DNA from: an uncultured Pseudomonadota bacterium
Lineage (GTDB): Bacteria > Pseudomonadota > Alphaproteobacteria > Acetobacterales > Acetobacteraceae
DNA length: 64,000 nucleotides
Reading direction: 5' to 3'
Assembly: GCA_963723455.1 (NCBI GenBank)
Contig: CAVRQM010000004.1
Span: forward strand, 37,324-101,323
How positions within the stretch are numbered: position 1 is the stretch's first letter; the number at the start of each line of letters is the position of its first letter. Both the position numbers and the translations under genes were made by a program. The notes beneath the pieces are model-generated. The model was given only the letters and a program-made list of their open reading frames with translations, was not told the origin of the DNA and did no database searches. This document shows, one piece after another, positions 1-64,000 of the stretch.

Positions 1-591
1 GCCCTGCACGGCGCCTGGTACCTGCCCTCGGGCGCGGTGATCGACGGCCTGATCGGCCAGTCGTATCGCACCAAGCGCGACAATGCTTTCCCGACCGGCT
101 CGGGCCTGGAGGACCGCGTTTCGGACGTGGTGGCGCGCCAGACCTTCACGCCCAACGCCTATCTGGATCTGACGGCGCGCGAGCGGTTCGACCACCGCAA
201 CTTCAATGTCCGCTTCGCGGACGCGCTGGCCAGCTTCGGGCCGTCCTGGCTGCGCTTCAACGCCGGGTATCTGTACGACACGTTCAATCCGATCCTGTAT
301 TACGATCAGCCGCCAACCGGCAATTTTCTGGGCACGCCGCGCAACGAGGTGTCGGTCGGGGTCAACACCGCATTCGGCCACTATCGCCTCGGCGCCTCGG
401 CGCGGCGCGACATCCAGACCGGCAAGATGGTGTCGGCAGGCGTGTCCGGCACCTATGAGGATGAGTGCTTCGCCTTCACCACCACATTCTTCCGCCGCTA
501 CACCTCGCTGGACGGCGACGACGGGGCGAGCACCATCCTGTTTCAGATCACGCTCAAGACGGTGGGCACGTTCGGCTATCACGCGCTGTAG
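1..591 (+). CDS. lptD: LPS-assembly outer membrane protein LptD, C-terminal end (5' part lies upstream of the window)
   Basis: The frame is open from base 1 to the TAG at 589-591. The tail (...YRLGASARRDIQTGKMVSAGVSGTYEDECFAFTTTFFRRYTSLDGDDGASTILFQITLKTVGTFGY) resembles the LptD/OstA C-terminal barrel as I recall it. Confidence 0.7.
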   Translation, partial: ALHGAWYLPSGAVIDGLIGQSYRTKRDNAFPTGSGLEDRVSDVVARQTFTPNAYLDLTARERFDHRNFNVRFADALASFGPSWLRFNAGYLYDTFNPILYYDQPPTGNFLGTPRNEVSVGVNTAFGHYRLGASARRDIQTGKMVSAGVSGTYEDECFAFTTTFFRRYTSLDGDDGASTILFQITLKTVGTFGYHAL

Positions 592-1361
592 CGCCACCCC
601 TGGCCGGCGAGCTTCCTGCCCTCGATCATCGCCACCTGCCGCGTGCCGAGGCTGTTGCCCAGCATCGCGGCCCGGGCGTCGAGCAGGTCGGCCGGCAGCA
701 GGCTGCGTTCCACCGCATCCCCGGCCTCGATCAGCCGGGCGCGGAAAATCCCCGGCAGCGCGCCATCGGCGACCGGCGGGGTGACCGGCGTGCCGTCGCG
801 CAGCACGACGAACAGATTGGCCGCGGTGGCTTCGGCGAGCTGGCCGCGGGTGTTGAGCAGGATGGCGTCGTCGGCGCCGCGCGCGGCCGCTTCGCGGCGG
901 GCGATGATGCTGTCCAGGTAGTTCAGCGATTTGATCCGCGACAGCGGCGAGGCCTCGTTGCGGCAGGTCGAGCGGGCGATGACGACGCGCGCGGGCGCAG
1001 CCGGCTGCGGCAGCGCGGCGACGGCGATCAGCAGGCTGGGCGTGGGGTCGGCGGCCGGCAGCACGCCGCGCGGGCCGGGACCGCGCGACAGGGTGATCCG
1101 CACCGCCGCATCGGCCAGCGCGCCGGCGGCCAGCACCGCGCCCACGGCTTCGGCCAGCGCCGCGTCGCTCCAGCCGAGCGGGATGCCCAGCACCGCCGCG
1201 CCGTGACGGAGCCGGGCCAGATGCCGGTCCAGGTGCAGCGCCAGGCCGGCGGCGGCGCGGATCGTTTCGAACACCCCGTCGCCGAGCAGGAAGCCGCGAT
1301 CGGCGGGGTCGATCCGCGCCGCCGCGGCCGGGAGCAGCGCGCCGTTCAGCCACAGCGTCAT
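579..1361 (-). CDS. pabC: aminodeoxychorismate lyase / class IV aminotransferase
   Basis: 260 aa starting MTLWLNGALLP. It has fold-type IV signatures (RGFLLGDGVFETIR, IKSLNYLDSIIARREA, LLNTRGQLAEATAANLF). Its ATG overlaps the pabB stop by 4 bp (ATGA). Confidence 0.8.
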   Translation of the reverse strand: MTLWLNGALLPAAAARIDPADRGFLLGDGVFETIRAAAGLALHLDRHLARLRHGAAVLGIPLGWSDAALAEAVGAVLAAGALADAAVRITLSRGPGPRGVLPAADPTPSLLIAVAALPQPAAPARVVIARSTCRNEASPLSRIKSLNYLDSIIARREAAARGADDAILLNTRGQLAEATAANLFVVLRDGTPVTPPVADGALPGIFRARLIEAGDAVERSLLPADLLDARAAMLGNSLGTRQVAMIEGRKLAGQGWRYSA

Positions 1362-2758
1362 TCCGGCAGCGTGCCTAGGGCGCGCAGCAGCGGGCCGGCC
1401 TTCACCATCATCTCGCGAAACTCCTCGGCCGGATCCGAATCCCAGACGATGCCGCCGCCGGCCTGCACCGCCACGGTCTCGGGCGTGATCGTCGCGGTGC
1501 GGATGACGATGCTGCTGTCCATGGCGCCGTCCCAGCCGATCCAGGCGATGCTGCCGCAATACGGCCCGCGCGCCGCCGCCTCCAGCTCGGCGATGATCCG
1601 CATGGCGCGGATTTTCGGCGCGCCGGTGATCGAGCCGCCGGGGAAGGTGGCGCGCAGCAGATCGACCGGGCCGAGGCCGGGCCGCAGCCGCCCCTCGATC
1701 GCCGAGACCAGGTGATGCACCGAGGCGAAGCTTTCGATGGCGTGCAGTTTCGGCACGCGCACGCTGCCGATGCTGGCCACCCGGGAGATGTCGTTGCGCA
1801 GCAGATCCACGATCATCAGGTTCTCGGCCCGGTCCTTCTCGCTGGTCTGCAGTTCGGCGCTGAGCGCCGAGTCCGCCTCCGGCGAGCGGCCGCGCGCGCG
1901 AGTGCCCTTGATCGGGCGGCTTTCGATGCGGCCATCGGCGGAGAGTTGCAGGAATCGCTCTGGCGAGGCGCTGGCGATGGCGAGGCGCGGGCCGCAATCG
2001 AGATAGGCGGCGAACGGCGCGGGGCTGGCGCGGCGGATCGCGGCATACAGGTCGGCCGCGCGCAGCCCCGGCGGGCGCGGGGCGAGGAAGCGATTGGTGT
2101 AGTTGGCCTGATAGATGTCGCCGGCAGCAATGTAGTCCTTGATCCGAACGATCGCGGCCTCGTACTCCGCGCGCGCGGTTTCGCGCCGCCAAGCCAAGCG
2201 CGGCGTCTCTGCGCGCGCCCGCGGCCGAGGCGCGTCGAGGCGGTGCAGCAGCCAGTCAGCGCGCGCCGCACGCCGGCGGCGGCGCGCGCTGGGTTCGGTT
2301 TCGGGCAAACCCGAGGACAGCAGCCAGGCGCGGCGTTGCTGCCGGTCGAACGCCAGCAGCAGATCGTAGAAGCCGAACGCCATGTCCGGGATATCCAGCG
2401 CCCCAGACGCCTTGCGCGGCACGTCCTCCAGGTGGCAGGCCAGTTCGTAGCCGAGCAAGCCGATCGCGCCGCCGATGAACGGCACGGGCGCTTCGGGGGC
2501 GACCAGGGGGAAGCGGGCCAGCTCGCTGGCCAGCGCCGCGAACGGATCGAGCGGCACGGTTCGGCCGTCGAGCGTTACCCGGCCGGCTTCGGCGTGTAGC
2601 ACCCGGAATGGGTCCACGGCGATGTATGCGACGCGGCTCCGCTCCGACAGCGGCGCGGCGCTGTCCAGCCAGGCGACATATCGTTCGTCGGCGAAGCTGG
2701 CGAAGGCGTCGGCAGGGTCGCGCCAGGCGATCTCGCGGATCAGCATGGCTTGGGTCAT
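1358..2758 (-). CDS. pabB: aminodeoxychorismate synthase component I
   Basis: Chorismate-binding family motifs are present (IAAGDIYQANYTNRF, SPERFL, IKGTRARG, KDRAENLMIVDLLRNDISRV, FPGGSITGAPKIRAM, RGPYCGSIAWIG). I chose the start at MTQAMLIREIAW; the ORF is open further upstream to 2884. Confidence 0.85.
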   Translation of the reverse strand: MTQAMLIREIAWRDPADAFASFADERYVAWLDSAAPLSERSRVAYIAVDPFRVLHAEAGRVTLDGRTVPLDPFAALASELARFPLVAPEAPVPFIGGAIGLLGYELACHLEDVPRKASGALDIPDMAFGFYDLLLAFDRQQRRAWLLSSGLPETEPSARRRRRAARADWLLHRLDAPRPRARAETPRLAWRRETARAEYEAAIVRIKDYIAAGDIYQANYTNRFLAPRPPGLRAADLYAAIRRASPAPFAAYLDCGPRLAIASASPERFLQLSADGRIESRPIKGTRARGRSPEADSALSAELQTSEKDRAENLMIVDLLRNDISRVASIGSVRVPKLHAIESFASVHHLVSAIEGRLRPGLGPVDLLRATFPGGSITGAPKIRAMRIIAELEAAARGPYCGSIAWIGWDGAMDSSIVIRTATITPETVAVQAGGGIVWDSDPAEEFREMMVKAGPLLRALGTLPE

Positions 2759-2840
2759 ACGACCTGCATCGGAGCCGAGCCATCCTATCGGGTCGCGAGC
2801 CGGCGCCAACTCAGTGGACGACAGGCCTTGCGCGATGAGC

Positions 2841-4322
2841 CTACCCCGCCGCGACGGCCCCCGATTGCGACAGGTCGGCGACACGCTCCACGTCGTCGTC
2901 GCCCAGATAGCTGCCGGACTGCACCTCGATCAGCGTCAGCGGGATGCGGCCGGGATTTTCCAGACGGTGCCAGCTGCCGAGCGGCAGGTAGATGCTTTCG
3001 TTCTCGCGCACCAGCATCTGTTCGGCATCGCGCGCGACCCGCGCGGTGCCGCGCACCACCACCCAGTGTTCCGCGCGGTTGAAGTGCTTCTGCAACGACA
3101 GGTGCGCGCCCGGCTCGACTACGATGCGTTTCACCGCGAAGCGGTCGCCCTGGATCAGCGTCTCGTGGAAGCCCCAGGGACGATAGGTGCGGTTGTGCCG
3201 CACTGCCTCGCCGCGGTTCTGCGCGCGCAGCCGGTCAACGACTTTCTTTACGTCCTGCGCGTGGTCGCGGTGCATCGCCAGCACCGCGTCGCCGGTGACC
3301 ACCACCACAGCGTCGGCCAGCCCGACCACGGCGGTCACGATGCCGTCGCTGCGCACGTAGCAGTCGCGCGCCGATTGCAGCAGCACGTCGCCGACCGCGA
3401 CATTGCCGGCCTCGTCCTTGGCGCCGAGTTCCCAAAGCGCCCACCAGCTGCCGACATCCGACCAGCCGAGCGAGGCCGGCACCACGGCGGCGCGGTCGGT
3501 GCGCTCGGTCACCGCATAGTCCAGGCTAATGCCTGGCGAGCGGGCGAAGTCCTCGCCAAGCCGGATGAAGTCCAAATCCTGATGCCGCCCGGCCACCGCC
3601 GCGCGCACCGCGGCCAGCACGTCCGGCGCGTGGCGGCCCATTTCCTCGATCAGCGTCGCCGCGGTGGCCACGAACATCCCTGCGTTCCACAGGTGCCGCC
3701 CATCGGCCAGCATCGCCGCCGCGCGCGCGGCGTCGGGCTTCTCCACGAATGCCGAGATCGCCTGCACGCCGGGCAGCCCGGGCAGGGTGTCGCCGGCCTC
3801 GATATAGCCGTAGCCGGTTTCCGGCGCGGTCGGATGCATGCCGAACATCACCAGCCGCCCGGCGCGCGCGCCGGCCACCGCCAAATCCAGCAGGGCGTGC
3901 AGCGCCGCGGTGTCGCTGATCGCCGCGTCGGCGGCCATGATCCACAGCACCGCGCCGGGATCCTGCTCGGCAACCAGCAGCGCGGCGGCGGCGACGGCCG
4001 GGGCGCTGTTGCGGCCGACCGGCTCCAGCACGATGCGGGTGTCGCGCGCGCCGGCCTGGCGCATCTGCTCGGCGACCAGGAAACGGTGCGCCTGGTTGCA
4101 CACCACGATTGGCGGCGCGAAGCCCGGGCCGAGGCCGCGCCGCGCGGTGTCCTCGATCAGCGAGCGGTCGCTGGCCAGCGGCCAGAACTGCTTGGGAAAG
4201 CTCTCGCGCGACACCGGCCACAGCCGGGTCCCGGAGCCGCCCGACAGGATCACCGGCACCACCAGGCCGGCCTCGGCCTGCCCGGGATCACCCGCCGCCG
4301 GCTCGGGCCGCAGGTAATCCAT
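2841..4322 (-). CDS. manC: mannose-1-phosphate guanylyltransferase / mannose-6-phosphate isomerase (bifunctional, cupin C-terminus)
   Basis: 493 aa. N-terminal nucleotidyltransferase motif VPVILSGGSGTRLWPVSRESFPKQF. C-terminal cupin region RPWGFHETL...KRIVVEPGAHLSLQKHFNRAEHWVVVRGTA. Confidence 0.9.
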   Translation of the reverse strand: MDYLRPEPAAGDPGQAEAGLVVPVILSGGSGTRLWPVSRESFPKQFWPLASDRSLIEDTARRGLGPGFAPPIVVCNQAHRFLVAEQMRQAGARDTRIVLEPVGRNSAPAVAAAALLVAEQDPGAVLWIMAADAAISDTAALHALLDLAVAGARAGRLVMFGMHPTAPETGYGYIEAGDTLPGLPGVQAISAFVEKPDAARAAAMLADGRHLWNAGMFVATAATLIEEMGRHAPDVLAAVRAAVAGRHQDLDFIRLGEDFARSPGISLDYAVTERTDRAAVVPASLGWSDVGSWWALWELGAKDEAGNVAVGDVLLQSARDCYVRSDGIVTAVVGLADAVVVVTGDAVLAMHRDHAQDVKKVVDRLRAQNRGEAVRHNRTYRPWGFHETLIQGDRFAVKRIVVEPGAHLSLQKHFNRAEHWVVVRGTARVARDAEQMLVRENESIYLPLGSWHRLENPGRIPLTLIEVQSGSYLGDDDVERVADLSQSGAVAAG

Positions 4323-4324
4323 CG

Positions 4325-4630
4325 TCAGGAGAGCGGCTTGTGCGCGCGCTCGATCAGCCGGGCGATCAGGCCCGGCTTCTTCGGCGCGACGGTCTTGGCG
4401 GCGCGGGCCAGCGCCTCGGCCTCGGCTGCCTCGGCGCGGCGCTTCTGCTCCAGCCAGCGATCCAGGCTCAGTCCGGCCTTGGCGGCGCGCCGCGCCTCGT
4501 ACTCGCGCTGTCCCTCGGTCATCGCGGCCGGCTTGCCCCGCGCCGGAGTGGTCGCCTTGGCTGCGATTCTCGGCGCATTCTCGGTCCGCCTCTCCCCCGT
4601 CTGTCTCGTATCCCCTGTCTGTCTGGCCAT
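4325..4630 (-). CDS. small basic hypothetical protein (start uncertain; an alternative ATG at 4522 gives 65 aa)
   Basis: The ORF stops 2 nt before the manC start, which suggests co-translation. The sequence (MTEGQREYEARRAAKAGLSLDRWLEQKRRAEAAEAEALARAAK...) is Lys/Arg/Ala-rich and probably helical. I recognise no family. Confidence 0.45.
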   Translation of the reverse strand: MARQTGDTRQTGERRTENAPRIAAKATTPARGKPAAMTEGQREYEARRAAKAGLSLDRWLEQKRRAEAAEAEALARAAKTVAPKKPGLIARLIERAHKPLS

Positions 4631-4723
4631 CGCACCCTCTCCGCGGGGCGGCGAACGTGGCAGTCTCCAGGGGCCGGGACAAGACAGGCGCGGGCGGAGG
4701 CGGTTCACGAGGATGGGGGCGCA

Positions 4724-5062
4724 ATGGCCGAGCCACGCGTGAAGGCCGCAATCTGGGTCGGTGCGGTGCTGCGCCTGGGCAATGCGGCCGGGCGCTATGG
4801 CGCGGTGCTGCGGCGCGGCGACGATGAATCCGGCGGCGTGCTGGTGGTGCTGCGCGGGCGGATCGGCTTGTGTGTGCTGAGCCAGGTGCGGGGCCCGGAC
4901 GGCGGACTGGCTTGGCTGCGCGCCACCGGCCCGGACGCGGTCGAGCCGGCGGCGGCCGACGCCTATGTCGAGCGGCAGGTCCGGGTGGACCCGGATCTGT
5001 GGGTGCTGGAGTTCGACAGCCCCGACCTGCTGCCGCCGTTCGAGGCGACGATCCTGGCATGA
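4724..5062 (+). CDS. DUF1491 family protein
   Basis: 112 aa. MAEPRVKAAIWVGAVLR...GGVLVVLRGR...DLWVLEFDSPDLLPPF matches my memory of the alphaproteobacterial DUF1491 family. Confidence 0.7.
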   Translation: MAEPRVKAAIWVGAVLRLGNAAGRYGAVLRRGDDESGGVLVVLRGRIGLCVLSQVRGPDGGLAWLRATGPDAVEPAAADAYVERQVRVDPDLWVLEFDSPDLLPPFEATILA

Positions 5063-5188
5063 GATAGCGCGGTGTTGCCGTCCGGGCACGGCGACGCCGC
5101 ATCAGCGCAGGCGCCAGCGACCCCACTGGTCAAGTTCGGGGGGGGTTAACATTGCGCTGCCGTAAATGAACGCCAAGGAAATTGCACG

Positions 5189-6305
5189 ATGACAGGCCGC
5201 ACGCTGCTGCTGACCACCTCCCTGCTTGCAATGCCCGCGCTGGCCTCGGCTCAGCCCGTCAGCCGGGCTGTACGTGGGGGCCGGGGCCGGCTACAACTAT
5301 CTCCAGAATCAGGATGTGACGTCCAAGACCAGCAGCGGTGCGACGACGCTGTTCACCGAGCCGGGCAGCCACCTGAGCGGCTCCGGCGGCCCGCTGGTCT
5401 CGGCGAGCCTGGGTTACGGGTTCGGCAACGGCCTGCGGCTGGAAGTGCAGGGCGACTGGCGGGGGCAGCACGACAAGTACGACCACGGCGCCGGCGGCAA
5501 TTTCTCGGGCGGCGCCGACCTGCAGACCTATGGCGGGTTCGTCAACGCGCTGTACGATGTCGATCTCGGCCTGCCGGTGTTCCCGTATCTCGGGTTGGGC
5601 GTCGGCTATGAGGAAACGTTCGGGCGAAACTTCACTCTTTATCGCAACAGACCCGCCACGGGGCAGTTGCAGGAGTTCGACTTCAGCCACAACACCCAGG
5701 GCTCGATCGCGGCCCAGGGCATTTTGGGCGCGGCGTTCCCGGTGGCCGGCATACCCGGCCTGTCGGTGACCGCCGAATACCGCTTCATGTATGTAGCCGA
5801 TTCGGAGACTTTCGACGGCGCGTTCACCAACGGGTTCGGCTCGATCCCAGCCAAGATCAAGATCGGCTCGCAGTATAACCATGCCGGCCTGGTCGGGCTG
5901 CGCTACGCCTTCAACGTGCCGGCCCCGCCGCCGCCGCCGGCCCCGGTCGTAGCCGCGCCCCCGGCGGCGCAGCCGGCGCGCACCTACCTGGTGTTCTTCG
6001 ACTGGGATCGCGCCGACCTGACCGCCCGTGCCCGGCAGATCATCGCCGAGGCGGCGCAGAACGCGACGCACGTGCAGGTGACGCGGATCATGGTCGACGG
6101 CTACACCGACCTGTCCGGCACCGCCGCCTACAACCAGCGGCTCAGCGTGCGCCGCGCCGACTCGGTCGCCGCCGAGCTGGTCCGCGACGGCATTCCCCGC
6201 AACGAGATCACCACGCAGGGCTTTGGCGAGAGCCACCCGCTGGTGCCGACGGCGCAGGGCGTCCGCGAGCCGCAGAACCGGCGCGTCGAGATCGTTCTGA
6301 AGTAG
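5189..6305 (+). pseudogene. OmpA-family outer membrane protein, frame broken between signal peptide and barrel
   Basis: The signal peptide MTGRTLLLTTSLLAMPALASAQPV is in the 5189 frame. The mature part GLYVGAGAGYNYLQ... is in the 5226 frame. The intact paralog at 6592 reads AQPVDGLYVGAGAGYNYLQ continuously. The one-base indel lies at about 5261-5266. Confidence 0.8.
5888..6305 (+). repeat. 418-bp near-identical direct repeat, copy A (Pro-rich linker plus OmpA_C domain of the upstream paralog)
   Basis: It aligns base for base with 7272-7689 (offset 1384). By eye there are about 6 differences. Similarity ends at the stop codon (TAG versus TAA). Confidence 0.9.
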
Positions 6306-6591
6306 GAAGCGCGCCGATCCTGGCCGGGCCGCCCGTCCTGGCCAGGATTTGCCTTGGTTCACGCCTTTCCAGGCATGACATCACTGTCCCGTGATCGACA
6401 CATGACTGTGGCTTGCGCGCAACGGTCGTCATCCGAAAGCCGCACCGTTGCGGGTCCGCGGTGACTCGGCTCTGGCTTCGACACATCCAGGTCGTTACTT
6501 TCGCCTTTGACAGGACTGCGGCGGCGAGCGCCGCCCTGGCCCAGGCGGTGCCCGCGGGGTGCAGCCATGACAGAACGAGGAGATAGGATTT

Positions 6592-7689
6592 ATGAAGCTC
6601 CGCAGCGCGCTTCTCACAGCAACCCTGCTCGCGACCCCGGCGGTCGCGATGGCTCAGCCGGTCGATGGCCTGTACGTGGGCGCCGGCGCCGGCTACAACT
6701 ACCTGCAGCCGCTCAAGCTGCACGGCTCGCTTGACGGCGGCATCGACGGCGGCTCGGCGAAACTGCGCGGCGACGGCGGCTTCGTGGGGTCGGCCAGCGT
6801 CGGTTACGGCCTGGGCAACGGCTTTCGGCTTGAGGTGCAGGGCGACTATCGCCAGGATCATCAAAGCCTGAAAAACGGCAGCAGCGGGGTCCAGGGCGGC
6901 GACGGGGATACCCAGAGCTACGGCGGCTACCTGAACGCGCTGTACGATTTCGACATCGGCTCGCCGTTCTTCTTCCCGTATGTCGGCCTCGGCGCGGGCT
7001 ATCGCTGGACCGAATTGCACAATTTCAGCGCCTACGTCCCGGGCGTGGCCAACTTCACCGGCAACAATAACACCCAGGGCGGCTTCTCGGCGCAGGGCAT
7101 GGTCGGCGCGGCCTTCCCGTTCCCGGGCATGCCGGGTCTGTCGATCACGGCCGAGTACCGCTTCACCGGCGTCTTCGAGAAGGAGCGTTTCGGCGGCACG
7201 GTCACCTCGCCGCTGCTGCTCGCGCCGGTCGGAGCGACGGCCAGGGCGAACGACCAGTACAATCATTCGTTCCTGGTCGGGCTGCGCTACGCCTTCAACG
7301 TGCCGGCCCCGCCGCCGCCGCCGGCCCCGGTCGTGGCCGCGCCCCCGGCGGCGCAGCCGGCGCGCACCTACCTGGTGTTCTTCGACTGGGATCGCGCCGA
7401 CCTGACCGCCCGTGCCCGGCAGATCATCGCCGAGGCGGCGCAGAACGCGACGCACGTGCAGGTGACGCGGATCATGGTCAACGGCTACACCGACCTGTCC
7501 GGCACCGCCGCCTACAACCAGCGGCTCAGCGTGCGCCGCGCCGACTCGGTCGCCGCCGAGCTGGTCCAGGACGGCATTCCCCGCAACGAGATCACCACGC
7601 AGGGCTTTGGCGAGAGCCACCCGCTGGTGCCGACGGCGCAGGGCGTCCGCGAGCCGCAGAACCGGCGCGTCGAGATCATCCTGAAGTAA
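6592..7689 (+). CDS. OmpA-family outer membrane protein (beta-barrel N-domain, Pro-rich linker, OmpA_C peptidoglycan-binding domain)
   Basis: 365 aa. Signal peptide MKLRSALLTATLLATPAVAMA. A GGAGA ribosome-binding site lies upstream. C-terminal motif TDLSGTAAYNQRLSVRRADSVAAELV...NRRVEI. Confidence 0.9.
   Translation: MKLRSALLTATLLATPAVAMAQPVDGLYVGAGAGYNYLQPLKLHGSLDGGIDGGSAKLRGDGGFVGSASVGYGLGNGFRLEVQGDYRQDHQSLKNGSSGVQGGDGDTQSYGGYLNALYDFDIGSPFFFPYVGLGAGYRWTELHNFSAYVPGVANFTGNNNTQGGFSAQGMVGAAFPFPGMPGLSITAEYRFTGVFEKERFGGTVTSPLLLAPVGATARANDQYNHSFLVGLRYAFNVPAPPPPPAPVVAAPPAAQPARTYLVFFDWDRADLTARARQIIAEAAQNATHVQVTRIMVNGYTDLSGTAAYNQRLSVRRADSVAAELVQDGIPRNEITTQGFGESHPLVPTAQGVREPQNRRVEIILK
7272..7689 (+). 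repeat. 418-bp near-identical direct repeat, copy B
   Basis: Partner of 5888-6305. Confidence 0.9.
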
Positions 7690-7733
7690 GCAGCCGAGAC
7701 ACCCCGGGGGTTTTCCCCCGGGGACGATACGGG

Positions 7734-7766
7734 AAAGCCCGGATGCTGTGCGCATCCGGGCTTTTT
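7734..7766 (+). terminator. rho-independent terminator after the second ompA paralog
   Basis: Stem GCCCGGATGC (7737-7746) pairs with GCATCCGGGC (7752-7761), followed by TTTTT (7762-7766). A second GC hairpin, CCCCGGGGG-TTTT-CCCCCGGGG, precedes it at 7702-7724. Confidence 0.75.
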
Positions 7767-7791
7767 CGTGTGGGGCGTCTCGGCGTTGGAC

Positions 7792-7873
7792 CGTCACTCC
7801 GGCCCTCTCTCAAGGGGAGAGGGAGGAGCCGAAGCGCTCTCCCTTTGGGAGAGGGTTGGATGAGGGTGCCGCC
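7792..7873. repeat. palindromic intergenic repeat element (REP-like), copy 1
   Basis: GTCACTCCGGCCCTCTCTCAAGGGGAGAGGG...GCTCTCCCTTTGGGAGAGGGTTGGATGAGGGTGCCGCC. It is nearly colinear with 12631-12712. The two arms are inverted repeats of each other. Confidence 0.7.
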
Positions 7874-7890
7874 AAACCCCCAAAAGCGTC

Positions 7891-8379
7891 CTATTTTTTT
7901 GCGGTGCGGGTCGGCTTGGCTTTCGGCAGCGGGCAGTCGAGCAGGGCGATCGGCTGCGGCAGCCCCTTGCCGGTGGCGAAAGTCGGCAGGTCGCGCGAGT
8001 CCTTCAGCCCCATCACCTCGTCGAACAGCCCGACCGACTTCATGCAGAACAGGGTGCCCAGCTTGATGCCTTCGTCGGACTGCGAGTTGGCGAGCAGGGT
8101 GATGTAGTCGTCATGCTGCTTCTGCGCCGAGCGGCCATAGGCGCGGTGGAAATAGGTGTCGATCGCCCGCTCCTGCGCGATCAGCCCGGAGCGGTAGCGG
8201 GTGACGAAGGCGTTGTAGCGGTCCTGCGCCTGGCATGAGATGGCGGTGACCATCAGCTCGCTTTTCAGGCCCTCGACGTCGAACGCCGCCCGTTCGACCG
8301 GCTTGGCGCACTGCACGGCATAGGCGACGTTGCCGGTCAGGACGACCCCGGCGACGATGAGGGAAAGCAGGGGACGCAT
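7891..8379 (-). CDS. hypothetical secreted protein
   Basis: 162 aa. N-terminal signal MRPLLSLIVAGVVLTGNVAYA. GGAG ribosome-binding site. Three Cys residues. I recognise no family. Confidence 0.65.
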   Translation of the reverse strand: MRPLLSLIVAGVVLTGNVAYAVQCAKPVERAAFDVEGLKSELMVTAISCQAQDRYNAFVTRYRSGLIAQERAIDTYFHRAYGRSAQKQHDDYITLLANSQSDEGIKLGTLFCMKSVGLFDEVMGLKDSRDLPTFATGKGLPQPIALLDCPLPKAKPTRTAKK

Positions 8380-8717
8380 GGTGATCTCCGGGCCAGGTGG
8401 CGAGGGCGGGCTGCAAGGTCGGCGTGAACGAAGCCAAGCGCAGGTCCGTAGCTGAACCCGTGCGTGAGGTAGAACCTCTAGCGCGCGGAATTGCAATTGA
8501 AATCCGCGCACGAAACGGACTGCGGCAAGGCTCGATCCGTGGCCGTTCCAGACCCTGCGGACCCGACTTTCATAGCGGGAATGTCGTCGCCCCGGCAAAT
8601 CATGGGGCGCTGGGCGGCTCTGGACCGGGGGCCGCAGGCGTGGTCCGATGGTTGCAGCGCGCTGGGCGCGCCGCATCGCCGATCAGACCGCAGGAGGGGG
8701 GAGTCGTCAGCACCGGC

Positions 8718-10267
8718 ATGGCCAGCCAGCGGAGCAGTCCCGCCAGCCTCGTCGCCTCGGCTCGCGACGGAACCGCGGACCCGTTCGCGGAGTATGCCAG
8801 CGGACCGTTCTTCTGCGAGTTGACGGCGTTGCGCGACGGCGATGGCGGCGCCGGGCTGGCGCTGCAGCGGCGCATCGCGGCGATCGGGATGACGGCGCTG
8901 CGCGCCCGCGCCGCGGCGGCGGAGACCGACCTGATCAATCTCGGCATCACCTTCACGGTCTATTCCGAAGCCGCGGCGATCGACCGCATCCTGCCCTTCG
9001 ACTGCATTCCCCGCTGCTGACCGCCGGGGAATGGCGGGTGCTGGAATCCGGCGTCAAGCAGCGCGTGGCGGCGCTGAACGCCTTTCTGCGCGACATCTAC
9101 CACGACCGACACATCATCCGCGACGGCGTGATCCCGGCCGAGCTGGTGCTCGGGAACGCCAATTACCGGCCGGAGATGCAGGGCTTCCCGGTCCGCTTCG
9201 GCACCTATGTGCATATCTGCGGCATCGACATCGTGCGCGACCAGACCGGCGGGTTCCTGGTGCTGGAGGACAACGCCCGCACGCCGTCCGGCGTGTCGTA
9301 CGTGGTCGAGAACCGGCATCTGATGGCGCGCGCCTTCCCCGACCTGATGGCCGGCATGCGGCTGCGCCCGGTGGACGATTACGGGCGCCGGCTGCACGAG
9401 GCGATGTCGGAGATCGCGCCGGAGGGCGTGGGCGATCCGCAGGTCGTGCTGCTCAGCCCCGGCATCTATAACTCGGCTTATTTCGAGCATGTCTTTCTCG
9501 CCCGCGAGATGGGCGTGCCGCTGGTCGAGGGCGCCGACCTGATGGTGGACGACGATCGGGTGTGGATGCGCGTGACCGGCGGGCGGCGGCCGGTGCACAC
9601 CATCTATCGCCGCATCGGCGACGATTTCCTCGACCCCACGGTGTTCCGGCGCGAGAGCGTGCTGGGCGTCCCCGGCCTGATCGGCGCCTGGCGGGCTGGC
9701 AACGTCACGCTGGCCAACGCGGTCGGCACCGGGGTCGCCGACGACAAGGCGATCTACGCCTACATGCCGCGCATCATCCGCTATTATCTCGACCAGGACG
9801 CGATCCTGCCGAACGTGGAGACCCATATCTGCCGCGAGCCGGCGGGCCTGGCCTATACGCTGGACCGGCTGGAGCAACTGGTGGTCAAGCCGGTGGGCGA
9901 ATCGGGCGGCTACGGCATTACCATCGGGACGCGCGCCAGCCGCGCCGAACTGGACGCGGCGCGCGCCGCCCTGATCGCCGATCCGGCGAACTGGATCAGC
10001 CAGCCGGTGATCTCGCTGTCGGTCGGCCCCACCCTGACCGAGCACGGCATCCGGCCCCGGCATCTGGATCTGCGTCCGTTCGCCGTCACCGGGCGCGATA
10101 CCTGGGTGCTGCCGGGCGGGCTGTCGCGCGTGGCGCTGAAGGAGGGCAGCCTGGTGGTCAACTCCTCGCAGGGCGGCGGCAGCAAGGACACCTGGGTGCT
10201 GGCCGACGACGATGCGGTCGGCGGCGAGGCGGTGGATGGCGGGCCGGTAGAAGTCGGGGCTGCATGA
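8718..10267 (+). pseudogene. circularly permuted ATP-grasp type 2 protein, one frameshift
   Basis: The N-part (…DLINLGITFTVYSEAAAIDRILPFDCIPR) ends at a TGA in one frame. The rest (LLTAGEWRVLESGVKQRVAALNAFLRDIYHD...ICGIDIVRD...LEDNARTPSGVSYVVENR...) continues in the 8648-10267 frame. The join is at about 9010-9016. Confidence 0.8.
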
Positions 10268-11286
10268 CCCGCGAGACGCCGCTGCTGGCGCGCTACGCCG
10301 AGTGCCTGTTCTGGATGGCGCGCTACCTGGAGCGGGTCGAGAACCTCGCGCGGCTGGTGGACGTGACCGAGACCGTCGAAAGCCCGGGCCGCGAGGCGAG
10401 GCCTGGCTCGGGCTGCTGCGCATCAACGCCGACTTGGCGGCATTCTTCGCGCGCGGGCTGGCCGGTCAGCGCCGAGGCGGTCAAGCGGTTCTATCTGTGC
10501 GACCCCGGCAACCCGACCGGCATCCCGGCCAGCCTGGAGGCGGCGCGGTTCAATGCGCGCATGCTGCGGCCGCTGATCTCGACGGAGATGTGGCGGCAGC
10601 TGAACATGTTCCATCGCGACATGGCGGCGATCGATCCGGCCGAACTGGCCGGGCGACCAGCTGAGCCGTCTGTGCGCGCGCATCAAGGAAGGCGTGCAGG
10701 CGCATACCGGCATCACCGAGGGCACGCTGTTCCGCGACCAGGGCTGGTGCTTCTACCAGCTCGGCCGGCTGATCGAGCGGGCCGACCAGACCACCCGGCT
10801 GCTGGACATCCGCTATCATCTGCTGGTGCCCGCGGCGGGCGAGGCGCGGCGGGTGGCCGAGATGACGCAATGGGGCGGCGTGCTGCGCGCCGCCGCCGGC
10901 CATCATGCGTTCCGCCGCGTGGCCCCGCCGGGCTTCACGCCGGCCGACGTGGTGGCGTTCCTGCTGGCCGATACCAGCTTCCCGCGCAGCGTCGGGCTGT
11001 GCATCGAGCAGATCGAATGGCTGCTGTCGCATCTGCGCACCAAATACCGGCTGCGCGGCACCGCCCCGCGCTGGAGCGGGTCGAGGAATTGCGCGCCGCC
11101 GTGCTGGCGAGGCCGATCGCGCAGATCATCGCGGGCGGCCTGCATCAGTTCCTGGACGGCGTGCAGCGCGACCTGATCCTGCTGGCCGGCGAGATCGGCA
11201 CGGCATTCTTCCGCGACTGGAGGCCGCTTGCCGATCCGGCGGAGGCGAGCCAAAGCCAGAGCCAAGGCCAGATTCGGGCGGCGTAG
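10264..11286 (+). pseudogene. alpha-E domain protein (partner of the CP ATP-grasp), at least 4 frame changes
   Basis: The start overlaps the upstream stop (ATGA). Recognisable segments (LLARYAECLFWMARYLERVENLARL / EAWLGLLRINADL / SAEAVKRFYLCDPGNPTGIPASLEAARFNARMLRPLISTEMW / GITEGTLFRDQGWCFYQLGRLIERADQTTRLLDI...) alternate between three frames, at about 10395, 10455, 10655 and 11065. Confidence 0.8.
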
Positions 11287-11411
11287 CTGCCGTGATTGCG
11301 GGCAGACTGACGCCGTGCGGGCAGATCCTTGCCAACGACCATTTTACCTTCGCCATATTGGCCGTGGCGCGGTTCCTGCTAAGATCCACACACCAAAGAA
11401 GGGGTTCGGGC

Positions 11412-12611
11412 ATGCAAAACGACGAAACCACGACCGCCGCTGTGCATCGTCCGACATCCGCGGAATCGACCGTGACTGCGGCACGCGGATTTTCGCGCCG
11501 CATTCTGCTGGCCCGCTCGGCGGCGCTCGGCGGCGTCGCGGCGCTGGGTCCGTTCGTGGTGCGACGAGGCGCGGTCGTCCTCGGGCGCGCTGAGCCTGCT
11601 GAACTGGTCCGACGAGGAGCCCAATCCGCTGATCCCGGATTTTGAGAAGGCGACCGGCATCAAGGTCACGACCACGCCGTTCTCGCAGAACGAGGAGCAG
11701 ATCAACAAGCTGCAGGCGACCGGCGGCGAGGGCTTCGACCTGTGCCAGCCGACGCACGACCGCGCGCTGCAGTTCAAGGACCTGGGCGTGCTGGCGCCGT
11801 TCGACGAAAGCAAGCTGGCGATCGACAATCTGCTTCCTGCGCCTGGCGCATGTGTCCGATACGCTGTGGCGCTGGGACGGCAAGCTGTACCACACGCCGC
11901 ATTGCTGGGGCAGCGAGGCGATTGTCGTGGCGCACCGACAAGACCACACTGGACTACACGACGCTCAGCTACGGCACGCTGTGGGACGACCGAATACAAG
12001 GGCCAGGTGCAGGGCCGGCCGCACTCGTTGCTGCTCGGCATCGGCCTGTGGCTGGACGGCAGCGGCAAGGTGCCGAGCAACCGCATGCTGGACGCCTATA
12101 AGGATCCGGCGACGATGAAGCAGATCTACGACCAGCATCCTGCCGGTGGCGCTCGCGCACAAGCCGTGGATCAAGCAGTTCTGGGATTCGGCGCCGACAA
12201 CACCAAATCCGGGCTGATGGAGAACGACGTCGTGATCGGCCAGACCTGGGACGGGCCGGTCGATCAGCCTGAAGAAGGCCGGCAAGCCGGTCGCCTACAT
12301 GGCGCCGAAGGAAGGCGCGATCGCCTGGGTCGACGGCTGGGCGCTGGTGCAGCCGGCGCGCAAGTCGAGCAGGCCTATGCGTGGCTGCAGTACGTCCACT
12401 CGCCCGCGGGATCGGCGCAGCATGGCCGAACATTCCGGCTACAACCCGGTGGTCAAGGGAGCCGACGCGCTGCTGTCGGCCAAGGCGAAGGCGATCTTCA
12501 ACGCGAGCTATCCCGGGCGACGCGCTGCAAAAGCTGTGGCCGCGGCCGGTGGAGCCGACCTGGTTCGCCGATCTGCGCACCGAGTATGCCGAGAAGTTCC
12601 AGGCCGCCTGA
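11412..12611 (+). pseudogene. ABC transporter periplasmic substrate-binding protein (polyamine PotD/PotF-like), about 10 frame changes
   Basis: The Tat-like leader (RRILLARSAALGGVAALG) is followed by family-like segments scattered over three frames: LSLLNWSDEEPNPLIPDFEKATGIKVTTTPFSQNEEQINKL; WDGKLYHTPHCWGSEAIVV; LLLGIGLWLDGSGKVPSNRMLDAYKDPATMKQIYDQ; APKEGAIAWVDGWAL; QAYAWLQYVHSP; TWFADLRTEYAEKFQAA. Confidence 0.8.
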
Positions 12612-12630
12612 GATCGTGTCGGCGCAAGTC

Positions 12631-12712
12631 CGTCACCCCGGCCTCTTCCGGAGGGAGAGGGAGCAGAAAGCCCTCTCCCTCCGGGGAAGGGTTGGGTGAG
12701 GGGCGTGCCGCC
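12631..12712. repeat. palindromic intergenic repeat element (REP-like), copy 2, between two cistrons of the ABC operon
   Basis: GTCACCCCGGCCTCTTCCGGAGGGAGAGG-GAGCAGAAAG-CCCTCTCCCTCCGGGGAAGGGTTGGGTGAGGGGCGTGCCGCC. The stem CCGGAGGGAGAGG pairs with CCTCTCCCTCCGG. Confidence 0.7.
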
Positions 12713-13785
12713 ATGACGCGCCGACATCGAACTCGACCACGTCACTGTCCGCTTCGGCGCTTTCACCGCCGTCGCCGACGCCAGCCTGCGCATCGCGCCG
12801 GGCGAGTTCTTCTAGCTTCCTCGGCCCCTCGGGCTGCGGCAAGACCACGATCCTGCGCACCATTTCCGGCTTCCTCGAGCCGACCGCGGGCGCGGTGCGC
12901 ATCGGCGGCGCGGACATGCGCGGCATCGGCCCGAACCAGCGGCCGACCGCGCTGATCTTCCAGAAGCCTCGCGCTGTTCCCGATGATGAGCGTGGCCGAG
13001 AATATCGGCTACGGCCTGCGCGTGCGCGGCGTGGCGCGGCGGCAGCGGCGCGAGGCGGTCGAGCGGCTGCTGCATCTGGTCGCGCTGTCCGACCAGGGCG
13101 ACAAGCGGGTCGATGCGCTGTCCGGCGGCCAGCAGCAGCGCGTCGCGATCGCCCGCGCGCTCGCGGTCGAGCCGCAGGTGCTGCTGCTGGACGAGCCGCT
13201 ATCGGCGCTCGACCTGAGGCTGCGCCAGCACATGCGCAACGAGCTGCGCGCGATCCAGCGCCGCGTCGGCGTCACCTTCATCTACATCACCCACGATCAG
13301 GGCGAGGCGCTGACCATGTCCGACCGCGTCGCGGTGATGAATCGCGGCGTGCATCGAGCAGGTCGGCGACGCGCGCGACGTCTACGACCATCCGGCGACG
13401 CTGTTCGTCGCCGGTTTCGTCGGCGAGAACAATGCGCTGCCCGGCCGCGTGGTCGCGGCCGCCGACGGCGAGGCCGCGGTGGAGACGGCGCTGGGCGTGC
13501 TGCGCGGGCGCAATCCGCGCGGGCTGGCGGCGGGGTCGCCGGCGATCGCTGTTCATCCGCCCGGAGATGCTGGAACCGGCCGGCGCGGGGGAGAACGGGT
13601 GCGAGGCGGAGGTTGCCGGCCTGGCCTATCGAAGGCAGCCTGACGCATGTCGACGTTCCGCGCCGGCACAGCCGGCGTGGCGCTGGCCGCGACCATCGGC
13701 GCGGCGTGCGCCCCCGGCGCCCGGCGATCGCATGGCGCTGCGGTTCTCCGCGCGCGACGCCGTGGTGCTGCCGGCCGGCGCCTGA
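12713..13785 (+). pseudogene. ABC transporter ATP-binding protein (PotA-like), about 8 frame changes
   Basis: Walker A (GPSGCGKTT), Q-loop, signature LSGGQQQRVAIARAL, Walker B VLLLDEPLSALD and H-loop ITHDQ are all present but spread over three frames. A TAG sits inside GEFF|SFLGPSG. Confidence 0.85.
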
Positions 13786-13792
13786 GCGGCCG

Positions 13793-14813
13793 ATGCGCAG
13801 CGCCACCTTTCACGGCTTTGTCCTGGCATTGCCGCTGCTGGTCGCCGCCGGCTTCTGGCTGGCCGCCGCGCTGGAACGCCGGCGGCGCGGCAGCACGGCT
13901 TCGTTTATTCGTCGCAACGGAGCCGCGGTGGCGGGCTATCTGCTGCTTGCGACCGGCGTCTGGATGGCGCTGCTGATCGTGCTGCCGCTGCTGACATGGT
14001 CGAACTGTCGTTCCGCCCCAAGCTGCCGCCGATCGCAGAGGGGCGGCCCGCGCGACATCTACACGCTCGCCAACTACCGCTATTTCCTGTTCGGCAACGG
14101 CTTCGACGCGAGCGGCTGGAACGTGCTGCATCTGCGCGCCTTCGCGACCACCATCTTCGTCAGCGTCGGCGTGACCCTGCGTCGATTTCGCTGCTGTGCT
14201 ATCCGCTGGCCTATGCCATGGCGCAGTCGGCCCGCCCGCAGCGCGTGCGGCTGCTGCTGCTGATGCTGGTCGTGCCGTACTGGCTGAACGAGATGCTGCG
14301 CGCCTTCGCATTCCGCGTGCTGCTGAGCGGCAGCGGGCTGGTCAACCGGCTGCTGCTGGGGCTGCGGCCTTGTTGCGCGCGTCCGATCGATTTCCTCGGG
14401 CCTGGACATCGCGATCTATGTCGGCCTGACCTACGCCTACATGCTGCTGATGATGTTTCCGCTGTACAATGCGATCGAGTAGCCTGGACCACAGCCAGAT
14501 CGAGGCGGCGCGCGATCTCGGCGCGCCGTGGTGGCGCATCCACGCCAATGTGGTGATCCCGTTCGCCAAGCCCGGCATCGCCTCGGGCTGCACGCTGGTG
14601 TTCATGCTGTACGCCGGCGCGCTGGCAGCGCCGCTGATCCTCGGCGGCCCGACGACGCTGTGGTTCACGCCGATCGTCTATGACCGCTTCTTTCAGGCGT
14701 TCAACTGGCCGCAGGGCGCGGCCTATGCCTTCATGCTGCTGCTGGCCTGCATCGCGTTCGTGCTGCTGGTGCTGCGCCTGTTCCGGCTGTCGCTGGGGCA
14801 GGTGGTGCGGTGA
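13793..14813 (+). pseudogene. ABC transporter permease (PotB-like), at least 5 frame changes
   Basis: Membrane segments plus the EAA-type loop (LDHSQIEAARDLGAPWWRIHANVVIPFAKPG) are split across frames. The ORFs starting at 12983, 13996 and 14469 each carry part of the protein. Confidence 0.8.
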
Positions 14814-15740
14814 CCGGGACGCTGGTCAACCGGGCGTTGCTGGGCGTCGTACTGGTGCTGTTCTTCGGCTTCCTGTTCGGGCCGGTGCTGGTCATCGCCG
14901 TCACCGCATTCAATGCCTCCGGCTATCCGCAGGTGCTGCCGTTCGAGGGGTTCACGCTGGCGCTGGTTCGCAACGCTGGCTGCCGATCAGGAGATGCTGT
15001 ACGGCCTCGGCAACAGCCTGCGCATCGGGCTCTTCGTGGTGCTGCTGTCGGTGCCGCTGGGCCTGGCCGGCGCGATCGTCATGCAGCAGGTGTACGCGCG
15101 CGCACGCGGCATCTACTATCTGGTGGTGGTGGCGCCGGTGCTGACGCCGGGCATCATCATCGGCATCTCGACCGTCATCTTCTGGCGCGGCGTCACCGCG
15201 ACGACCGGGACGCGGTTGCTGTACGACGGCACGGTGCTGACGGTGCTCGGCCAGTCCAGCTTCATCGCATCCTACTGCATGCTGATCTTCCTCGCCCGCC
15301 TGCAGCGCTTCGACGCCGCGCTGTCCGAGGCCGGGCTCGATCTGGGGGCCAGCCAGGCGCAGGTGTTCCGGCATATCCTGCTGCCGTTCCTGCGTCCGGC
15401 GCTGTTGTCGGCGGCGGTGATCGCGTTCCTGTCCAGCTTCGAGAATTACAACACGACGACCTTCGCAATCCTGGCCGACAAGACACTGGTGACCATCCTG
15501 GCAGGGCGGATGCGGCAGGGGCTGACGCCGGCGGTCAGCGCGCTGGCGGTTGTCATCGTTGCGGCCACGATTTTCGGTGCTGTCGTCTACGAAGTGCTGC
15601 AACGCCGTCAGGACCGGCGCAGGCGGGTCCGTCTCGACGACGCCCACCGCGCCAGCGTCGCCGAGACCGCACGGGCACCGGCCGCGGCCAGCGCCGATCC
15701 GCGCACTCCGTCCCGCATCGCCGCGGTTGCTACATCGTAA
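14810..15740 (+). pseudogene. ABC transporter permease (PotC-like), one frame change near 14955-14965
   Basis: A GTG start overlaps the upstream stop. The N-part MTGTLVNRALLGVVLVLFFGFLFGPVLVIAVTAFNASGYPQVLPFEGFTL is in one frame. The rest (RWFATLAADQEMLYGLGNSL...LDLGASQAQVFRHILLPFLRPAL...) is in the 14913-15740 frame. Confidence 0.8.
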
Positions 15741-15815
15741 CAGAAAAGTCATTTGTCTTTCATGGCGCCGCCGCTAGGAAAGGTCCGCCCGGCGGCCTGC
15801 CGCGGGCGCCTGCAC

Positions 15816-17517
15816 ATGGGGACACCGATGGCTCAGGACTGCACTCGCCGCCGCGCCGCCCGGCGCGGAACACGGGCCTTGTCGCTGGGCGCCGCCGCCG
15901 TGCCGCTGGCGCTCGGCGTGGTCCTGCCGTGCCGCGCATCGGCGCAGGACGTCGTGCCGCTGACCGAGAGCATCGCCCCGGCAAGCAGCGCCGATCAGCA
16001 TGCTGGGCCAGGCCGATCCGCAGGCCGCCGTATCGTTCCAGGTGGCGCTGCGGCTGCGCAACAGGACCGATCTGGACGCCCGGCTGGCCCGTGGCGAGAC
16101 GCTGGGGGCGGCCGAACTGGCCGGGCGGCATCTGCCGACGCCGGATGCCTACCGCGCCGTGCGCGCATGGCTGGTCGGCCAGGGGCTGACCGTCGATCGC
16201 GACACCGACGACCGCCTGATGATCCAGGCGCACGGCACCGTGGCGCAAGTCGGCCGGGCGCTGGGGGTCCGCTTCGCGCGGGTCGCCGCTGAGGGCCAGA
16301 CATTCGTCGCTGCGCAGCAGGCGCCGTCGCTGCCGGCCGCCATCGCCGTCGAGGTGGAAAGCATCAACGGCCTGCAGCCGTATCAGCACATGCACCGCAT
16401 GGGGATGGTCGCGCCGATGCCGAGCGCCGAGCGATTGCGGGCCGCGACGGGCGCTGCACGCGGGATCATCATCTCCGGCTTCTACTACCCAGGCGGCATC
16501 CTGCGCGCCTACAAGGCGCTACCGTACCTGGCGCAGACCGGGCAGGGCACGCGCACGGCGATCCTGATCGACGCACTGCCGAACACCAGCGACCTGACCG
16601 CCTTCTACTCGCTGATCGGCAGCCAGCAGACGGTGGCCAATGTCGAGTTCGTCAAGGTCGCGTCCGGCACCCTGCCGCCGCCATCGGGTGAGGAAACGCT
16701 GGACGCCGAATGGGCCAGCGGCATCGGCTACCAGTCCAAGGTCCGCGTCTATGCCGCCGGCAGCCTGGCCTTTACCGCGCTGGACGCCGGGTTCCACGCC
16801 ATCCTGAGCGACCTGTCGAACGGCGTGGCGATCAACCAGCTGTCCATCAGCCTCGGCGCCTGCGAGACCGGGATCTCCTCCGGACAGATCCGCACCGACA
16901 ACGCGCTGCTGGCAAGCATCGCCGCGCGCGGCGTCAGCATCTTCGTCTCGACCGGCGATCAGGGCGCGCTGGAGTGCGGCTCTGGCGGAGGCCTGCATCC
17001 GGCGTTCTATTCAACCAGCCCGTACGTGACCGCGGTCGGCGGCACGCACCTGGTCATTTCCACCAAGACCGCCCATTCGGAAACGGCAACCATCCGCAGC
17101 GAGACCGGCTGGAGCGGCAGCGGCGGCGGCGTCAGCAGCGTGTTCGCGCGACCGTCCTACCAGTCGGCCTTGTCATATCACGGGCGCGCAGTGCCCGATG
17201 TGGCAGCGGTGGCCGACCCGGCGACCGGGGTGGACATCGTGCTGAACGGCGTCACCGAGGAGGTGGGCGGCACTTCCGCCGCCACGCCGATCTGGGCGGG
17301 GTTGGCGTCCCTGGTCAATCAGGCGCGCTTCGCCTCCGGGCTTGCGGCGCTCGGCCAACTCAACCCCCGCATCTACCCGCTGCTGGGCTCCGCCAGCCTG
17401 CGCGACGTCACCCAGGGCAATAACGGCTATACCGCTGGACCTGGTTACGATCTGGTCACTGGTCTCGGCTCGCCGGTGATGAACCAGTTGCTCCCGTCGC
17501 TGGTAGCGCAGCCGTAG
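15816..17517 (+). pseudogene. S53 (sedolisin/kumamolisin-like) serine peptidase with pro-domain; signal peptide is out of frame
   Basis: The signal (RRGTRALSLGAAAVPLALGVVLPCRASAQDVVPL) is in the 15753 frame. The pro-domain and catalytic domain start in the 16000 frame (…TLDAEWASGIG…, SSGDQGA-type STGDQGA, GGTSAATPIWAGL). The join is at about 15975-16000. Confidence 0.75.
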
Positions 17518-18976
17518 CCGGCGGGCCTGGCCCAGGGCCGGGGGCAAGGGCGGGAGCAGGGGCAGGGGCAGGGGCCGCTCCGGGTCCGTGCTGCGCCGCA
17601 TAGGCCGCCAGTCCGCGCCAGCCCGGCAGCGCCAGCAGGTCGGGGTGGTCGGCGGCCACTTTCATCGCGACATTGTGGAAGGCAGCCGTGGTCCGCGCGG
17701 CGCTCGGCGCGTCGGAGGTGCCGGCCGAGGCCGGGACGGCTGCCGCGACCAGCGCCGCGTGCGCTGCCGCGGCCGCCGGCAGCGCGGGGCCGGACACGGT
17801 GCCCGTCGGCACCTGGGTCAGCGCCGTCGCCAGCCGGCCCAGATGCGGCTGGCGGGCACCCACCTCGGCCGAATAGTCCTGCCCCGGATTGAACCGGTCG
17901 GCCAGCATCTGCAGGAACGAGGTGTGATCCAGCCGGTCGCCGAACGGCACGCCGGGCGCGACGTGCGGCGAGATCAGGAAGGCGGGCACCCGCACCCCGG
18001 TCGTGGCAATTGCCGCGCCGCCGACGGCAGCCGGTATCGGCAGCGGCGTCACATGATCGAAGAACCCGCCATGCTCGTCATAGGTCACCACCAGCAGCGT
18101 GTTGCGCCAGCGCTCCGGGTTGGCGATCAGGGTGCGGTAGATGTCGGCCAGGAATGCCTGGCCGCGGGCGATGCCGGTCGGCGGGTGATCATCGTTCGGC
18201 GCGCCGTGCGGGCCGTCGGTGTATTCCGGCTCGATGAAGATTACGCTCGGCATCGGCGCGGCCGCGGTCCAATGCGCGGCGAACCGGTCATAGCGGCGGA
18301 ACCGCCCGCGGCCGCCGAGATCGGACAGCGCGAGCGAGGTGGTGATCTCCGGCAGCCAGCGCGACATCAGGCTGAAGAACGGGAAGAACTCGCCCCATTG
18401 ATAGGCGCACCAGGGCACCCGGTGGCTGGTCAGCCAGTCATAGACCAGCGGCTGATCGGGCAGGAACACCGCGGCGTTGTCCAGGATCGGGCTGTGCCCG
18501 GACATCGCCATCAGCCGGTTCGGCTGCGTGCCGGTCGGCAGGGTGGCGAACCAGTGGTCGCACACCGCGAAATTGCGGGCGAAGAAATCGAATACCGGCA
18601 CCGCGGCGGCGGTGTAGTGGCCCATGACCACGGACGGATCGGCCGGCGGCGGCGAGCGGGCCATGTAGCTGTCCACGAACCCGCCCATCCCGCCGGCGAT
18701 CCCGGATGCGGGAGCGGTGCCGATCTGCGTCGCGATTGCGGCGTGGTCGTGCGGCGGATCGGCGATCTGCTGCACCGCCGGGCCGAGCGGGTGGATCGGA
18801 TAGAGCTGCCCGGCATGGGCGTTGGCGAACCGGCCCAGCCAGGCGGGGTCGTCACGCAGCCCGTCCACCGGCAGGCGGGCCGCGCCCGGCTCGCCGCCCA
18901 GATAGCCCAGCGTGTGGTCGAACGACCGATTTTCCAGCATCACGAAGACGATGGTCTCGATATCGCCGAGCGGCAT
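17456..18976 (-). CDS. phosphoesterase family protein (non-haemolytic phospholipase C / acid phosphatase AcpA family)
   Basis: 506 aa, intact. N-terminal motif IVFVMLENRSFDHTLGYL, then YDEHGGFFDHV. The Pro/Ala-rich tail (PAPAPAPALAPGPGPGP) overlaps the 3' end of the S53 gene by 62 bp. Confidence 0.8.
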   Translation of the reverse strand: MPLGDIETIVFVMLENRSFDHTLGYLGGEPGAARLPVDGLRDDPAWLGRFANAHAGQLYPIHPLGPAVQQIADPPHDHAAIATQIGTAPASGIAGGMGGFVDSYMARSPPPADPSVVMGHYTAAAVPVFDFFARNFAVCDHWFATLPTGTQPNRLMAMSGHSPILDNAAVFLPDQPLVYDWLTSHRVPWCAYQWGEFFPFFSLMSRWLPEITTSLALSDLGGRGRFRRYDRFAAHWTAAAPMPSVIFIEPEYTDGPHGAPNDDHPPTGIARGQAFLADIYRTLIANPERWRNTLLVVTYDEHGGFFDHVTPLPIPAAVGGAAIATTGVRVPAFLISPHVAPGVPFGDRLDHTSFLQMLADRFNPGQDYSAEVGARQPHLGRLATALTQVPTGTVSGPALPAAAAAHAALVAAAVPASAGTSDAPSAARTTAAFHNVAMKVAADHPDLLALPGWRGLAAYAAQHGPGAAPAPAPAPALAPGPGPGPPATAALPATGATGSSPASRDQ

Positions 18977-19057
18977 CCGGGCCTCCTGCGCGCGCCAGGA
19001 TCACATCGGAACGAACTCGTTTCGCAATGTCAAGGGTTTGCCCCTTTGCCGCCGGCT

Positions 19058-19924
19058 TCAAACTCCGTGGCCGCTGAACCAGGCCAGCATCCGCCGCCAT
19101 CCGTCCTGGGCGTCTGCGGGCTTGTAGCTGGGGCGGTAGTCGGCGTGGAAACCGTGCCCGGCATCGGGATAGACCACGATGTCGGCGACCTTGCCGGCCT
19201 TGCGCGCGCGGCTGGCGGCGGCCTGCACGTCGGCGATGGCGATGCCGGGATCCTGCCCGCCGTACAGGCCCAGCAGGGGGCACTTCAATTCCGGGGCGAC
19301 ATCGGCCGCCGTGTGCGGCTGGATCGGGCTGGTCGGGCCGCCGATCGGCCCGTACCAGGCGACCGCCGCCTTCAGGTCGGGGTTATGCGCGGCATACAGC
19401 CAGGTGTCGCGCCCGCCGCGGCAGAAGCCGGTGACGCCGAGGCGCTCCGGGTCGCCGTGGTTCTGCGCCGCCCAGGTGGCCGCGCTGTCCAGGTCGGCCA
19501 GCATGGTCGCATCCGGCGCGCGCAGGATCACGTCGCGGATGATCTGCTGCACGTCGGACATCTTCGACAGGTCGGCGAGGCGCGCGTACAGCTCCGGCGC
19601 CACAGCCAGGTAGCCGGCATGGGCCAGCCGGCGGCAGACGTCGCGGATGTAGTCGTGGACGCCGAAGATCTCCTCGATTACCAGCACGATCGGGAACGGG
19701 CCGTCGCCCTGCGGCCGCGCGGCGTAGCCGGGCAGCGCGCCGTCCGCGACCGGGATCCGCACCGTCTCGGCCGCCAGCCCGTCGGCCGGCGTGTGGATCA
19801 CCTGCGCCTCGACCCGCGCGGCGGCCAGGGTCAGCCCGGCGATCAGGCCGCCGCCGATCATGCCGCGCCGGGCCAGCGGAAACCCGGCCAGACCCGTCAA
19901 GCCGTGCTTTGCCGTCGTGTCCAT
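19058..19924 (-). CDS. dienelactone hydrolase family protein (Tat-type signal)
   Basis: 288 aa starting MDTTAKHGLTGLAGFPLARRGMIGGGL. Motifs IVLVIEEIFGVHDYIRDVCRRLA, nucleophile elbow GVTGFCRGG, and YPDAGHGF. Confidence 0.85.
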   Translation of the reverse strand: MDTTAKHGLTGLAGFPLARRGMIGGGLIAGLTLAAARVEAQVIHTPADGLAAETVRIPVADGALPGYAARPQGDGPFPIVLVIEEIFGVHDYIRDVCRRLAHAGYLAVAPELYARLADLSKMSDVQQIIRDVILRAPDATMLADLDSAATWAAQNHGDPERLGVTGFCRGGRDTWLYAAHNPDLKAAVAWYGPIGGPTSPIQPHTAADVAPELKCPLLGLYGGQDPGIAIADVQAAASRARKAGKVADIVVYPDAGHGFHADYRPSYKPADAQDGWRRMLAWFSGHGV

Positions 19925-19997
19925 CGCAGCCCCCGATATGGTCGTGCGCCCGAGATACAAGGCGGCCGGCCGACGGGATGCAACGGGCGGCGGAATC

Positions 19998-20726
19998 TCA
20001 GGGGTAGGTCGGCAGCGACAGCTGGCTTTCGCCGTAGTGCTGGATCTGGGCGGCTTTCAGCCCGGGTGCGGTGACCCGGACCACCGGGGCCGGTCCCTCG
20101 GCGACCAGCACGTAGTTCAGGATCACCGCGGGGCCGCCGATCGCGATCGCGGCCCCCGGCAGCAGCTCGGCAGTGATGGTGTCCGATGCGCCCTGTACGG
20201 TCAGCGACCGGCAGCCGCCGCGCAGCACGGTGCGCAGCCCGTCGCCACGGATCAGCACGTCGCGCCCGCCGCAGGCCACGTCGTAGCCGGACCCCGCATC
20301 GACGATCAGCACCGGCGGGGGCGCCAGGATCGCGGCCAGGCGGTCGGCCGCGGCGCCATCGCGGGTATCCGGCAGCACCTGGTTGTCCGCGCCGCTGGTG
20401 CTGGCGACCGGCGGGCCCGCGGCGAAGCGGTACAGCACGCGGTTGCCGTCGCCGGTCACCCGCACGCGCCGGCCCGGCGCGAGGTCGATGGCCACGACGT
20501 TGCCCGATCCCCGGATGGCGAGGCTGCGGCACGCGCCGCCGAAGGTCAGCCGGTTGCCGGAGCCGATCACACTGGCCGCGCCGCCGCGGCAGTCGAACGC
20601 GGCGGCGGCGCCGTTGCCGGAGAACACGGCTTGCGCCCGCGCCACGGACGGGGGGCAGGCGGCCAGGACCAGGAGCAATGCCACCACGCCGGCTCTCGTC
20701 CAGCCCTGCGCCCTCGAGCTGGGCAT
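19998..20726 (-). CDS. DUF3060-like secreted repeat protein
   Basis: Signal peptide, then repeated modules of the form C.GG...V.GSGN.L...G.C..L...GSGN.V. Confidence 0.65.
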   Translation of the reverse strand: MPSSRAQGWTRAGVVALLLVLAACPPSVARAQAVFSGNGAAAAFDCRGGAASVIGSGNRLTFGGACRSLAIRGSGNVVAIDLAPGRRVRVTGDGNRVLYRFAAGPPVASTSGADNQVLPDTRDGAAADRLAAILAPPPVLIVDAGSGYDVACGGRDVLIRGDGLRTVLRGGCRSLTVQGASDTITAELLPGAAIAIGGPAVILNYVLVAEGPAPVVRVTAPGLKAAQIQHYGESQLSLPTYP

Positions 20727-20747
20727 TGCGGTGTCCGCGCCCCGCCC

Positions 20748-21968
20748 TCAGGCCGCCGCCATCGCGGCCCGCAGGTTCTCGTCGATGCGGCCGAGGAACG
20801 CCTGCGTGGTCAACCACGCCTGATCACGGCCGATCAGCACGGCGAGATCCTTGGTCATCGCCCCGCTCTCCACCGTCTCGACGCAGACCCGCTCCAGCGT
20901 CTCGGCAAACCGCGTCACGTCCGGGGTGGCATCGAAGCGGCCGCGATAGGCAAGCCCCCGGGTCCAGGCGAAGATCGAGGCGATCGGATTGGTGCTGGTC
21001 TCCCGCCCGCGCTGGTGTTCGCGGAAGTGACGGGTCACCGTGCCATGCGCCGCCTCGCTCTCGATGGTGTGTCCGTCCGGGCTCATCAGCACGCTGGTCA
21101 TCAGGCCGAGGCTGCCGAAGCCCTGCGCCACGATGTCGCTCTCCACGTCGCCGTCGTAGTTCTTGCAGGCCCATACATAGCCGCCCTCCCATTTCAGGGC
21201 GCTGGCCACCATGTCGTCGATCAGCCGGTGCTCGTACGTGAGCTTTTCCGCCGCGAAAGCCTGCCTGAACTCGGCGTCGAAGATCTCCTGGAACACGTCC
21301 TTGAACATGCCGTCATAGGCTTTCAGGATCGTGTTCTTGGTGGACAGGTACACCGGGTAGTGGCGCATCAGCCCGTAGTTCAGCGAGGCGCGGGCGAAGC
21401 CCTCGATGCTGGCGCGGGTATTGTGCATCCCCAGCGCCACGCCCGGACCGGTGAAGTCGTGCACCTCCAGCACGGTGGCCTCGCCGCCGCCTGCGGGCTG
21501 GAACTGCAAGGTTACGCGGCCGGGGCCGGGGATCTTCGTCTCGGCGGCGCGGTAGATGTCGCCGTAGGCGTGCCGGCCGATGACGATGGGCTGGGTCCAG
21601 TGCGGCACCAGGCGCGGCACGTTGGCGCAGATGATCGGCTCGCGGAAGATCGTGCCGTCCAGGATGTTGCGGATCGTGCCGTTCGGGCTGCGCCACATCC
21701 GCTTCAGACCGAACTCGGTCACCCGCGCCTCGTCCGGCGTGATCGTCGCGCATTTGACGCCGACGCCGTGACGGCGGATGGCGTGCGCCGCATCGACCGT
21801 CACCGTGTCGTCGGTAGCGTCGCGATGCTCGATGCCAAGGTCGTAGTAATCAAGCTGAACGTCGAGATAGGGCAGGATCAGCCTGTCCTTGATGAAGCCC
21901 CAGATGATCCGCGTCATCTCGTCGCCATCAAGTTCCACCAGCGGGGTCGTCACCTTGATCTTCGCCAT
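20748..21968 (-). CDS. icd: NADP-dependent isocitrate dehydrogenase (homodimeric, eukaryote-like type)
   Basis: 406 aa. [23 protein letters not shown]...KCATITPDE...[21 protein letters not shown]...[12 protein letters not shown]...[10 protein letters not shown]. Confidence 0.95.
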
Positions 21969-21997
21969 GCCGTCCTCTGCCACGCGCCGCTTGCGCC

Positions 21998-22051
21998 GCC
22001 CATTCACACGATCGCGCCCATGCACACGATAGGGCCCATACACACGATAAG
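21998..22051. repeat. three in-phase 18-bp tandem direct repeats in the icd / deoxyribosyltransferase divergent intergenic region
   Basis: GCCCATTCACACGATCGC | GCCCATGCACACGATAGG | GCCCATACACACGATAAG. Consensus GCCCAT-N-CACACGAT-NNN. The block lies 30-84 bp upstream of the icd ATG. Confidence 0.9.
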
Positions 22052-22157
22052 GCTGGGACGGGCAAGCATGCCGGCCCAGCCCAGCGCCACCCCCGGCCAT
22101 TGCCCGGCCCGGGCGGCGCAGGATAGATCTGTGCCTGTCGAGCACGGGAGCGCCGGC

Positions 22158-22766
22158 ATGAGGGTCTATCTGGCCGGCCCGGACGTGTTCCTGCCCGACC
22201 CGCACGCCCGCGGCGCGGCGCTGAAGGCGGTGTGCGACGCGTGCGGCCTGATCGGCATCTTCCCGCTCGATCCGCTGGCGCAGGAGCCGCAATCCTGGTC
22301 GGCGCTGCCCGAGTGGCGGCGGATCGCGCTGCGCAACGAGGCGCATATCCGCGCCGCCGACGCCCTGATCGCCAATCTGACGCCGTTCCGTGGCCCCAGC
22401 GCCGATCCGGGAACGGTGTTTGAGCTGGGGTTCGCCCGCGCCCTGGGCCGGCCGGTGTTCGGCTGGAGCGCCGACCGGCGAGCCTTCACCGAGCGCACCC
22501 TGGCGCTGCTGGGCGCATCGGCGCGGCTCGATCCGGCCCGGAACGGTGGCCAGAACGGCGGGCAGGGCGGCTGGCGCGACGCCGACGGAATGGGGATCGA
22601 GGCGTTCGGCTGCGTGGACAACCTGATGATCGACGGCGCGGTGGCCAACTCCGGCGGCGAGATCGCGCAAACCGGGGGCGCGGCGGTATCCTGGTCGGAT
22701 CTGGACGCATTCCGCCTGTGCGCAGCCGCGGCGGCGCGCCTGCTTCGGGGTCAGGATCCGCCATAG
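22158..22766 (+). CDS. nucleoside 2-deoxyribosyltransferase family protein
   Basis: 202 aa. [15 protein letters not shown]...[31 protein letters not shown]...FGCVDNLMI. Confidence 0.75.
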
Positions 22767-23665
22767 GCGGAAATCAGCGGGTCGAGCCGGAACTCGTCCA
22801 CCAGGAAGTCGATGACCGCGCGCGTGCGCGGCGCCAGGAACCGCCGCGACGGATACACCGCGAAGATCGGGCGAGGCTTCGGTCGCCAGTCGCTCAGGAT
22901 GCGCCGGACCACGCCGCGGTCGATCTCGTCGCGCATCATCCACACCGGAACGCGCGAAATCCCCAGCCCGCCGACCACCGCGGCCAGCACGGCCTCGATG
23001 CCGTTGCTGCGGAAGCGGCCCTTGACGGTGACCGAGATCACGCCGTCGGCGCCCTGGAACACCCACTCGTCCGGGCTGGCCGCGCGGGTGAACAGCACGC
23101 ACTCATGCCCGGCAAGCTCGCTCGGGTGCGCGGGCTCGCCCATCCGCTCAAGGTATTCGACGGACGCCACGGTCTGCGCCGTGGTCAGCCCGATGCGCCG
23201 CGCCACGAGCGACGGGTCGGCGATCTCGCCCACGCGCACCGACAGGTCCAGGCCCTGCTGGATCATGTCCACAACGTCGTCCTCGATCAGCAGTTCGACC
23301 GTCAGATCCTTGTAGCGGTCGAGCAGCGAGCCGATGCGCGGGGCGACATAGACGCGGCCGAACACCGCCGGGCAGCCGAGCCGGACCAAGCCGGACGGCG
23401 AGGCGCGGCGCTGACCGATTGCCGCCTCGGTCTCGGCCACCGCATCCAGCACCAGATGCGCGTGGCCCAGCAGGTCGCGGCCGTCCTCGGTCAGCGTCAG
23501 GCTGCGCGTGCTCCGCTGGAACAGCCGCACCCCGAGATGCTGCTCAAGCTGCGCCACTTGGCGCGATACCGCCGGCTGGGTCGCACCCATCTCGCGCGCC
23601 ACCGCCGAGAAGCTGCCGGTCTCGGTGATCCGGACGAAGGTGCGGAAGGCGACGAGCAAATCCAC
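22751..23665 (-). CDS. LysR-family transcriptional regulator
   Basis: 304 aa. The HTH is [45 protein letters not shown]. It is divergent from the peroxiredoxin-like gene. Confidence 0.9.
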
Positions 23666-23789
23666 GACTTGTTACTTCCTTGCATGAACGCCATCGGCCG
23701 CGTCACGCTACCTGTCTGATGCGGCCGGGACGATATGCTGACCTGTCATGGCGCCGGACACGCGGCGCCCAGGGAAGGAGAGCGAGATC

Positions 23790-24461
23790 ATGGACGGGCT
23801 GTCACGCCAGCTCGACGCCTTCATGCAGGGCCTGCTCGAGCGCACCGACCCGGCAATCGCGCAGGTCATGCAGGCGCAGGCTCAGGCGCTGGCCGATGCG
23901 GGGCTGCTCGACCGGGCGCTGCGCGCCGGCGACATCGCCCCGGAGTTCGCGCTGCCCGATCAGGCGGGGCGGGTGGTGAGCCTGCGCGAGCTGCTGGCGC
24001 GCGGCCCGGTGGTGCTGACGTTCTTTCGTGGCGGCTGGTGCCCGTTCTGCACGCTCGCGCTGCGCGGTCTGGCGAAGAAGCTGCCGGAGCTGCGGCGTCA
24101 GGGCGCCGAGGTGGTGGCGATCTCGCCGCAGGCCAGCGGCGGCGCGCAGCAAACCGCCGAGCGCAACGGCCTGAGCTTCCCGGTGCTGGTGGATCACGAC
24201 AACCAGGTCGGGCGGCGCTACGGCTTGGTCTATGAGCTGGGGCCGGAGCTGCGCGCCGTCTATGAGCGGCTCGGCCACGCGCTGCCGCAGCTGAATGACA
24301 GCAAGGAGTGGGCGCTGCCGGTGCCGGCCGGCTTCGTAATCGGCCAGGACGGGCGCGTGGCGTACGCGCATGTGGACGCCCGCGTCAACCGCAGGCTGGA
24401 GCCGAGCGAGGCGGTGGCGGCGGTCCGCAAGCTGTGCACGGGCAACCCCGCCGTTGGATGA
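23790..24461 (+). CDS. peroxiredoxin-like (AhpC/TSA-redoxin fold) protein
   Basis: GGAGAG ribosome-binding site. Motif PVVLTFFRGGWCPFC, then AISPQ...FPVLVD. Confidence 0.8.
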   Translation: MDGLSRQLDAFMQGLLERTDPAIAQVMQAQAQALADAGLLDRALRAGDIAPEFALPDQAGRVVSLRELLARGPVVLTFFRGGWCPFCTLALRGLAKKLPELRRQGAEVVAISPQASGGAQQTAERNGLSFPVLVDHDNQVGRRYGLVYELGPELRAVYERLGHALPQLNDSKEWALPVPAGFVIGQDGRVAYAHVDARVNRRLEPSEAVAAVRKLCTGNPAVG

Positions 24462-24505
24462 CGGTCCTTTCGCTCCGGCCAGGGCGGCCGCATGTCGCGC
24501 CCGGA

Positions 24506-25249
24506 TCAATACCGCCGCAGCAGCGCCACCAGCCGGCCCTGGACGCGGACCTTGTCGGCGGGGAAGATTTGCGCCTCATAGCGGCCGTTCGCCGGCTCCA
24601 GCGCGATCGAGTTGCCGCGCCGGCGCAGGCGCTTCAGCGTCACCTCGCTGTCATCGATCATTGCCACCACGATCTGCCCGTTCTCTGCGGTTTCGCCCTT
24701 GCGGATGATGACTGTGTCGCCGTCGTGGATGCCGGCCTCGATCATCGAATCTCCGGCGACCTCCAGCGCGTAGTGTTCGCCCCCGGTCACCAGGGCGACC
24801 GGGACCTCGATCTGGCTGCCGGCGTCGCGCAGCGCCTCGATCGGCAAGCCGGCGGCGATGCGGCCGTACAGCGGCAGCTCGACCGCCCCCACCTCCTTGG
24901 CAGTCCGCACGCCGGGCAGGCGGCCGGTGAAGTCGCCCCGGATCACGTTCGGCGAAAAGCCGGGCGGCGATCCTGCCGGGCCGAGTTCCGGCGCGGCCGG
25001 TTCCTGCGCCAGGCCGGCGGCGGCGAGCGGCGGCGCGCCGGGCAGGCGCACGATTTCCAGCGCCCGCGCGCGGTGGCGGCGGCGCGCCAGGAAACCGCGC
25101 TCCTCCAGCGCCAGGATCAGCCGGTGGATGCCGGACTTCGATTTCAGATCCAACGCCGCCTTCATCTCCTCGAAGCTCGGCGAGAAGCCGGTAGCCTTGA
25201 GGTGTCGGTCGATGAACATCAGCAGGTCGTGCTGCTTGCGCGTCAGCAT
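24506..25249 (-). CDS. lexA: SOS repressor LexA (long Pro/Ala linker typical of alphaproteobacteria)
   Basis: 247 aa. [33 protein letters not shown]...[15 protein letters not shown]. Cleavage and protease part PLYGRIAAG...[15 protein letters not shown]...TLKRL. Confidence 0.95.
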
Positions 25250-25274
25250 CGCGGGGTCTCCGGTCCGGATGCCG

Positions 25275-25289
25275 GAACAAACCGGCAAC
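25275..25289 (-). promoter_or_regulatory. candidate alphaproteobacterial SOS box upstream of lexA
   Basis: On the gene strand it reads GTTG-CCGGTTT-GTTC, one mismatch from the GTTC-N7-GTTC direct repeat. It lies about 26-40 nt upstream of the lexA ATG. Confidence 0.4.
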
Positions 25290-25322
25290 GACATTCCTTC
25301 TACGGAGCCGTCCGTTCCCAGG

Positions 25323-28300
25323 TCAAGCGCCGTCTGTGCCCGGGGGCGCCGTGCCGAGCAGCTCGCGGATGCGTTCGGCAAGCGTCTCCAGGGCAAACGG
25401 CTTGGGCAGAAGATGCACGTCCGGCGCCAGGCGGCCGCCCCTCGCGCCGTCGCCGATCGATTGTCCGGTGATCAGCAGCACGCGCACGCCCGGCCGCGCA
25501 GCACGGCCGGCGTCCGCGACCTGCCGGCCGTTCATCCCGCCCGGCAGGCCCACATGCGTCACCAGCACGTCGATCGGCACGTCCGAGCGCAGCACCTGCA
25601 TTGCCGCCGCGCCGTCCTCCGCCTCGATCAGCTGCAGCCCCAACGTCGCCGCGACCTCCGCGACCAGCAGCCGCACCGAGGCTTCGTTGTCCACCACCAG
25701 CACCGTCCCGCCCTGTCCCGCAAACTCCGCCGCCTCGGCCCGGTGCGGTCCGGCGGCAGCTTCGCCCTGCGCGTGGCGCGGCAGGTACAGCGTGATCGTG
25801 GCGCCCTGGCCCGGCGCTGACCTGATGCGGATGTCGCCGCCGGACTGCCGGGCGAAGCCATAGGTCATGCTCAGACCCAGCCCGGTGCCCTCCCCGGGCG
25901 GCTTGGTCGTGTAGAATGGGTCGAACGCGCGCGCGATCACCTCCGGCGGCATGCCGGTCCCGGAGTTGGCCACCGACAGCGCCACGTAGTCCCCCGCCGG
26001 TGCATCACCCGGCTGCAGCTGGTGCGCGGCAAACGAGCGGTTGGCGGTGGCGATGGTCAGCCGGCCGCCATCGGGCATCGCGTCGCGCGCATTGATGCAC
26101 AGGTTGAGCAGCGCGTTCTCGAGCTGGTTGGGGTCGATCAGCGTGGGCCACAGCCGGTCGGCCGCGACGACCTCGACGGCGATCGCCGCTCCCACGGTGC
26201 GGCGGACCAGTTCCTCCATCCCCGCCACCAGGCGGTTGACATCGGTGGCGCGCGGTTCGAGCGGCTGCCGGCGGGCAAAGGCCAGCAGCCGGTGGGTCAG
26301 CGCCGCCGCCCGCCGCGACGCGGTCTGCGCCGCCTCGATGTAGCGCGGCAGGTCGTCCAGGCGACCCTGCGCCAAGCGCCGCTCCAGCAGTTCCAGGCTG
26401 CCGGTGATGCCGGTGAGCAGGTTGTTGAAGTCGTGCGCGATGCCGCCGGTCAGCTGGCCGACCGCCTCCATCTTCTGCGACTGGCGCAGCTGTTCCTGGG
26501 TCGCAGCGAGCGCCGCCTCGGCCGCCTTCTCGGCGGTGACGTGGCGGCCGCTGGCGTACACTACGTCATCCGCCGGCGCGGCCACCCAGGAGATCCAGCG
26601 CCAACTGCCGTCACTGTGCAGGTAGCGGTTCTCATAGACCGGCAGGCTCGCCGCGACGGCGACCTCCAGCGCGCGGGCGCTTCCGGCGTGGTCGTCGGGG
26701 TGGACGAAGTCGAGGTAGTTGCGCCCGACCACCTGCTCGGGCCGCCATCCCAGGATGTCGGTCCAGGCCTCGTTTGCCGCGCGAAACACCCCGGCTCTGT
26801 CCAGCACCACCTGCAGGTCGCGCGAGTGTTTCCAGGCCTGGTCGCGCTCGCGCGTGCGCGCCTCGACCTGGCGCTCCAGCTCCTCGCGTGAGCGGGCAAG
26901 CACCTCGCGCGCCTCGACGATCTCCTGGATGTCGGTGCAGGTGCCGAACCACTGGGCGACGGCGCCGTCCTGGTCGAATATCGCGGTGCCGCGCGTCTTG
27001 AACCAGCGATAGCGGCCGTCGCGCCTGCGGATGCGGTAGTCGATGTCGTACGGATGGCGGCCTTCCACCGCGCCCAGCCAGTGCGCCAGAGTCGCTCGCG
27101 ATCGTCCGGGTGGATCACCCGGTCGAGCCAGTGAAGGTCGAGCTGGTCGGCTGCCGCCTGGCCGGTGAACTCCACCCACTGCCGGCTGAGATAGTCGCAG
27201 CGGCCATCGGGCCGGCAGGTCCAGACCAGCTGCGGCAGGGTTTCGGTCAACGTGCGGTAGCGTTCCTCGCTGCGCGCCAGGCGCTGCTCGGCATGCTTGA
27301 GGTCGGTGATGTCGCGCCCGACCGAGACCAGCTGTTCCGGCCGTCCGTCCGGGGCGGGCAGCGGCGAGATCACCACGTCCCAGCACTTCGGCGTGCCCCT
27401 GTGGGTCGGGCAGAAGCCCTGGAACCGACCGATGCCGCCCGCCCTCGCCTGTGCCAGGGCCGCCTCCGCCGTTGCGCGATCCTCGCCCTGCCAGACGCGC
27501 AGCCAGGACAAGCCGATGATCGCATCGGCGTCGGAGATCTCCATCGCCTCGATGCCGCCGGGGCTGACGAAGCGGGTGTAGCCCTCCAGGTCGAGCACGA
27601 CGATACAGTCGCGGCTGGAGTTCAGGATCGCCGCGTTCAGGCCCTGCGCCTCGCGCAGCGCGACGGCGGCGAGCCGCGGCTCGGTGCGGTCGCGCAGGAT
27701 CTTGAGGAACCCGAGATGCTCACCGCCATTGCCGCGCAGCGGCATCAGCTCGCCGCTGGCCCAGAATTGCGAGCCGTCGCGGCGCAGGTGCCAGCGTTCG
27801 TCGCCGGCGCGGCCGTGCGCCACGGCAAGCCGCATTTCGGTCCGCACCCGACCGGCGGCGCGGTCTTCCGGCGTGAAGATCCGGTCCAGCGGCTGACCGC
27901 GCATGTCCTGCGCGGGCCAGCCCAGGATGCGCTCGGCGCCGGTGTTCCAGTCGGTCACCAGGCCGTCGCGATCGGTGGCGACGATCGCGAAGTCCAGCGC
28001 GCTCTGGAAGATCGCCCGCTGTCGTTGTTCGCTCCCATGCTCGCGGCGCAGCGCGAGGCGCAGGTCCAGCAGCGTGACCACCTGCCGAGCCAGCGCCTCC
28101 AGCGCGGCGATTTGCCCCTGCGCCAGCGTGCGCGGCTGATGGTCGAGCACGCACAGCGTGCCCAGCGCCAGCCCGGCCCCGGTCATCAGCGGGACGCCGG
28201 CGTAGAAGCGCAGGCCGAGCAAGGCGGGGTTGGCGGCGTGCTCTGGCGCGGCCTGAGCGTCGGGAATGACGACGGGCGCGGCAGCCGCGACCACGAGCGG

Positions 28301-28534
28301 GCAGAACCCGGCATCCAGGGGCGCCTCGGTCGCCGCGAACCCGATCCGGGCCTTGAACACCTGCCGGTGGTCGTCGATGAACGTCACCAGGGCGATCGGC
28401 GTGCCGCAGATCTGGGCGGCGAGCCGGGCGATGTCGTCGAAAGCCGGCTCGGCCGGCGTATCCAGGATCGCGTACTCCTCCAGCGCGGCGACGCGCCGGG
28501 CTTCGGGATCTGATTGTTGCGGGTCGCCGTGCAT
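25323..28534 (-). pseudogene. GAF-PAS-PAS-PAS hybrid sensor histidine kinase / response regulator, one frameshift
   Basis: Two long same-strand ORFs overlap. The N-part (28534 frame) has GAF plus PAS modules and ends its sensible sequence at ...LDRVIHPDDRE. The C-part (27386-25323 frame) continues ATLAHWLGAVEGRHPYDIDYRIRRRDGRYRWF, then H-box [19 protein letters not shown], the ATPase domain (GTGLGLS) and a receiver domain. The join is at about 27095-27110. Confidence 0.8.
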
Positions 28535-28563
28535 CCTGCGTCGCTATTCCTGTCGTGGGCGGG

Positions 28564-29772
28564 TCAGAGGCCCAACGCGTCCAAGCGGATCACGTCCACC
28601 GCGCTGCCGGCGGCCAGGGCCGGGGCGTGCGGCGCGCGCAGTACCAGCGCATCGGCGCGGGCGAGCAGGCGCATGTGCCCCGAATCCTGCGCCGCGAACG
28701 GCGTAGCCCGCAGCGCTCCGCCGGGCAGGCGGTCGAGGCTGGCGCGCAGGTGGTCGGCCCGCAGATCGTTGGCCGGCACGGCCGCGCCCAGGATCGCGGC
28801 GGCCGGAGCAGGCGAGTCGCCAGGCAGGCCGGACAGCCGCTCGATCGCGGGCAGCGCAAACAGCAGCGCCGTCACCATTGCCGAGACCGGGTTGCCGGGC
28901 AGCCCCAGGACCGGGCGGCCGTGCAGGCGGCCATGCAGCAGCGGCTTGCCCGGGCGCATCGCCACCTTCCAGAAATCCATCTCCATGCCCTGCTCCAGCA
29001 GCGCCTGCCGGGTCAGGTCGTGCTCGCCGACGCTGGCGCCCCCGCTGGTCAGCAGCAGGTCGAAATCGGCCGCGGCCGCGAGCGCGGCCGCCAGGCCGAC
29101 CCGGTCGTCCGGCGCGATCGGCAGCAGGCAGGGCTCGCCGCCGGCGGCGCGCACCAGGGCGGCGAGCATGTGCGTGTTGGAACTGACCACGCCGCCGGGC
29201 GGGATCGGCTCTCCGGGCAGCGCGATCTCGTCGCCGGTTGCCAGGATGCCGACGCGCGGCCGCCGATGCACGGTCAGCCAAGCATGGTCGGCGGCCGCGG
29301 CCAGGCCGATGTCGCGCGCGCCAAGCCGGCGTCCGGTCGCCACCAGCACCTCGCCGGCCGCGAAATCCTGGGCGGCGGCGCGGATGTGCCGGCCCCGCAT
29401 CGCTGCCTCGGTCGCCACGATATGCTCACCGTCAACGGTGGCGTCCTCCTGCAGCAGCACGCTGTCGGCGCGCGCGGGCATGACGCTGCCGGTGAACACG
29501 CGCAGCGCCTCGCCCGGCCCGAGGCCGGCGCCGGTCCAGGGATGCCCGGCCGGCGCGGCGCCGACCACCCGCAGCCGGCCGCCCGCCATCGCGTCGCCGG
29601 CGCGCAGGGCGTAGCCGTCCATCGCCGAGACGTCCTGCGCCGGCTGCGCGCGCCGCGCGGCCACGTCGGCCGCGCCCACCCGGCCCCAGCCCTGCGCCAG
29701 CGGCACCATCTCCGCGCCGGTCGAACGCAGCCCGGACAGGATCCGCGCGCGCGCCTCGGCAACCGGGATCAC
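28564..29772 (-). CDS. moeA: molybdopterin molybdotransferase
   Basis: 402 aa. MIPVAEARARIL...SAMDGYALRAGD...ILATGDEI...LLTSGGASVGEHD...VAMRPGKP. Confidence 0.9.
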   Translation of the reverse strand: MIPVAEARARILSGLRSTGAEMVPLAQGWGRVGAADVAARRAQPAQDVSAMDGYALRAGDAMAGGRLRVVGAAPAGHPWTGAGLGPGEALRVFTGSVMPARADSVLLQEDATVDGEHIVATEAAMRGRHIRAAAQDFAAGEVLVATGRRLGARDIGLAAAADHAWLTVHRRPRVGILATGDEIALPGEPIPPGGVVSSNTHMLAALVRAAGGEPCLLPIAPDDRVGLAAALAAAADFDLLLTSGGASVGEHDLTRQALLEQGMEMDFWKVAMRPGKPLLHGRLHGRPVLGLPGNPVSAMVTALLFALPAIERLSGLPGDSPAPAAAILGAAVPANDLRADHLRASLDRLPGGALRATPFAAQDSGHMRLLARADALVLRAPHAPALAAGSAVDVIRLDALGL

Positions 29773-29775
29773 CGT

Positions 29776-30249
29776 CTAGTCCTGGACGAAATCGCCGGAC
29801 GCGCCGCCCGATTTGGACGTGACCCGCACCGCCTCGATCCGCATGCCGCGGTCCACCGCCTTGCACATGTCATAGACGGTCAGCGCCGCCACGGTCACCG
29901 CCGTCAGCGCCTCCATCTCGACGCCGGTGCGCCCGGTGGTGCGGACGGTCGCCGAGATCGCCACGGCGTCCGGGCCATCCTCAAGCAGATCGACCACGAC
30001 GGCGGCGAGCGGCAGCGGATGGCACAGCGGGATCAGCTCGGCGGTGCGCTTGGCGGCCATGATGCCGGCCAGGCGGGCGACGCCGAACACGTCGCCCTTT
30101 CTCGCCGCGCCATCGGCGATCATGCGCAGCGTCTCCGGCTGCATCGCGACACGGCCCCGCGCCGTGGCGCTGCGTTCGGTCACCGGCTTGTCGCCGACAT
30201 CGACCATCGCGGCATGGCCGGCGGCATCGAAATGCGTCAGCCGGGTCAT
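29776..30249 (-). CDS. moaC: cyclic pyranopterin monophosphate synthase accessory protein
   Basis: 157 aa. [25 protein letters not shown]...[29 protein letters not shown]...[11 protein letters not shown]. Confidence 0.95.
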
Positions 30250-31063
30250 CCGGCGCGGCCCAGCAGCCGGCGCGTCGCCAGCCCGACATCTGCCTCGCGC
30301 AGCAGGCTTTCCCCGACCAGGAAGCAGCGCACCGACATCTCCGCCAGCGCCAGCACGTCGGCATGGCTGCGGATGCCGCTCTCGGCGATGACGAAGCGAT
30401 CCGGCGGCACCAGCGGGCTGAGGTCGTGCGTGGTCCGCAGGTCGGTCTGCAAGGTTTTCAGGTTGCGGTTGTTGATGCCGATCAGCTTGGTCTGCAAGCC
30501 GAGCGCGCGTTGCAATTCGTGCTGGTCATGCACCTCCACCAGCACGTCCATGTCCAGCATCCGCGCGATGCTTTCCAGCTCCACCGCCTGATCGTCGTCC
30601 AGGGCGGCCATGATGAGCAGGATGCAGTCCGCGCCGAGTGCCCGGCTTTCGTACACCTGCCATGGCTCCAGGACGAAATCCTTGCGCAGCACCGGCAGAT
30701 CGACGGCCTTGCGCGCCGCCGTCAGGTCGTCAGGACTGCCCTGGAAATGCGCCATGTCGGTCAGCACCGACAGGCAGGACGCGCCCGCTTGCGCGTAGGT
30801 GCGCGCCAGGCTGGGCGGATCGAAGTCGGCGCGGATGATGCCGGCCGAGGGCGAGGCGCGCTTGAGTTCGGCGATCAGGCCGTAGCCATCGGCGGCGGCG
30901 CGCATCAGCCGCTGGCCGAAGCCGCGCGGCCCGGCGGCGGCGACGGCGCGGGCGCGCATCTGCTCCAGGCTGACCCGCTCGCGCCGCCGCGCCGTCTCGT
31001 GCCGGGTGTCGGCGCAGATCTGCGCCAGCACGTCGGTCTCCAGCACGGCTGCCACCTGTCCGC

Positions 31064-31067
<4 letters not shown>
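30246..31067 (-). CDS. trpC: indole-3-glycerol phosphate synthase
   Basis: 273 aa. [20 protein letters not shown]...CLSVLTD...FQGS...LRKDF...[10 protein letters not shown]. It has 4-bp overlaps with both neighbours. Confidence 0.95.
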
Positions 31068-32074
<1,007 letters not shown>

Positions 32075-32087
32075 CCTGGCGGCGGTC

Positions 32088-32684
32088 TCAGGCGGCTTCG
32101 GCGGGGGCGTTGCGGCCGTGCGCGATGGCGAGGAAATTGGCCAGCAGGGCGTGGCCGTGCTCGCTGGCGATGCTCTCCGGGTGGAATTGCACGCCGAAGA
32201 TCGGCAGGCTGCGGTGGCGCAGGCCCATCACGACCCCGTCCGTCGAGTGCGCGGTCGCCTCCAGCGTGCCGGGCAGCGAGTCCGGGCGGACCACCAGGCT
32301 GTGATACCGGGTCGCCTGGAACGGGCTGGGCAGGCCGGCAAACACATCGCTGCCGCGATGCACGATCGGGCTGGTCTTGCCGTGCATCGGACCCTCGGCG
32401 CGTACCACCTGCGCGCCGAACGCCTGGCCGATCGCCTGATGGCCCAGGCAGACGCCCAGCAGCGGCACCCGGCCGGCGGATGCGGCGATCAGATCGAGGC
32501 AGATGCCGGCCTGGTCCGGCGTGCAGGGGCCAGGCGACAGCACGATCGCCTCGGGCCGCATGTCCAGCGCCTGCGCCGTGGTCAGCGCGTCGTTGCGCCG
32601 CACCTCGCAGGCAGCTCCCAGCTCGCCCAGGAAATGCACCAGGTTGAAGGTGAAGCTGTCGTAATTGTCGATCAGCAGGATCAT
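32088..32684 (-). CDS. trpG: anthranilate synthase component II / glutamine amidotransferase
   Basis: 198 aa. [19 protein letters not shown]...[12 protein letters not shown]...GVQFHPESI. Confidence 0.9.
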
Positions 32685-32706
32685 GGCGCGGGTTCCGCTG
32701 CCGCCG

Positions 32707-33234
32707 TCAGAAGTTGCCGGGATTGGTCGAGGTGCCCTGCGCCCCGCTGCCGCCCGGGCCGGCGGGGCTGAACTTGCCGACATTGCCCAGCAATTGCTGC
32801 ATGAAGCTGGCGTTGCTGCCCGGCGAGGGAGTGGTGCGCGCGACCACATCGACCGGCAGGCTGTCCTTCATGGTCTTGTGCTGGATGCGCTGCAGCACGC
32901 CGCTCTGGTCGAACGACATGACATAGACCTGCTGGTTGTCCACGCCGTTGGTGCCGCCGATGATCGGGGTGGTGACCTCCGAGATGTAGATCCACTGGTT
33001 GTCGTCGAAGGTGGCGTGCGCGGTCGGCGAGCCGATCAGGGCGGTGACATCGGCGCGCGTCGAGGTGCCCGGCACCAGCTGGGCCAGTTCGTCCGGCTGG
33101 ACGCGGATGCCGCGCTGCTGCGGCGCGAAGGAAAGGAAGCCGGGCATTTCGCAGCCGCCCAGGGCGGCGGCGAGGCCGGCGGCCAGCAGCAGCGCGGGAA
33201 GCAGGCGGAGCGGGGTCGAGGCACTCGGTCGCAC
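32707..33234 (-). CDS. bamE: outer membrane protein assembly factor BamE (SmpA/OmlA lipoprotein)
   Basis: GTG start with an AAGGA ribosome-binding site. Lipobox LAAALGGC. Core [40 protein letters not shown], plus a Gly/Ser-rich tail. Confidence 0.8.
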
Positions 33235-33434
33235 GCGGAATGATCCTTGGATGGGAACCTCTGGAATGAGAACCCCTGGGCGATGAGCGGCGCGCCGGGA
33301 CGGTTGACCGCGGCGCCCGCCGCACAGACATAGGGGCGTGTCATGCCGCACGGCGGGAGTCAATTTCGCCGATCCGCCGCTCGCCGCCAAGGGCGTCGGC
33401 GCAGCGGCGTGCTGGTCGTCCGCTGCCTGGGAGT

Positions 33435-33980
33435 TTGCCGGTGTTCGGTCTGATTCTGCATCGCCGCCATGAGCGCGTGGCCCACCGCCTGTATTGCGCG
33501 GCGGTGGCCGCGGCACGGGCGCCGGACCATTACGGCAGGCTGGGCGTGCCCGACACGCTGGACGGCCGCTTCGACATGATCGGGCTGTTCGCCTTTCTGC
33601 TGATCGAACGGCTGCGCGCGCTGCCGCACCCGGGGGCCGCGGTGGCGCAGGCGGTGTTCGACGCGATGTTTTCCGACATGGACATGAGCCTGCGCGAGAT
33701 GGGGGTGGGCGATCTGGGCGTCGGCAAACGGGTGCGCGCGATGTGGGAGGCGTTCCACGGCCGCGCTGCGGCCTATCGCGCGCCGGTGGCCGATGCCGAT
33801 GCGCCGGCCCTGACCGCGGCGCTGGCGCGCAACGTGTGGCGCGACCCGCAGGCGCTGGCCCGGGCGCGGCCTTTGGCGGACATCGCGTTGCGCCAGGCCC
33901 ACCACCTCGCGGCCCAGGACGCCCGGGCGCTGCTGCGCGGCGAGGTGGATTTCCTGCTGCCCGAGCCGGTGGCGGCATGA
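33435..33980 (+). CDS. ubiquinol-cytochrome c chaperone domain family protein
   Basis: 181 aa. DTLDGRFDMIGLFAFLLIERL...MFSDMDMSLREMGVGDLGVGKRV. The start codon is non-ATG (TTG at 33435 or GTG at 33441). Confidence 0.7.
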   Translation: MPVFGLILHRRHERVAHRLYCAAVAAARAPDHYGRLGVPDTLDGRFDMIGLFAFLLIERLRALPHPGAAVAQAVFDAMFSDMDMSLREMGVGDLGVGKRVRAMWEAFHGRAAAYRAPVADADAPALTAALARNVWRDPQALARARPLADIALRQAHHLAAQDARALLRGEVDFLLPEPVAA

Positions 33981-34480
33981 CCCCGCCGCCCGAGCTGCAT
34001 CGGCCGCTGGCGCTGGACCGCATCGGCCAGACCGAACTGCGGCACCGCGTCGAGGCCGATGCCGCCGAATGCGTGGCCATCGCCGCCCGGCTGCGCATCC
34101 CGGCGGTGCTGTCGCTGGCCTGCAACTTCGTGCTGCGCCGGCGCGGCGAGCGGGTCGATGCGCAGGGCAGCCTGCGCGCGATGGTGGTGCGCGAGTGCGT
34201 GGTCAGCCTGGAGCCGTTCGAGGTCGCGATCCAGGAGGTTTTCGACATCCGCTTCGTGCCTCCGGGCACCGAGGAAGCCGACGACGACGACCCGCTGGCC
34301 ATCGACGAACTGCCGTTCGAGGGCGTGGCGGTCGATCTGGGCGAGGCGGCGGTGGAGCAGCTGGCCCTGGCGCTGGATCCCTACCCGCGCCGGCCGGAGG
34401 CGGTGTTGCCGGAGCTGGCCGAGCCGCCGGACGCCCCGCATCCGTTCGCTGCCCTGGCGCGGCTGCATCTGAAGCGGTAG
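33977..34480 (+). CDS. yceD: YceD/DUF177 family protein
   Basis: The ATGA overlaps the upstream gene. C-terminal acidic region ...DELPFEGVAVDLGEAAVEQLALALDPYPR. It sits immediately upstream of rpmF, as is usual. Confidence 0.8.
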   Translation: MTPPPELHRPLALDRIGQTELRHRVEADAAECVAIAARLRIPAVLSLACNFVLRRRGERVDAQGSLRAMVVRECVVSLEPFEVAIQEVFDIRFVPPGTEEADDDDPLAIDELPFEGVAVDLGEAAVEQLALALDPYPRRPEAVLPELAEPPDAPHPFAALARLHLKR

Positions 34481-34634
34481 AGGCTGGGCGGATCGCGGCG
34501 CTGCGCTCCCTTGCGGCCGGCCCCCCCCTCTGCTAGACGCCCCGCCTTGCGAGATTCCCGTGAGCTGACCGCGTGCGGCCTGCGATGGCGGTGCCGTGGC
34601 CGCGTCACCACATAGACTGGAGAGGCGTGCTGCC

Positions 34635-34838
34635 ATGGCTGTTCCGAAGAAGAAGACCTCGCCGTCGCGGCGGGGCATGCGTCGCAGCCATGCGGCTCTG
34701 CCGGTCGAGGCGCATGCCGAGTGCCCGAACTGCGGCGAGCTGAAGCGCCCGCATCATATCTGCAGCCATTGCGGCCATTATGACGGGCGTGAGGTCGTGG
34801 CCGCCGGCAAGGCGCTGAAGGTGGCTGTCCGCGCCTGA
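34635..34838 (+). CDS. rpmF: 50S ribosomal protein L32
   Basis: [19 protein letters not shown]...[20 protein letters not shown]. Confidence 0.95.
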
Positions 34839-34844
34839 TCCGGG

Positions 34845-35894
34845 TTGCCTCGTGAGGGCGCCGCCTTGACCGAATTGTTCACGCTGGCGGTCGATGCGAT
34901 GGGCGGCGACCAGGCGCCGGACATGGTGGTGGCCGGGCTTGCCACGGCTGCCGAACGACATCCGGCCGCGCGGTTCCTCCTGGTCGGCGACGAGGCCAGG
35001 CTGCGCCCGCTGCTGGCCCGCCATCGCCGGGCTGCGGCGTCCTGCACAGTGCGACACACCGCCGATGCCATCGCCGGCGACATGAAGCCGACGGCGGCGC
35101 TGCGCATGCGATCCGCCTCAATGCGGCTGGCAATCGACGCGGTCGCCGGTGGCGAGGCATCGGGCGTGGTCAGCGCCGGCAATACCGGGGCGCTGCTGGC
35201 ATTGGCCAAGATCGTGCTGAAGACGCTGCCGGGGATCGACCGGCCGGCGATGGCGGCGATCGGCCCGTCGGCCCGCGGCGACGTGGTGATGCTGGATCTG
35301 GGCGCCAACCTGACCTGCGACGCCCGCAATCTGGTCGAGTTCGCCATCATGGGCGACGTGTTTGCGCGCACCGTGCTGGGCCTGACCGCGCCCAGCATCG
35401 GCCTGCTGAATGTCGGCTCGGAGGAGCTGAAGGGCGACGAGCGGCTGCGCGACGCCGCCGCCGTGCTGCGCGACAGCCATGTGGGGCCGCAGTTCCACGG
35501 TTTCGTCGAGGGCCACGACATCGCCGCCGGTACGACCGACGTGATCGTGACCGACGGTTTCACCGGCAACGTGGCGCTGAAGACCGGCGAGGGCGCGCTG
35601 CGGCTGGTGGGCGGCCTGCTGCGGCAGGTGTTCTCGTCGTCGCTGTCCGCCCGGCTCGGCTACCTGCTGGCCCGGCCCGGGCTGGACCGGCTGCGCGAAT
35701 GGCTCGATCCGCGTCGCTACAACGGCGCGGTGATGCTCGGGCTGAACGGGGTCGTGGTGAAATCGCACGGCGGCACCGATGCGCAGGGCTTCGCCCACGC
35801 CGTCGATGTGGCGATGGACATGGTGGTGCATCGCTTCGACGAGCGCATCCGTGACGGCCTGGGCCGCATCGCCCGCCTGCCGAGTGCGGCGTGA
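34845..35894 (+). CDS. plsX: phosphate acyltransferase PlsX
   Basis: LAVDAMGGDQAP...SAGNTGAL...DGFTGNVALKTGEG...NGVVVKSHG. TTG start; the exact start is uncertain. Confidence 0.9.
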   Translation: MPREGAALTELFTLAVDAMGGDQAPDMVVAGLATAAERHPAARFLLVGDEARLRPLLARHRRAAASCTVRHTADAIAGDMKPTAALRMRSASMRLAIDAVAGGEASGVVSAGNTGALLALAKIVLKTLPGIDRPAMAAIGPSARGDVVMLDLGANLTCDARNLVEFAIMGDVFARTVLGLTAPSIGLLNVGSEELKGDERLRDAAAVLRDSHVGPQFHGFVEGHDIAAGTTDVIVTDGFTGNVALKTGEGALRLVGGLLRQVFSSSLSARLGYLLARPGLDRLREWLDPRRYNGAVMLGLNGVVVKSHGGTDAQGFAHAVDVAMDMVVHRFDERIRDGLGRIARLPSAA

Positions 35895-36871
35895 CCGCTG
35901 TCCGCCGCGCCGTGCTGGCGGGCATCGGCGGCTACCTGCCGGAGACGGTAGTCAGCAACGACGATCTGGCGCGCACCGTGGAGACCTCGGACGCGTGGAT
36001 CCGCGCGCGCACCGGCATCGGCCAGCGCTACATCGCCCAGCCGCACGAGACCTGCGCCTTCATGGCGACGGCGGCGGCGCGCGCGGCGCTTGCGGATGCC
36101 GGGGTGGACGGGGCCAGCGTGGGCGCGGTGATCGTGGCCACCGCGACGCCCGATCAGGCGTTCCCGGCGGTCGCGGTGCGGGTGCAGGCGGCGCTGGGCT
36201 GCGGCGGCTTCGCGTTCGATGTGTCGGCGGCGTGCAGCGGCTTCATCTACGCGCTGTCGGTGGCCGACGCGATGCTGCGCGCGCGGCAGGTCGGCTCGGT
36301 GCTGGTGATCGGTTCGGAGGTCTATTCGCGCATCCTGAACTGGCAGGATCGCGGCACCTGCGTCCTGTTCGGCGACGGCGCCGGCGCGGTGCTGCTGGTC
36401 GCTGATGAGGCCGGGGCAGCGTCGGCGGAGCAGCGTGGCGTGCTGTCCACCCATCTGCACGCCGATGGCGCCCTGGGCGACATCCTGTATGTCGATGGCG
36501 CGGTCGGCCGCTCGGAGCGCAGCGGCCATCTGGTGATGAACGGCCGCGAGGTGTTCCGCCACGCTGTCGCTCTGCTGGCGGCCTCGGTCGAGGAGGCGCT
36601 GGCCGCCAACGGCCTGGGGGTGGAGGCGATCGACTGGCTGGTGCCGCACCAGGCCAATGCGCGGATCATCGACGCCGTGGGCAAGCGGCTAGGCCTGCCG
36701 GCGGAGAGGGTAATTCTCACGGTCGGCCTGCACGCCAACACCTCGGCCGCCTCGGTGCCGCTGGCGCTGGCGCACGGCGTGGCGGACGGGCGCATCCGGC
36801 GCGGGCAGCTGCTGGTGCTGGAGGCGCTGGGCGGCGGGCTGACCTGGGGTTCGGCGGTGGTGCGGCTGTAG
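35891..36871 (+). CDS. fabH: 3-oxoacyl-ACP synthase III
   Basis: 326 aa. GIGGYLPETVVSNDDLA...FDVSAACSGFIYAL...VPHQANARII...GNTSAAS-type HANTSAASVPLAL. Confidence 0.95.
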   Translation: MTAVRRAVLAGIGGYLPETVVSNDDLARTVETSDAWIRARTGIGQRYIAQPHETCAFMATAAARAALADAGVDGASVGAVIVATATPDQAFPAVAVRVQAALGCGGFAFDVSAACSGFIYALSVADAMLRARQVGSVLVIGSEVYSRILNWQDRGTCVLFGDGAGAVLLVADEAGAASAEQRGVLSTHLHADGALGDILYVDGAVGRSERSGHLVMNGREVFRHAVALLAASVEEALAANGLGVEAIDWLVPHQANARIIDAVGKRLGLPAERVILTVGLHANTSAASVPLALAHGVADGRIRRGQLLVLEALGGGLTWGSAVVRL

Positions 36872-37017
36872 CCGGGCGCAGAGACGACCGGCCGAAGCTG
36901 CGGCCGTGGTGAGGGGGTTGCATGGAACAGGATCCGGGCGACAGGATCACCTGCTCCCTGTACACCATCTCACACGGCGCGACCGCTCCGCTGCTCCGCA
37001 ATCTTGGAACACCTCGC

Positions 37018-37806
37018 TCAACGCCCGGCGGCTCCCCCAAAATCTTCCAGCACCGCGGCCAGCGCTTCGGGCTGCACCTTCACCGTTCCGGCAAACGGAT
37101 GGTCGATCGCAATGATGATCAGCAGCCCGGACAGGATCAGCACCGAAAGCATCGCCGTCATCAGGCTCTGCGCGCGCAGGTTTTCGGTGCCGAAGAAGAA
37201 CGTGAACGCGATCGTCACCGCCGCGCCGCCGAACAGCACCAGCCAGACGATGCCGGGCACGATGCCCGACGCCATGACCAGCCGGGCGCGGCGTGACTGG
37301 GTCACCAGATCGAGCTGGTGCAGGATCTCCGACATCAGCGCCGCCCCGCGCCGATCGCCCGGATTGTAGGTCAGGACGGCGGCATAGACGCCGTCCAGCG
37401 CGCGGGTCGCGGCGGCGCTTGCCTCGCCGTGCTGCATGGCGGGCCAGTCCGCGTCGATGACGGAATGGAGGTAGCCGGTCAGCCCGGCGCGGATCGCCAC
37501 GCCGGGCGCGCCGTCGACTCCGGTCGCGAGGCGGTAGATGGTCGCCGCCGCCCCGGCCTCCTGCGCCACATCGTTCTCGGCGTCGCTGAACTTTTCCCAG
37601 ACGATGATCACCGCGAAGGCCAGCAGCACGGCGTACAGCACGCCGACGGTCGCGAACTTGAATCCGGCGACCTCATTGTTCGTCCGGAGGATGTCCAGGC
37701 GGACCCGGCGGCGGATCAGGACCGGCCCGATCATCGCGACCAGCGTGACGATGCCCACGAGAAGGACCCCGGACAGCCACAACGGCGCGGTGGTCAGGAG
37801 CATCAT
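37018..37806 (-). CDS. DUF4239-like integral membrane protein (4 predicted TM helices)
   Basis: 262 aa. Two N-terminal and two C-terminal hydrophobic helices flank a soluble middle. It starts 4 nt after the stop of the MotA-like gene. Confidence 0.65.
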   Translation of the reverse strand: MMLLTTAPLWLSGVLLVGIVTLVAMIGPVLIRRRVRLDILRTNNEVAGFKFATVGVLYAVLLAFAVIIVWEKFSDAENDVAQEAGAAATIYRLATGVDGAPGVAIRAGLTGYLHSVIDADWPAMQHGEASAAATRALDGVYAAVLTYNPGDRRGAALMSEILHQLDLVTQSRRARLVMASGIVPGIVWLVLFGGAAVTIAFTFFFGTENLRAQSLMTAMLSVLILSGLLIIIAIDHPFAGTVKVQPEALAAVLEDFGGAAGR

Positions 37807-37810
37807 GCGA

Positions 37811-38968
37811 TCATCGCGGCTGCTCCTCGGCCAGCGCCGCGATGGTGCGCGTCAGGATGCGCAGATCGGCCCGCAGCTCCGCCGTGCTCTGCGCCCGGCC
37901 CTGTTCGGTCTCCGCCAGCAGGCGCTGCAAGTATTGCTCGATGTTGCGCAGGTGCCCGCGCATCGCCTCCTCCGGGCCGCCCTCGGCGCGGCGCTCGCCC
38001 AGGCGCTGCAGGGCCGGGGCCAGGGCCTGCTGGGTCTCGGCGATATGCAGCATCAGCTGCTGGTTGGCGCGCATGGTGTCCGACAGCGTGGCGATGCGCT
38101 CAGTCAGGCCCAGCACAGCCTGGTTGGCCTCGCGCCTGCCGTCCTCGCCGCGCATCAGCACGCGCTGCAGTCCTTCCATGTTCTCCGCCGTCTGCTCCAG
38201 CAGCGCCTGCACATAGACCGGCACCGAAGCATCGCCCTCGCCGCCCAGCACGCCGGAGGACAGCCGGGTGATGCCGGCCAGCCATTCCTCCAGCTCGTTG
38301 AAGAACCGATTCTGCGCCTGGCCGGCGGTCAGGTCCAGGAAGCCCAGCACCAACGCCCCGGACAGGCCCAGCATCGACGACGAGAACGCCGTGCCCATGC
38401 CGTGCAGCGGCCGCGCCAGCCCCGTCTTCAGCTGCTCGAACAGCACGTTGATGTCGCCGGTGCCGACCGACATGCCGCCGATCACGTCGCCCACCGATTG
38501 CACGGTCAGCAACAGGCCCCAGAACGTGCCGAGCAGGCCCAGGAAGATCAGCAGTCCCACCATGTAGCGCGACAGCTCGCGGCTTTCGTCCAGGCGGCTG
38601 CTGATGGTGTCGAGCAGCGAGCGCATCGCCTGCGAGGAGATGGTGAACCGCTCGTGCCCATCGCGCCCCTTGCCGGTGCGCGCCGCCAGCATCGCGGCCA
38701 TCGGCGCCAGCAGTCTTGGCGCGGGCAGCGTGGCGATGCGGGCGCGGGCGCGCTGGAAGGTCTCCAGCCAGCGCACCTCGGGGTTGAGGCGCACGACCTG
38801 GCGCAGGTTCCAGAACACGCCGATCGCCAGCACCACCAGGATCAGGCTGTTCAGCACCACGTTGTTGTCGAACGCGGTCAGCAGCAGACGGAACAGCAGC
38901 GCCACCACCACCGCGACCGCCAGCAGGAACAGCGCCATGCGCAGCACGAACACGGTGGGCCGGGTCAT
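37811..38968 (-). CDS. MotA/TolQ/ExbB proton-channel family protein with a ~165-aa C-terminal coiled-coil tail
   Basis: 385 aa. Two N-terminal TM helices. Channel core YMVGLLIFLGLLGTFWGLL...GMGTAFSSSMLGLSGALVLGFL. Then a heptad-like Q/E/R/L-rich tail (…LLEQTAENMEGLQRVL…ANQQLMLHIAETQQAL…NIEQYLQRLLAETEQ…). The ATG overlaps the upstream stop (ATGA). Confidence 0.8.
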   Translation of the reverse strand: MTRPTVFVLRMALFLLAVAVVVALLFRLLLTAFDNNVVLNSLILVVLAIGVFWNLRQVVRLNPEVRWLETFQRARARIATLPAPRLLAPMAAMLAARTGKGRDGHERFTISSQAMRSLLDTISSRLDESRELSRYMVGLLIFLGLLGTFWGLLLTVQSVGDVIGGMSVGTGDINVLFEQLKTGLARPLHGMGTAFSSSMLGLSGALVLGFLDLTAGQAQNRFFNELEEWLAGITRLSSGVLGGEGDASVPVYVQALLEQTAENMEGLQRVLMRGEDGRREANQAVLGLTERIATLSDTMRANQQLMLHIAETQQALAPALQRLGERRAEGGPEEAMRGHLRNIEQYLQRLLAETEQGRAQSTAELRADLRILTRTIAALAEEQPR

Positions 38969-39759
38969 GGCGGGCGCACCCCGGCGGGCTGCGCCGAGGG
39001 CTTCGGCGTGGCGGCCACGATGTCCACCCGGTCGGGGGGCGCGCCGGGCGGGTTGGCCTCGCCCGGCGGAGCCGAGGCGCCAAGGGCGCGGACAAAGATG
39101 CGGGTGGACGGGATGCCTTCGGTGATCAGCACGCTGCGCACCGCCAGACCGCGCGCCAGCGCCAGACGGCGCGGCGTCGAGGGGTCGTTCGCGTCGCCGG
39201 CGGCAAAGGCGGTGACGGTGAAGGTGGTCGCGGCGAACGGCGGCGCTGCGTGCGCCAGGCTCCGCACCGCGGCATCCGTCGCCGGGTTCAGCTCGGAGCG
39301 GCCGGCGCCAAAGGTGACGCGCAGCCCGTCGGTCCGCGGCGTCGCCTCGCCAGGCGCGTCGGCCGCCACCGGCACGGGCGGCGGCGGCGGCACCGGGCGG
39401 GTGGGCACCACGATCGGCGGCGGCAGCACCGGCGCGGGCGGCGGCGCTGCCGGGATCGCCAGGCTGGGCTTGGCTGGCGCGCCCGGCAGCGTGCCGGGCA
39501 GGGCGGCGTGCGGGTTCGGCTTGCCGCCGCCCTTGCTGGCGCTGGCGGCGACGGGATGGGTGCTCCGCGTGGTCGCGCGCCGCTCCGGCGGCCGCGTGGC
39601 CCGCGGGTGCCGACCCGAATCGGAGGAGGCGGCGGGCGGGGCGAGCTGGTCCAGCGCCTGCGGATTGACCGTGGTCTGCGCCTGGGCGCCCCCGACGGCC
39701 CCCGCCAGCATTGCCGCGACCAGGGCTGCAGCGGCGCGGTCGCGGCGCCGCCCGCTCAC
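38965..39759 (-). CDS. MotB/OmpA-like protein (N-terminal hydrophobic segment, Pro-rich linker, OmpA_C-like domain)
   Basis: 264 aa if the GTG at 39759 is used; it overlaps the suhB stop as GTGA. The N-terminus is RRRDRAAAALVAAMLAGAVGGAQAQ. The C-domain is LRVTFGAGRSELNPATDAAVRSL...RRLALARGLAVRSVLITEGIPSTRIFVRALG. An upstream ATG at 39801 is an alternative start. Confidence 0.7.
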   Translation of the reverse strand: MSGRRRDRAAAALVAAMLAGAVGGAQAQTTVNPQALDQLAPPAASSDSGRHPRATRPPERRATTRSTHPVAASASKGGGKPNPHAALPGTLPGAPAKPSLAIPAAPPPAPVLPPPIVVPTRPVPPPPPVPVAADAPGEATPRTDGLRVTFGAGRSELNPATDAAVRSLAHAAPPFAATTFTVTAFAAGDANDPSTPRRLALARGLAVRSVLITEGIPSTRIFVRALGASAPPGEANPPGAPPDRVDIVAATPKPSAQPAGVRPP

Positions 39760-40589
39760 GCCCGGCCGGCCGCCGCCAGACCGAGCCGCGCCGCCTCGCA
39801 TAGCAGCGGATGCAGATGCGGGTTCGCGGCGACGATGTCGCCGGTCTCGCGAGGGTCCGGCCCGTCCGGCGCGGTGACATAGCCGCCCGCCTCGCGCACG
39901 ATCACCAGTCCGGCCGCCATGTCCCACGGCTTCAGCCGCATCTCCCAGAACCCGTCGAACCGCCCCGCCGCCACCCAGCACAGGTCCAGGGCCGCCGAGC
40001 CGAAGCGGCGGATCCCGGCCACCTGCGGCATCAGCGTGCCGAGCGTGCGGGCGAAGGCCAGGCGCATGTCCGGCGGCGAGACCGCGAACGGGATGCCGGT
40101 GGCGAACATCGCCTCGCTCATCTCGCGCCGCGCCGAGACCCGCAGCCGGCGTTCGTTGACGAACGCGCCTGTGCCCTTTTCCGCCCAGAACATCTCGTCG
40201 CTGGCCGGGGCATAGACCACGCCCGCCGCCAGCTCCGAGCCGCCGTCGTCCAGCCGCCGCTCCAGCCCGATGCTGATCGACCAGTGCGGGATGCCGTGCA
40301 GGAAGTTCGAGGTGCCGTCCAGCGGATCGACGACCCAGCGCCACGCCCAGTTGTCGCTGCCCGAGGCGCCGCTTTCTTCCATCAGGAAGGCATAGCCAGG
40401 GCGGGCCTTGGCCAGGTCCTCGCGCAGGCTGGCCTCGGCGCGCAGATCGGCCTGGCTGACGAAATCGCCCGGCCCCTTGACGCTGACCTGCAACTGCTCG
40501 ACCTCGGCAAAGTCGCGCAGCAGGCGCTTGCTGGCGCGCTGGGCGGCGTTCTGCATCACCGTCATGATCGGCGACAGGCGCAGCGCCAT
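39756..40589 (-). CDS. suhB: inositol monophosphatase family protein
   Basis: 277 aa. FLMEESG...WVVDPLDGTSNFLHGIPHW...GSAALDLCWVAAGRFDGFWE. Confidence 0.9.
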   Translation of the reverse strand: MALRLSPIMTVMQNAAQRASKRLLRDFAEVEQLQVSVKGPGDFVSQADLRAEASLREDLAKARPGYAFLMEESGASGSDNWAWRWVVDPLDGTSNFLHGIPHWSISIGLERRLDDGGSELAAGVVYAPASDEMFWAEKGTGAFVNERRLRVSARREMSEAMFATGIPFAVSPPDMRLAFARTLGTLMPQVAGIRRFGSAALDLCWVAAGRFDGFWEMRLKPWDMAAGLVIVREAGGYVTAPDGPDPRETGDIVAANPHLHPLLCEAARLGLAAAGRA

Positions 40590-40606
40590 GACCGGACCCC
40601 CGCCGC

Positions 40607-41173
40607 CTAGCCCTTGAACCGTTCGACGTAGCTGGCGTCCTCGGTGCGCACCACGATGCGCTCGCCAGTCTCGATGAACGGCGGCACGCTGGTCTTGACC
40701 CCGTTGGACAGTTTCGCCGGCTTGTAGCTGCTGGCCGCGGTCTGGCCCTTGACCACCGGATCGGCTTCGACGATTTCCAGGACGACCGTCTGCGGCAGGT
40801 GGATGCCGACCGGGTCGCCCTCGACCAGATCGACCTCGACCTGCATGTTGTCCTGCAGGAACGCGGCCTGATCGCCCAGCAGGGCGACCGGGATCATCGC
40901 CTGCTCGAAAGTCTCCGGGTCCATCAGCACCAGATTGTCCCCGTCGGTATAGGAGTAGGTGTACTCCTTCTGGTCGGTCTGCAGTCGCTCGACGGTGTCC
41001 GCGGTGCGCCAGCGCTCGTTGGTCTTGTTGCCGGTGCGCAGGTCGCGCATCTCCACCTGGATGAAGGCGCCGCCCTTGCCGGGAGTGATGATCTGCTGCT
41101 TCAGCACGGTCCAGCGGCGGCCATCGTGCTCGATCACCTGACCGGCGCGGATCAGGTTTGCCTGCTGCTTCAT
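40607..41173 (-). CDS. efp: translation elongation factor P (PGKG loop, Lys-type)
   Basis: 188 aa. MKQQANLIRAGQVIEHDGRRWTVLKQQIITPGKGGAFIQVEMRDLRTG. Confidence 0.95.
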   Translation of the reverse strand: MKQQANLIRAGQVIEHDGRRWTVLKQQIITPGKGGAFIQVEMRDLRTGNKTNERWRTADTVERLQTDQKEYTYSYTDGDNLVLMDPETFEQAMIPVALLGDQAAFLQDNMQVEVDLVEGDPVGIHLPQTVVLEIVEADPVVKGQTAASSYKPAKLSNGVKTSVPPFIETGERIVVRTEDASYVERFKG

Positions 41174-41355
41174 TCGGGGATGCTCTTGATGGCTCGGGAA
41201 AGCGGGTTTCCTAGACCGAAGCAGCAGGGCGGGCAAGGCGGCGGCTCAGGACGTGGTCCGGCGTCGGCTGCCTTGGTGATGATTTGCCGGCTTCGCCAAG
41301 GCCGGACAGAGTACCCGACGGTCGCTACAACGCGATGGAGGACTGTGGGTCGAGG

Positions 41356-42378
41356 TCATAGAGGCAGCGCGTGTTCCCGCCCCGCCGGGTCGCGCACCTG
41401 TCCGGCATCCAGATCCGCGTAGCTGTCCAGCAGCGGCACCTTGCCGTGGCCGCCCGGGATGTCGAGCACATAGGTCGGCCAGGCCAGCCCGGTGACGCGG
41501 CCGCGCAGGGCGGTCAGCAGGCGCTGGCCTTCGGCGATCGGCACATGGAAATGCGCCGTGCCGGGCGCGGCGTCGAGCTGATGCAGGTAGTACGGCTTGA
41601 CCCGGGCGGCCACCATCGCGCGCAGCAGCGCCTCCAGCGCCGCCTCGGAATCGTTGACGCCGCGCAGCAGCACCGACTGCCCCAGCACCGGGATCGCCTC
41701 GGCCTGCGCCCGCCGGATCGCCGCGCGCGCGGCCGGGGTGAACTCGCGCGCGTGGTTGGCATGCACCACCAGCCACATCGCGCGCTCGGTGCGCAGCGCC
41801 GCCGCCAGCGCCGGGGTCAGCCGGGCCGGATCGGCCACCGGCACGCGCGAGTGGATGCGGATGGTCTCGACATGGCCGATCGCGGACAGCGCCGCCACGA
41901 TCGCGCCGAGCCGGCGTGGCGACAGCATGAGCGGGTCGCCGCCGGTCAGGATCACCTCGCGGATCGCCGGATGCGCGGCGATCCAGGCATAAGCGGCGTC
42001 CAGCTCCGCCTCGGTCAGCACGCCGCCGTCATGGCCCACATGCTCGCGGCGGAAGCAGAACCGGCAATACACCGGGCAGATCAGCAGCGGCTTCAGCAGC
42101 GCGCGGTCGGCGTAGCGATGCACCACTCCCTTCACCGGCGAGAACGCCGCGTCGCCGATCGGGTCGGCATGTTCGTGCGGGGCGCTCGCCAGCTCGGCCG
42201 GGCTGGGCAGGAACTGGCGGCCGATCGGGTCGTCTGGGCGCTCGATCAGCGCCCGCACGGCGGGCGTCACGGCCACGGCGTAGCGGGCCGCTACCGCGTC
42301 CAGCGCTTGCGCGTCGGAGGCGCGGGCCAATCCGCCGCCGATCAGGGCGCGCACGTCGCGCAGGGTGGGTTCGGGCAT
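41356..42378 (-). CDS. epmB: lysine 2,3-aminomutase-like radical SAM protein (EF-P beta-lysylation, EpmB)
   Basis: 340 aa. Radical SAM cluster motif CPVYCRFCFRR. ILTGGDPL...IRIHSR...HANH...VLLRGVND. Confidence 0.85.
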   Translation of the reverse strand: MPEPTLRDVRALIGGGLARASDAQALDAVAARYAVAVTPAVRALIERPDDPIGRQFLPSPAELASAPHEHADPIGDAAFSPVKGVVHRYADRALLKPLLICPVYCRFCFRREHVGHDGGVLTEAELDAAYAWIAAHPAIREVILTGGDPLMLSPRRLGAIVAALSAIGHVETIRIHSRVPVADPARLTPALAAALRTERAMWLVVHANHAREFTPAARAAIRRAQAEAIPVLGQSVLLRGVNDSEAALEALLRAMVAARVKPYYLHQLDAAPGTAHFHVPIAEGQRLLTALRGRVTGLAWPTYVLDIPGGHGKVPLLDSYADLDAGQVRDPAGREHALPL

Positions 42379-42405
42379 GGCGGGCGTGTTAGGATCCCCG
42401 TTCCC

Positions 42406-43422
42406 ATGCCGCAACCCGCCTGGCACCCGGACAGATTTGCCGCCCGGCTTCCCATCCTGCGCCGCCGCGCCCGGCTGGCGGCCGCCGTGCGAGGGTTTTT
42501 CGACGCGCGCGGCTATCTGGAGATCGAGACGCCCTATGCGGTGGCCGCGCCGGGCGAGGAGGTGCATCTGCGCGCCTTCGCCACCGAACGGATATTCCCC
42601 GACGGCGGGCGCGAACGGCTCTGGCTGCACACCAGCCCGGAGTTCGCCATGAAGCGGCTGTTGGTCGCGGGCGCGGGGCGAATCTTCCAGCTGGCCCGGG
42701 TATGGCGCAACGGCGAAGGCTCCGACCGGCACGCGGCCGAGTTCACCATGCTGGAATGGTATCGCCCTGACGCAACGCTGGCCGACCTGATGGACGAGAC
42801 CGAGGCGCTGTGCCGCGCCGTGCTGCCTCCGGTCGTGGCGATCGGCGACGCGCGCTGCGCGCTGTCCGCCTTTGAGCGATTGACCGTGGCCGAGGCCTTC
42901 CGGCGGTACGCCGGCGCCGACCTGCTGGCCACCGCCGGCGACGCCGCGGCCCTGGCCGCGTCCGCCGGCGAGCGGCTGCGGCCGCGAGAGACCTGGGAGG
43001 ATCTGTTCTTCCGCCTGCTGCTGTCGCGCATCGAGCCGGCGATCGGCCGTGGCCGCCCCACGTTCCTGACCCATTGGCCGGCGGCGCAGGCCGCCCTGGC
43101 GCGGCGCGATCCAGCCGACCCCCGCGTGGCCGAGCGGTTCGAGCTGTTCGCCTGCGGGCTGGAGCTGGCCAATGCCTTCGTCGAACTGACCGACGCCGCC
43201 GAGCAGCGCGCCCGGTTCCTCGCCGATCGCGCCAGCCGGCACGCCCTGTACGGCGGTCCGGACCACGCCGACCAGGACTGGGCGCTGGACGAGGATTTCC
43301 TCGCCGCCCTGGCCCACGGCATGCCGCCGGCCGCCGGGATCGCGCTTGGCTTCGACCGGCTGGCGATGCTGGCCACGGGTGCCGCCGACATCGCCCAGGT
43401 GCTATGGCTGCCGCCACCATGA
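42406..43422 (+). CDS. epmA: EF-P lysine aminoacylase (truncated class II LysRS paralog, EpmA/GenX)
   Basis: 338 aa. RGFFDARGYLEIETP...LHTSPEFAMKRLL..IFQLARVWRNGE.S.RHAAEFTMLEWY...ELANAFVELTD...GMPPAAGIALGFDRL. Divergent from epmB. Confidence 0.85.
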   Translation: MPQPAWHPDRFAARLPILRRRARLAAAVRGFFDARGYLEIETPYAVAAPGEEVHLRAFATERIFPDGGRERLWLHTSPEFAMKRLLVAGAGRIFQLARVWRNGEGSDRHAAEFTMLEWYRPDATLADLMDETEALCRAVLPPVVAIGDARCALSAFERLTVAEAFRRYAGADLLATAGDAAALAASAGERLRPRETWEDLFFRLLLSRIEPAIGRGRPTFLTHWPAAQAALARRDPADPRVAERFELFACGLELANAFVELTDAAEQRARFLADRASRHALYGGPDHADQDWALDEDFLAALAHGMPPAAGIALGFDRLAMLATGAADIAQVLWLPPP

Positions 43423-43787
43423 CGCGCTCGCTGCTGGCCGCCCTGCTGCTGCTGCTCGCCGCCTGCGACCCGTATGCGCTGCAGCGGCGACAGGCCGAGG
43501 CGGCGCGGTTCGTGGGCGCCAGCGAGGCCGACCTGGTGCGCCAGCTCGGCGTGCCGACGCGCAGCTTCGAGGCCGGCGGGCGCCGCTTCCTGGCCTATGA
43601 CCAGGGCCACACCGACATCGTCCCGCCGCTCTATCCCTGGCGCCCGGCATGGCCGTATGGCGGGTTCGGGTTCGGCTATGGCGGCGATTTCCCGGCCCAG
43701 GTCGTCCAGGACGTGTGCGAGACGACGTTCGAGGTCGCGGCCGGCCGGGTCACGGGCTTCACCCTGCGCGGCAACGCCTGCGGCTGA
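43419..43787 (+). CDS. hypothetical lipoprotein
   Basis: Lipobox LLLLAAC. The ATGA overlaps the epmA stop. 122 aa. Confidence 0.6.
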   Translation: MTRSLLAALLLLLAACDPYALQRRQAEAARFVGASEADLVRQLGVPTRSFEAGGRRFLAYDQGHTDIVPPLYPWRPAWPYGGFGFGYGGDFPAQVVQDVCETTFEVAAGRVTGFTLRGNACG

Positions 43788-43907
43788 GACATCACGCCGT
43801 CGTGAGCGCAACGATTGCCCGCCGGCTGCCTGCATCCGATTTGCCGCTCCCGGACTAGAGCGTGTGCAAGGCCGCGCTGGGCGGCCCACTCACACGAGGA
43901 TGACACG

Positions 43908-44507
43908 ATGAAGCTGCGCATTGTCCTGCCGATGATGGCTGCCGCGGGCCTGCTCGCCGCCTGCCAGGCGCCGGCCACCACCTCTGCCCAGATGGCTGCG
44001 GCCGCGCCGGCCCCCGCCATGCCGATGACCGATCCGATGGTTGGCGGGGCGGCGATGTATCCGACTAAGAACATCGTCGAGAATGCGGTCAACTCGAAGG
44101 ACCACACGACGCTGGTGGCCGCGGTCAAGGCGGCGGGGCTGGTCGACACGCTGGAAGGCCCGGGTCCGTTCACCGTGTTCGCGCCGACCAACGAGGCGTT
44201 CGACATGCTGCCGCAGGGCACCGTGGCGACGCTGCTGAAGCCGGCCAACAAGCCCACTTTGGTCAAGATCCTGACCTATCATGTGGTGCCCGGCAAGCTG
44301 GACAGCGCAGCATTGGCGCAGATGATCCAGGCCGGCGGCGGCAAGGCCGTGCTGACCACGGTGGAGGGCGAGCCGCTGATCGCCACCATGCAGGGCAACG
44401 GCATCGCGCTGACCGACACCAAGGGCGGCGTCGCCATGGTGACAACGGCCGACGTGTATCAGAGCAACGGGGTCATCCACGTCATCGACCACGTGCTGAT
44501 GCCGTAA
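43908..44507 (+). CDS. fasciclin (FAS1) domain lipoprotein
   Basis: Lipobox GLLAAC. FAS1 motifs TLVAAVKAAGLVDTLEGPGPFTVFAPTNEAF and NGVIHVIDHVLMP. Confidence 0.9.
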   Translation: MKLRIVLPMMAAAGLLAACQAPATTSAQMAAAAPAPAMPMTDPMVGGAAMYPTKNIVENAVNSKDHTTLVAAVKAAGLVDTLEGPGPFTVFAPTNEAFDMLPQGTVATLLKPANKPTLVKILTYHVVPGKLDSAALAQMIQAGGGKAVLTTVEGEPLIATMQGNGIALTDTKGGVAMVTTADVYQSNGVIHVIDHVLMP

Positions 44508-44512
44508 GAGTC

Positions 44513-44690
44513 CATTGATATTGAGCTTTGGCAGAGCTTTCGTATCATCAGTCTGACGGACGCCCAGCGCAGGAACGCGAGCGCGTTGCGAATTATGCGT
44601 TCCCAGTGCTGGGCGAGACGGGGGCAGCGGTTGAGCGAGGCGATGGTGCGTTGGAGAAGCACCAAGCCATACCCCACATGCCTCCGCTCA
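44513..44690 (-). mobile_element. remnant of the 3' end of an IS5-family transposase gene
   Basis: The minus-strand translation ...LVLLQRTIASLNRCPRLAQHWERIIRNALAFLRWASVRLMIRKLCQ resembles the conserved C-terminus of IS5-family DDE transposases (…ERTFAWLNRCRRLAKDWE…AFL.LASIRLM.R.L). Only about 50 codons survive. Local GC is about 50% against a 70% background. I could not identify inverted repeats. Confidence 0.5.
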
Positions 44691-44695
44691 ACCAG

Positions 44696-44800
44696 CTATC
44701 GGTTCCTCAGCCAATCCCAGACCAGATAGGCGGTGGGTAGTAGAATGATAACAAAGAAAATCCAGTCAAACATCTGAGGCGTGTTGCCGGCCTGTGGCAT
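44696..44800 (-). CDS. 34-aa single-TM mini-protein candidate
   Basis: MPQAGNTPQMFDWIFFVIILLPTAYLVWDWLRNR. The ATG is preceded by GGAGG with a 9-nt spacer. It lies in the low-GC islet. I recognise no family. Confidence 0.3.
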   Translation of the reverse strand: MPQAGNTPQMFDWIFFVIILLPTAYLVWDWLRNR

Positions 44801-44907
44801 TTCAGAAGTCCTCCATCCCATGTGGCCGAAATCTCCCTTGGTCCTGACCACTGACCGGGAGCAAACGCCAAAGTGCATTTCCAGCACCCGAGATCGGTAT
44901 CACGAGT

Positions 44908-44986
44908 GGCGGAGGAGAGAGGATGAGACTCTGGCGTCTGCGGTCCCTCACCCCGGCCCTCTCCCGGAGGGAGAGGGGGAAGCAAG
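44908..44986. repeat. degenerate or partial copy of the palindromic intergenic repeat element, copy 3
   Basis: GTCCCTCACCCCGGCCCTCTCCCGGAGGGAGAGGGGGAAGCAAG matches the left arm of the copies at 7792 and 12631. The upstream GGAGGAGAGAGGATGAGA resembles the right arm. Confidence 0.5.
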
Positions 44987-45631
44987 CTACGCCTCTCGCG
45001 CCGCTTCGATGGCCGTGTTCATGGCGCGCACCCCGGCGGCTGGTCCGTCGGGGTGCGACCACACCGCCCCCACCACCGCCAGGAAATCCGCGCCCGCCCG
45101 AACCAAAGGCGCGCAGTTATCCGCGGTGATGCCGCCGATCGCGACGCAGGGCAGTTCCATCAGCTCCGACCACCAGCTTAGCAACTCCGGGTCCGCCCGC
45201 GTCGGCGCGGCCTTGGTGGCGGTCGGGTGGAATGCGCCGAACGCCACGTAGTCCGCGCCATCCTCGCCGGCCTGCATCGCCAGGTCGCGGCTGTCGTGGC
45301 AGGTGACCCCCAGCATCCGGTCGCCCAGCAGCCGCCGAGCCTCCCGCGCCGGCGTGTCGGTCTGGCCGACATGGGCGCCGTCGCACCCGGTGCTGGCGGC
45401 CAGGTCCGGCCGGTCATTGAGCAGGAATGCCACGCCGCGCCCCTGCGCCGCCGGCCGCAGCGCCTGGATCGCCCGCGCCAGGTCGTCGTCGGGCGCATCC
45501 TTCAGCCGCAACTGCACCGCCGCCACGTCGCCTGCGTCCAGGGCTGCGGCCAGCAGCGCGGGAAACCGGGCCAGGTCGATCGCCGGCGGCGTCACCAGGT
45601 ACAGGCGGCAGCCGGCCGCCGGCCCGCTCAT
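44987..45631 (-). CDS. thiE: thiamine-phosphate synthase
   Basis: 214 aa. LYLVTP...VQLRLKD...LLNDRPDLA...[11 protein letters not shown]...AIGGIT. Confidence 0.9.
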
Positions 45632-46545
45632 GCGCCCGACTGGAATATCTCGATGATCCGGCCGAGCATGGCCAGCGCCTGATCCTTCGGCCGGGTGAAC
45701 GTGTTGCGGCCGATGATGCTGCCGCTGGCGCCGCCGGCGTGCAGGCCGCGCACCGTCTGGTACACGTCATCGACGCTGCTCTGCGCCTCGCCGCCCGAGA
45801 ACAGCACGACCCGGCGGCCGGCAAAGCAGGACTGCATGATGTGCTCGACCCGCTTCGGCAGCGTGCTGATGTCGATGTGCTCGTAAGCCTTCTTTGCCGC
45901 ATCCAGGCCGAGATGCTGGGTCGGCGGCTTCACCTTGATGATGTTCGCCCCCATCAGCGCCGCCATGTGCGCGGCATAGGCGCAGACGTCCACCGCGGTC
46001 TCGGCGTCCTTGTCCAGCATCGGGCCGCGCGGATAGCTCCACACGACCACCGCCAGGCCCGCCGATTTCGCCTCGCGCGACAGTTCGCGCAGCTCCTCCA
46101 TCTGCTCGAAACAGAAATCGCTGCCCGGATAGATGGTGAAGCCGATCGCGGCGCAGCCCAGCCGGAGCGCGTCGGAGACGCTGGCGGTGACCGCCTGATC
46201 CTTGATCGTGGTCAGGCTGTTGCTGCTGTTCATCTTCAGGATCAGCGGCATCGCGCCGGCGAAGCTGGACGCGCCGACCTCCAGCATCCCGAGCGGCGCC
46301 GCAAAGGCGTTCAGCCCGGCCTCGATCGCCAGCTCGAAATGGTAGCGCGGATCGTAGGCCGGCGGGTTGGCGGCGAAGCTGCGCGCCGGGCCATGCTCGA
46401 AACCCTGATCGACCGGCAGGATCACCAGCTTGCCGGTGCCGCCGAGCTTCCCCTCCATCAGGATGCGCGCCAGGCTGGCCTTGGTGCCGGGGTTGTCGGA
46501 TTCGTACCAGTCGAGGATGCGGCGAACCGGCTCGGTGATGCGCAT
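45628..46545 (-). CDS. class I fructose-bisphosphate aldolase (DeoC/FbaB-type)
   Basis: 305 aa. GGAGGG ribosome-binding site. [14 protein letters not shown]...LILKMNSS...ANIIKVKPP...[11 protein letters not shown]. 4-bp overlap with thiE. Confidence 0.8.
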
Positions 46546-46570
46546 GGGTGCCCTCCGTGTCCTGCCGCGT

Positions 46571-47002
46571 CTAGCGCAGGCGGCCGGGCCTGTCATCCGC
46601 GGCGAGCCACGCCCTCAGGCGATGTGATGCGCCCGGCCTGTTGAGGTCGAGTTCGGCCAGATCCAGCGCGACGGGCCGGGCCGCCAGGATCACCGCGCCG
46701 CATTCCGACGCCGCGCCGGTGACGGCGGCGAAGGCGGGGCAGGCGGCATCCAGCACCAGCGCCGGCTGGCCCCTGCGCAGTGCTGCCATTGCGGCGCCCG
46801 GCGCGTCGGCGCAGTCCAGGATGTCGCGGCACGGCGTGGCGGGATGCCCGGCCCGGCTGGCGGCCAGCATCGCCCGCCACCAGCCGACGCCGCCGTACAC
46901 GGCGGCGCCGCGCCCGGACAGCAGGGTGACGGGGCGCCCCGGGGCGAGGGCCGCGCAGGCGTCGCCCCACCCATGCACCACGACCGCAGGCGGCCACTCC
47001 AT
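46571..47002 (-). CDS. hypothetical protein
   Basis: Start taken at MEWPPAVVVHGWGDACAAL. I recognise no family. The call rests on ORF length and position only. Confidence 0.35.
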   Translation of the reverse strand: MEWPPAVVVHGWGDACAALAPGRPVTLLSGRGAAVYGGVGWWRAMLAASRAGHPATPCRDILDCADAPGAAMAALRRGQPALVLDAACPAFAAVTGAASECGAVILAARPVALDLAELDLNRPGASHRLRAWLAADDRPGRLR

Positions 47003-47062
47003 GCTTGACCTTGAACCGCCGGCCGGGCTGTAACGCAATGCTCACAGGCACCGGAGACCGGA

Positions 47063-47299
47063 TTGCCGGATCAGGACGACGCCTCGGCCGGGAACACCGG
47101 GTGGTCCGGGGAGGACGATCAGGCGGCCGAGCGGCTGGAACGGGCGCTGGAGCGAATCGCCGCATCCGCGCATCGTGCCGCGTCGGGGGCAGGGCGGCGG
47201 AGCAGCGAGCCGATCATGGCCCCCGGTCCGACCCGCGAGGTCGCCGCCCGGCTGGATGCGCTGATCGCCCAGCTGCGGACCGCGCTCGATCGCGACTGA
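47063..47299 (+). CDS. small coiled-coil protein, DUF4164-like (usual neighbour of zapA in alphaproteobacteria)
   Basis: 78 aa with a TTG start. ...AAERLERALERIA...VAARLDALIAQLRTAL. Position just upstream of zapA. Confidence 0.55.
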   Translation: MPDQDDASAGNTGWSGEDDQAAERLERALERIAASAHRAASGAGRRSSEPIMAPGPTREVAARLDALIAQLRTALDRD

Positions 47300-47351
47300 A
47301 CTGCCCGCGAGCCGGGTTTTGGCGACTGACGTCTATGCAGCGGAGGGCGCG

Positions 47352-47711
47352 ATGGCCCAGGTGACGGTCAAGATCAACGGGTACGCCTACACCGTGGGGT
47401 GCGAGGACGGGCAGGAGGAGCACCTGACGGCAATGGCGGCCGAGGTCGAAGGCCGGATCGACAGCATCAAGGCGCTGGGCGGCTCCTCCGGCGAGGCGCG
47501 GCTGCTGGTGCTGGCGTCGCTGCTGATGGCCGACGAACTGCACGACACGCGCCTGGAGATGGAAACGCTGCGCGCGATGGCGCCGCGCGCCGGAGCCAGG
47601 CGGGCCGGGCCGGAGAAGTCGTCCGAGGCCGAATTGGCGCGACGGATCAGTCGCCTCGCGGCGCGGGCCGAACAGATCGCGGCGGAACTCGACCCACCGC
47701 AGCCGGGCTGA
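47352..47711 (+). CDS. zapA: cell division protein ZapA
   Basis: GGAGGG ribosome-binding site. MAQVTVKINGYAYTVGCEDGQEEHLTAMAAEVEGRI...LLVLASLLMADEL. Confidence 0.9.
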   Translation: MAQVTVKINGYAYTVGCEDGQEEHLTAMAAEVEGRIDSIKALGGSSGEARLLVLASLLMADELHDTRLEMETLRAMAPRAGARRAGPEKSSEAELARRISRLAARAEQIAAELDPPQPG

Positions 47712-47760
47712 CCGTCGGGCGGGCCGGGCGCGAGCTTGGGCCCCGGCCCGATGTGCTAGG

Positions 47761-48157
47761 ATGGGCGCCATGCCGGACGACATGTACGATCGAGACGCAC
47801 TGGTATGGTCGGAACAGCAGGCGGTCCTGCTGGCCCGCCTGGCGCGGGGCGAGCGGGTCAATGACGCGATCGACTGGCCGCACGTGATCGAGGAGATCGA
47901 GGACGTGGGCCGGGCCAGCTGACTGGCTGCGAGAGCCTGTCGCGACAGGCGATGGTCCGTCGCGGCTTACGCCATCCATGCGGCAACGGATCGATCTCGA
48001 CGTTCTGTACGCGAAGGCGGTCCGCCAGACGCGCGCCGGAGAGGGGGCCGCCGCGGCTCTCAAGGCGCCGCTGACGTGCCCATTTACCCTGGACGATCTG
48101 CTGGCCGATGACCTCGATGTATCGGCGCTGGTCGCCCGCCTGCGGGCCGCATCTTGA
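47761..48157 (+). pseudogene. DUF29 family protein, frame-broken with a probable internal deletion
   Basis: The N-part [46 protein letters not shown] runs into a TGA at about 47920. The C-part (…DLDVLYAKAVRQTRAGEGAAAALKAPLTCPFTLDDLLADDLD…) is in another frame. The middle of the family fold appears shortened. Confidence 0.7.
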
Positions 48158-48188
48158 AACAACAGCCGCAACCCTGCACCTACCACTA

Positions 48189-48344
48189 GCGGGGCTGCCC
48201 GGTGCGTCAGGCAGCACATCCCCTGGGCCGATAAGCACTCCCACGGGAGCTGGCTCTGTCGCGATCGTGGTCGCGGTATCCGGCGCCCACCTGCGCAAGC
48301 AGGCCTTGGGAGGATGACAAGTCCAACGGCCATGGCGGCTCCGC
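48189..48344 (+). ncRNA. ssrS: 6S RNA candidate
   Basis: It sits between zapA and the 5-formyl-THF cyclo-ligase gene, the classical ssrS position. An 11-bp closing stem pairs GCGGGGCUGCC (48189-48199) with GGCGGCUCCGC (48334-48344). The 5' bubble strand CCCCUGGGCCGAUAAGCACUCCCAC resembles E. coli 6S CCCCUGAGCCGAUAUUUCAUACCAC (recalled). There is an apical imperfect hairpin at 48245-48288 and a 3'-side hairpin CCUGC-GCAA-GCAGG at 48290-48303. The ends are approximate. Confidence 0.6.
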
Positions 48345-48910
48345 ACTTCCCTGATCTCGACTCGGCCAAACGCGCGGCGCGGCTTCGCGCCCTGGCGGCG
48401 CGCGCCGGGTGCGACCCGGCGATGGGCGAGGCGCTGTGCCGCCACGTCCTCGCCTCCGTCTTGCCGCGCGACGGTGCGACGGTTTCCGGCTTCTGGCCGC
48501 TGGGCGCGGAGATCGACATCCGGCCGCTGCTGCAGGCGCTGCACGCGCGCGGCCATCCGGTGCTGCTGCCGGTGACGCCGCGCCGCGGCCTGCCGCTGAG
48601 CTTTCGTCGCTGGAGTCCCGGCACGGCGCTTATCGAGGAGAAGTTCGGCACGCGCTGTCCGCCGCCCGATGCGCCCGAGGGCCGGCCGGACGTCATGTTC
48701 GTGCCGCTGCTGGCGTTCGATCGCACCGGTCGGCGGCTTGGCTACGGCGGCGGGTTCTACGACCGCACGCTTGCCACGCTGCCGCACGCGACCGCCATCG
48801 GCTGCGCCTTCGCCGCACAGGAACTGGACGAAGTGCCGGCGGGAGAGTACGACCGCCGCCTGCACGCCGTCGCCACCGAGCGTGGCGTCATCGTCTGCGA
48901 CCCTCCCTGA
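48314..48910 (+). CDS. 5-formyltetrahydrofolate cyclo-ligase
   Basis: …KRAARLRALAARA...GFWPLGAEIDIRPLL...VLLPV...VPLLAFDRTGRRLGYGGGFYDRTL. The start could be the ATG at 48314 or 48332. Both lie inside the 3' stem of the 6S candidate. Confidence 0.85.
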   Translation: MTSPTAMAAPHFPDLDSAKRAARLRALAARAGCDPAMGEALCRHVLASVLPRDGATVSGFWPLGAEIDIRPLLQALHARGHPVLLPVTPRRGLPLSFRRWSPGTALIEEKFGTRCPPPDAPEGRPDVMFVPLLAFDRTGRRLGYGGGFYDRTLATLPHATAIGCAFAAQELDEVPAGEYDRRLHAVATERGVIVCDPP

Positions 48911-48923
48911 AGAAAAATCCGTC

Positions 48924-49740
48924 ATGCGAATCCTGTTCCTGGGCGACGTCGTCGGCCGTTCCGGCCGCGAGGCCGCTGTCGCCGCCCTGCCCACGCTGCG
49001 CGAGCGGCTGGGCATCCACCTCGCCGTCGTCAACGCCGAGAACGCGAGCCACGGCTTCGGTCTGGGCGCCCGACATGGCCGCGGCCCTGTTCGCCGCCGG
49101 GGCCGATGCGATCACGCTGGGCAACCACGCCTGGGACCGCAAGGAACTGATCGCCTATATCGCGCAGGAGCCGCGGGTCATCCGGCCGCTGAACTTCCCG
49201 CCCGGCACGCCGGGCGGGGGCAGCGTGGTGGCGGCGCTGGCGGATGGCCGGCGCGCGCTGGTGATCAATGCGATGGGGCGGCTGTTCATGGACGCGCTGG
49301 ACTGCCCTTTCCGCGGCACGGCGGTCGAACTGTCGCGGCACCGGATGGGCGGCACCGTCGCCGCCGTGGTGATCGACTTCCACGCCGAGGCGACCAGCGA
49401 GAAGGCCGCCTTCGCCCATTCGTTCGACGGCCAGGCGAGCCTGATCGTCGGCACCCACACGCATGTTCCGACATCGGACCACCAGGTGCTGCCCGGCGGC
49501 ACCGCGTTCCAGTCCGATGCGGGCATGTGCGGCGACTACGACAGCGTGATCGGCATGGCCAAGGACGGCGCTGCCACCCGGTTCTGGAAGAAGATGCCGG
49601 GCGACAAGCTGCAGCCGGCGGAAGGCGTCGCCACCGTGTGCGGCGTGTTCGTCGAGACCGACGACGCCACCGGCCTGGCCCGGCGCATCGAGCCGGTGCG
49701 CCTGGGCGGCCGGCTGTCGCAGGCGATGCCGGCGGTGTAG
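48924..49740 (+). pseudogene. YmdB-like metallophosphoesterase (TIGR00282 family), one frameshift
   Basis: MRILFLGDVVGRSGREAAVAALPTLRERLGIHLAVVNAENASHGFGLG is in one frame. PDMAAALFAAGADAITLGNHAWDRKE...DFHAEATSEK...GTHTHVPTSD... is in the 48409-49740 frame. The join is at about 49063-49072. Confidence 0.8.
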
Positions 49741-49767
49741 CGTCGTCCATCATTCAGGCGGAGCGGG

Positions 49768-50331
49768 TTGATGTCGGAACGGATTGCGAGGCTGGCCCCG
49801 GTGTGTACGTTGCCCGCGACGCTGCTGTGGGCAGTCGGGCTAAGCCTGTTGCTGGCCGTGTCGGCGCATGTCGAGGTGCGGTTCTGGCCGGTGCCGATGA
49901 CCCTGCAGACCCTGGCGGTGCTGGCGATTGGCGGGATGCTCGGGCCGCGTATCGCGCTGTCGGCGATGGCGGTCTATCTGGCGGAGGGCGCGGCCGGCCT
50001 GCCGGTTTTCGCGGGCACTCCGGCGCATGGCCTCGGGGTGGCCTACATGGCGGGGCCGACCGGCGGCTACCTGCTGGGCCTGCTGCTGGCGGCCGGGTTC
50101 GCGGGCTGGGCCGGGCAGCGTCTTGTTGCGCGGCCGGTGTTGCTGGGGCTGGCGATGCTGGGCGCGGTGGCGCTGAACTACCTGCCAGGCGTGGCATGGC
50201 TTTCGACGTTCGTCGGCTGGAGGGAGGCTGTTGCCTCCGGTACGGCGCCGTTCATCGCCGCCGATCTGGTCAAGGCGGCGCTGGCGACCGCGCTGGTGCT
50301 GGCCGCCGCCGGTCGGCTGCGGCGCGGCTGA
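49768..50331 (+). CDS. bioY: biotin transporter BioY
   Basis: 187 aa. [21 protein letters not shown]...[18 protein letters not shown]...[13 protein letters not shown]. Confidence 0.85.
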
Positions 50332-50350
50332 TCGCGGGGGGCGGCCCAGC

Positions 50351-51103
50351 ATGGCGGGACATTCGCAGTTCAAGAACATCATGCACCGCAAGGGCGCGCA
50401 GGATGCACGGCGCGCCCGGCAGTTCGCCAAGATGATCCGCGAGATCACCGTCTCGGCCCGGCAGGGTCTGCCGGACCCGGCCTCCAACCCGCGCCTGCGC
50501 ACCGCGATCTCAGCGGCGCGGGTGGCCAACATGCCGCGCGACACGATCGAGCGCGCCATCAAAAAGGCCGCGGGCGCGGCCGGGGGCGAGGACTACGCCG
50601 AGGTCCGCTATGAGGGCTATGGCCCGGCCGGCGTGGCGATCATCGTCGAGGCGCTGACCGACAACCGCAACCGCACCGCCTCGGACGTGCGCTCGGCCTT
50701 TGCCAAATACGGCGGCGCGCTGGGCGAGACGAACTCGGTGTCGTTCTTGTTCCAGCGGCTCGGCGTGGTGCGCTATCCGCCGGGCGCGGGCAGCGAGGAT
50801 GCGATGCTGGAGGTGGCGATCGAGGCCGGGGCGGAAGATGTTCGCAGCGTGCCGGATGGCCACGAGATCATCGCTTCCGTCGATGACTTTTTCGCCGTGC
50901 GCGACGCGCTGGAGCAGCGGTTCGGGCCGGCCGAGGAGGCCAGGCTGGACTGGCGCCCCACCACCGAGGTCACGCTGGACGAGGAGCGGGCGGCGTCGGT
51001 GCTGAAGCTGGTCGATGTGCTGGACGACAGCGACGACGTGCAGAACGTGTTCGCCAATTTCGACATCCCCGAGCCGGTGCTGCAGAAATTGTCGGCGGCA
51101 TGA
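50351..51103 (+). CDS. yebC: YebC/PmpR family DNA-binding transcriptional regulator
   Basis: [32 protein letters not shown]...[28 protein letters not shown]. Confidence 0.95.
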
Positions 51104-51134
51104 TGGCCCGTGGTCGTTCCCGCAGCCGCCCGGC

Positions 51135-51641
51135 GTGATTCGGCTGCTGGGCATCGACCCGGGTTTGCGCTTCACCGGCTGGGGGCTGGTCGAGACCGAC
51201 GGCAACCGCCTGCGCCATTTGGCCGACGGGGTGATCGCCACCGACGGCGACGCCAGCGTGCCGGACCGGCTGCGCGCGCTGCACGAGGCGCTGGGCGCGC
51301 TGCTGGCCGCGCATCGGCCGCATGAGGCGGCGGTCGAGGAGACCTATGTCAACCGCAACGGCACGGCGACGCTGAAGCTGGGCTATGCGCGCGGGGTGGC
51401 GCTGCTGGCCCCGGCGCTGGCCGGGATTCCGGTGGCCGAGTATGGAGCGAAGGCGGTGAAGCTGGCGGTGGTCGGCACCGGCGGCGCGGCCAAGGACCAG
51501 GTGGAAATGATGGTTCGCCGCCTGCTGCCCGGCTGCCTTATCCGCCGCGCCGATGCCGCCGATGCGCTGGCGGTGGCGATCTGCCACGCTCACCACCGGG
51601 CGAGCCGGACGCGGTGGGATGCGGGCCGGCGGATGGCTTGA
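51135..51641 (+). CDS. ruvC: crossover junction endodeoxyribonuclease RuvC
   Basis: GTG start. IRLLGIDPGLRFTGWGLVE...EAAVEETYVNRNGTATLKLGYARG...DAADALAVAICHAH. Confidence 0.9.
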   Translation: MIRLLGIDPGLRFTGWGLVETDGNRLRHLADGVIATDGDASVPDRLRALHEALGALLAAHRPHEAAVEETYVNRNGTATLKLGYARGVALLAPALAGIPVAEYGAKAVKLAVVGTGGAAKDQVEMMVRRLLPGCLIRRADAADALAVAICHAHHRASRTRWDAGRRMA

Positions 51642-51643
51642 AT

Positions 51644-51923
51644 TCAGTGAATGAAGAGCTTGAGCAGGATTGCAAGAGACAGTGCCACAGAGGTTCCGCT
51701 CATCCAGCGGAGCAAGTTCTGCCCAGCTCGTCCAGCATCGATCTTGCGCTCCAGAACAAAGACTGCCTGATCAATCTTGCGGTCCAACCCGTCGAGCTGC
51801 CGTTCCGAACGGTTGACGCGATCGTCGTAGTTGGCAAGCACCTCAGCAGCCTTGCGCGCCCTTCTCGTCGCTTGCCCCTGCGTCGCGCAGGGCATCGTAT
51901 AGCTCGGTGACCATCGTCGTCAT
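51644..51923 (-). pseudogene. small coiled-coil protein with C-terminal TM anchor, one frameshift; wedged between ruvC and ruvA
   Basis: MTTMVTELYDALRDAGASDEK runs into a stop. The next frame continues ARKAAEVLANYDDRVNRSERQLDGLDRKIDQAVFVLERKIDAGRAGQNLLRWMSGTSVALSLAILLKLFIH. There is one extra base at about 51856-51863. Local GC is clearly below background. Confidence 0.6.
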
Positions 51924-51968
51924 GCCATCCTGGTACTCGCGAACGCTCGCAGCGCCGACGGCGAACCC

Positions 51969-52571
51969 GTGATCGCCCAGCTCACCGGCAAGATAGGTCT
52001 GATCGAGACCGATCGCTGCATCGTCGATGTGGGTGGGGTCGGCTACCTGGTGCAGGCCTCGACCCGCACGCTGGCCGCCCTGCCGTCCGGCACGGTGGTC
52101 ACGGTGCTGACCGAGATGCAGGTGCGCGAGGACGCCATCACCCTGTTCGGCTTCGCCGACGGCGCCGAGCGCGAGTGGTTCCGCCTGCTGCTGACGGTGC
52201 AGGGCGTGGGGGCCAGGGTGGCGCTGAACATCCTGTCCGCCCTGTCGCCGCGCGAGCTGGTGGCCGCCATCCAGGCCGGCGATCGCGGCGCGCTGACCCG
52301 GGCGGCGGGCGTGGGGGTGAAGCTCGCGGTGCGGCTGCTGACCGAACTGCGCGAGCGCGCCGGGGCGATGCCGACCGGCATCGGCTTTTCGGCGGTGCTG
52401 CAGTCGGCGGCCGGCGGGGTCGAGGCGGACGCGCTTTCGGCGCTGGCCAATCTAGGTTATCGCCGCGTTGAGGCAGCGCCGGTCGTCGCCCGGGTGCTGG
52501 ACCGTCTCGGCGATGGCGCGGCAGCCGGCAGCGTGATCCGGGAGGCGCTGCGCGAGCTGGCGCCGCGATGA
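51969..52571 (+). CDS. ruvA: Holliday junction DNA helicase subunit RuvA
   Basis: GTG start. IAQLTGKIGLIETDRCIVDVGGVGYLV...FGFADGAEREWFRLLLTVQGVGARVALNILS. Confidence 0.95.
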   Translation: MIAQLTGKIGLIETDRCIVDVGGVGYLVQASTRTLAALPSGTVVTVLTEMQVREDAITLFGFADGAEREWFRLLLTVQGVGARVALNILSALSPRELVAAIQAGDRGALTRAAGVGVKLAVRLLTELRERAGAMPTGIGFSAVLQSAAGGVEADALSALANLGYRRVEAAPVVARVLDRLGDGAAAGSVIREALRELAPR

Positions 52572-52710
52572 GAGCCGGCCTCCCCGGTTGTGGCGACCCG
52601 CCCCTTGACGTGCCAGCGGACATCGCGGCTCCCGCGCTGCTCGGCCCACTGGATCTGCCGCGCCGCCGCGGCGATGCTGGCCGGTGTTCCGGCAACAGGG
52701 ATGGCCCACC

Positions 52711-54510
52711 ATGAACCGCTTCTCCGTGGCCCCGCTGCACGCGATGACCCGCCGCCTGGCTGACGTCGCGTCCGGCCGGCGCGCGCCGAACTCGGTCATC
52801 ACCGGCGCGCGCGTGCTCTCCACCTATACCGAGCGTGTGCTGGCGGACCGCGAGGTGTGGATCGCGGGCGGCCGGATCGCGGCGGTCAAGCCGGCCGGGG
52901 CCTGCCCGCGCGACAGCGGGGCGGCGTTCCATGACGTGCAGGGCGGCCTGCTGGCGCCCGGCCTGGTGGATCCGCATCTGCATATCGAAAGCAGCATGAT
53001 GACCGCCTGCGCCTATGCCGAGGCGGCGCTGCTGAACGGCACCACCACGATCTTCTGCGACAGTCACGAGATCGGCAACGTGTGCGACCGGCAGGGCGTG
53101 GAGTGGATGCTGGCCGATGCGCGCGAGGCGCCGCTCAACATCTTCCTCACCGTGCCCAGCACCGTGCCGGCCACGTCGGCGGCGTTCGAGACCGCGGGCG
53201 GCGACCTGACCGCGGACAAGATCGGCGCGATCTTCGACGCCTGGCCGGAAGCCGTGGGGCTGGGCGAGAAGATGGACTTCGTGCAGGTGACGCAGGGCGA
53301 CGCGCGCAGCCACGCGATCCTGGCCGCCGCCCTGTCGCGCGGCCGGCCGGTCAGCGGGCATATCTACGGGCGCGAGTTCGTCGCCGCCTATGCCGCGAGC
53401 GGCGTCACCGACACGCACGAGGCCATCGATCGCGACATCGCGCTCGACCTGCTTGAGGCCGGCGTCTGGATCTTCCTGCGCGGCGGGCCGCCGACGACGC
53501 CGTGGCACAGCCTGCCGCAGGCGATCCGCGCCATCACCGAGCTGGGCGCCGATCCCAAGCGCGTCGCGGTCTGCACCGACGACCGCGACGCCGACGACCT
53601 GTTCGCCTTCGGACTGGATTGGGTGGTGCGCGAGGCGGTGCGCGCCGGCATCGCCCCGGCGCGCGCCTGGAGCTTTGGTTCGCTGCATGGCGCGACCCGG
53701 TTCGGCATGGATGGCGAGCTGGGCGGGCTGGGCGGGGGGCGGCGGGCGGATCTGGTGCTGCTGGACGACTCGCTGCGCCCGCACAGCACCTGGTACGGCG
53801 GCGAGCTGGTGGTACGGGACCGGACGATCACGCCGGCGCTGGAGGCGCAGCTGGCGACGCAGCGCTACGTCTATCCCGATGCCGCGTATCGCACGGTGCA
53901 TGTGCCGCCCGGCGTCCGGCTGACGCCGGAGCTGCCGCGCGCCGCCTGCCGCGTGAACGCGATCCGCGCGGCGCTGCCCGGCATCGTGCTGTTCCATTCG
54001 GTCGTGACGCTGGAGGGGGCCGAGGCGTGGGACGCGCATCTGGAGCGGCATCGCCTGTGTTTCGTCAGCGTGGTCGAGCGGCACGGCCTGGGCGGCAATG
54101 TCGCGCACGGGCTGCTGCAGGATTTCGGGCTGGTGTCGGGCGCGGTGGCCAGCAGCGTCGGGCACGACGCGCACAACATCATCGTCGCCGGCCGCGACGA
54201 GGCCGACATGCAGCTGGCGCTCGCCACCGTCGCGGCCGACCGCGGCGGGGTCGCCGTGGTGCGCGACGGCGCGGTGCTCGCGCGCGTCGCGCTGCCGGTC
54301 GCCGGGCTGCTGTCCGACCGGCGCGCGCCGGAAGTGGCGGAGCAGACCGCGGCGCTGAAGCGGGCTTGGAACGAGCTTGGCTGCACGCTGCCGTACATGG
54401 GCTTCAACCTGATCCCGCTATCGGTGATCCCCGAGATCCGGCTGACCGACAAGGGCCTGGTCACCGTGCCCGGCATGCAGATCCTGCCGCTGCTGGAGGC
54501 GGCGGACTGA
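52711..54510 (+). CDS. ade: adenine deaminase
   Basis: About 599 aa, intact. [13 protein letters not shown]...[12 protein letters not shown]...THEA...[11 protein letters not shown]...[21 protein letters not shown]. An upstream ATG at 52684 is also possible. Confidence 0.85.
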
Positions 54511-54515
54511 CCCGG

Positions 54516-55797
54516 CTATGGCGGGGCGGCCAGCAATAGCCGGTTGGCGGCGACCAGACGCGACGCGGTCTGGCTCCAGGCGTGGCGGAACGCCGGCTCC
54601 GGCGTGCCGCGCGCCGCCAGCGCCGTGCCGATCCCGGCCACGCTGCGCCGCCCGTCCACCAGCCGCAGCATGGCAGCGGCCAAGGGCGGCAACGGGAGAG
54701 CGGTGGCCAGCGCCTCGCAGCTGAACGGCAGCACCCCGTCGGCGCGGATCGCCGCCGCCAGCGCCTCGCCGGCGCCCTCGCGCGCCACCGGCACCGCATC
54801 CGGCGCGGCCAGGTCGGGCGGCGGCGGCCGGTCGGCGGCGCGCACGCAATAGACGACGTGCGTGCTCATTGTTCCCGACAGCGCCTCGGCCAGCGCCGCG
54901 CGCGCAGCGCCATCCAGGGCCGAAGCGCGCGCCCGCAATCTCGGGTCCGGCAGGTAGGCGTCGGGGTCGTAGCGCAGCGGCTCCATCAGGCAGGTCGCCG
55001 CCAGCCCGGCCCCGTCCAGCAGGCGCAGCAGCCGGTCGATGGTGAAGGCCTGGTCGCGCGGGTTCAGCAGCAGGTCGAACAGGCCGGCGTCGCCGCCGGC
55101 GAGATGGTCGGTGACCGAGCGGTTCTGCGGCAGCCACGCGCCGTGCGGCAGGTGGCGCAGCACGCGCCGGGCCACGTCCAGCCGCTCGATCGGCGGCTGG
55201 TCCTGCGGCGCCAGCAACCGGAGCGCGTCCTGGACCATGTACACGCCGGTGCGCCCGTGCGGCGCATAGACCATCAGGCCCATGCCGCCGCCGGGCGCCA
55301 GCACCCCGGCCAGCGCCGCAAGCCCCGCCGCCGGATCGGGCAAGTGGTGCAGCACGCCGCAACAATCGATGTAGTCGAACGGCGGCAGCCCCATCAGCGG
55401 CAGGTCCAGCAGCGAGCCGTGCCGCCACTCGACCAGGTCCTGCAGCCCGCGCGCCGCGATGCGTTCGCGCGCCACCGCCATCGCCGCCGCCGAGCGGTCG
55501 AGATACACGAGTTCGTCCGTCGCGCCGCTCGCCCGCGAGCTGGGCGGCCAGCATCACCAGCGCGTCGCCGGTGCCGCCGCCGGCGACCAGCGCCCGCAGC
55601 GGCCGCGCGCGCGACCGGCGGACGGCGAACACGTGATGGTCGATCTCGCGCAGGTGGCTCGGGCTGCCGATCAGCAGCCGCCTGGCTTCGTCGCGCGGAT
55701 CGCGTTGCGGATACGGGAACGCCTCGGTACTGGGCGGCGAGGCGGTCGTCAGACGGGTCGGCCACCCTGTCGTCTCCTTGGGCCGGGAACACTGCAT
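54516..55797 (-). pseudogene. class I SAM-dependent methyltransferase with C-terminal extension, one frameshift
   Basis: The N-part (…EAFPYPQRDPRDEARRLLIGSPSHLREIDHHVF...ALVAGGGTGDALVMLAAQL) is in the 56046 frame. The continuation (RASGATDELVYLDRSAAAMAVARERIAARGL...DYIDCCGVLHHLPDP...) is in the 55508-54516 frame. The join is at about 55535-55541. Confidence 0.75.
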
Positions 55798-55885
55798 AAA
55801 AAGGACCGCCGGCGCGGCGCATGCAACCGTGCCGCACGCGGATTGGCTTGTTGATCCGCCCAGACGGCCACGCCATATTCCGCGC

Positions 55886-58100
55886 ATGCCCAGTGGATCG
55901 CCCCACGACGAGCTGGACCTGCTGCGCGCCGAGGCGCGCGTGCTGAACATGGTGGCGATCGGCGCCGGGCTGGCCGAGACGCTCGACGCGCTGGTCGCCG
56001 CGGTCGAGGCGCAGGAGCCGGGGTTGCGCTGCGGCATCCTCATCACGGCCGAGGACGGCGCCTGTTTTCGTCGCGGCGTCGGCGCGACCCTGCCGGAACG
56101 CTACCACGCGGCGCTGGACGGCATTTCCATCCTGCCGCCCTATCTGGGCGCCTGCGGCGAGTTCTGCCGATCTGGGCGAGCCGGTCATCGTGCCCGACAT
56201 CGCCCATGAGCGCCGCTATCCGGCGGAGTGGCGGGCGCTGCTGGCCAGCTGCGGCCTGGCCGCGATGCGGTCAACTCCGGTGCGCGGCGCCGATGGCCGG
56301 GTCCTCGGCTCGTTCGCGATGTATTTCGACGCGCCGCGCGATCCCACGCCGGCAAACCCGGAGTTGCCGGGCATCGCCGCGCGGCTTGCCGCGATTGCCT
56401 TGCAGCGCGCCGGGGAAGCGTCCGCGATGCGCCAGGAGATCGCCGCCCGGCGCGAGGTCGAGGCGGCGCTGCGCGCCCAGCAGGCGCAGCTGCGGGCGGT
56501 GATCGAGACCGTGCCCGCGGCGGTGTGGTTCACCCACGACCCCGATGCGAGCCGCGTCGGCGGCAATGCCGAGGCGGCCAAGCTGCTGCGCATGCCGGAA
56601 GCCGCCAATTCCTCGTTGACCGGCTCGCCGGAGCAGCGCCCGACGCATTTCCGCCTGATCCGGAATGGTGCGGACATCCCGCCCGAGCGGCTGCCGATGC
56701 AACGCGCGGCGCGCGGCGAGACGGTGGCCGCCGAGGAGCTGGAACTGGTCTTTCAGGACGGCTCCTCGGCGCACATCCTGGCCCGCGCCACCCCGCTGCG
56801 CGACACGACGGGGGCGCTGGCCGGCGCGGTGTGCGCGGCGCTGGACATCACCGAGCGCAAGCGCGCCGAGACGGCGCTGCGCCACTCCGAGGAGGAGTTC
56901 CGCGCGCTCGGCGAGAACCTGCCGAACCTATGCTGGATGGCGCGGGCGGATGGCGGGATTTACTGGTACAACCGCGGCTGGTACGACTACACGGGCGCCA
57001 CGCCCGAGCAGATGGAAGGCTGGGGCTGGCGGTCGGTGCATGACCCGGCGGTGCTGCCGGAGGTGATGCGGCGCTGGACCGAGGCGATCGCGGCCGGGGC
57101 CGCGTTCGAGATGACGTTCCCGCTGCGTGGCGCGGACGGCGTGTTCCGCCCGTTCCTGACCCGCATCGTGCCGGTGCGCGATGCCGCCGGCTGCATCACC
57201 CGCTGGTTCGGCAACAACGTCGAGATCAGCGAGCAGCAGCGCACCGAGGCGGCTCTTCGCCTGAGCAAGGAGGCGTTGCGGCGGCTGAACGAACAGCTTG
57301 GCGCGCGCGTCGCCGAGGCGGTCGCGGCGCGCGAGCAGGCGCAGCAGCGGCTGGCGCACGCGCAGCGGATGGAGGCGCTGGGTCAGCTTGCCGGGGGCAT
57401 GGCGCACGACTTCAACAATGTGCTGCAGGCGGTGCTGGGCGGCCTGCGCCTGATCGAGCGGCGGGCGGGCGACGCCGGCGCGGTGGACCAGGTGGCCCGC
57501 ATGATCGGCGAGGCGGTCGAGCGCGGCGGCCGTGTCACCGCGCGCCTGCTGAGCTTCGCGCGCAAGGGCGAGCTGCAGGCGGCCCCGGTGCCGGCGGCGG
57601 CGCTGCTGGAGGGGATGCGGGAGATGCTGGCGGCGACGCTGGGCGCGCCGATCGCCGTCGAGGTCGTCGCCGACGCGGACGCGCCGCCGCTGGTGGCCGA
57701 CAAGGCGCAGCTCGAGACGGTGCTGGTCAACCTGGCCGTGAACGCCCGTGATGCCATGCCGGAGGGCGGCACGCTGACCCTCTCGGTCGTGCCTGACGCC
57801 GTTGCGGACGCCGCGCACCCGGCCGGGCTGGCGCCGGGCGAGTATGTGCGGCTTGAACTGGCGGACACCGGCCTCGGCATGGATGCGGCGGTGCTGGCGC
57901 GCGCCTCGGAGCCGTTCTTCACCACCAAGCCTGATGGCGAGGGCACCGGCCTGGGCCTGGCGATGGCGCGCGGGTTCGCCGAGCAGTCCGGCGGCGGCTT
58001 CGCCATCAGCAGCGCGCCGGGGCAGGGCACCACGGTCAGCCTATGGTTCCCGCAGGTCCAGGCCGCTGCGCAGCGGGAGCAGGCGCAGGCGGCGGATTGA
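55886..58100 (+). pseudogene. GAF-PAS-PAS sensor histidine kinase, one frameshift inside the GAF domain
   Basis: MPSGSPHDELDLLRAEARVLNMVAIG...PPYLGACGE is in one frame. ...ADLGEPVIVPDIAHERRYPAEWRALL..., the PAS modules, H-box MEALGQLAGGMAHDFNNVL and the ATPase domain (GTGLGLA) are in the 56190-58100 frame. The join is at about 56150-56170. Confidence 0.8.
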
Positions 58101-58164
58101 TCCGGGCGCATGCGATCGGCCGGCTCGGCTTGTCGCCGGGGTGCGGCGCTCGTATCTCTGCGCC

Positions 58165-58728
58165 ATGCGCTCCCTGACTGTCCTTTTGCTGCTGCCGCTG
58201 GCGGCATCCGTCCTGGCTGCGCCCGCGCTGGCGCAGTCGAAGAAGCCGGCGATAGCTTCGAAGCGGCCGGCTGCGGCCGCGGCGGGACCGCACGCCATCG
58301 GCTATTTCGATGACTGGACCGCCGCCGTCCATCGCGAGGCGGGGGAGAAAGTCTGCTATGCCTTCACCCGCGCCGCCAGTTCGACCCCGGCCATCGCCGG
58401 GCGCGGCGACGTGGTGCTGACCGTCACCGAACGGCCGGCAAGCCGCGACGTGGTGGCGATCAGCGCCGGGTTCGCCTATTCGCGCAACGCTTCGGTCAGT
58501 GTGGGCATCGAGCAGACCAGCATGGATTTCTACACCGCGCAGCGCTCGGCCTTCGCCCGCGATGGCCATGCCGCCGCGCAGGCGTTCCAGCGCGGCCGGC
58601 TGGTGATCGCCCGCTCGCCCGGCCCGCGCGGGCAGATCGTCTCCGACCATTTCAGCTTGCGCGGCTTCTCGGCCGCCTATGCGGCAATCGGCCGCGCCTG
58701 TCCGCCCGGCAAGGGAGCCGCGTCGTGA
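58165..58728 (+). CDS. invasion-associated locus B (IalB) family protein
   Basis: Signal [48 protein letters not shown]... Confidence 0.75.
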
Positions 58729-59903
58729 GCGCCGCCCTGAGTGCTGCCGCCCTGAGTGCTGCCGAGCGCGACCGCATCCTGGCCAAGACGGCGCGCTTCG
58801 ACCCGCCGCCGCCGGTGCTTGGGGACGGGCGCCGCGAGCTGGTCGGGCTGAGCCGCGCCGAGCTGGGCGAGGCGCTGGCCGGGATCGGCGAGAAGTCGTT
58901 CCGCGCCAAGCAGCTCTGGCACTGGATCTACCATCAGGGCGCGACCGACTTCTCGCGCATGTCGAGCATCGCGCGGCCGTTGCAGCAGCGTCTGGCCGAG
59001 CATTTCGTCATCGGCCGGCCCGAGGTGGGCCTGATGCAGACCAGCGCCGATCAGACCCGCAAATGGCTGTTCCGCTTCCGCGACGGGCAGCAGGCGGAGA
59101 CCGTGTACATCCCGGACCCGGCGGAGGATCGCGGCGCGGTCTGCATCTCCAGCCAGGTCGGCTGCACGCTGTCATGCCGGTTCTGTCACACCGGCACGCA
59201 GGCGCTGGTGCGCAATCTGGGATCGGCCGAGATCGTCGGACAGTTCATGGCCGCACGCGACGCCTATGGCGAGTGGCCCAGCCCGAAGGGCGAGACGCCA
59301 CGCCTGCTCTCGACGATCGTGCTGATGGGCATGGGCGAGCCGCTGTACAACTATGAGAACGTCGCCCGCGCCATGGCCATCGTCATGGACCATGAGGGCA
59401 TCGGGCTGTCGCGGCGGCGGATCACGCTGTCCACATCTGGCGTGGTGCCGATGATGGACCGCGCCGGAGCCGAGCTTGGGGTGAACCTGGCGGTGTCGCT
59501 GCATGCCGTGCGCGACGATTTGCGCGACGAGCTGGTGCCGCTGAACCGCAAGTATCCGATTGCCGAGCTGATCGCCGCGTGCCGGCGCTATCCGGGCGCG
59601 TCCAACGCCCGGCGGATAACCTTCGAGTACGTCATGCTGAAGGGCGTCAACGACAGCGAGGCCGACGCGCGCGAGCTGGTGCGGCTGATCGCGGGGATCC
59701 CGGCGAAGGTCAACCTGATCCCGTTCAATCCGTGGCCCGGCAGCGCGTTTTCGACCAGCGAGCCGGCAGCCATTACGCGGTTCTCACAAATCGTGATGGA
59801 CGCGGGCTTCGCCTCCCCCGTGCGCAGTCCGCGCGGCCGTGACATCCTGGCGGCCTGTGGCCAGCTTCGTACCGAGGGGCAGCGCGTCCCGCTGCGAGGC
59901 TAG
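58725..59903 (+). CDS. rlmN: 23S rRNA / tRNA m2A methyltransferase RlmN (radical SAM)
   Basis: GTG start overlapping the upstream stop. [11 protein letters not shown]...[18 protein letters not shown]...VLMGMGEPL...[10 protein letters not shown]...[11 protein letters not shown]. Confidence 0.95.
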
Positions 59904-59934
59904 GCGCCGCATGGCGACCTGAGCTGGAGCAGAC

Positions 59935-62790
59935 GTGGCCGATGACGTCGAGGACGAGCTGACGCGGCTGCGCCGGCAGAACGCCACGCTGGCCGCGCAA
60001 CTCGGCCGCCAGCGGCAGTCCGATGTCGCGCACCAGGTGGACGAGGCGGCGCTGCACGCCAGCGAGCGGCGGCTGCGCGACACGCTGGAAAGCATCGAGG
60101 ACGCATTCCTGCTGGTCAGCCGCGATTGGCAGGTGATCGACCTCAACATGCATACCGTTCGCATGGCCGGGCGGCCCGCCTCTCGCCTGGTCGGGCGCAA
60201 CCTGTTCGAGTTGTGGCCGGAGGCCGCCGGCGCGATGGAGGCGGCGCTGCGCCGGGCCATGGCCGAGCGCCGGCCCGACCGGATCGTCTATCATCGCCGC
60301 CGGGACGATCGCGACCGCTGGCTCGACCTGCGGATCTTCCCCACCGCGCAGGGCCTGACACTGTTCTTCCGCGACACCACCGAGCAGGAGGAGGCGCGGC
60401 AGCGGCTGGCGCGGGCCGAGAGCAGCGCCCGCCTGGCGGTCGAGGCGGCTCGGCTGGGGGTCTGGAGCTATGAGCCGCTGAGCAACGTTTTGCAGTGCGA
60501 TGCCCGCAAGCGCGCCATGTTCGGGCTGCGGCCGGATGAGCCGGTGGACTTCGACACTCTGCTTGTGCGGATCCACCCCGATGACCGCGCGCGCTTCGGG
60601 GCGGCGATGGAAGCGACGATGGACCCGGCCGGCGGCGGCGACATCGTGCAGGAATACCGTGCGATCGGCACGAGCGATGGCGGCGAGCGCTGGCTCGCGG
60701 TCATGGGACAGGCGCAGTTCGAACATGGCCGCTGCGTGCGCGTGGACGGCGTGGTGCAGGACATCACCGAGCGACGCCGCGCGGACGCGGCGCTGGCCGA
60801 GAGCGAGGGGCGATTCCGCGCCATCGCCGAGGCGACCCCCGGCCTCGTGTTCGTGGCCGACGCCGCCGGCCTGAATACCTACGTCAACCCGCAGTTCTGC
60901 GAATTCACCGGCCTGCCGCAATCCGCCCTGCTGGGGGACGGCTGGATGCAGGCGGTGCATCCCGACGACCGTGCCCGCTCGGCCGCCAACTGGATGGACG
61001 CGGTGCGGTCCGGGCAGGCGTATCAGGTGGAGCAGCGGCTGCGCAGGAGCGACGGCGCCTATCAATGGTTTCTCTGCCGGGGGGTGGCGCTGCGCCAGCC
61101 GGGCCGCCTGCCGGGCAGCGAGGGGCGCATCGTGCAATGGTTCGGCACCGGCGCCGATATCGAGGATCTGGTTGCGGCCCGGCAGGTGCTGGCGCGCGAC
61201 CGCACTGCGTTGGAAAGGCTGGTTGCCGAGCGCACCGCGGCGCTGGGCGCCACGCTGGGGCGGCTGCGCGAGGAGGAGGCGCGGCTGCGCGCGCTGTTCC
61301 TGCACTCCAGCGAATGTCTGTATCTGCTGCGAGTCGAGCCGGGACGCGGCCCGGTGTTCCTGGCCGTCAACCCGCCAGGCGAGGCGGTGCTGGGTCGCCC
61401 GCTCGCCGAGATCATCGGTCGCACGCCGGCCGAGCTGGCGAGCAGCGAGACGGAAGCGCGGGAGATCGACGCAAACCTGGCCGCGGCGCTGGCGCCCGGA
61501 GCCGGGCCGCATCGCTATTCCGCGCGCCGCAGCTATGGCCGCGAGCAGCGGCTGCTGGAGGCGGTGGCGGTAGCGCTGGATGGTCCTGGGGATGAACGGC
61601 TGGTCCTGATCACCGCGCGCGACGTGACCGGGCAGCGGGCGTTGGAGGAGGCGCTGCGGCAAAGTCACAAGATGGACGCGATCGGCCAGTTGACCGGCGG
61701 CATCGCGCACGACTTCAACAATCTGCTGACCGGCATCGGCGGCAGCCTGGAGCTGATCCGTAGCCGCGCCGCGGCCGGGCGCGTGACCGAGATCGAGCGC
61801 CATGTCGGGGCCGCCGCGGAATCGGTGCGGCGCGCGGCGGCGCTGACGCATCGGCTGCTGGCCTTCGCCCGCCGTCAGGCGCTGGACCCGAAGCCCTGCC
61901 GACCTCAATCGCCTGGTGGCCGGGATGCGCGAGCTGGTGGCCAGGACGGTTGGGCCGTCGATCGTCGTCGAGACGGCGCTGGACCCGGATCTGTGGCCGG
62001 CGCTGTGCGACGCCAACCAGATGGAAAACGCGCTGCTGAACCTGTGCCTCAACGCGCGCGACGCGATGCCGGACGGCGGCACGCTGCGGATCGGGACGGC
62101 GAACGTCCCGGCGGCGGGCGACGCTGAAGCATGCGTCGGGGTCCGATGCCGTCTCCATCAGCGTGACCGACAGTGGATGCGGTATGGACGCCGAAGTCGC
62201 CGCGCGCGCCTTCGAGCCGTTCTTCACCACCAAGCCGATCGGCCAGGGCACCGGGCTCGGGCTGTCGATGCTGTACGGCTTCGTGCGCCAGTCCGGCGGC
62301 CAAGCGAGGCTGCACAGCCAGCCGGGCCAGGGGACGACGGTGCGGGTTGCCCTGCCGCGCCATCACGGGACCGGTCCACGAGTTGGACGCAACGCCCGCA
62401 AAGCCGGCGACAGCCGTGCCGGCCAGAGCTCGGGCGTCCTGGTGGTCGAGGACGAGCAGCTGGTGCGCAGCCTGGCGGTGGAGGTGCTGGAGGAGCAGGG
62501 ATATGCGCGTGCTCGAGGCGGCCGACGCGATCGCGGCGCTGGAGATCCTGCGGCGTGACGAGCCGGTGGATCTGCTGCTGACCGATGTCGGGCTGCCCGG
62601 CATGAACGGGCGGCAGCTGGCCGATGCGGCGCGCGTCCAGCGGCCGCAGCTCAAGGTGCTGCTGATTACCGGCTACGCGCACAATGCCGGCGGATCGGCC
62701 GGGCTGGTGGGGCCGGGGATGGAACTGCTGGGCAAGCCGTTCGGGCTGGAGACGCTGACCAGCCGGGTGCGGGCGATGCTGGCCGGGTGA
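59935..62790 (+). pseudogene. multi-PAS hybrid sensor histidine kinase / response regulator, about 3 frame changes
   Basis: The PAS modules and H-box [19 protein letters not shown] are in the 59935 frame. LVAGMRELVARTVGPSIVVE...NLCLNARDAMPDGGTL is in the 61916 frame. VTDSGCGMDAEVAARAFEPFFTTKPIGQGTGLGLS...VLVVEDE is in the 62163 frame. The receiver tail VLEAADAIAALEIL...LLLTDVGLPGMNG is in the 62173 frame. Joins are at about 61900, 62130-62160 and 62505. Confidence 0.8.
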
Positions 62791-62846
62791 ACGCGGCGCC
62801 GGCTCTTGCTGCGCCGGCCCGGCTGCTTCTCTGCTGCGGATTGCGC

Positions 62847-64000
62847 ATGACGGGAGGAGACGGCGTGGCGGATGCAGTGGGGGCGAGTGCGGGGCTGATC
62901 GGCGAGCGGTGCCGAGCTCCCGGCGCAGAAACACGTTGTGGCCGCCGCCTTTCTCGGCTGGACGCTCGATGCGTTCGATTTCTTCATCATGGTGTTCGTG
63001 ATCGGCGACGTGATCGCCGAGTTCCACAGCACGCGCACCACCGTCAGCCTGGCGATCACGCTGACCCTGGCGATGCGCGCGCTTGGGCGCCTGGATCTTC
63101 GGCCGCATCGCCGACCGGTTCGGCCGCCGCCCGACGCTGATGGCCGATGTGCTGATCTACTCGGCGCTGGAGTTCGCGACCGGCTTCGCGCCGAGCCTGA
63201 CCGCGTTCCTGGTGCTGCGCGCGCTGTTCGGCGATCGCGATGGGCGGCGAGTGGGGCATCGGCGCGTCGCTGACGATGGAGAGCATCCCGGCGCGCTGGC
63301 GCGGCACGCGTCTCCGGGCTGCTGCAGGCCGGCTATCCGACCGGCTATCTGCTGGCCACCATCGTCGACCGGCTGGCGCACGGGCCGCTGGGCTGGCGCG
63401 GCATGTTCATGATCGGCGCGGCGCCGGCGCTGCTGGTGCTGTACATCCGCCGCAACGTGCCCGGAAAGCCCGGAATGGACAGCACGCCGCAACGCCGGGC
63501 AGCACCGCGTCGGCTTCCTGGCGGTGATGCGCCGGCATATGCCGCTGACGATCTATGCCGTGATCCTGATGACGGCGTTCAACTTCTTCAGCCACGGCAC
63601 GCAGGATCTGTACCCGTATTTCCTGGGCGAGCAGCTGCACTTCCCGCTGCACACGCGGACCGCCATCATCATCGTGCTACAATATCGGCGCGATCGTCGG
63701 CGGGACTGAGCTTCGGCAGCCTGTCGCAGCGCATCGGCCGGCGGCAGGGCCATCGTCATCGCCGCGCTGCTGGCGCTGATCGTGACGCCGTTCTGGGCGT
63801 TCCTGCGCGAGCCGGTGGCGCTCGGCTTGGCGCGCGTTCCTGATGCAGGTCTGCGTGCAGGGCGCCTGGGGCGTGGTGCCGGCGCATCTGAACGAGCTGT
63901 CGCCGCCGGAAATCCGCGCCACTTTCCCGGGCCTGGTCTATCAGCTCGGCAACTTCCTGGCCTCGGCCAACGCCACGATCCAGAGCGGCATCGCCGACCG
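62847..64000 (+). pseudogene. MFS transporter (sugar-acid/NanT-YjhB-like), at least 7 frame changes; 3' end beyond the window
   Basis: MFS segments are spread over three frames: AAFLGWTLDAFDFFIMVFVIGDV / GAWIFGRIADRFGRRPTLMADVLIYSALEF / AMGGEWGIGASLTMESIPARWRG / GLLQAGYPTGYLLA...GWRGMFMIGAAPALLVLYIRRNVP / MPLTIYAVILMTAFNFFSHGTQDLYPYFL / ...[36 protein letters not shown]. Confidence 0.8.

Follow-up and report, generated by a model that had tools for sequence, protein, structure and literature searches.

Genes of the window and their frame breaks

The window, the whole stretch of DNA analysed, is 64 kb in length. Seven neighbouring genes occupy positions 8718–17517 (Table 1): a circularly permuted (CP) ATP-grasp gene, an alpha-E gene, the four genes of a polyamine-type ABC importer and an S53 peptidase gene. 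Gene identities are backed by Pfam (CP_ATPgrasp_2, Alpha-E, ABC_tran, TOBE_2, two BPD_transp_1, Pro-kuma_activ/S53). The block carries 31 frame-changing indels, 26 insertions and 5 deletions, all of 1–2 nt. Frame shifts per gene are 1 (CP ATP-grasp), 4 (alpha-E), 10 (ABC binding protein), 8 (ATPase), 6 (permease 1), 1 (permease 2) and 1 (S53 peptidase), as counted by frameshift-aware protein-to-DNA alignment against intact orthologues. Plain blastx against the ORFs of the locus was too noisy at 71% GC (shadow frames align) and was replaced by this alignment and by a reference-free codon Viterbi. Both GC3 phase and codon-usage Viterbi show the frame switching repeatedly at ~9.0–16.0 kb, on one strand and with no stop codon; at 16.0–25.3 kb the frame is steady by the same two measures. 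Frame shifts are absent from 17.5–25.3 kb.

A preliminary description of this DNA had reported seven consecutive frame-broken genes, hand counts of 1, 4, ~10, ~8, at least 5, 1 and 1, no break in the adjacent 17.5–25.3 kb, and peptide segments still recognisable between the breaks. The broken genes are confirmed by GC3 phase, codon Viterbi, Pfam and frameshift-aware alignment. The counts differ little from those given above, the adjacent region is borne out as steady in frame, and the corrected genes are 66–91% identical to their orthologues, with no in-frame stop. The block is real, but it is not the sole broken place that had been pictured: a second patch at 61.9–63.8 kb and single breaks elsewhere are also present.

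Table 1. Coordinates of the frame-broken genes and of the hairpin element in the window
Feature	Position	Strand	Remarks
CP ATP-grasp type 2 gene	8718..10267	+	Pfam CP_ATPgrasp_2, E = 1e-154; ATG at 8718
Alpha-E domain gene	10264..11286	+	Pfam Alpha-E match split over two frames
ABC transporter substrate-binding protein gene, polyamine-type operon	11412..12611	+	
REP-like palindromic intergenic element, 106 nt	12614..12719	.	Insertion relative to L003
ABC transporter ATPase gene (ABC_tran + TOBE_2)	12713..13785	+	Pfam fragments
ABC permease 1 gene (BPD_transp_1)	13793..14813	+	6 frame shifts: 5 × +1, 1 × −1
ABC permease 2 gene (BPD_transp_1)	14810..15740	+	One +1 insertion at ~14957
S53 (sedolisin/kumamolisin-type) peptidase gene	15828..17517	+	Pfam Pro-kuma_activ
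GAF-PAS-PAS-HisKA-HATPase-REC kinase gene	25326..28543	−	Read in two frames
ymdB-like gene	48920..49740	+	Isolated +1 insertion at ~49065; YmdB profile positions 1–48 in one frame, 46–253 in the next
SAM-dependent methyltransferase gene	54519..55728	−	Isolated +1 insertion at ~55500
GAF-PAS histidine kinase gene	55907..58100	+	Isolated +1 at ~56165, indicated by profile and codon Viterbi
Hybrid histidine kinase gene (PAS-HisKA-HATPase-REC)	59935..62790	+	+1 insertions at ~61894, 62125, 62505; second patch begins
MFS (sialate:H+ symporter-type) transporter gene	62899..64000	+	Nine pieces, eight +1 insertions; continues past window end

The CP ATP-grasp gene has a single 1-nt deletion at ~9016, on whose site MAFFT alignment against the closest relative (L081) and frameshift-aware alignment agree; after correction it is free of stop codons and 91.5% identical in amino acids to the gene of L081. 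The alpha-E gene has four 1-nt indels (deletion at 10397, insertions at 10464 and 10651, deletion at 11067); the corrected product, also without a stop codon, has 87.5% amino acid identity to that of L081. The 10 shifts of the ABC binding protein gene (8 × +1, 1 × +2, 1 × −1) are reproduced in the DNA alignment and in the reference-free codon Viterbi, and frameshift-aware alignment with the orthologue of a second relative (L003) gives 81.9% amino acid identity and no stop codon. The ATPase gene has 8 × +1: seven come from the L003 alignment and one lies directly after the ATG (12713), whose frame is shifted by +1 relative to the rest of the gene. Its corrected product is 76.4% identical in amino acids to that of L003, with no stop codon. 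The S53 peptidase gene has one +1 insertion at ~15984–15993, placed at one common site by 4/4 homologues and without a stop codon, which puts the signal-peptide region and the body of the gene in different frames. Where this gene starts is uncertain (15762, 15816 or 15828); homologues are ~50 aa longer at the N-terminus. The phosphoesterase gene adjoining the block aligns to its homologues without any shift. Its ORF extends ~38 codons beyond the ends of the homologues.

The second dense patch (61.9–63.8 kb) holds 11 × +1, three in the hybrid histidine kinase gene and eight in the MFS transporter gene. The called hybrid kinase has 730 aa and is without HATPase and REC, versus 811–948 aa in orthologues; its three +1 sites are agreed by four homologues, with no stop codon. 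In the transporter gene the +1 sites are at ~63088, 63233, 63306, 63463, 63677, 63705, 63745 and 63833, and the gap between neighbouring pieces is exactly 1 nt in each case. The stitched protein gives a continuous MFS_1 match over positions 2–343 of 347 (E = 7e-38) and a TIGR00891 match with E = 1e-105, versus weak fragment matches only for the unstitched ORFs. Single events are found in four further genes, those in the two kinase genes being probable ones. In the methyltransferase gene motif I (GGGTGD) is in one frame and the remaining domain in the next, and the Pfam match begins at profile position 21. In the GAF-PAS kinase gene the GAF_2 match begins at profile position 54, and the codon Viterbi changes frame without a stop codon. 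The kinase gene at 25326..28543 has its domains split over two overlapping open frames, with no stop at the switch and a PAS motif spanning the junction; the split probably results from a 1-nt deletion at ~27095. The remaining single event is that of the ymdB-like gene. Three further candidates were rejected: at 29.78 kb the two genes MoeA and MoaC are each complete, the gap at 47.7–48.3 kb holds 6S RNA, and a 2-nt shift in an aminotransferase near 622 is unconvincing, the C-terminus there being divergent.

The REP-like element within the operon folds into a hairpin of −76.5 kcal/mol (z = −6.8). A second copy is present in the window at 44957–44977, and another match in an intergenic region of L081. 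The element is outside the error pattern, though located at the patch centre.

Clustering, indel spectrum and selection

The events are strongly clustered. Thirty of the 44 first-tallied window events lie inside 6976 bp, versus 4.8 expected (binomial P = 3e-19); the 31st block event was found after this test. Rates are ~1 indel per 11 kb over most of the sequence and ~1 per 160–230 bp in the patches. Event density in the block is bell-shaped around ~12.7 kb, with 14 events on either side of the hairpin element. The limits of the patch (~9.0–16.0 kb) do not match those of the variable segment (~11.3–17.5 kb).

Insertions predominate: 39 versus 6 deletions in the whole window, one or two events being of 2 nt and all others of 1 nt. 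Curated bacterial pseudogenes have 300 insertions versus 396 deletions (0.76), with a mean deletion of ~19 nt and a mean insertion of ~4.5 nt (PMC6054270). The departure from this ratio is significant for the window (binomial P = 3e-9, calculated on 38:6, one insertion being added later) and for the block (P = 7e-6, on 25:5).

The events are independent of local sequence. Within ±6 nt, the longest homopolymer has a mean length of 2.32 at events versus 2.38 at random positions, none of the events falls in a run of more than 4, and enrichment of 4-mers at events is absent after correction for 167 tests. The motifs GATC/CGATC, AGCAT and the CcrM site GANTC, recurrent by eye, do not survive the enrichment test. 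Some 13/20 single inserted bases are unlike both neighbours and are therefore not slippage duplications.

In-frame stop codons are absent from every corrected gene. The dN/dS is 0.12–0.32 in the broken genes versus 0.19–0.34 in intact upstream genes, a measure dominated by the long divergence from the references and hence of little power against very recent decay; at that divergence no direct measure of excess substitutions is possible. The comparison with relatives is between species: L081 is 93% identical in amino acids but only 87% in DNA, and no relative above 90% identity is present in the genome collection searched. The ATP-grasp and alpha-E genes are unbroken in 7/8 relatives. The eighth is L003, another metagenome-assembled genome, which has a different frameshift of its own and an intact ABC operon. 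The ABC operon and the S53 gene are missing after alpha-E in L081, and the ABC genes are common only to L003. In the aligned orthologues and relatives no shift is found at the shift positions of the window.

Origin of the frame breaks

The frame breaks are very probably local consensus errors in an assembly of single-molecule long-read type, in low-depth or poorly polished patches. This explanation is favoured because the indels are 39:6 in favour of insertions, nearly all of 1 nt and context-independent, because nonsense codons and relaxed dN/dS are lacking and relatives do not share the breaks, and because the pattern recurs in unrelated genes. Events of this kind occur on both strands, in the second patch, ymdB, the methyltransferase and two more kinases. 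The breaks would then be errors of the deposited consensus, and the DNA of the organism would be unchanged. Consensus quality would be good over most of the contig and drop to about that of a corrected single read in a few patches several kb long, where too few local reads, or too little polishing support, would have left random insertion errors, mostly of one base, uncorrected. The patchiness itself is probably due to low depth or failed polishing. As judged from sequence, the genes under the breaks (the CP-ATP-grasp/alpha-E pair, the four-gene polyamine-type ABC importer and the S53 peptidase) are probably intact and working. Against consensus error stand the strong insertion bias, unlike that of the usual polished high-GC assemblies, and the partial coverage by the patch of an accessory segment, which could be dispensable and decaying, the ABC operon being missing at that position in L081.

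The preliminary description had offered three explanations; the error-prone consensus patch is now favoured, and recent decay and a local mutational process are disfavoured. Its remark that uniformly spread error does not fit agrees with the patchiness and the clustering reported above. Base runs, which it had raised as possible sites of the indels, have zero association with them. A dN/dS near 1, which it had also raised, is not found, the broken genes having values like those of intact neighbours. For ordinary old pseudogenes it had envisaged the same breaks in relatives together with many nonsense changes; seven of the eight relatives are unbroken for the conserved pair, and stops number zero.

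Genuine, very recent pseudogenisation, in which a block released from selection has taken up ~31 real indels, is very improbable. It would suit the involvement of all seven adjacent genes, the accessory nature of the ABC operon and S53 gene, and the REP-like element inserted within the operon. Real pseudogenes, however, show nonsense mutations as well, and constraint on them is relaxed. At a substitution-to-indel ratio of roughly 10:1, that of mutation-accumulation studies, and with ~2.3% of random substitutions giving a stop in this sequence, ~7 nonsense codons would be expected, versus none found. The block ratio of 26:5 (versus 0.76:1 in real bacterial pseudogenes), the 1–2 nt size and context independence of the events, and a dN/dS not above that of intact neighbours also argue against decay. 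The conserved ATP-grasp/alpha-E pair, intact in relatives, is broken too, and +1 events of the same kind occur 10–50 kb off in unrelated genes (ymdB, several kinases). A real, local, insertion-biased mutational shower, for example from error-prone repair or from gap-filling synthesis spanning a few kb at a lesion or break, that struck at least two regions of the Acetobacteraceae genome so recently that almost no substitutions followed, can be given only a slight chance. The bell-shaped density around ~12.7 kb, symmetrical about the hairpin, the second cluster at 61.9–63.8 kb, and indels without visible excess substitutions are consistent with it, but the surroundings of the hairpin copy at 44.96 kb are free of errors, for which reason the hairpin was rejected as patch cause. 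A shower would also imply simultaneous loss of ymdB, several kinases and two transporters, and random single-molecule read error accounts for these observations more simply. The known break-associated Pol IV hotspots give −1 deletions in base runs, and we know of no bacterial process that inserts single bases without a template, away from repeats, as often as 1 per 160 bp. If true, the shower would be a clustered, insertion-biased indel mutagenesis undescribed in bacteria.

Corruption after base-calling (mixed-strain polishing or consensus, a hybrid polish that skips unsupported regions, or a data-handling fault) is a variant of the artefact and, as a separate cause, very improbable. Errors come in patches separated by tens of kb of clean sequence, and the first patch falls partly in a strain-variable segment, which would differ in depth or mappability; its limits are nevertheless unlike those of that segment, the S53 gene body is clean whereas the conserved alpha-E gene is broken, and such corruption is indistinguishable here from simple low depth. 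Programmed recoding (ribosomal frameshifting, transcriptional slippage or insertional RNA editing) that restores proteins from a truly shifted template has a practically negligible probability. Allowing shifts does yield one continuous, conserved, stop-free protein per gene, but the sites have no slippery or other motif in common, number up to 10 in one gene, include both +1 and −1 events, and are unshifted in orthologues. To our knowledge, no recoding system of this kind exists in bacteria.

The pattern points to the block as a data-quality flag and not as biology. If the breaks are artefacts, at least 13 genes in the window are wrongly called as pseudogenes, truncated or split, among them the ABC importer, the S53 peptidase, several sensor kinases, the MFS transporter and ymdB, and pseudogene counts, pan-genome comparisons and metabolic reconstructions from the contig inherit the error. 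A high density of +1 shifts combined with a lack of stop codons and an unaltered dN/dS would serve as a read-free flag for such regions. Were the indels real, they would suggest an unknown clustered, insertion-biased mutational process.

Comparison with known systems

Several adjacent genes, each with several frame-disrupting indels, are also seen among the pseudogenes of decaying or reductive genomes. The present block differs from these in its 6.5:1 ratio of insertions to deletions, indel size of 1–2 nt, absence of stops and unchanged dN/dS. One-base shifts are shared with homopolymer slippage (phase-variable contingency loci; 454/Ion Torrent errors). Unlike slippage, the events here have no base-run association, and the majority of inserted bases match neither neighbour.

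Long-read (PacBio CLR/Oxford Nanopore) errors are similar in their one-base indels, conserved residues and truncated calls, such as the 730-aa kinase, and become worse at poor depth or polishing. Indels that fragment genes are a known fault of long-read assemblies, for which detection tools exist (PMC12007338, PMC8574707). Raw errors of PacBio type are random and not homopolymer-tied, with indels ~15× as frequent as substitutions, and the 1-nt, context-independent spectrum fits such random single-molecule read error; early nanopore reads are deletion-rich (PMC4719071). In ARAMIS, the errors left in high-GC PacBio assemblies of good coverage are for the most part G/C deletions within homopolymers. 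Set against both these homopolymer deletions and the deletion-rich early nanopore reads, the insertion bias does not allow the platform to be named with confidence. Unlike the published high-GC PacBio residuals, the present errors are mostly insertions, lie outside homopolymers and form patches of a few kb. The patches look like uncorrected raw-type error, not systematic consensus error.

Reference loci and gene content

The window has a G+C content of ~71%. Its host is judged, from 80 related loci retrieved with the ATP-grasp protein, to be an Acetobacteraceae-type alphaproteobacterium. No same-species relative was found: in the public protein collection, ten intact proteins from across the window each clustered alone at 90% identity. 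Reference proteins came from L081 (closest relative, GCA_963758455.1), L003 (another metagenome-assembled genome) and S53 homologues from a representative-protein search. ATP-grasp of L081 is 93% identical to that of the window in amino acids and 87% in nucleotides; its ATP-grasp and alpha-E genes are intact. L003 has the gene order of the window (intact ATP-grasp, alpha-E, binding protein, ATPase, two permeases) at 75–82% nucleotide identity.

Upstream of the ATP-grasp gene, a syntenically conserved tandem pair of paralogous outer-membrane beta-barrel/OmpA-like genes has ~72% DNA identity to each other's counterparts in L081. After alpha-E comes an accessory insertion with the genes of the ABC importer and the S53 peptidase, missing in L081, which carries sodium:solute symporter, amidohydrolase and asparagine synthase genes at that place. 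Among 81 loci, ABC genes at this position are common only to L003. The 5-formyltetrahydrofolate cyclo-ligase gene and zapA flank a 6S RNA (ssrS, Rfam RF00013, 69.6 bits), a classic conserved arrangement.

Distribution of frame breaks

Third codon positions are ~90% G+C in a genome this GC-rich, so the true reading frame is visible. On a sliding GC3 plot the + strand frame changes repeatedly at ~8.95–16.0 kb and is steady at 16.0–17.5 kb and beyond. A codon-usage Viterbi decoding, trained on long intact genes of the window, gave the same picture. Breaks were counted with a purpose-written frameshift-tolerant protein-to-DNA aligner and cross-checked with plain DNA alignments. The preliminary description had reported seven consecutive frame-broken genes at 8718–17517 with ~30 frame changes (1, 4, ~10, ~8, at least 5, 1 and 1 per gene); alignment to orthologues gives 1, 4, 10, 8, 6, 1 and 1. 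The description is thus confirmed. These 31 events comprise 26 insertions and 5 deletions, and nearly all breakpoints were recovered by the reference-free Viterbi decoding. The gene identities then proposed are matched by Pfam: CP_ATPgrasp_2, Alpha-E over two frames, ABC_tran and TOBE_2 fragments, two BPD_transp_1 and Pro-kumamolisin/S53. The adjacent 17.5–25.3 kb, described as unbroken, contains no frame break by Viterbi, and its adjoining phosphoesterase aligns to homologues unshifted. This phosphoesterase/phospholipase C-family ORF runs ~38 codons past the C-termini of its 460–470 aa homologues, where coding signal is weak; the extra codons may be a genuine tail, or the original stop codon may have been lost to an indel.

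Features and frame-changing events (+1, one-base insertion; -1, one-base deletion; window positions unless a locus is named)
Feature	Position	Strand	Events or remarks
OmpA-like pair	5262-6305; 6622-7686
ATP-grasp	9016	+	1, deletion
alpha-E	10397; 10464; 10651; 11067	+	4: deletion, insertion, insertion, deletion
Binding protein		+	10: eight +1, one +2, one -1
ATPase	12713 (ATG)	+	8: seven +1, plus one +1 immediately 3' of the ATG
Permease-1		+	6: five +1, one -1
Permease-2	14957	+	1, +1
S53 peptidase	~15990	+	1, +1; same site from 4/4 homologues
Accessory segment	11300-17517
Accessory site in L081	12534-21491
REP-like hairpin	12614-12719
REP-like copy	44957-44977		intergenic
REP-like related copy in L081	9073-9144
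Phosphoesterase extension	17456-17572	-
GAF-PAS-kinase-receiver, large gene	~27,095		probably -1
6S RNA	48189-48345	+
ymdB	~49,065		isolated +1
SAM methyltransferase	~55,500	-	isolated +1
GAF-PAS kinase	~56,165		isolated +1
Second dense patch	61,894 to window end
Hybrid histidine kinase	second patch		three +1
MFS transporter	second patch		eight +1
alpha-E of L003	11006-11059		net +1

A second dense patch runs off the window end. The hybrid histidine kinase insertions are concordant in four homologues; its predicted product on the source contig is truncated to 730 aa and has no HATPase or REC, and orthologues have 811–948 aa. The MFS (sialate-symporter-type) transporter is cut into nine pieces with exactly one base between neighbours. 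Joined, these give one unbroken MFS_1 match (2–343 of 347 positions; TIGR00891 E = 1e-105), whereas the unjoined ORFs give only scraps. Among isolated events, those in the GAF-PAS kinase and the GAF-PAS-kinase-receiver gene are placed by domain architecture and frame reading rather than homologue alignment. The first 9 kb yielded no event. The whole window holds 39 insertions and 6 deletions, at ~1 per 163–233 bp inside patches against ~1 per 11 kb between them.

The accessory status of the ABC/S53 genes may reflect reduced depth in a mixed population or, in principle, dispensability; the limits of the first patch (9.0–16.0 kb) and of the accessory segment (11.3–17.5 kb) do not coincide. A REP-like palindromic hairpin of 106 nt (-76.5 kcal/mol, z = -6.8), intergenic between binding protein and ATPase and absent from L003, sits exactly in the middle of this patch. 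The element seems to belong to a dispersed repeat family of the lineage. No breaks surround the copy at 44.96 kb, so the central position is treated as coincidence.

Character and origin of the indels

Nearly all events are of one base, and insertions are in the large majority. One-base indels in nature arise mainly from slippage in base runs. The preliminary description had proposed tabulating homopolymer siting; no link to base runs was found (longest run within 6 nt 2.32 on average at events, 2.38 at random positions), nor any enriched 4-mer. About two-thirds of inserted single bases differ from both neighbours, so the insertions are not duplications by slippage. Once events are removed, every gene reads through without an in-frame stop codon. 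A dN/dS near 1, for which a test had been proposed, was not obtained: values against orthologues are 0.12–0.32 in broken genes, indistinguishable from 0.19–0.34 in intact upstream genes. ATP-grasp and alpha-E are unbroken in 7/8 relatives; in the exception, L003, a separate shift lies close to the 3' end of alpha-E, and its site differs from those of the window's breaks.

Mutation-accumulation studies give ~10 times as many substitutions as indels, and 2.3% of substitutions in this sequence create a stop; ~7 nonsense codons are therefore expected beside 31 indels, and none is observed. That one signature recurs on both strands in unrelated genes, and is concentrated in patches a few kb long, points to an origin in the sequence rather than in the organism. 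Of the three explanations first offered, an error-prone consensus patch is favoured by the insertion bias, the lack of stops and the recurrence; very recent indel-driven decay and a local mutational process are not. A real insertion-biased mutational shower would be remarkable and is highly improbable. The breaks are very likely consensus patches built from too few reads or missed by polishing. The genes beneath the shifts are probably intact, and the block is very likely not a biological feature.

Curated bacterial pseudogene indels (n=696) comprise 300 insertions and 396 deletions, with a mean deletion of ~19 nt and a mean insertion of ~4.5 nt (PMC6054270). The insertion excess of the window differs from this ratio (P = 3e-9, computed on 38:6), and real pseudogenes do not show its pattern of insertion excess, one-base size and no nonsense codons. 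In PacBio-type raw single-molecule reads, indels are described as ~15 times commoner than substitutions, falling at random positions in the read and independently of homopolymers (PMC4719071). Fragmentation of genes by indels is a known weakness of long-read assemblies (PMC12007338, PMC8574707). No platform is named as the source of the errors, the insertion bias fitting neither reported profile: well-covered high-GC PacBio assemblies are reported to have G/C deletions in homopolymers (ARAMIS) and early nanopore reads are deletion-rich (PMC4719071), whereas the window is insertion-biased.

Follow-up and report, generated by a model that had tools for sequence, protein, structure and literature searches.

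Comparison with described motor systems

The described genes closest to the locus studied here are 'motA/motB' of Komagataeibacter hansenii, a non-flagellate member of the Acetobacteraceae in which they were the only motility-related homologues that the authors found, and in which they gave polar GFP foci and, upon overexpression, elongated cells (Jacek et al. 2019, PMC6570709). Disruption of these genes altered cellulose structure (summarised in PMC7347698). Jacek et al. treated them as motility genes, with the upstream OmpA-like protein, the cytoplasmic tail and the mechanism outside the scope of their study. By fold and profile, the best match is to the ZorA subunit of ZorAB, a pair of the type I Zorya system (PDB 8vvn, 8qyd) that combines a MotA/ExbB-like core and a C-terminal cytoplasmic helical tail with a partner bearing an Asp-containing transmembrane (TM) helix and a peptidoglycan-binding domain. 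More distant relatives are the flagellar stators MotAB and PomAB and the chromosomal housekeeping modules TolQRA-Pal and ExbBD-TonB, where a long periplasmic helix, supplied by the separate proteins TolA or TonB, connects the motor in the inner membrane with the wall or the layers outside it. ZorA, ExbB and TolQ each have three TM helices. Here we describe a channel-type subunit, A, and its usual partner, C, which probably form a distinct, poorly characterised alphaproteobacterial branch of 5:2 proton motors.

Organization of the locus

Four minus-strand open reading frames (ORFs), namely suhB, a gene for an OmpA-like protein, gene A and a bestrophin-like gene, lie head to tail in the window, the whole 64-kb stretch of DNA that was analysed (Table 1). 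Their coordinates bear out the tight packing reported in the preliminary description: successive ORFs overlap at GTGA and then at ATGA, and the last two are 4 nt apart. The motifs quoted there (GTFWG…GMGTAFSSSMLG and RRRDRAAAALVAAMLAG) were recovered in the translations. The four ORFs are real genes rather than chance ORFs. Homologues of A number more than 8000, with E<1e-30 for 541 of the clusters formed at 50% identity. Within the clade, dN/dS is 0.11 for A, 0.09–0.15 for suhB and 0.32–0.42 for the OmpA-like gene, compared with 0.07–0.09 for the neighbouring efp. The products match Pfam families: Inositol_P for SuhB (211 bits; under the cutoff of the NCBIfam SuhB equivalog), OmpA for the OmpA-like protein (35.9 bits, cutoff 27.2) and PF14023 for the bestrophin-like protein, which has four TM helices (190.9 bits). 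The neighbourhood comprises efp, epmA/B, thiE, fabH, plsX and a gene for a fasciclin protein; as first described, none of the nearby genes is of the flagellar, tol/pal, tonB or gliding type.

Table 1 Features of the locus, in window positions
Feature	Position	Strand	Remarks
Bestrophin-like gene (formerly DUF4239)	37018–37806	−	Starts 4 nt past the stop of A
Gene A (MotA/ExbB-like)	37811–38968	−	385 aa; ATG start; ATGA overlap with the OmpA-like stop; four TM helices and cytoplasmic tail; presumed pentameric ion-channel/rotor protein
A, cytoplasmic helical tail, residues 216–385	37814–38323	−	AF2 helices; conserved length and C-terminal motif
A, membrane core, residues 1–215	38324–38968	−	Hydropathy, AF2 helices, invariant columns
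OmpA-like gene	38965–39759	−	264 aa; GTG start; GTGA overlap with the suhB stop
OmpA-like protein, OmpA_C-type domain, residues 149–236	39052–39315	−	Pfam PF00691; peptidoglycan-binding-like
OmpA-like protein, mature N-terminal motif, QTTVNPQALDQL	39646–39681	−	Recurs directly past the predicted cleavage site
OmpA-like protein, predicted Sec signal peptide, MSGRRRDRAAAALVAAMLAGAVGGAQA↓Q	39682–39759	−	Weak h-region; AxA↓Q site
suhB	39756–40589	−	ORF confirmed
efp (elongation factor P)	40607–41173	−	Pfam EFP_N, EFP, Elong-fact-P_C

Superfamily placement of A

The MotA/ExbB-type core first proposed for A agrees with the profile and Foldseek matches, which put the protein in the MotA/ExbB/TolQ/ZorA superfamily. 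Its core is ordered as TM1–TM2, a cytoplasmic loop of ~65 aa, TM3 (LGLLGTFWGL) and TM4 (PLxGMGTAFSSS). Columns N40, W67, L143, G144, G147, T148, G151, L152, T155, P187, M191, F195, G201 and L202 are invariant among 46 diverse homologues, and every family-invariant channel residue is kept in this genome. Against Pfam MotA_ExbB, A scored just under the cutoff (20.5 versus 22.9 bits) and its S. meliloti orthologue above it. The best profile match was PADLOC ZorA1 (E=1.6e-14), and a Foldseek search of the PDB returned type I ZorA first (8vvn_D, E=9e-4), ExbB and TolQ next, and flagellar MotA and PomA structures only at ranks 47–50 (E≥0.08). The comparison thus places A in the ExbB/TolQ/ZorA/MotA fold class, in which it resembles ZorA and ExbB/TolQ more closely than flagellar MotA.

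Beyond the core, the AF2 model (mean pLDDT 85.7; helices 173–238, 251–329 and 333–382) predicts a helical tail of ~170 residues that carries a conserved C-terminal motif, ELRxEIRLLxRTIA, and is of steady length across the family (total 367–398 aa). The tail of ~165 residues in the preliminary description therefore holds as a helical element; its supposed richness in heptads gave a weak signal, with a crude test yielding 0.65 versus 0.60 ± 0.03 for shuffled sequence.

The OmpA-like protein is a predicted secreted accessory protein

In the product of the gene upstream of A, a predicted signal peptide is followed by a conserved motif at the mature N-terminus and, past a Pro-rich linker, by an OmpA_C domain. 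Among PDB structures, this domain could be aligned with the OmpA-like domains of YiaD and a major outer-membrane protein. The product had been read as a 'B-like' subunit of MotB architecture, with an Asp next to its single N-terminal hydrophobic helix. That N-terminus instead shows a positively charged n-region, a weak, Ala/Gly-rich h-region of 16–17 residues and an AQA↓Q cleavage motif (…GGAQA↓QTTVNP), and its maximum 19-residue Kyte–Doolittle hydropathy is 1.64 versus 3.11 for the TM helix of C. The AxA↓Q site is conserved among homologues, and conservation starts exactly at the mature N-terminus, where the family consensus across Acetobacteraceae and Rhodospirillales loci reads (Q)VTVDxxALDxL or VxVDLSVLDxLG; a simple regular expression recovered this motif in 28 of 51 upstream ORFs with a heuristically predicted signal peptide. 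The Asp of the N-terminus is missing in the sister genomes L081 and L082 and in most homologues. The helix is thus predicted to be a cleaved Sec-type signal peptide rather than a channel helix, and, as the Asp is not conserved either, the protein therefore lacks MotB architecture and was rejected as the MotB-type axle subunit. We take it, from the predicted signal peptide, to be a secreted periplasmic accessory protein present in most, not all, lineages: by tblastn, 57 of 80 loci have its gene upstream of A, and an overlap of 4 nt between the two genes is seen again in 27 loci.

C is the probable MotB-type partner of A

To judge by its sequence, the genuine MotB-type subunit of the family is C. 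Of 80 species-level loci, 79 encode it directly downstream of A, so that the order 'B before A' given earlier does not hold; at the locus studied here, C is missing. C opens with a TM helix that bears an invariant Asp (WPGYVDALSTLLM…), continues as an extended helical region in the periplasm (roughly 100–800 residues; about 300 in the member that was modelled by AF2 at low confidence, pLDDT 61.7) and ends in an OmpA_C domain. Of 68 C ORFs called, 62 had the TM motif WPG[YFW]VD, which includes the Asp; in the remaining six, a residue of the motif differed, the N-terminus was truncated or the frame was apparently wrong, and a C homologue was still detected at those loci by tblastn. The wider motif, W-x3-[YFW]-x-D-x-[LM]-[ST]-x-L-L, is one that we take to be MotB-like. 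C scored above the cutoff of NCBIfam PRK09039 and under those of the NCBIfam MotB models, and it matched PADLOC ZorB profiles over its OmpA_C part.

These features bear on whether A could be the MotA of a genuine flagellar stator, with the OmpA-like protein as MotB. In source annotations and database records, members of the family are indeed named 'flagellar motor protein MotA' or 'chemotaxis protein MotB', and A shares with MotA and PomA the four-helix topology, the cytoplasmic loop between TM2 and TM3 and both termini in the cytoplasm. We nevertheless find this scarcely credible, given that no NCBIfam MotA model matches A, structural similarity to MotA and PomA is weak, flagellar genes are absent nearby, the non-flagellate K. 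hansenii has kept the family, and the OmpA-like protein is predicted to be secreted and lacks a channel Asp. A also adds a tail, and C a periplasmic stalk whose length in most members far exceeds that of the flagellar MotB linker. From TolQRA-Pal and ExbBD-TonB the pair differs in that the periplasmic helix is fused to the axle C, C is of OmpA_C rather than TolR/ExbD type, A has four TM helices and a C-terminal tail, and no tolA, tolB, pal or tonB lies near A.

Translated, the published K. hansenii primers give MTRPTTY, with which A of the family begins, and …EFRLTDR before a stop, with which C of the family ends; 'motA/motB' therefore belong to the A/C family. There too, A has four TM helices, the partner has one TM helix and an OmpA_C domain, and the genes are adjacent, whereas at our locus the MotB-type gene no longer adjoins A. 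With these genes and the NCBIfam model PRK09039 for the partner, the family is not wholly undescribed, although the function of the arrangement was initially taken to be so.

Conserved chromosomal setting

The synteny efp–suhB–(OmpA-like)–A is widespread, and the core position by efp–suhB is kept from Acetobacteraceae to Rhizobiales. On the same strand upstream of A, suhB occurs in 56 of 80 loci and efp in 49 of 80; suhB is found there in S. meliloti as well, which retains the order suhB–A–C. These arrangements suggest that suhB, of the inositol monophosphatase family, and efp are old syntenic neighbours of the putative motor. The A family is exclusively chromosomal, its five 'plasmid' matches being mislabelled chromosomes of 3.5–4.6 Mb. 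Co-conservation of the quartet holds only in part: the linkage of suhB, the OmpA-like gene and A is widely kept, but a bestrophin-like gene follows A in none of the 80 related loci and, among the genomes compared, is unique to this one. It is a lineage-specific neighbour in the usual slot of C, outside the conserved module to which it had been assigned.

A tailed motor of this kind could in principle be a minimal or degenerate Zorya-like anti-phage system, sensing phage perturbation of the envelope and signalling through the tail to effectors encoded elsewhere; ZorA is the best profile and fold match of A, ZorB profiles match C, and A bears a cytoplasmic tail. This reading is highly improbable. 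The gene tables and annotated neighbourhoods inspected contain no gene resembling ZorC, ZorD, ZorE (as already described), ZorF or ZorG, with the PADLOC scan covering the four window proteins and four C proteins. A reached 19.7 bits against a cutoff of 100 with the curated NCBIfam ZorA models, its tail is several-fold shorter than that of ZorA, whose profiles span 383–1063 positions, and it has an extra N-terminal TM helix; C, for its part, carries an extended helical stalk in the periplasm. The family never occurs on true plasmids, is under housekeeping-level purifying selection and, as a core-genome locus passed on vertically, differs from the genes of defence islands. That the order efp–suhB–A–C is retained in the chromosomal core argues against a defence role.

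Probable displacement of C

No C gene, C remnant or C TM motif was found in the window. In four close relatives, C was absent from the 5–10 kb around A, and four different genes occupy the slot downstream of A; the relatives L081–L086 likewise have no adjacent C. This locus is a rearranged copy of the module that encodes two of its three components. One explanation would be that C has been lost outright, and that A, now lacking an axle or using a borrowed partner of TolR/ExbD type, serves as a membrane scaffold or channel with the OmpA-like protein and perhaps the bestrophin-like channel. The differing replacement genes and the retained overlap of the OmpA-like gene with A fit such a loss, as does the finding that protein searches assigned no C to the 4.33-Mb chromosome of L081, although these searches had low power, with an expected identity to the queries of only 53–69%. 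However, A is under housekeeping-level purifying selection in the clade without an adjacent C (dN/dS about 0.11, comparable to efp), and this steady value, together with the kept channel residues, is hard to reconcile with the loss of a proton-binding partner. Unlinked C genes are demonstrably present in related lineages, adjoining rpoZ–spoT in related metagenomic contigs, and the bestrophin-like neighbour is confined to this genome. We therefore consider outright loss unlikely. Most likely, C has been separated from A here and in the nearest relatives and has moved elsewhere in the chromosome, with unrelated genes in its slot.

Proposed role of the module

On balance, we favour the interpretation that the locus is part of a conserved chromosomal, non-flagellar proton-motor module whose C has been displaced and which has an envelope-related housekeeping role. 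By analogy with solved relatives, a pentamer of A would surround a dimeric C axle (5:2). Protons passing by way of the Asp of C would then turn the A pentamer around a C dimer anchored to peptidoglycan; the conserved cytoplasmic tail of A may couple this movement to a putative partner in the cytoplasm, the stalk of C in the periplasm, itself long, may pass force to, or sense, the cell wall, and the OmpA-like protein would act as a secreted periplasmic accessory factor of the motor. The K. hansenii phenotypes were obtained mostly by overexpression and are indirect. The module would perform a housekeeping function that concerns the envelope, the cell pole or the length of the cell, rather than one in motility or phage defence.

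Gene layout of the module

The four genes that the preliminary description had grouped into an orphan stator-like operon, suhB, a MotB-like gene (here the OmpA-like gene), a MotA/ExbB-like gene (here A) and a DUF4239 gene (here bestrophin-like, PF14023), were all recovered at their positions, co-directional on the minus strand, and the motifs quoted for them were found in the translations. The suhB product reached 189.7 bits with the NCBIfam SuhB equivalog model (cutoff 332), and HisN also scored. Housekeeping genes flank the module, with efp, epmA/B, a fasciclin gene and thiE on the upstream side and fabH, plsX and rpmF on the downstream side, and the neighbourhood is, as first noted, non-flagellar and free of tol, pal or tonB genes near A. 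The G+C content of the module region (~70–79%) is the same as that of its surroundings, and a scan of 36.7–41.4 kb revealed no promoter-like sites and no more terminator-like sites than expected by chance.

Two further observations concern the window. The efp gene lies beside divergent epmB-like (radical SAM lysine aminomutase) and epmA/GenX-like genes, identified by eye from ORF translations, in a stretch with very long overlapping antisense ORFs that are typical of high-GC DNA and make ORF lists misleading. Farther away, two tandem OmpA-type outer-membrane porin genes encode almost identical C-terminal ~140 aa (Pro-rich hinge and OmpA_C) and differing N-terminal barrel halves, which suggests a recent duplication or gene conversion.

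Coordinates of the module genes, of the A 3′ junctions in the window and its relatives (L081–L088) and of C genes unlinked to A (L089–L091); C is the MotB-type gene that follows A in relatives
Feature	Locus	Position (nt)	Strand	Remarks
suhB-like gene	window	39756-40589	-	Pfam Inositol_P 211 bits
OmpA-like gene	window	38965-39759	-	GTG start, GTGA overlap with suhB stop; Pfam OmpA (PF00691) 35.9 bits (gathering score 27.2), residues 149-236
Gene A, MotA/ExbB-like	window	37811-38968	-	ATG in ATGA overlap with preceding stop; Pfam MotA_ExbB (PF01618) 20.5 bits (cutoff 22.9)
Bestrophin-like gene, 4-TM	window	37018-37806	-	begins 4 nt past A stop; PF14023 190.9 bits (gathering cutoff 32)
thiE	window	44987-45631		near module
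epmB-like and epmA/GenX-like genes, next to efp	window	41356-43422	epmB-like -, epmA/GenX-like +	
Tandem porin genes	window	5226-6305 and 6592-7689	+	
Bestrophin-like gene after A	window	junction 37806-37813	same as A	
GST gene after A	L081	11158	same as A	A 94% identical to window A
Glyoxalase_3 gene after A	L082	11158-11431	opposite to A	A 92% identical to window A
Phasin gene after A	L083/L084	L083 3446-3544	opposite to A	A 84% identical to window A
GMC oxidoreductase gene after A	L085/L086	L085 3498-3502	opposite to A	A 84% identical to window A
C after A	L087/L088			A 82% identical to window A; C 474 aa
Unlinked C (PRK09039) gene	L089	6001-7698		between rpoZ-spoT and IalB-rlmN
Unlinked C (PRK09039) gene	L090	5070-6614		between rpoZ-spoT and IalB-rlmN
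Unlinked C (PRK09039) gene	L091	5722-7266		between rpoZ-spoT and IalB-rlmN

The conserved unit is A with partner C

We compared 80 A loci, one per species, drawn from a genome collection and covering Acetobacteraceae, Azospirillum, Nitrospirillum, Defluviicoccus, Kiloniella, Dongiaceae and others. A homologue of C follows A in 79 of the 80, its ORF starting 10–100 nt past A, and in the sole exception just 339 nt of contig remain after A. Upstream, tblastn detected the OmpA-like gene in 57 loci and, on the same strand as A, suhB in 56 and efp in 49; the upstream ORF overlaps A by 4 nt in 27 loci. The bestrophin-like gene was found by tblastn in none of the 80. The quartet thus does not hold as a conserved unit, C rather than the bestrophin-like gene being what follows A, and its form in the window is an accident of one lineage, built around a conserved motor module of two or three genes.

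In some lineages, S. meliloti among them, suhB directly precedes A and the OmpA-like gene is missing, so the minimal invariant pair is A and C. Of the other genes, the OmpA-like one often accompanies the pair as an accessory, suhB and efp are syntenic neighbours of long standing and the bestrophin-like gene is incidental; the conserved module reads [secreted OmpA-like]-A-C. The family ranges from Acetobacteraceae through Rhodospirillales to Sinorhizobium. Five matches labelled as plasmids proved to be mislabelled chromosomes and no true plasmid carries the family; the locus is part of the core genome, chromosomal and vertically inherited.

C has the hallmarks of a stator B subunit. Of 68 C ORFs called, 62 open with …WPG(Y/F/W)VDALSTLLMVIIFVLLVFVLAQ…, a strongly hydrophobic, Asp-bearing helix; the other six have a variant residue, an N-terminal truncation or an apparently wrong frame, and C is still detected there by tblastn. 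After the motif come 313 to 980 further residues, made up of a helical region that differs greatly in length between proteins and an OmpA_C domain ending NRRIE(I/F)RLTDR. An AlphaFold2 (AF2) model, used for secondary structure only owing to its low confidence (pLDDT 61.7), has a continuous helix from residue 18 to ~340. Four C proteins tested against NCBIfam scored 414–511 bits with NF006543 (PRK09039 'peptidoglycan-binding protein', cutoff 305) and did not reach cutoff with the flagellar MotB, MotD and MotS models; no relevant literature on PRK09039 was found. The family thus has a partner that combines a MotB-type Asp helix with a peptidoglycan-binding-type domain. C proteins measure 326 to ~995 aa, an approximately threefold stalk variation between species (L033 7140-10127; L029 7182-8162), and their TM helix and OmpA_C ends are nearly invariant despite it.

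The upstream OmpA-like protein is a predicted secreted accessory

The preliminary description had assigned MotB architecture to the OmpA-like protein, on the strength of an Asp next to its N-terminal hydrophobic helix, a long Pro-rich linker and an OmpA_C-type domain. In the window this N-terminus reads MSGRRRDRAAAALVAAMLAGAVGGAQA|QTTVNP, with a positive n-region, a 16–17-residue Ala/Gly-rich h-region and an AxA|Q site, and its best 19-residue hydropathy is 1.64 versus 3.11 for the TM helix of the genuine partner C. The corresponding N-termini in sister genomes, VRARRVRLLACLLLGGAFSAAAARA|QTTENP and VRTGRVLLAGLLLAAAWSGAARA|QTTVNP, contain no Asp at all; neither L081 and L082 nor most homologues keep the residue, and across related loci no acidic residue occupies a fixed position in the hydrophobic segment. 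The upstream protein of these loci regularly opens with a classic signal peptide, followed by a conserved mature N-terminus (QVTVDxxALDxL in Acetobacteraceae, VxVDLSVLDxLG in Rhodospirillales), a low-complexity Pro/Ala linker and an OmpA_C domain, which in the window protein exceeds the Pfam gathering score. Because the N-terminus is a predicted cleavable signal peptide without a fixed Asp, the MotB reading falls on the very ground that its author had named for abandoning it, and the protein is predicted to be a secreted accessory rather than the stator B subunit.

The predicted mature N-terminus carries a short, strongly conserved motif, VxVDxxxLDxLG, in the window protein and its homologues in the 80 loci. 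This motif, of which no mention was found in the literature searched, may serve as a peptide for docking to the motor.

Protein A belongs to the 5:2 motor superfamily

Homologues of A numbered more than 8000 in a large protein search; each of the best 120 shares at least 76% identity, and almost every one covers the full length. Looking up the exact window A protein gave no record. An exhaustive search of cluster representatives yielded 541 clusters at 50% identity with E<1e-30, most of 365–410 aa and matching end to end. In an alignment of 46 diverse members (33–77% identical), invariant positions cluster in TM3 (LGLLGTFWGL…T) and TM4 (P-L-x-G-M-G-T-A-F-S-S-S), and the extreme C-terminus is conserved as well (ELRxEIRLLxRTIA). 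The AF2 model (pLDDT 85.7) has four membrane helices, TM2 and TM3 being separated by a ~65-residue cytoplasmic loop, and a helical tail of ~170 aa after TM4 (251–329, 333–382), which bears out the earlier proposal of a cytoplasmic tail beyond the MotA/ExbB core. Its heptad signal was ~1.8 SD above shuffled sequence in a crude test, and this weak signal is why we call the tail helical rather than a proven coiled coil.

In Foldseek searches of the PDB, the top 50 matches of the model were all ZorA, ExbB, TolQ, PomA or MotA chains; type I ZorA 8vvn_D came first (E=9e-4), many ExbB/TolQ chains next and flagellar PomA/MotA at ranks 47–50. The membrane core thus has the fold of the superfamily (MotA/ExbB/TolQ/ZorA), and A shares both this fold and its channel motifs with the A subunits of 5:2 motors. 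The strongest match in the profile libraries was PADLOC ZorA1 (E=1.6e-14). A falls under the cutoff of Pfam MotA_ExbB, and its S. meliloti orthologue lies above it (23.9 bits). NCBIfam reported no MotA, TolQ or ExbB family for A (for MotA at E≤1), and its ZorA_2 model gave 19.7 bits against a cutoff of 100. Searches of the PDB with the single sequence gave no match, and with a membrane-core profile only a non-significant match to ZorA (E=0.55); a full-length profile was useless, being swamped by coiled-coil matches. Since only 5:2-motor folds were matched, without a MotA, TolQ or ExbB model and with ZorA models far under cutoff, A is a member of the superfamily yet of none of its characterised families.

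Comparison with known motors

Ion-driven 5:2 motors power flagella, Ton uptake, Tol-Pal envelope maintenance, gliding and type IX secretion, and Zorya defence. The module differs from flagellar MotAB in that A meets no curated NCBIfam MotA model, the adjoining OmpA-like protein has no uncleaved Asp-bearing TM helix and the window context (efp, epmA/B, thiE, fabH, plsX) contains no flagellar genes. It differs from TolQR and ExbBD in the OmpA_C-type partner C as well as in the model matches of A and the gene context. Zorya comes closest by profile, but the tail of ~170 aa is several-fold shorter than that of ZorA. PADLOC found no Zorya effector family (ZorC/D, ZorE, ZorF/G) among the four window proteins and four C proteins, the only ones scanned, and gene tables and annotations of related loci contain no Zorya-effector-like name or domain, in agreement with the earlier remark that no ZorC/D/E-type effector accompanies the module. 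Moreover, Zorya is patchy and island-like, whereas the A family keeps its efp-suhB synteny in most of the 80 loci, retains suhB-A-C in S. meliloti and occurs on no true plasmid. By these tests the module belongs to neither flagellar MotAB nor Zorya, TolQR or ExbBD. In its workings it most resembles a hybrid: the topology is that of MotA, core and tail are like those of ZorA, and the MotB-type axle is fused to a long periplasmic helix reminiscent of TolA. The family stands apart as a distinct and poorly characterised variant of a known machine type.

The axle gene is missing from the window locus

Unlike its relatives, the window has no PRK09039-type gene adjoining A. In the whole 64 kb, tblastn with 68 C proteins matched only the OmpA_C domains of the two porin genes (5.2–7.7 kb), none of the six reading frames contains the C TM motif and a search for a pseudogene remnant downstream of A gave only noise. 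The Asp-bearing partner is known in relatives and not in the window; this locus lacks its true B subunit. A itself is under constraint: within the window clade its dN/dS (0.11–0.12) is indistinguishable from that of efp (0.07–0.09) and suhB (0.09–0.15), so that A must be functional.

The five loci without an adjacent C have five different genes abutting the A 3′ end, two of them on the strand of A and at most 4 nt from its stop or overlapping it. This junction looks like a rearrangement hotspot.

On related metagenomic contigs, C genes unlinked to any A (proteins P0282 and P0296 among them) are flanked by rpoZ-spoT and IalB-rlmN, which suggests a recurrent or ancestral relocation site of the axle gene. 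No C gene of the window clade could be placed among the best 120 matches of two large protein searches, which had low power at an expected query identity of 53–69%. We consider it probable that C has been relocated in the window clade, and rather unlikely that it has been lost.

Relatives in Komagataeibacter hansenii and Sinorhizobium meliloti

Jacek et al. (PMC6570709) described in K. hansenii a 'motA' of 348 aa with four TM helices and a 'motB' of 321 aa with one TM helix and OmpA_C, the sole motility-related homologues that they found in the genome. Translation of the published primers gives V/M-TRPTTY, with which proteins of family A begin (compare MTRPTTYLIRM of family protein P0113), and …EFRLTDR-stop, with which those of family C end; this places the two genes in the A/C family. 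On overexpression, cells became elongated or filamentous, colonies spread more and the cellulose was looser, and GFP fusions were polar, or bipolar in long cells (PMC6570709); disruption led to denser cellulose, as summarised in PMC7347698. The preliminary description had called the arrangement undescribed. It is indeed poorly characterised, but the family had already been touched experimentally under a misleading name.

In S. meliloti (CP090106.1; locus L092, 2623-7925), the order is thiE, a sel1-repeat gene, suhB, A and C. Published smc03995 primers map onto the sel1-repeat gene and the syntenic gene smc03994 is labelled suhB, which by gene order would make A SMc03993 and C SMc03992. A ChvI-bound DNA fragment has been reported inside SMc03993, and neither tag occurs in the essential-gene comparison file. 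smc03995 encodes the essential growth-pole and septum factor RgsF; the position of rgsF beside suhB-A-C is adjacency only and not evidence of function. A suspected MotA-like member of the Rgs polar-growth network was rejected, as the Rgs paper contains none.

Discussion

The data allow us to propose how the module may work. A and C would form an A5C2 assembly whose rotation is driven by protons, and force or signal would be passed on by C through its periplasmic stalk and by A through its cytoplasmic tail, with a role in envelope, polarity or cell length. Taken jointly, and tentatively, the findings can be read as a further housekeeping, proton-driven 5:2 motor of Alphaproteobacteria, polar and beside Tol/Ton, whose rotor and axle genes have become uncoupled on the chromosome in the window lineage. 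A tailed ZorA-like pentamer of MotA topology would turn around a MotB-type axle, the periplasmic coiled coil of which, very variable in length, would reach the cell wall; the secreted OmpA-like accessory protein would assist, and at the cell poles the motor might control growth, division or envelope mechanics. If this proposal is true, Zorya defence systems would be a derived offshoot of such a motor.

For annotation, the locus teaches that an OmpA-like gene adjoining A is not the stator B subunit and that tight packing with a bestrophin-like gene is no proof of co-function. Databases routinely mislabel the family as flagellar MotA or chemotaxis MotB, and annotation pipelines should not name its genes flagellar. 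Tractable test organisms exist in S. meliloti (SMc03993/SMc03992, by gene order), K. hansenii and Azospirillum. The A/C family is a separate, strongly conserved, vertically inherited branch of ion-driven 5:2 motors; because it joins MotA topology and a ZorA-like tail to a stalk-fused MotB-type axle, it could reveal what the tail does outside phage defence, and it could show how 5:2 motors engage the cell wall.
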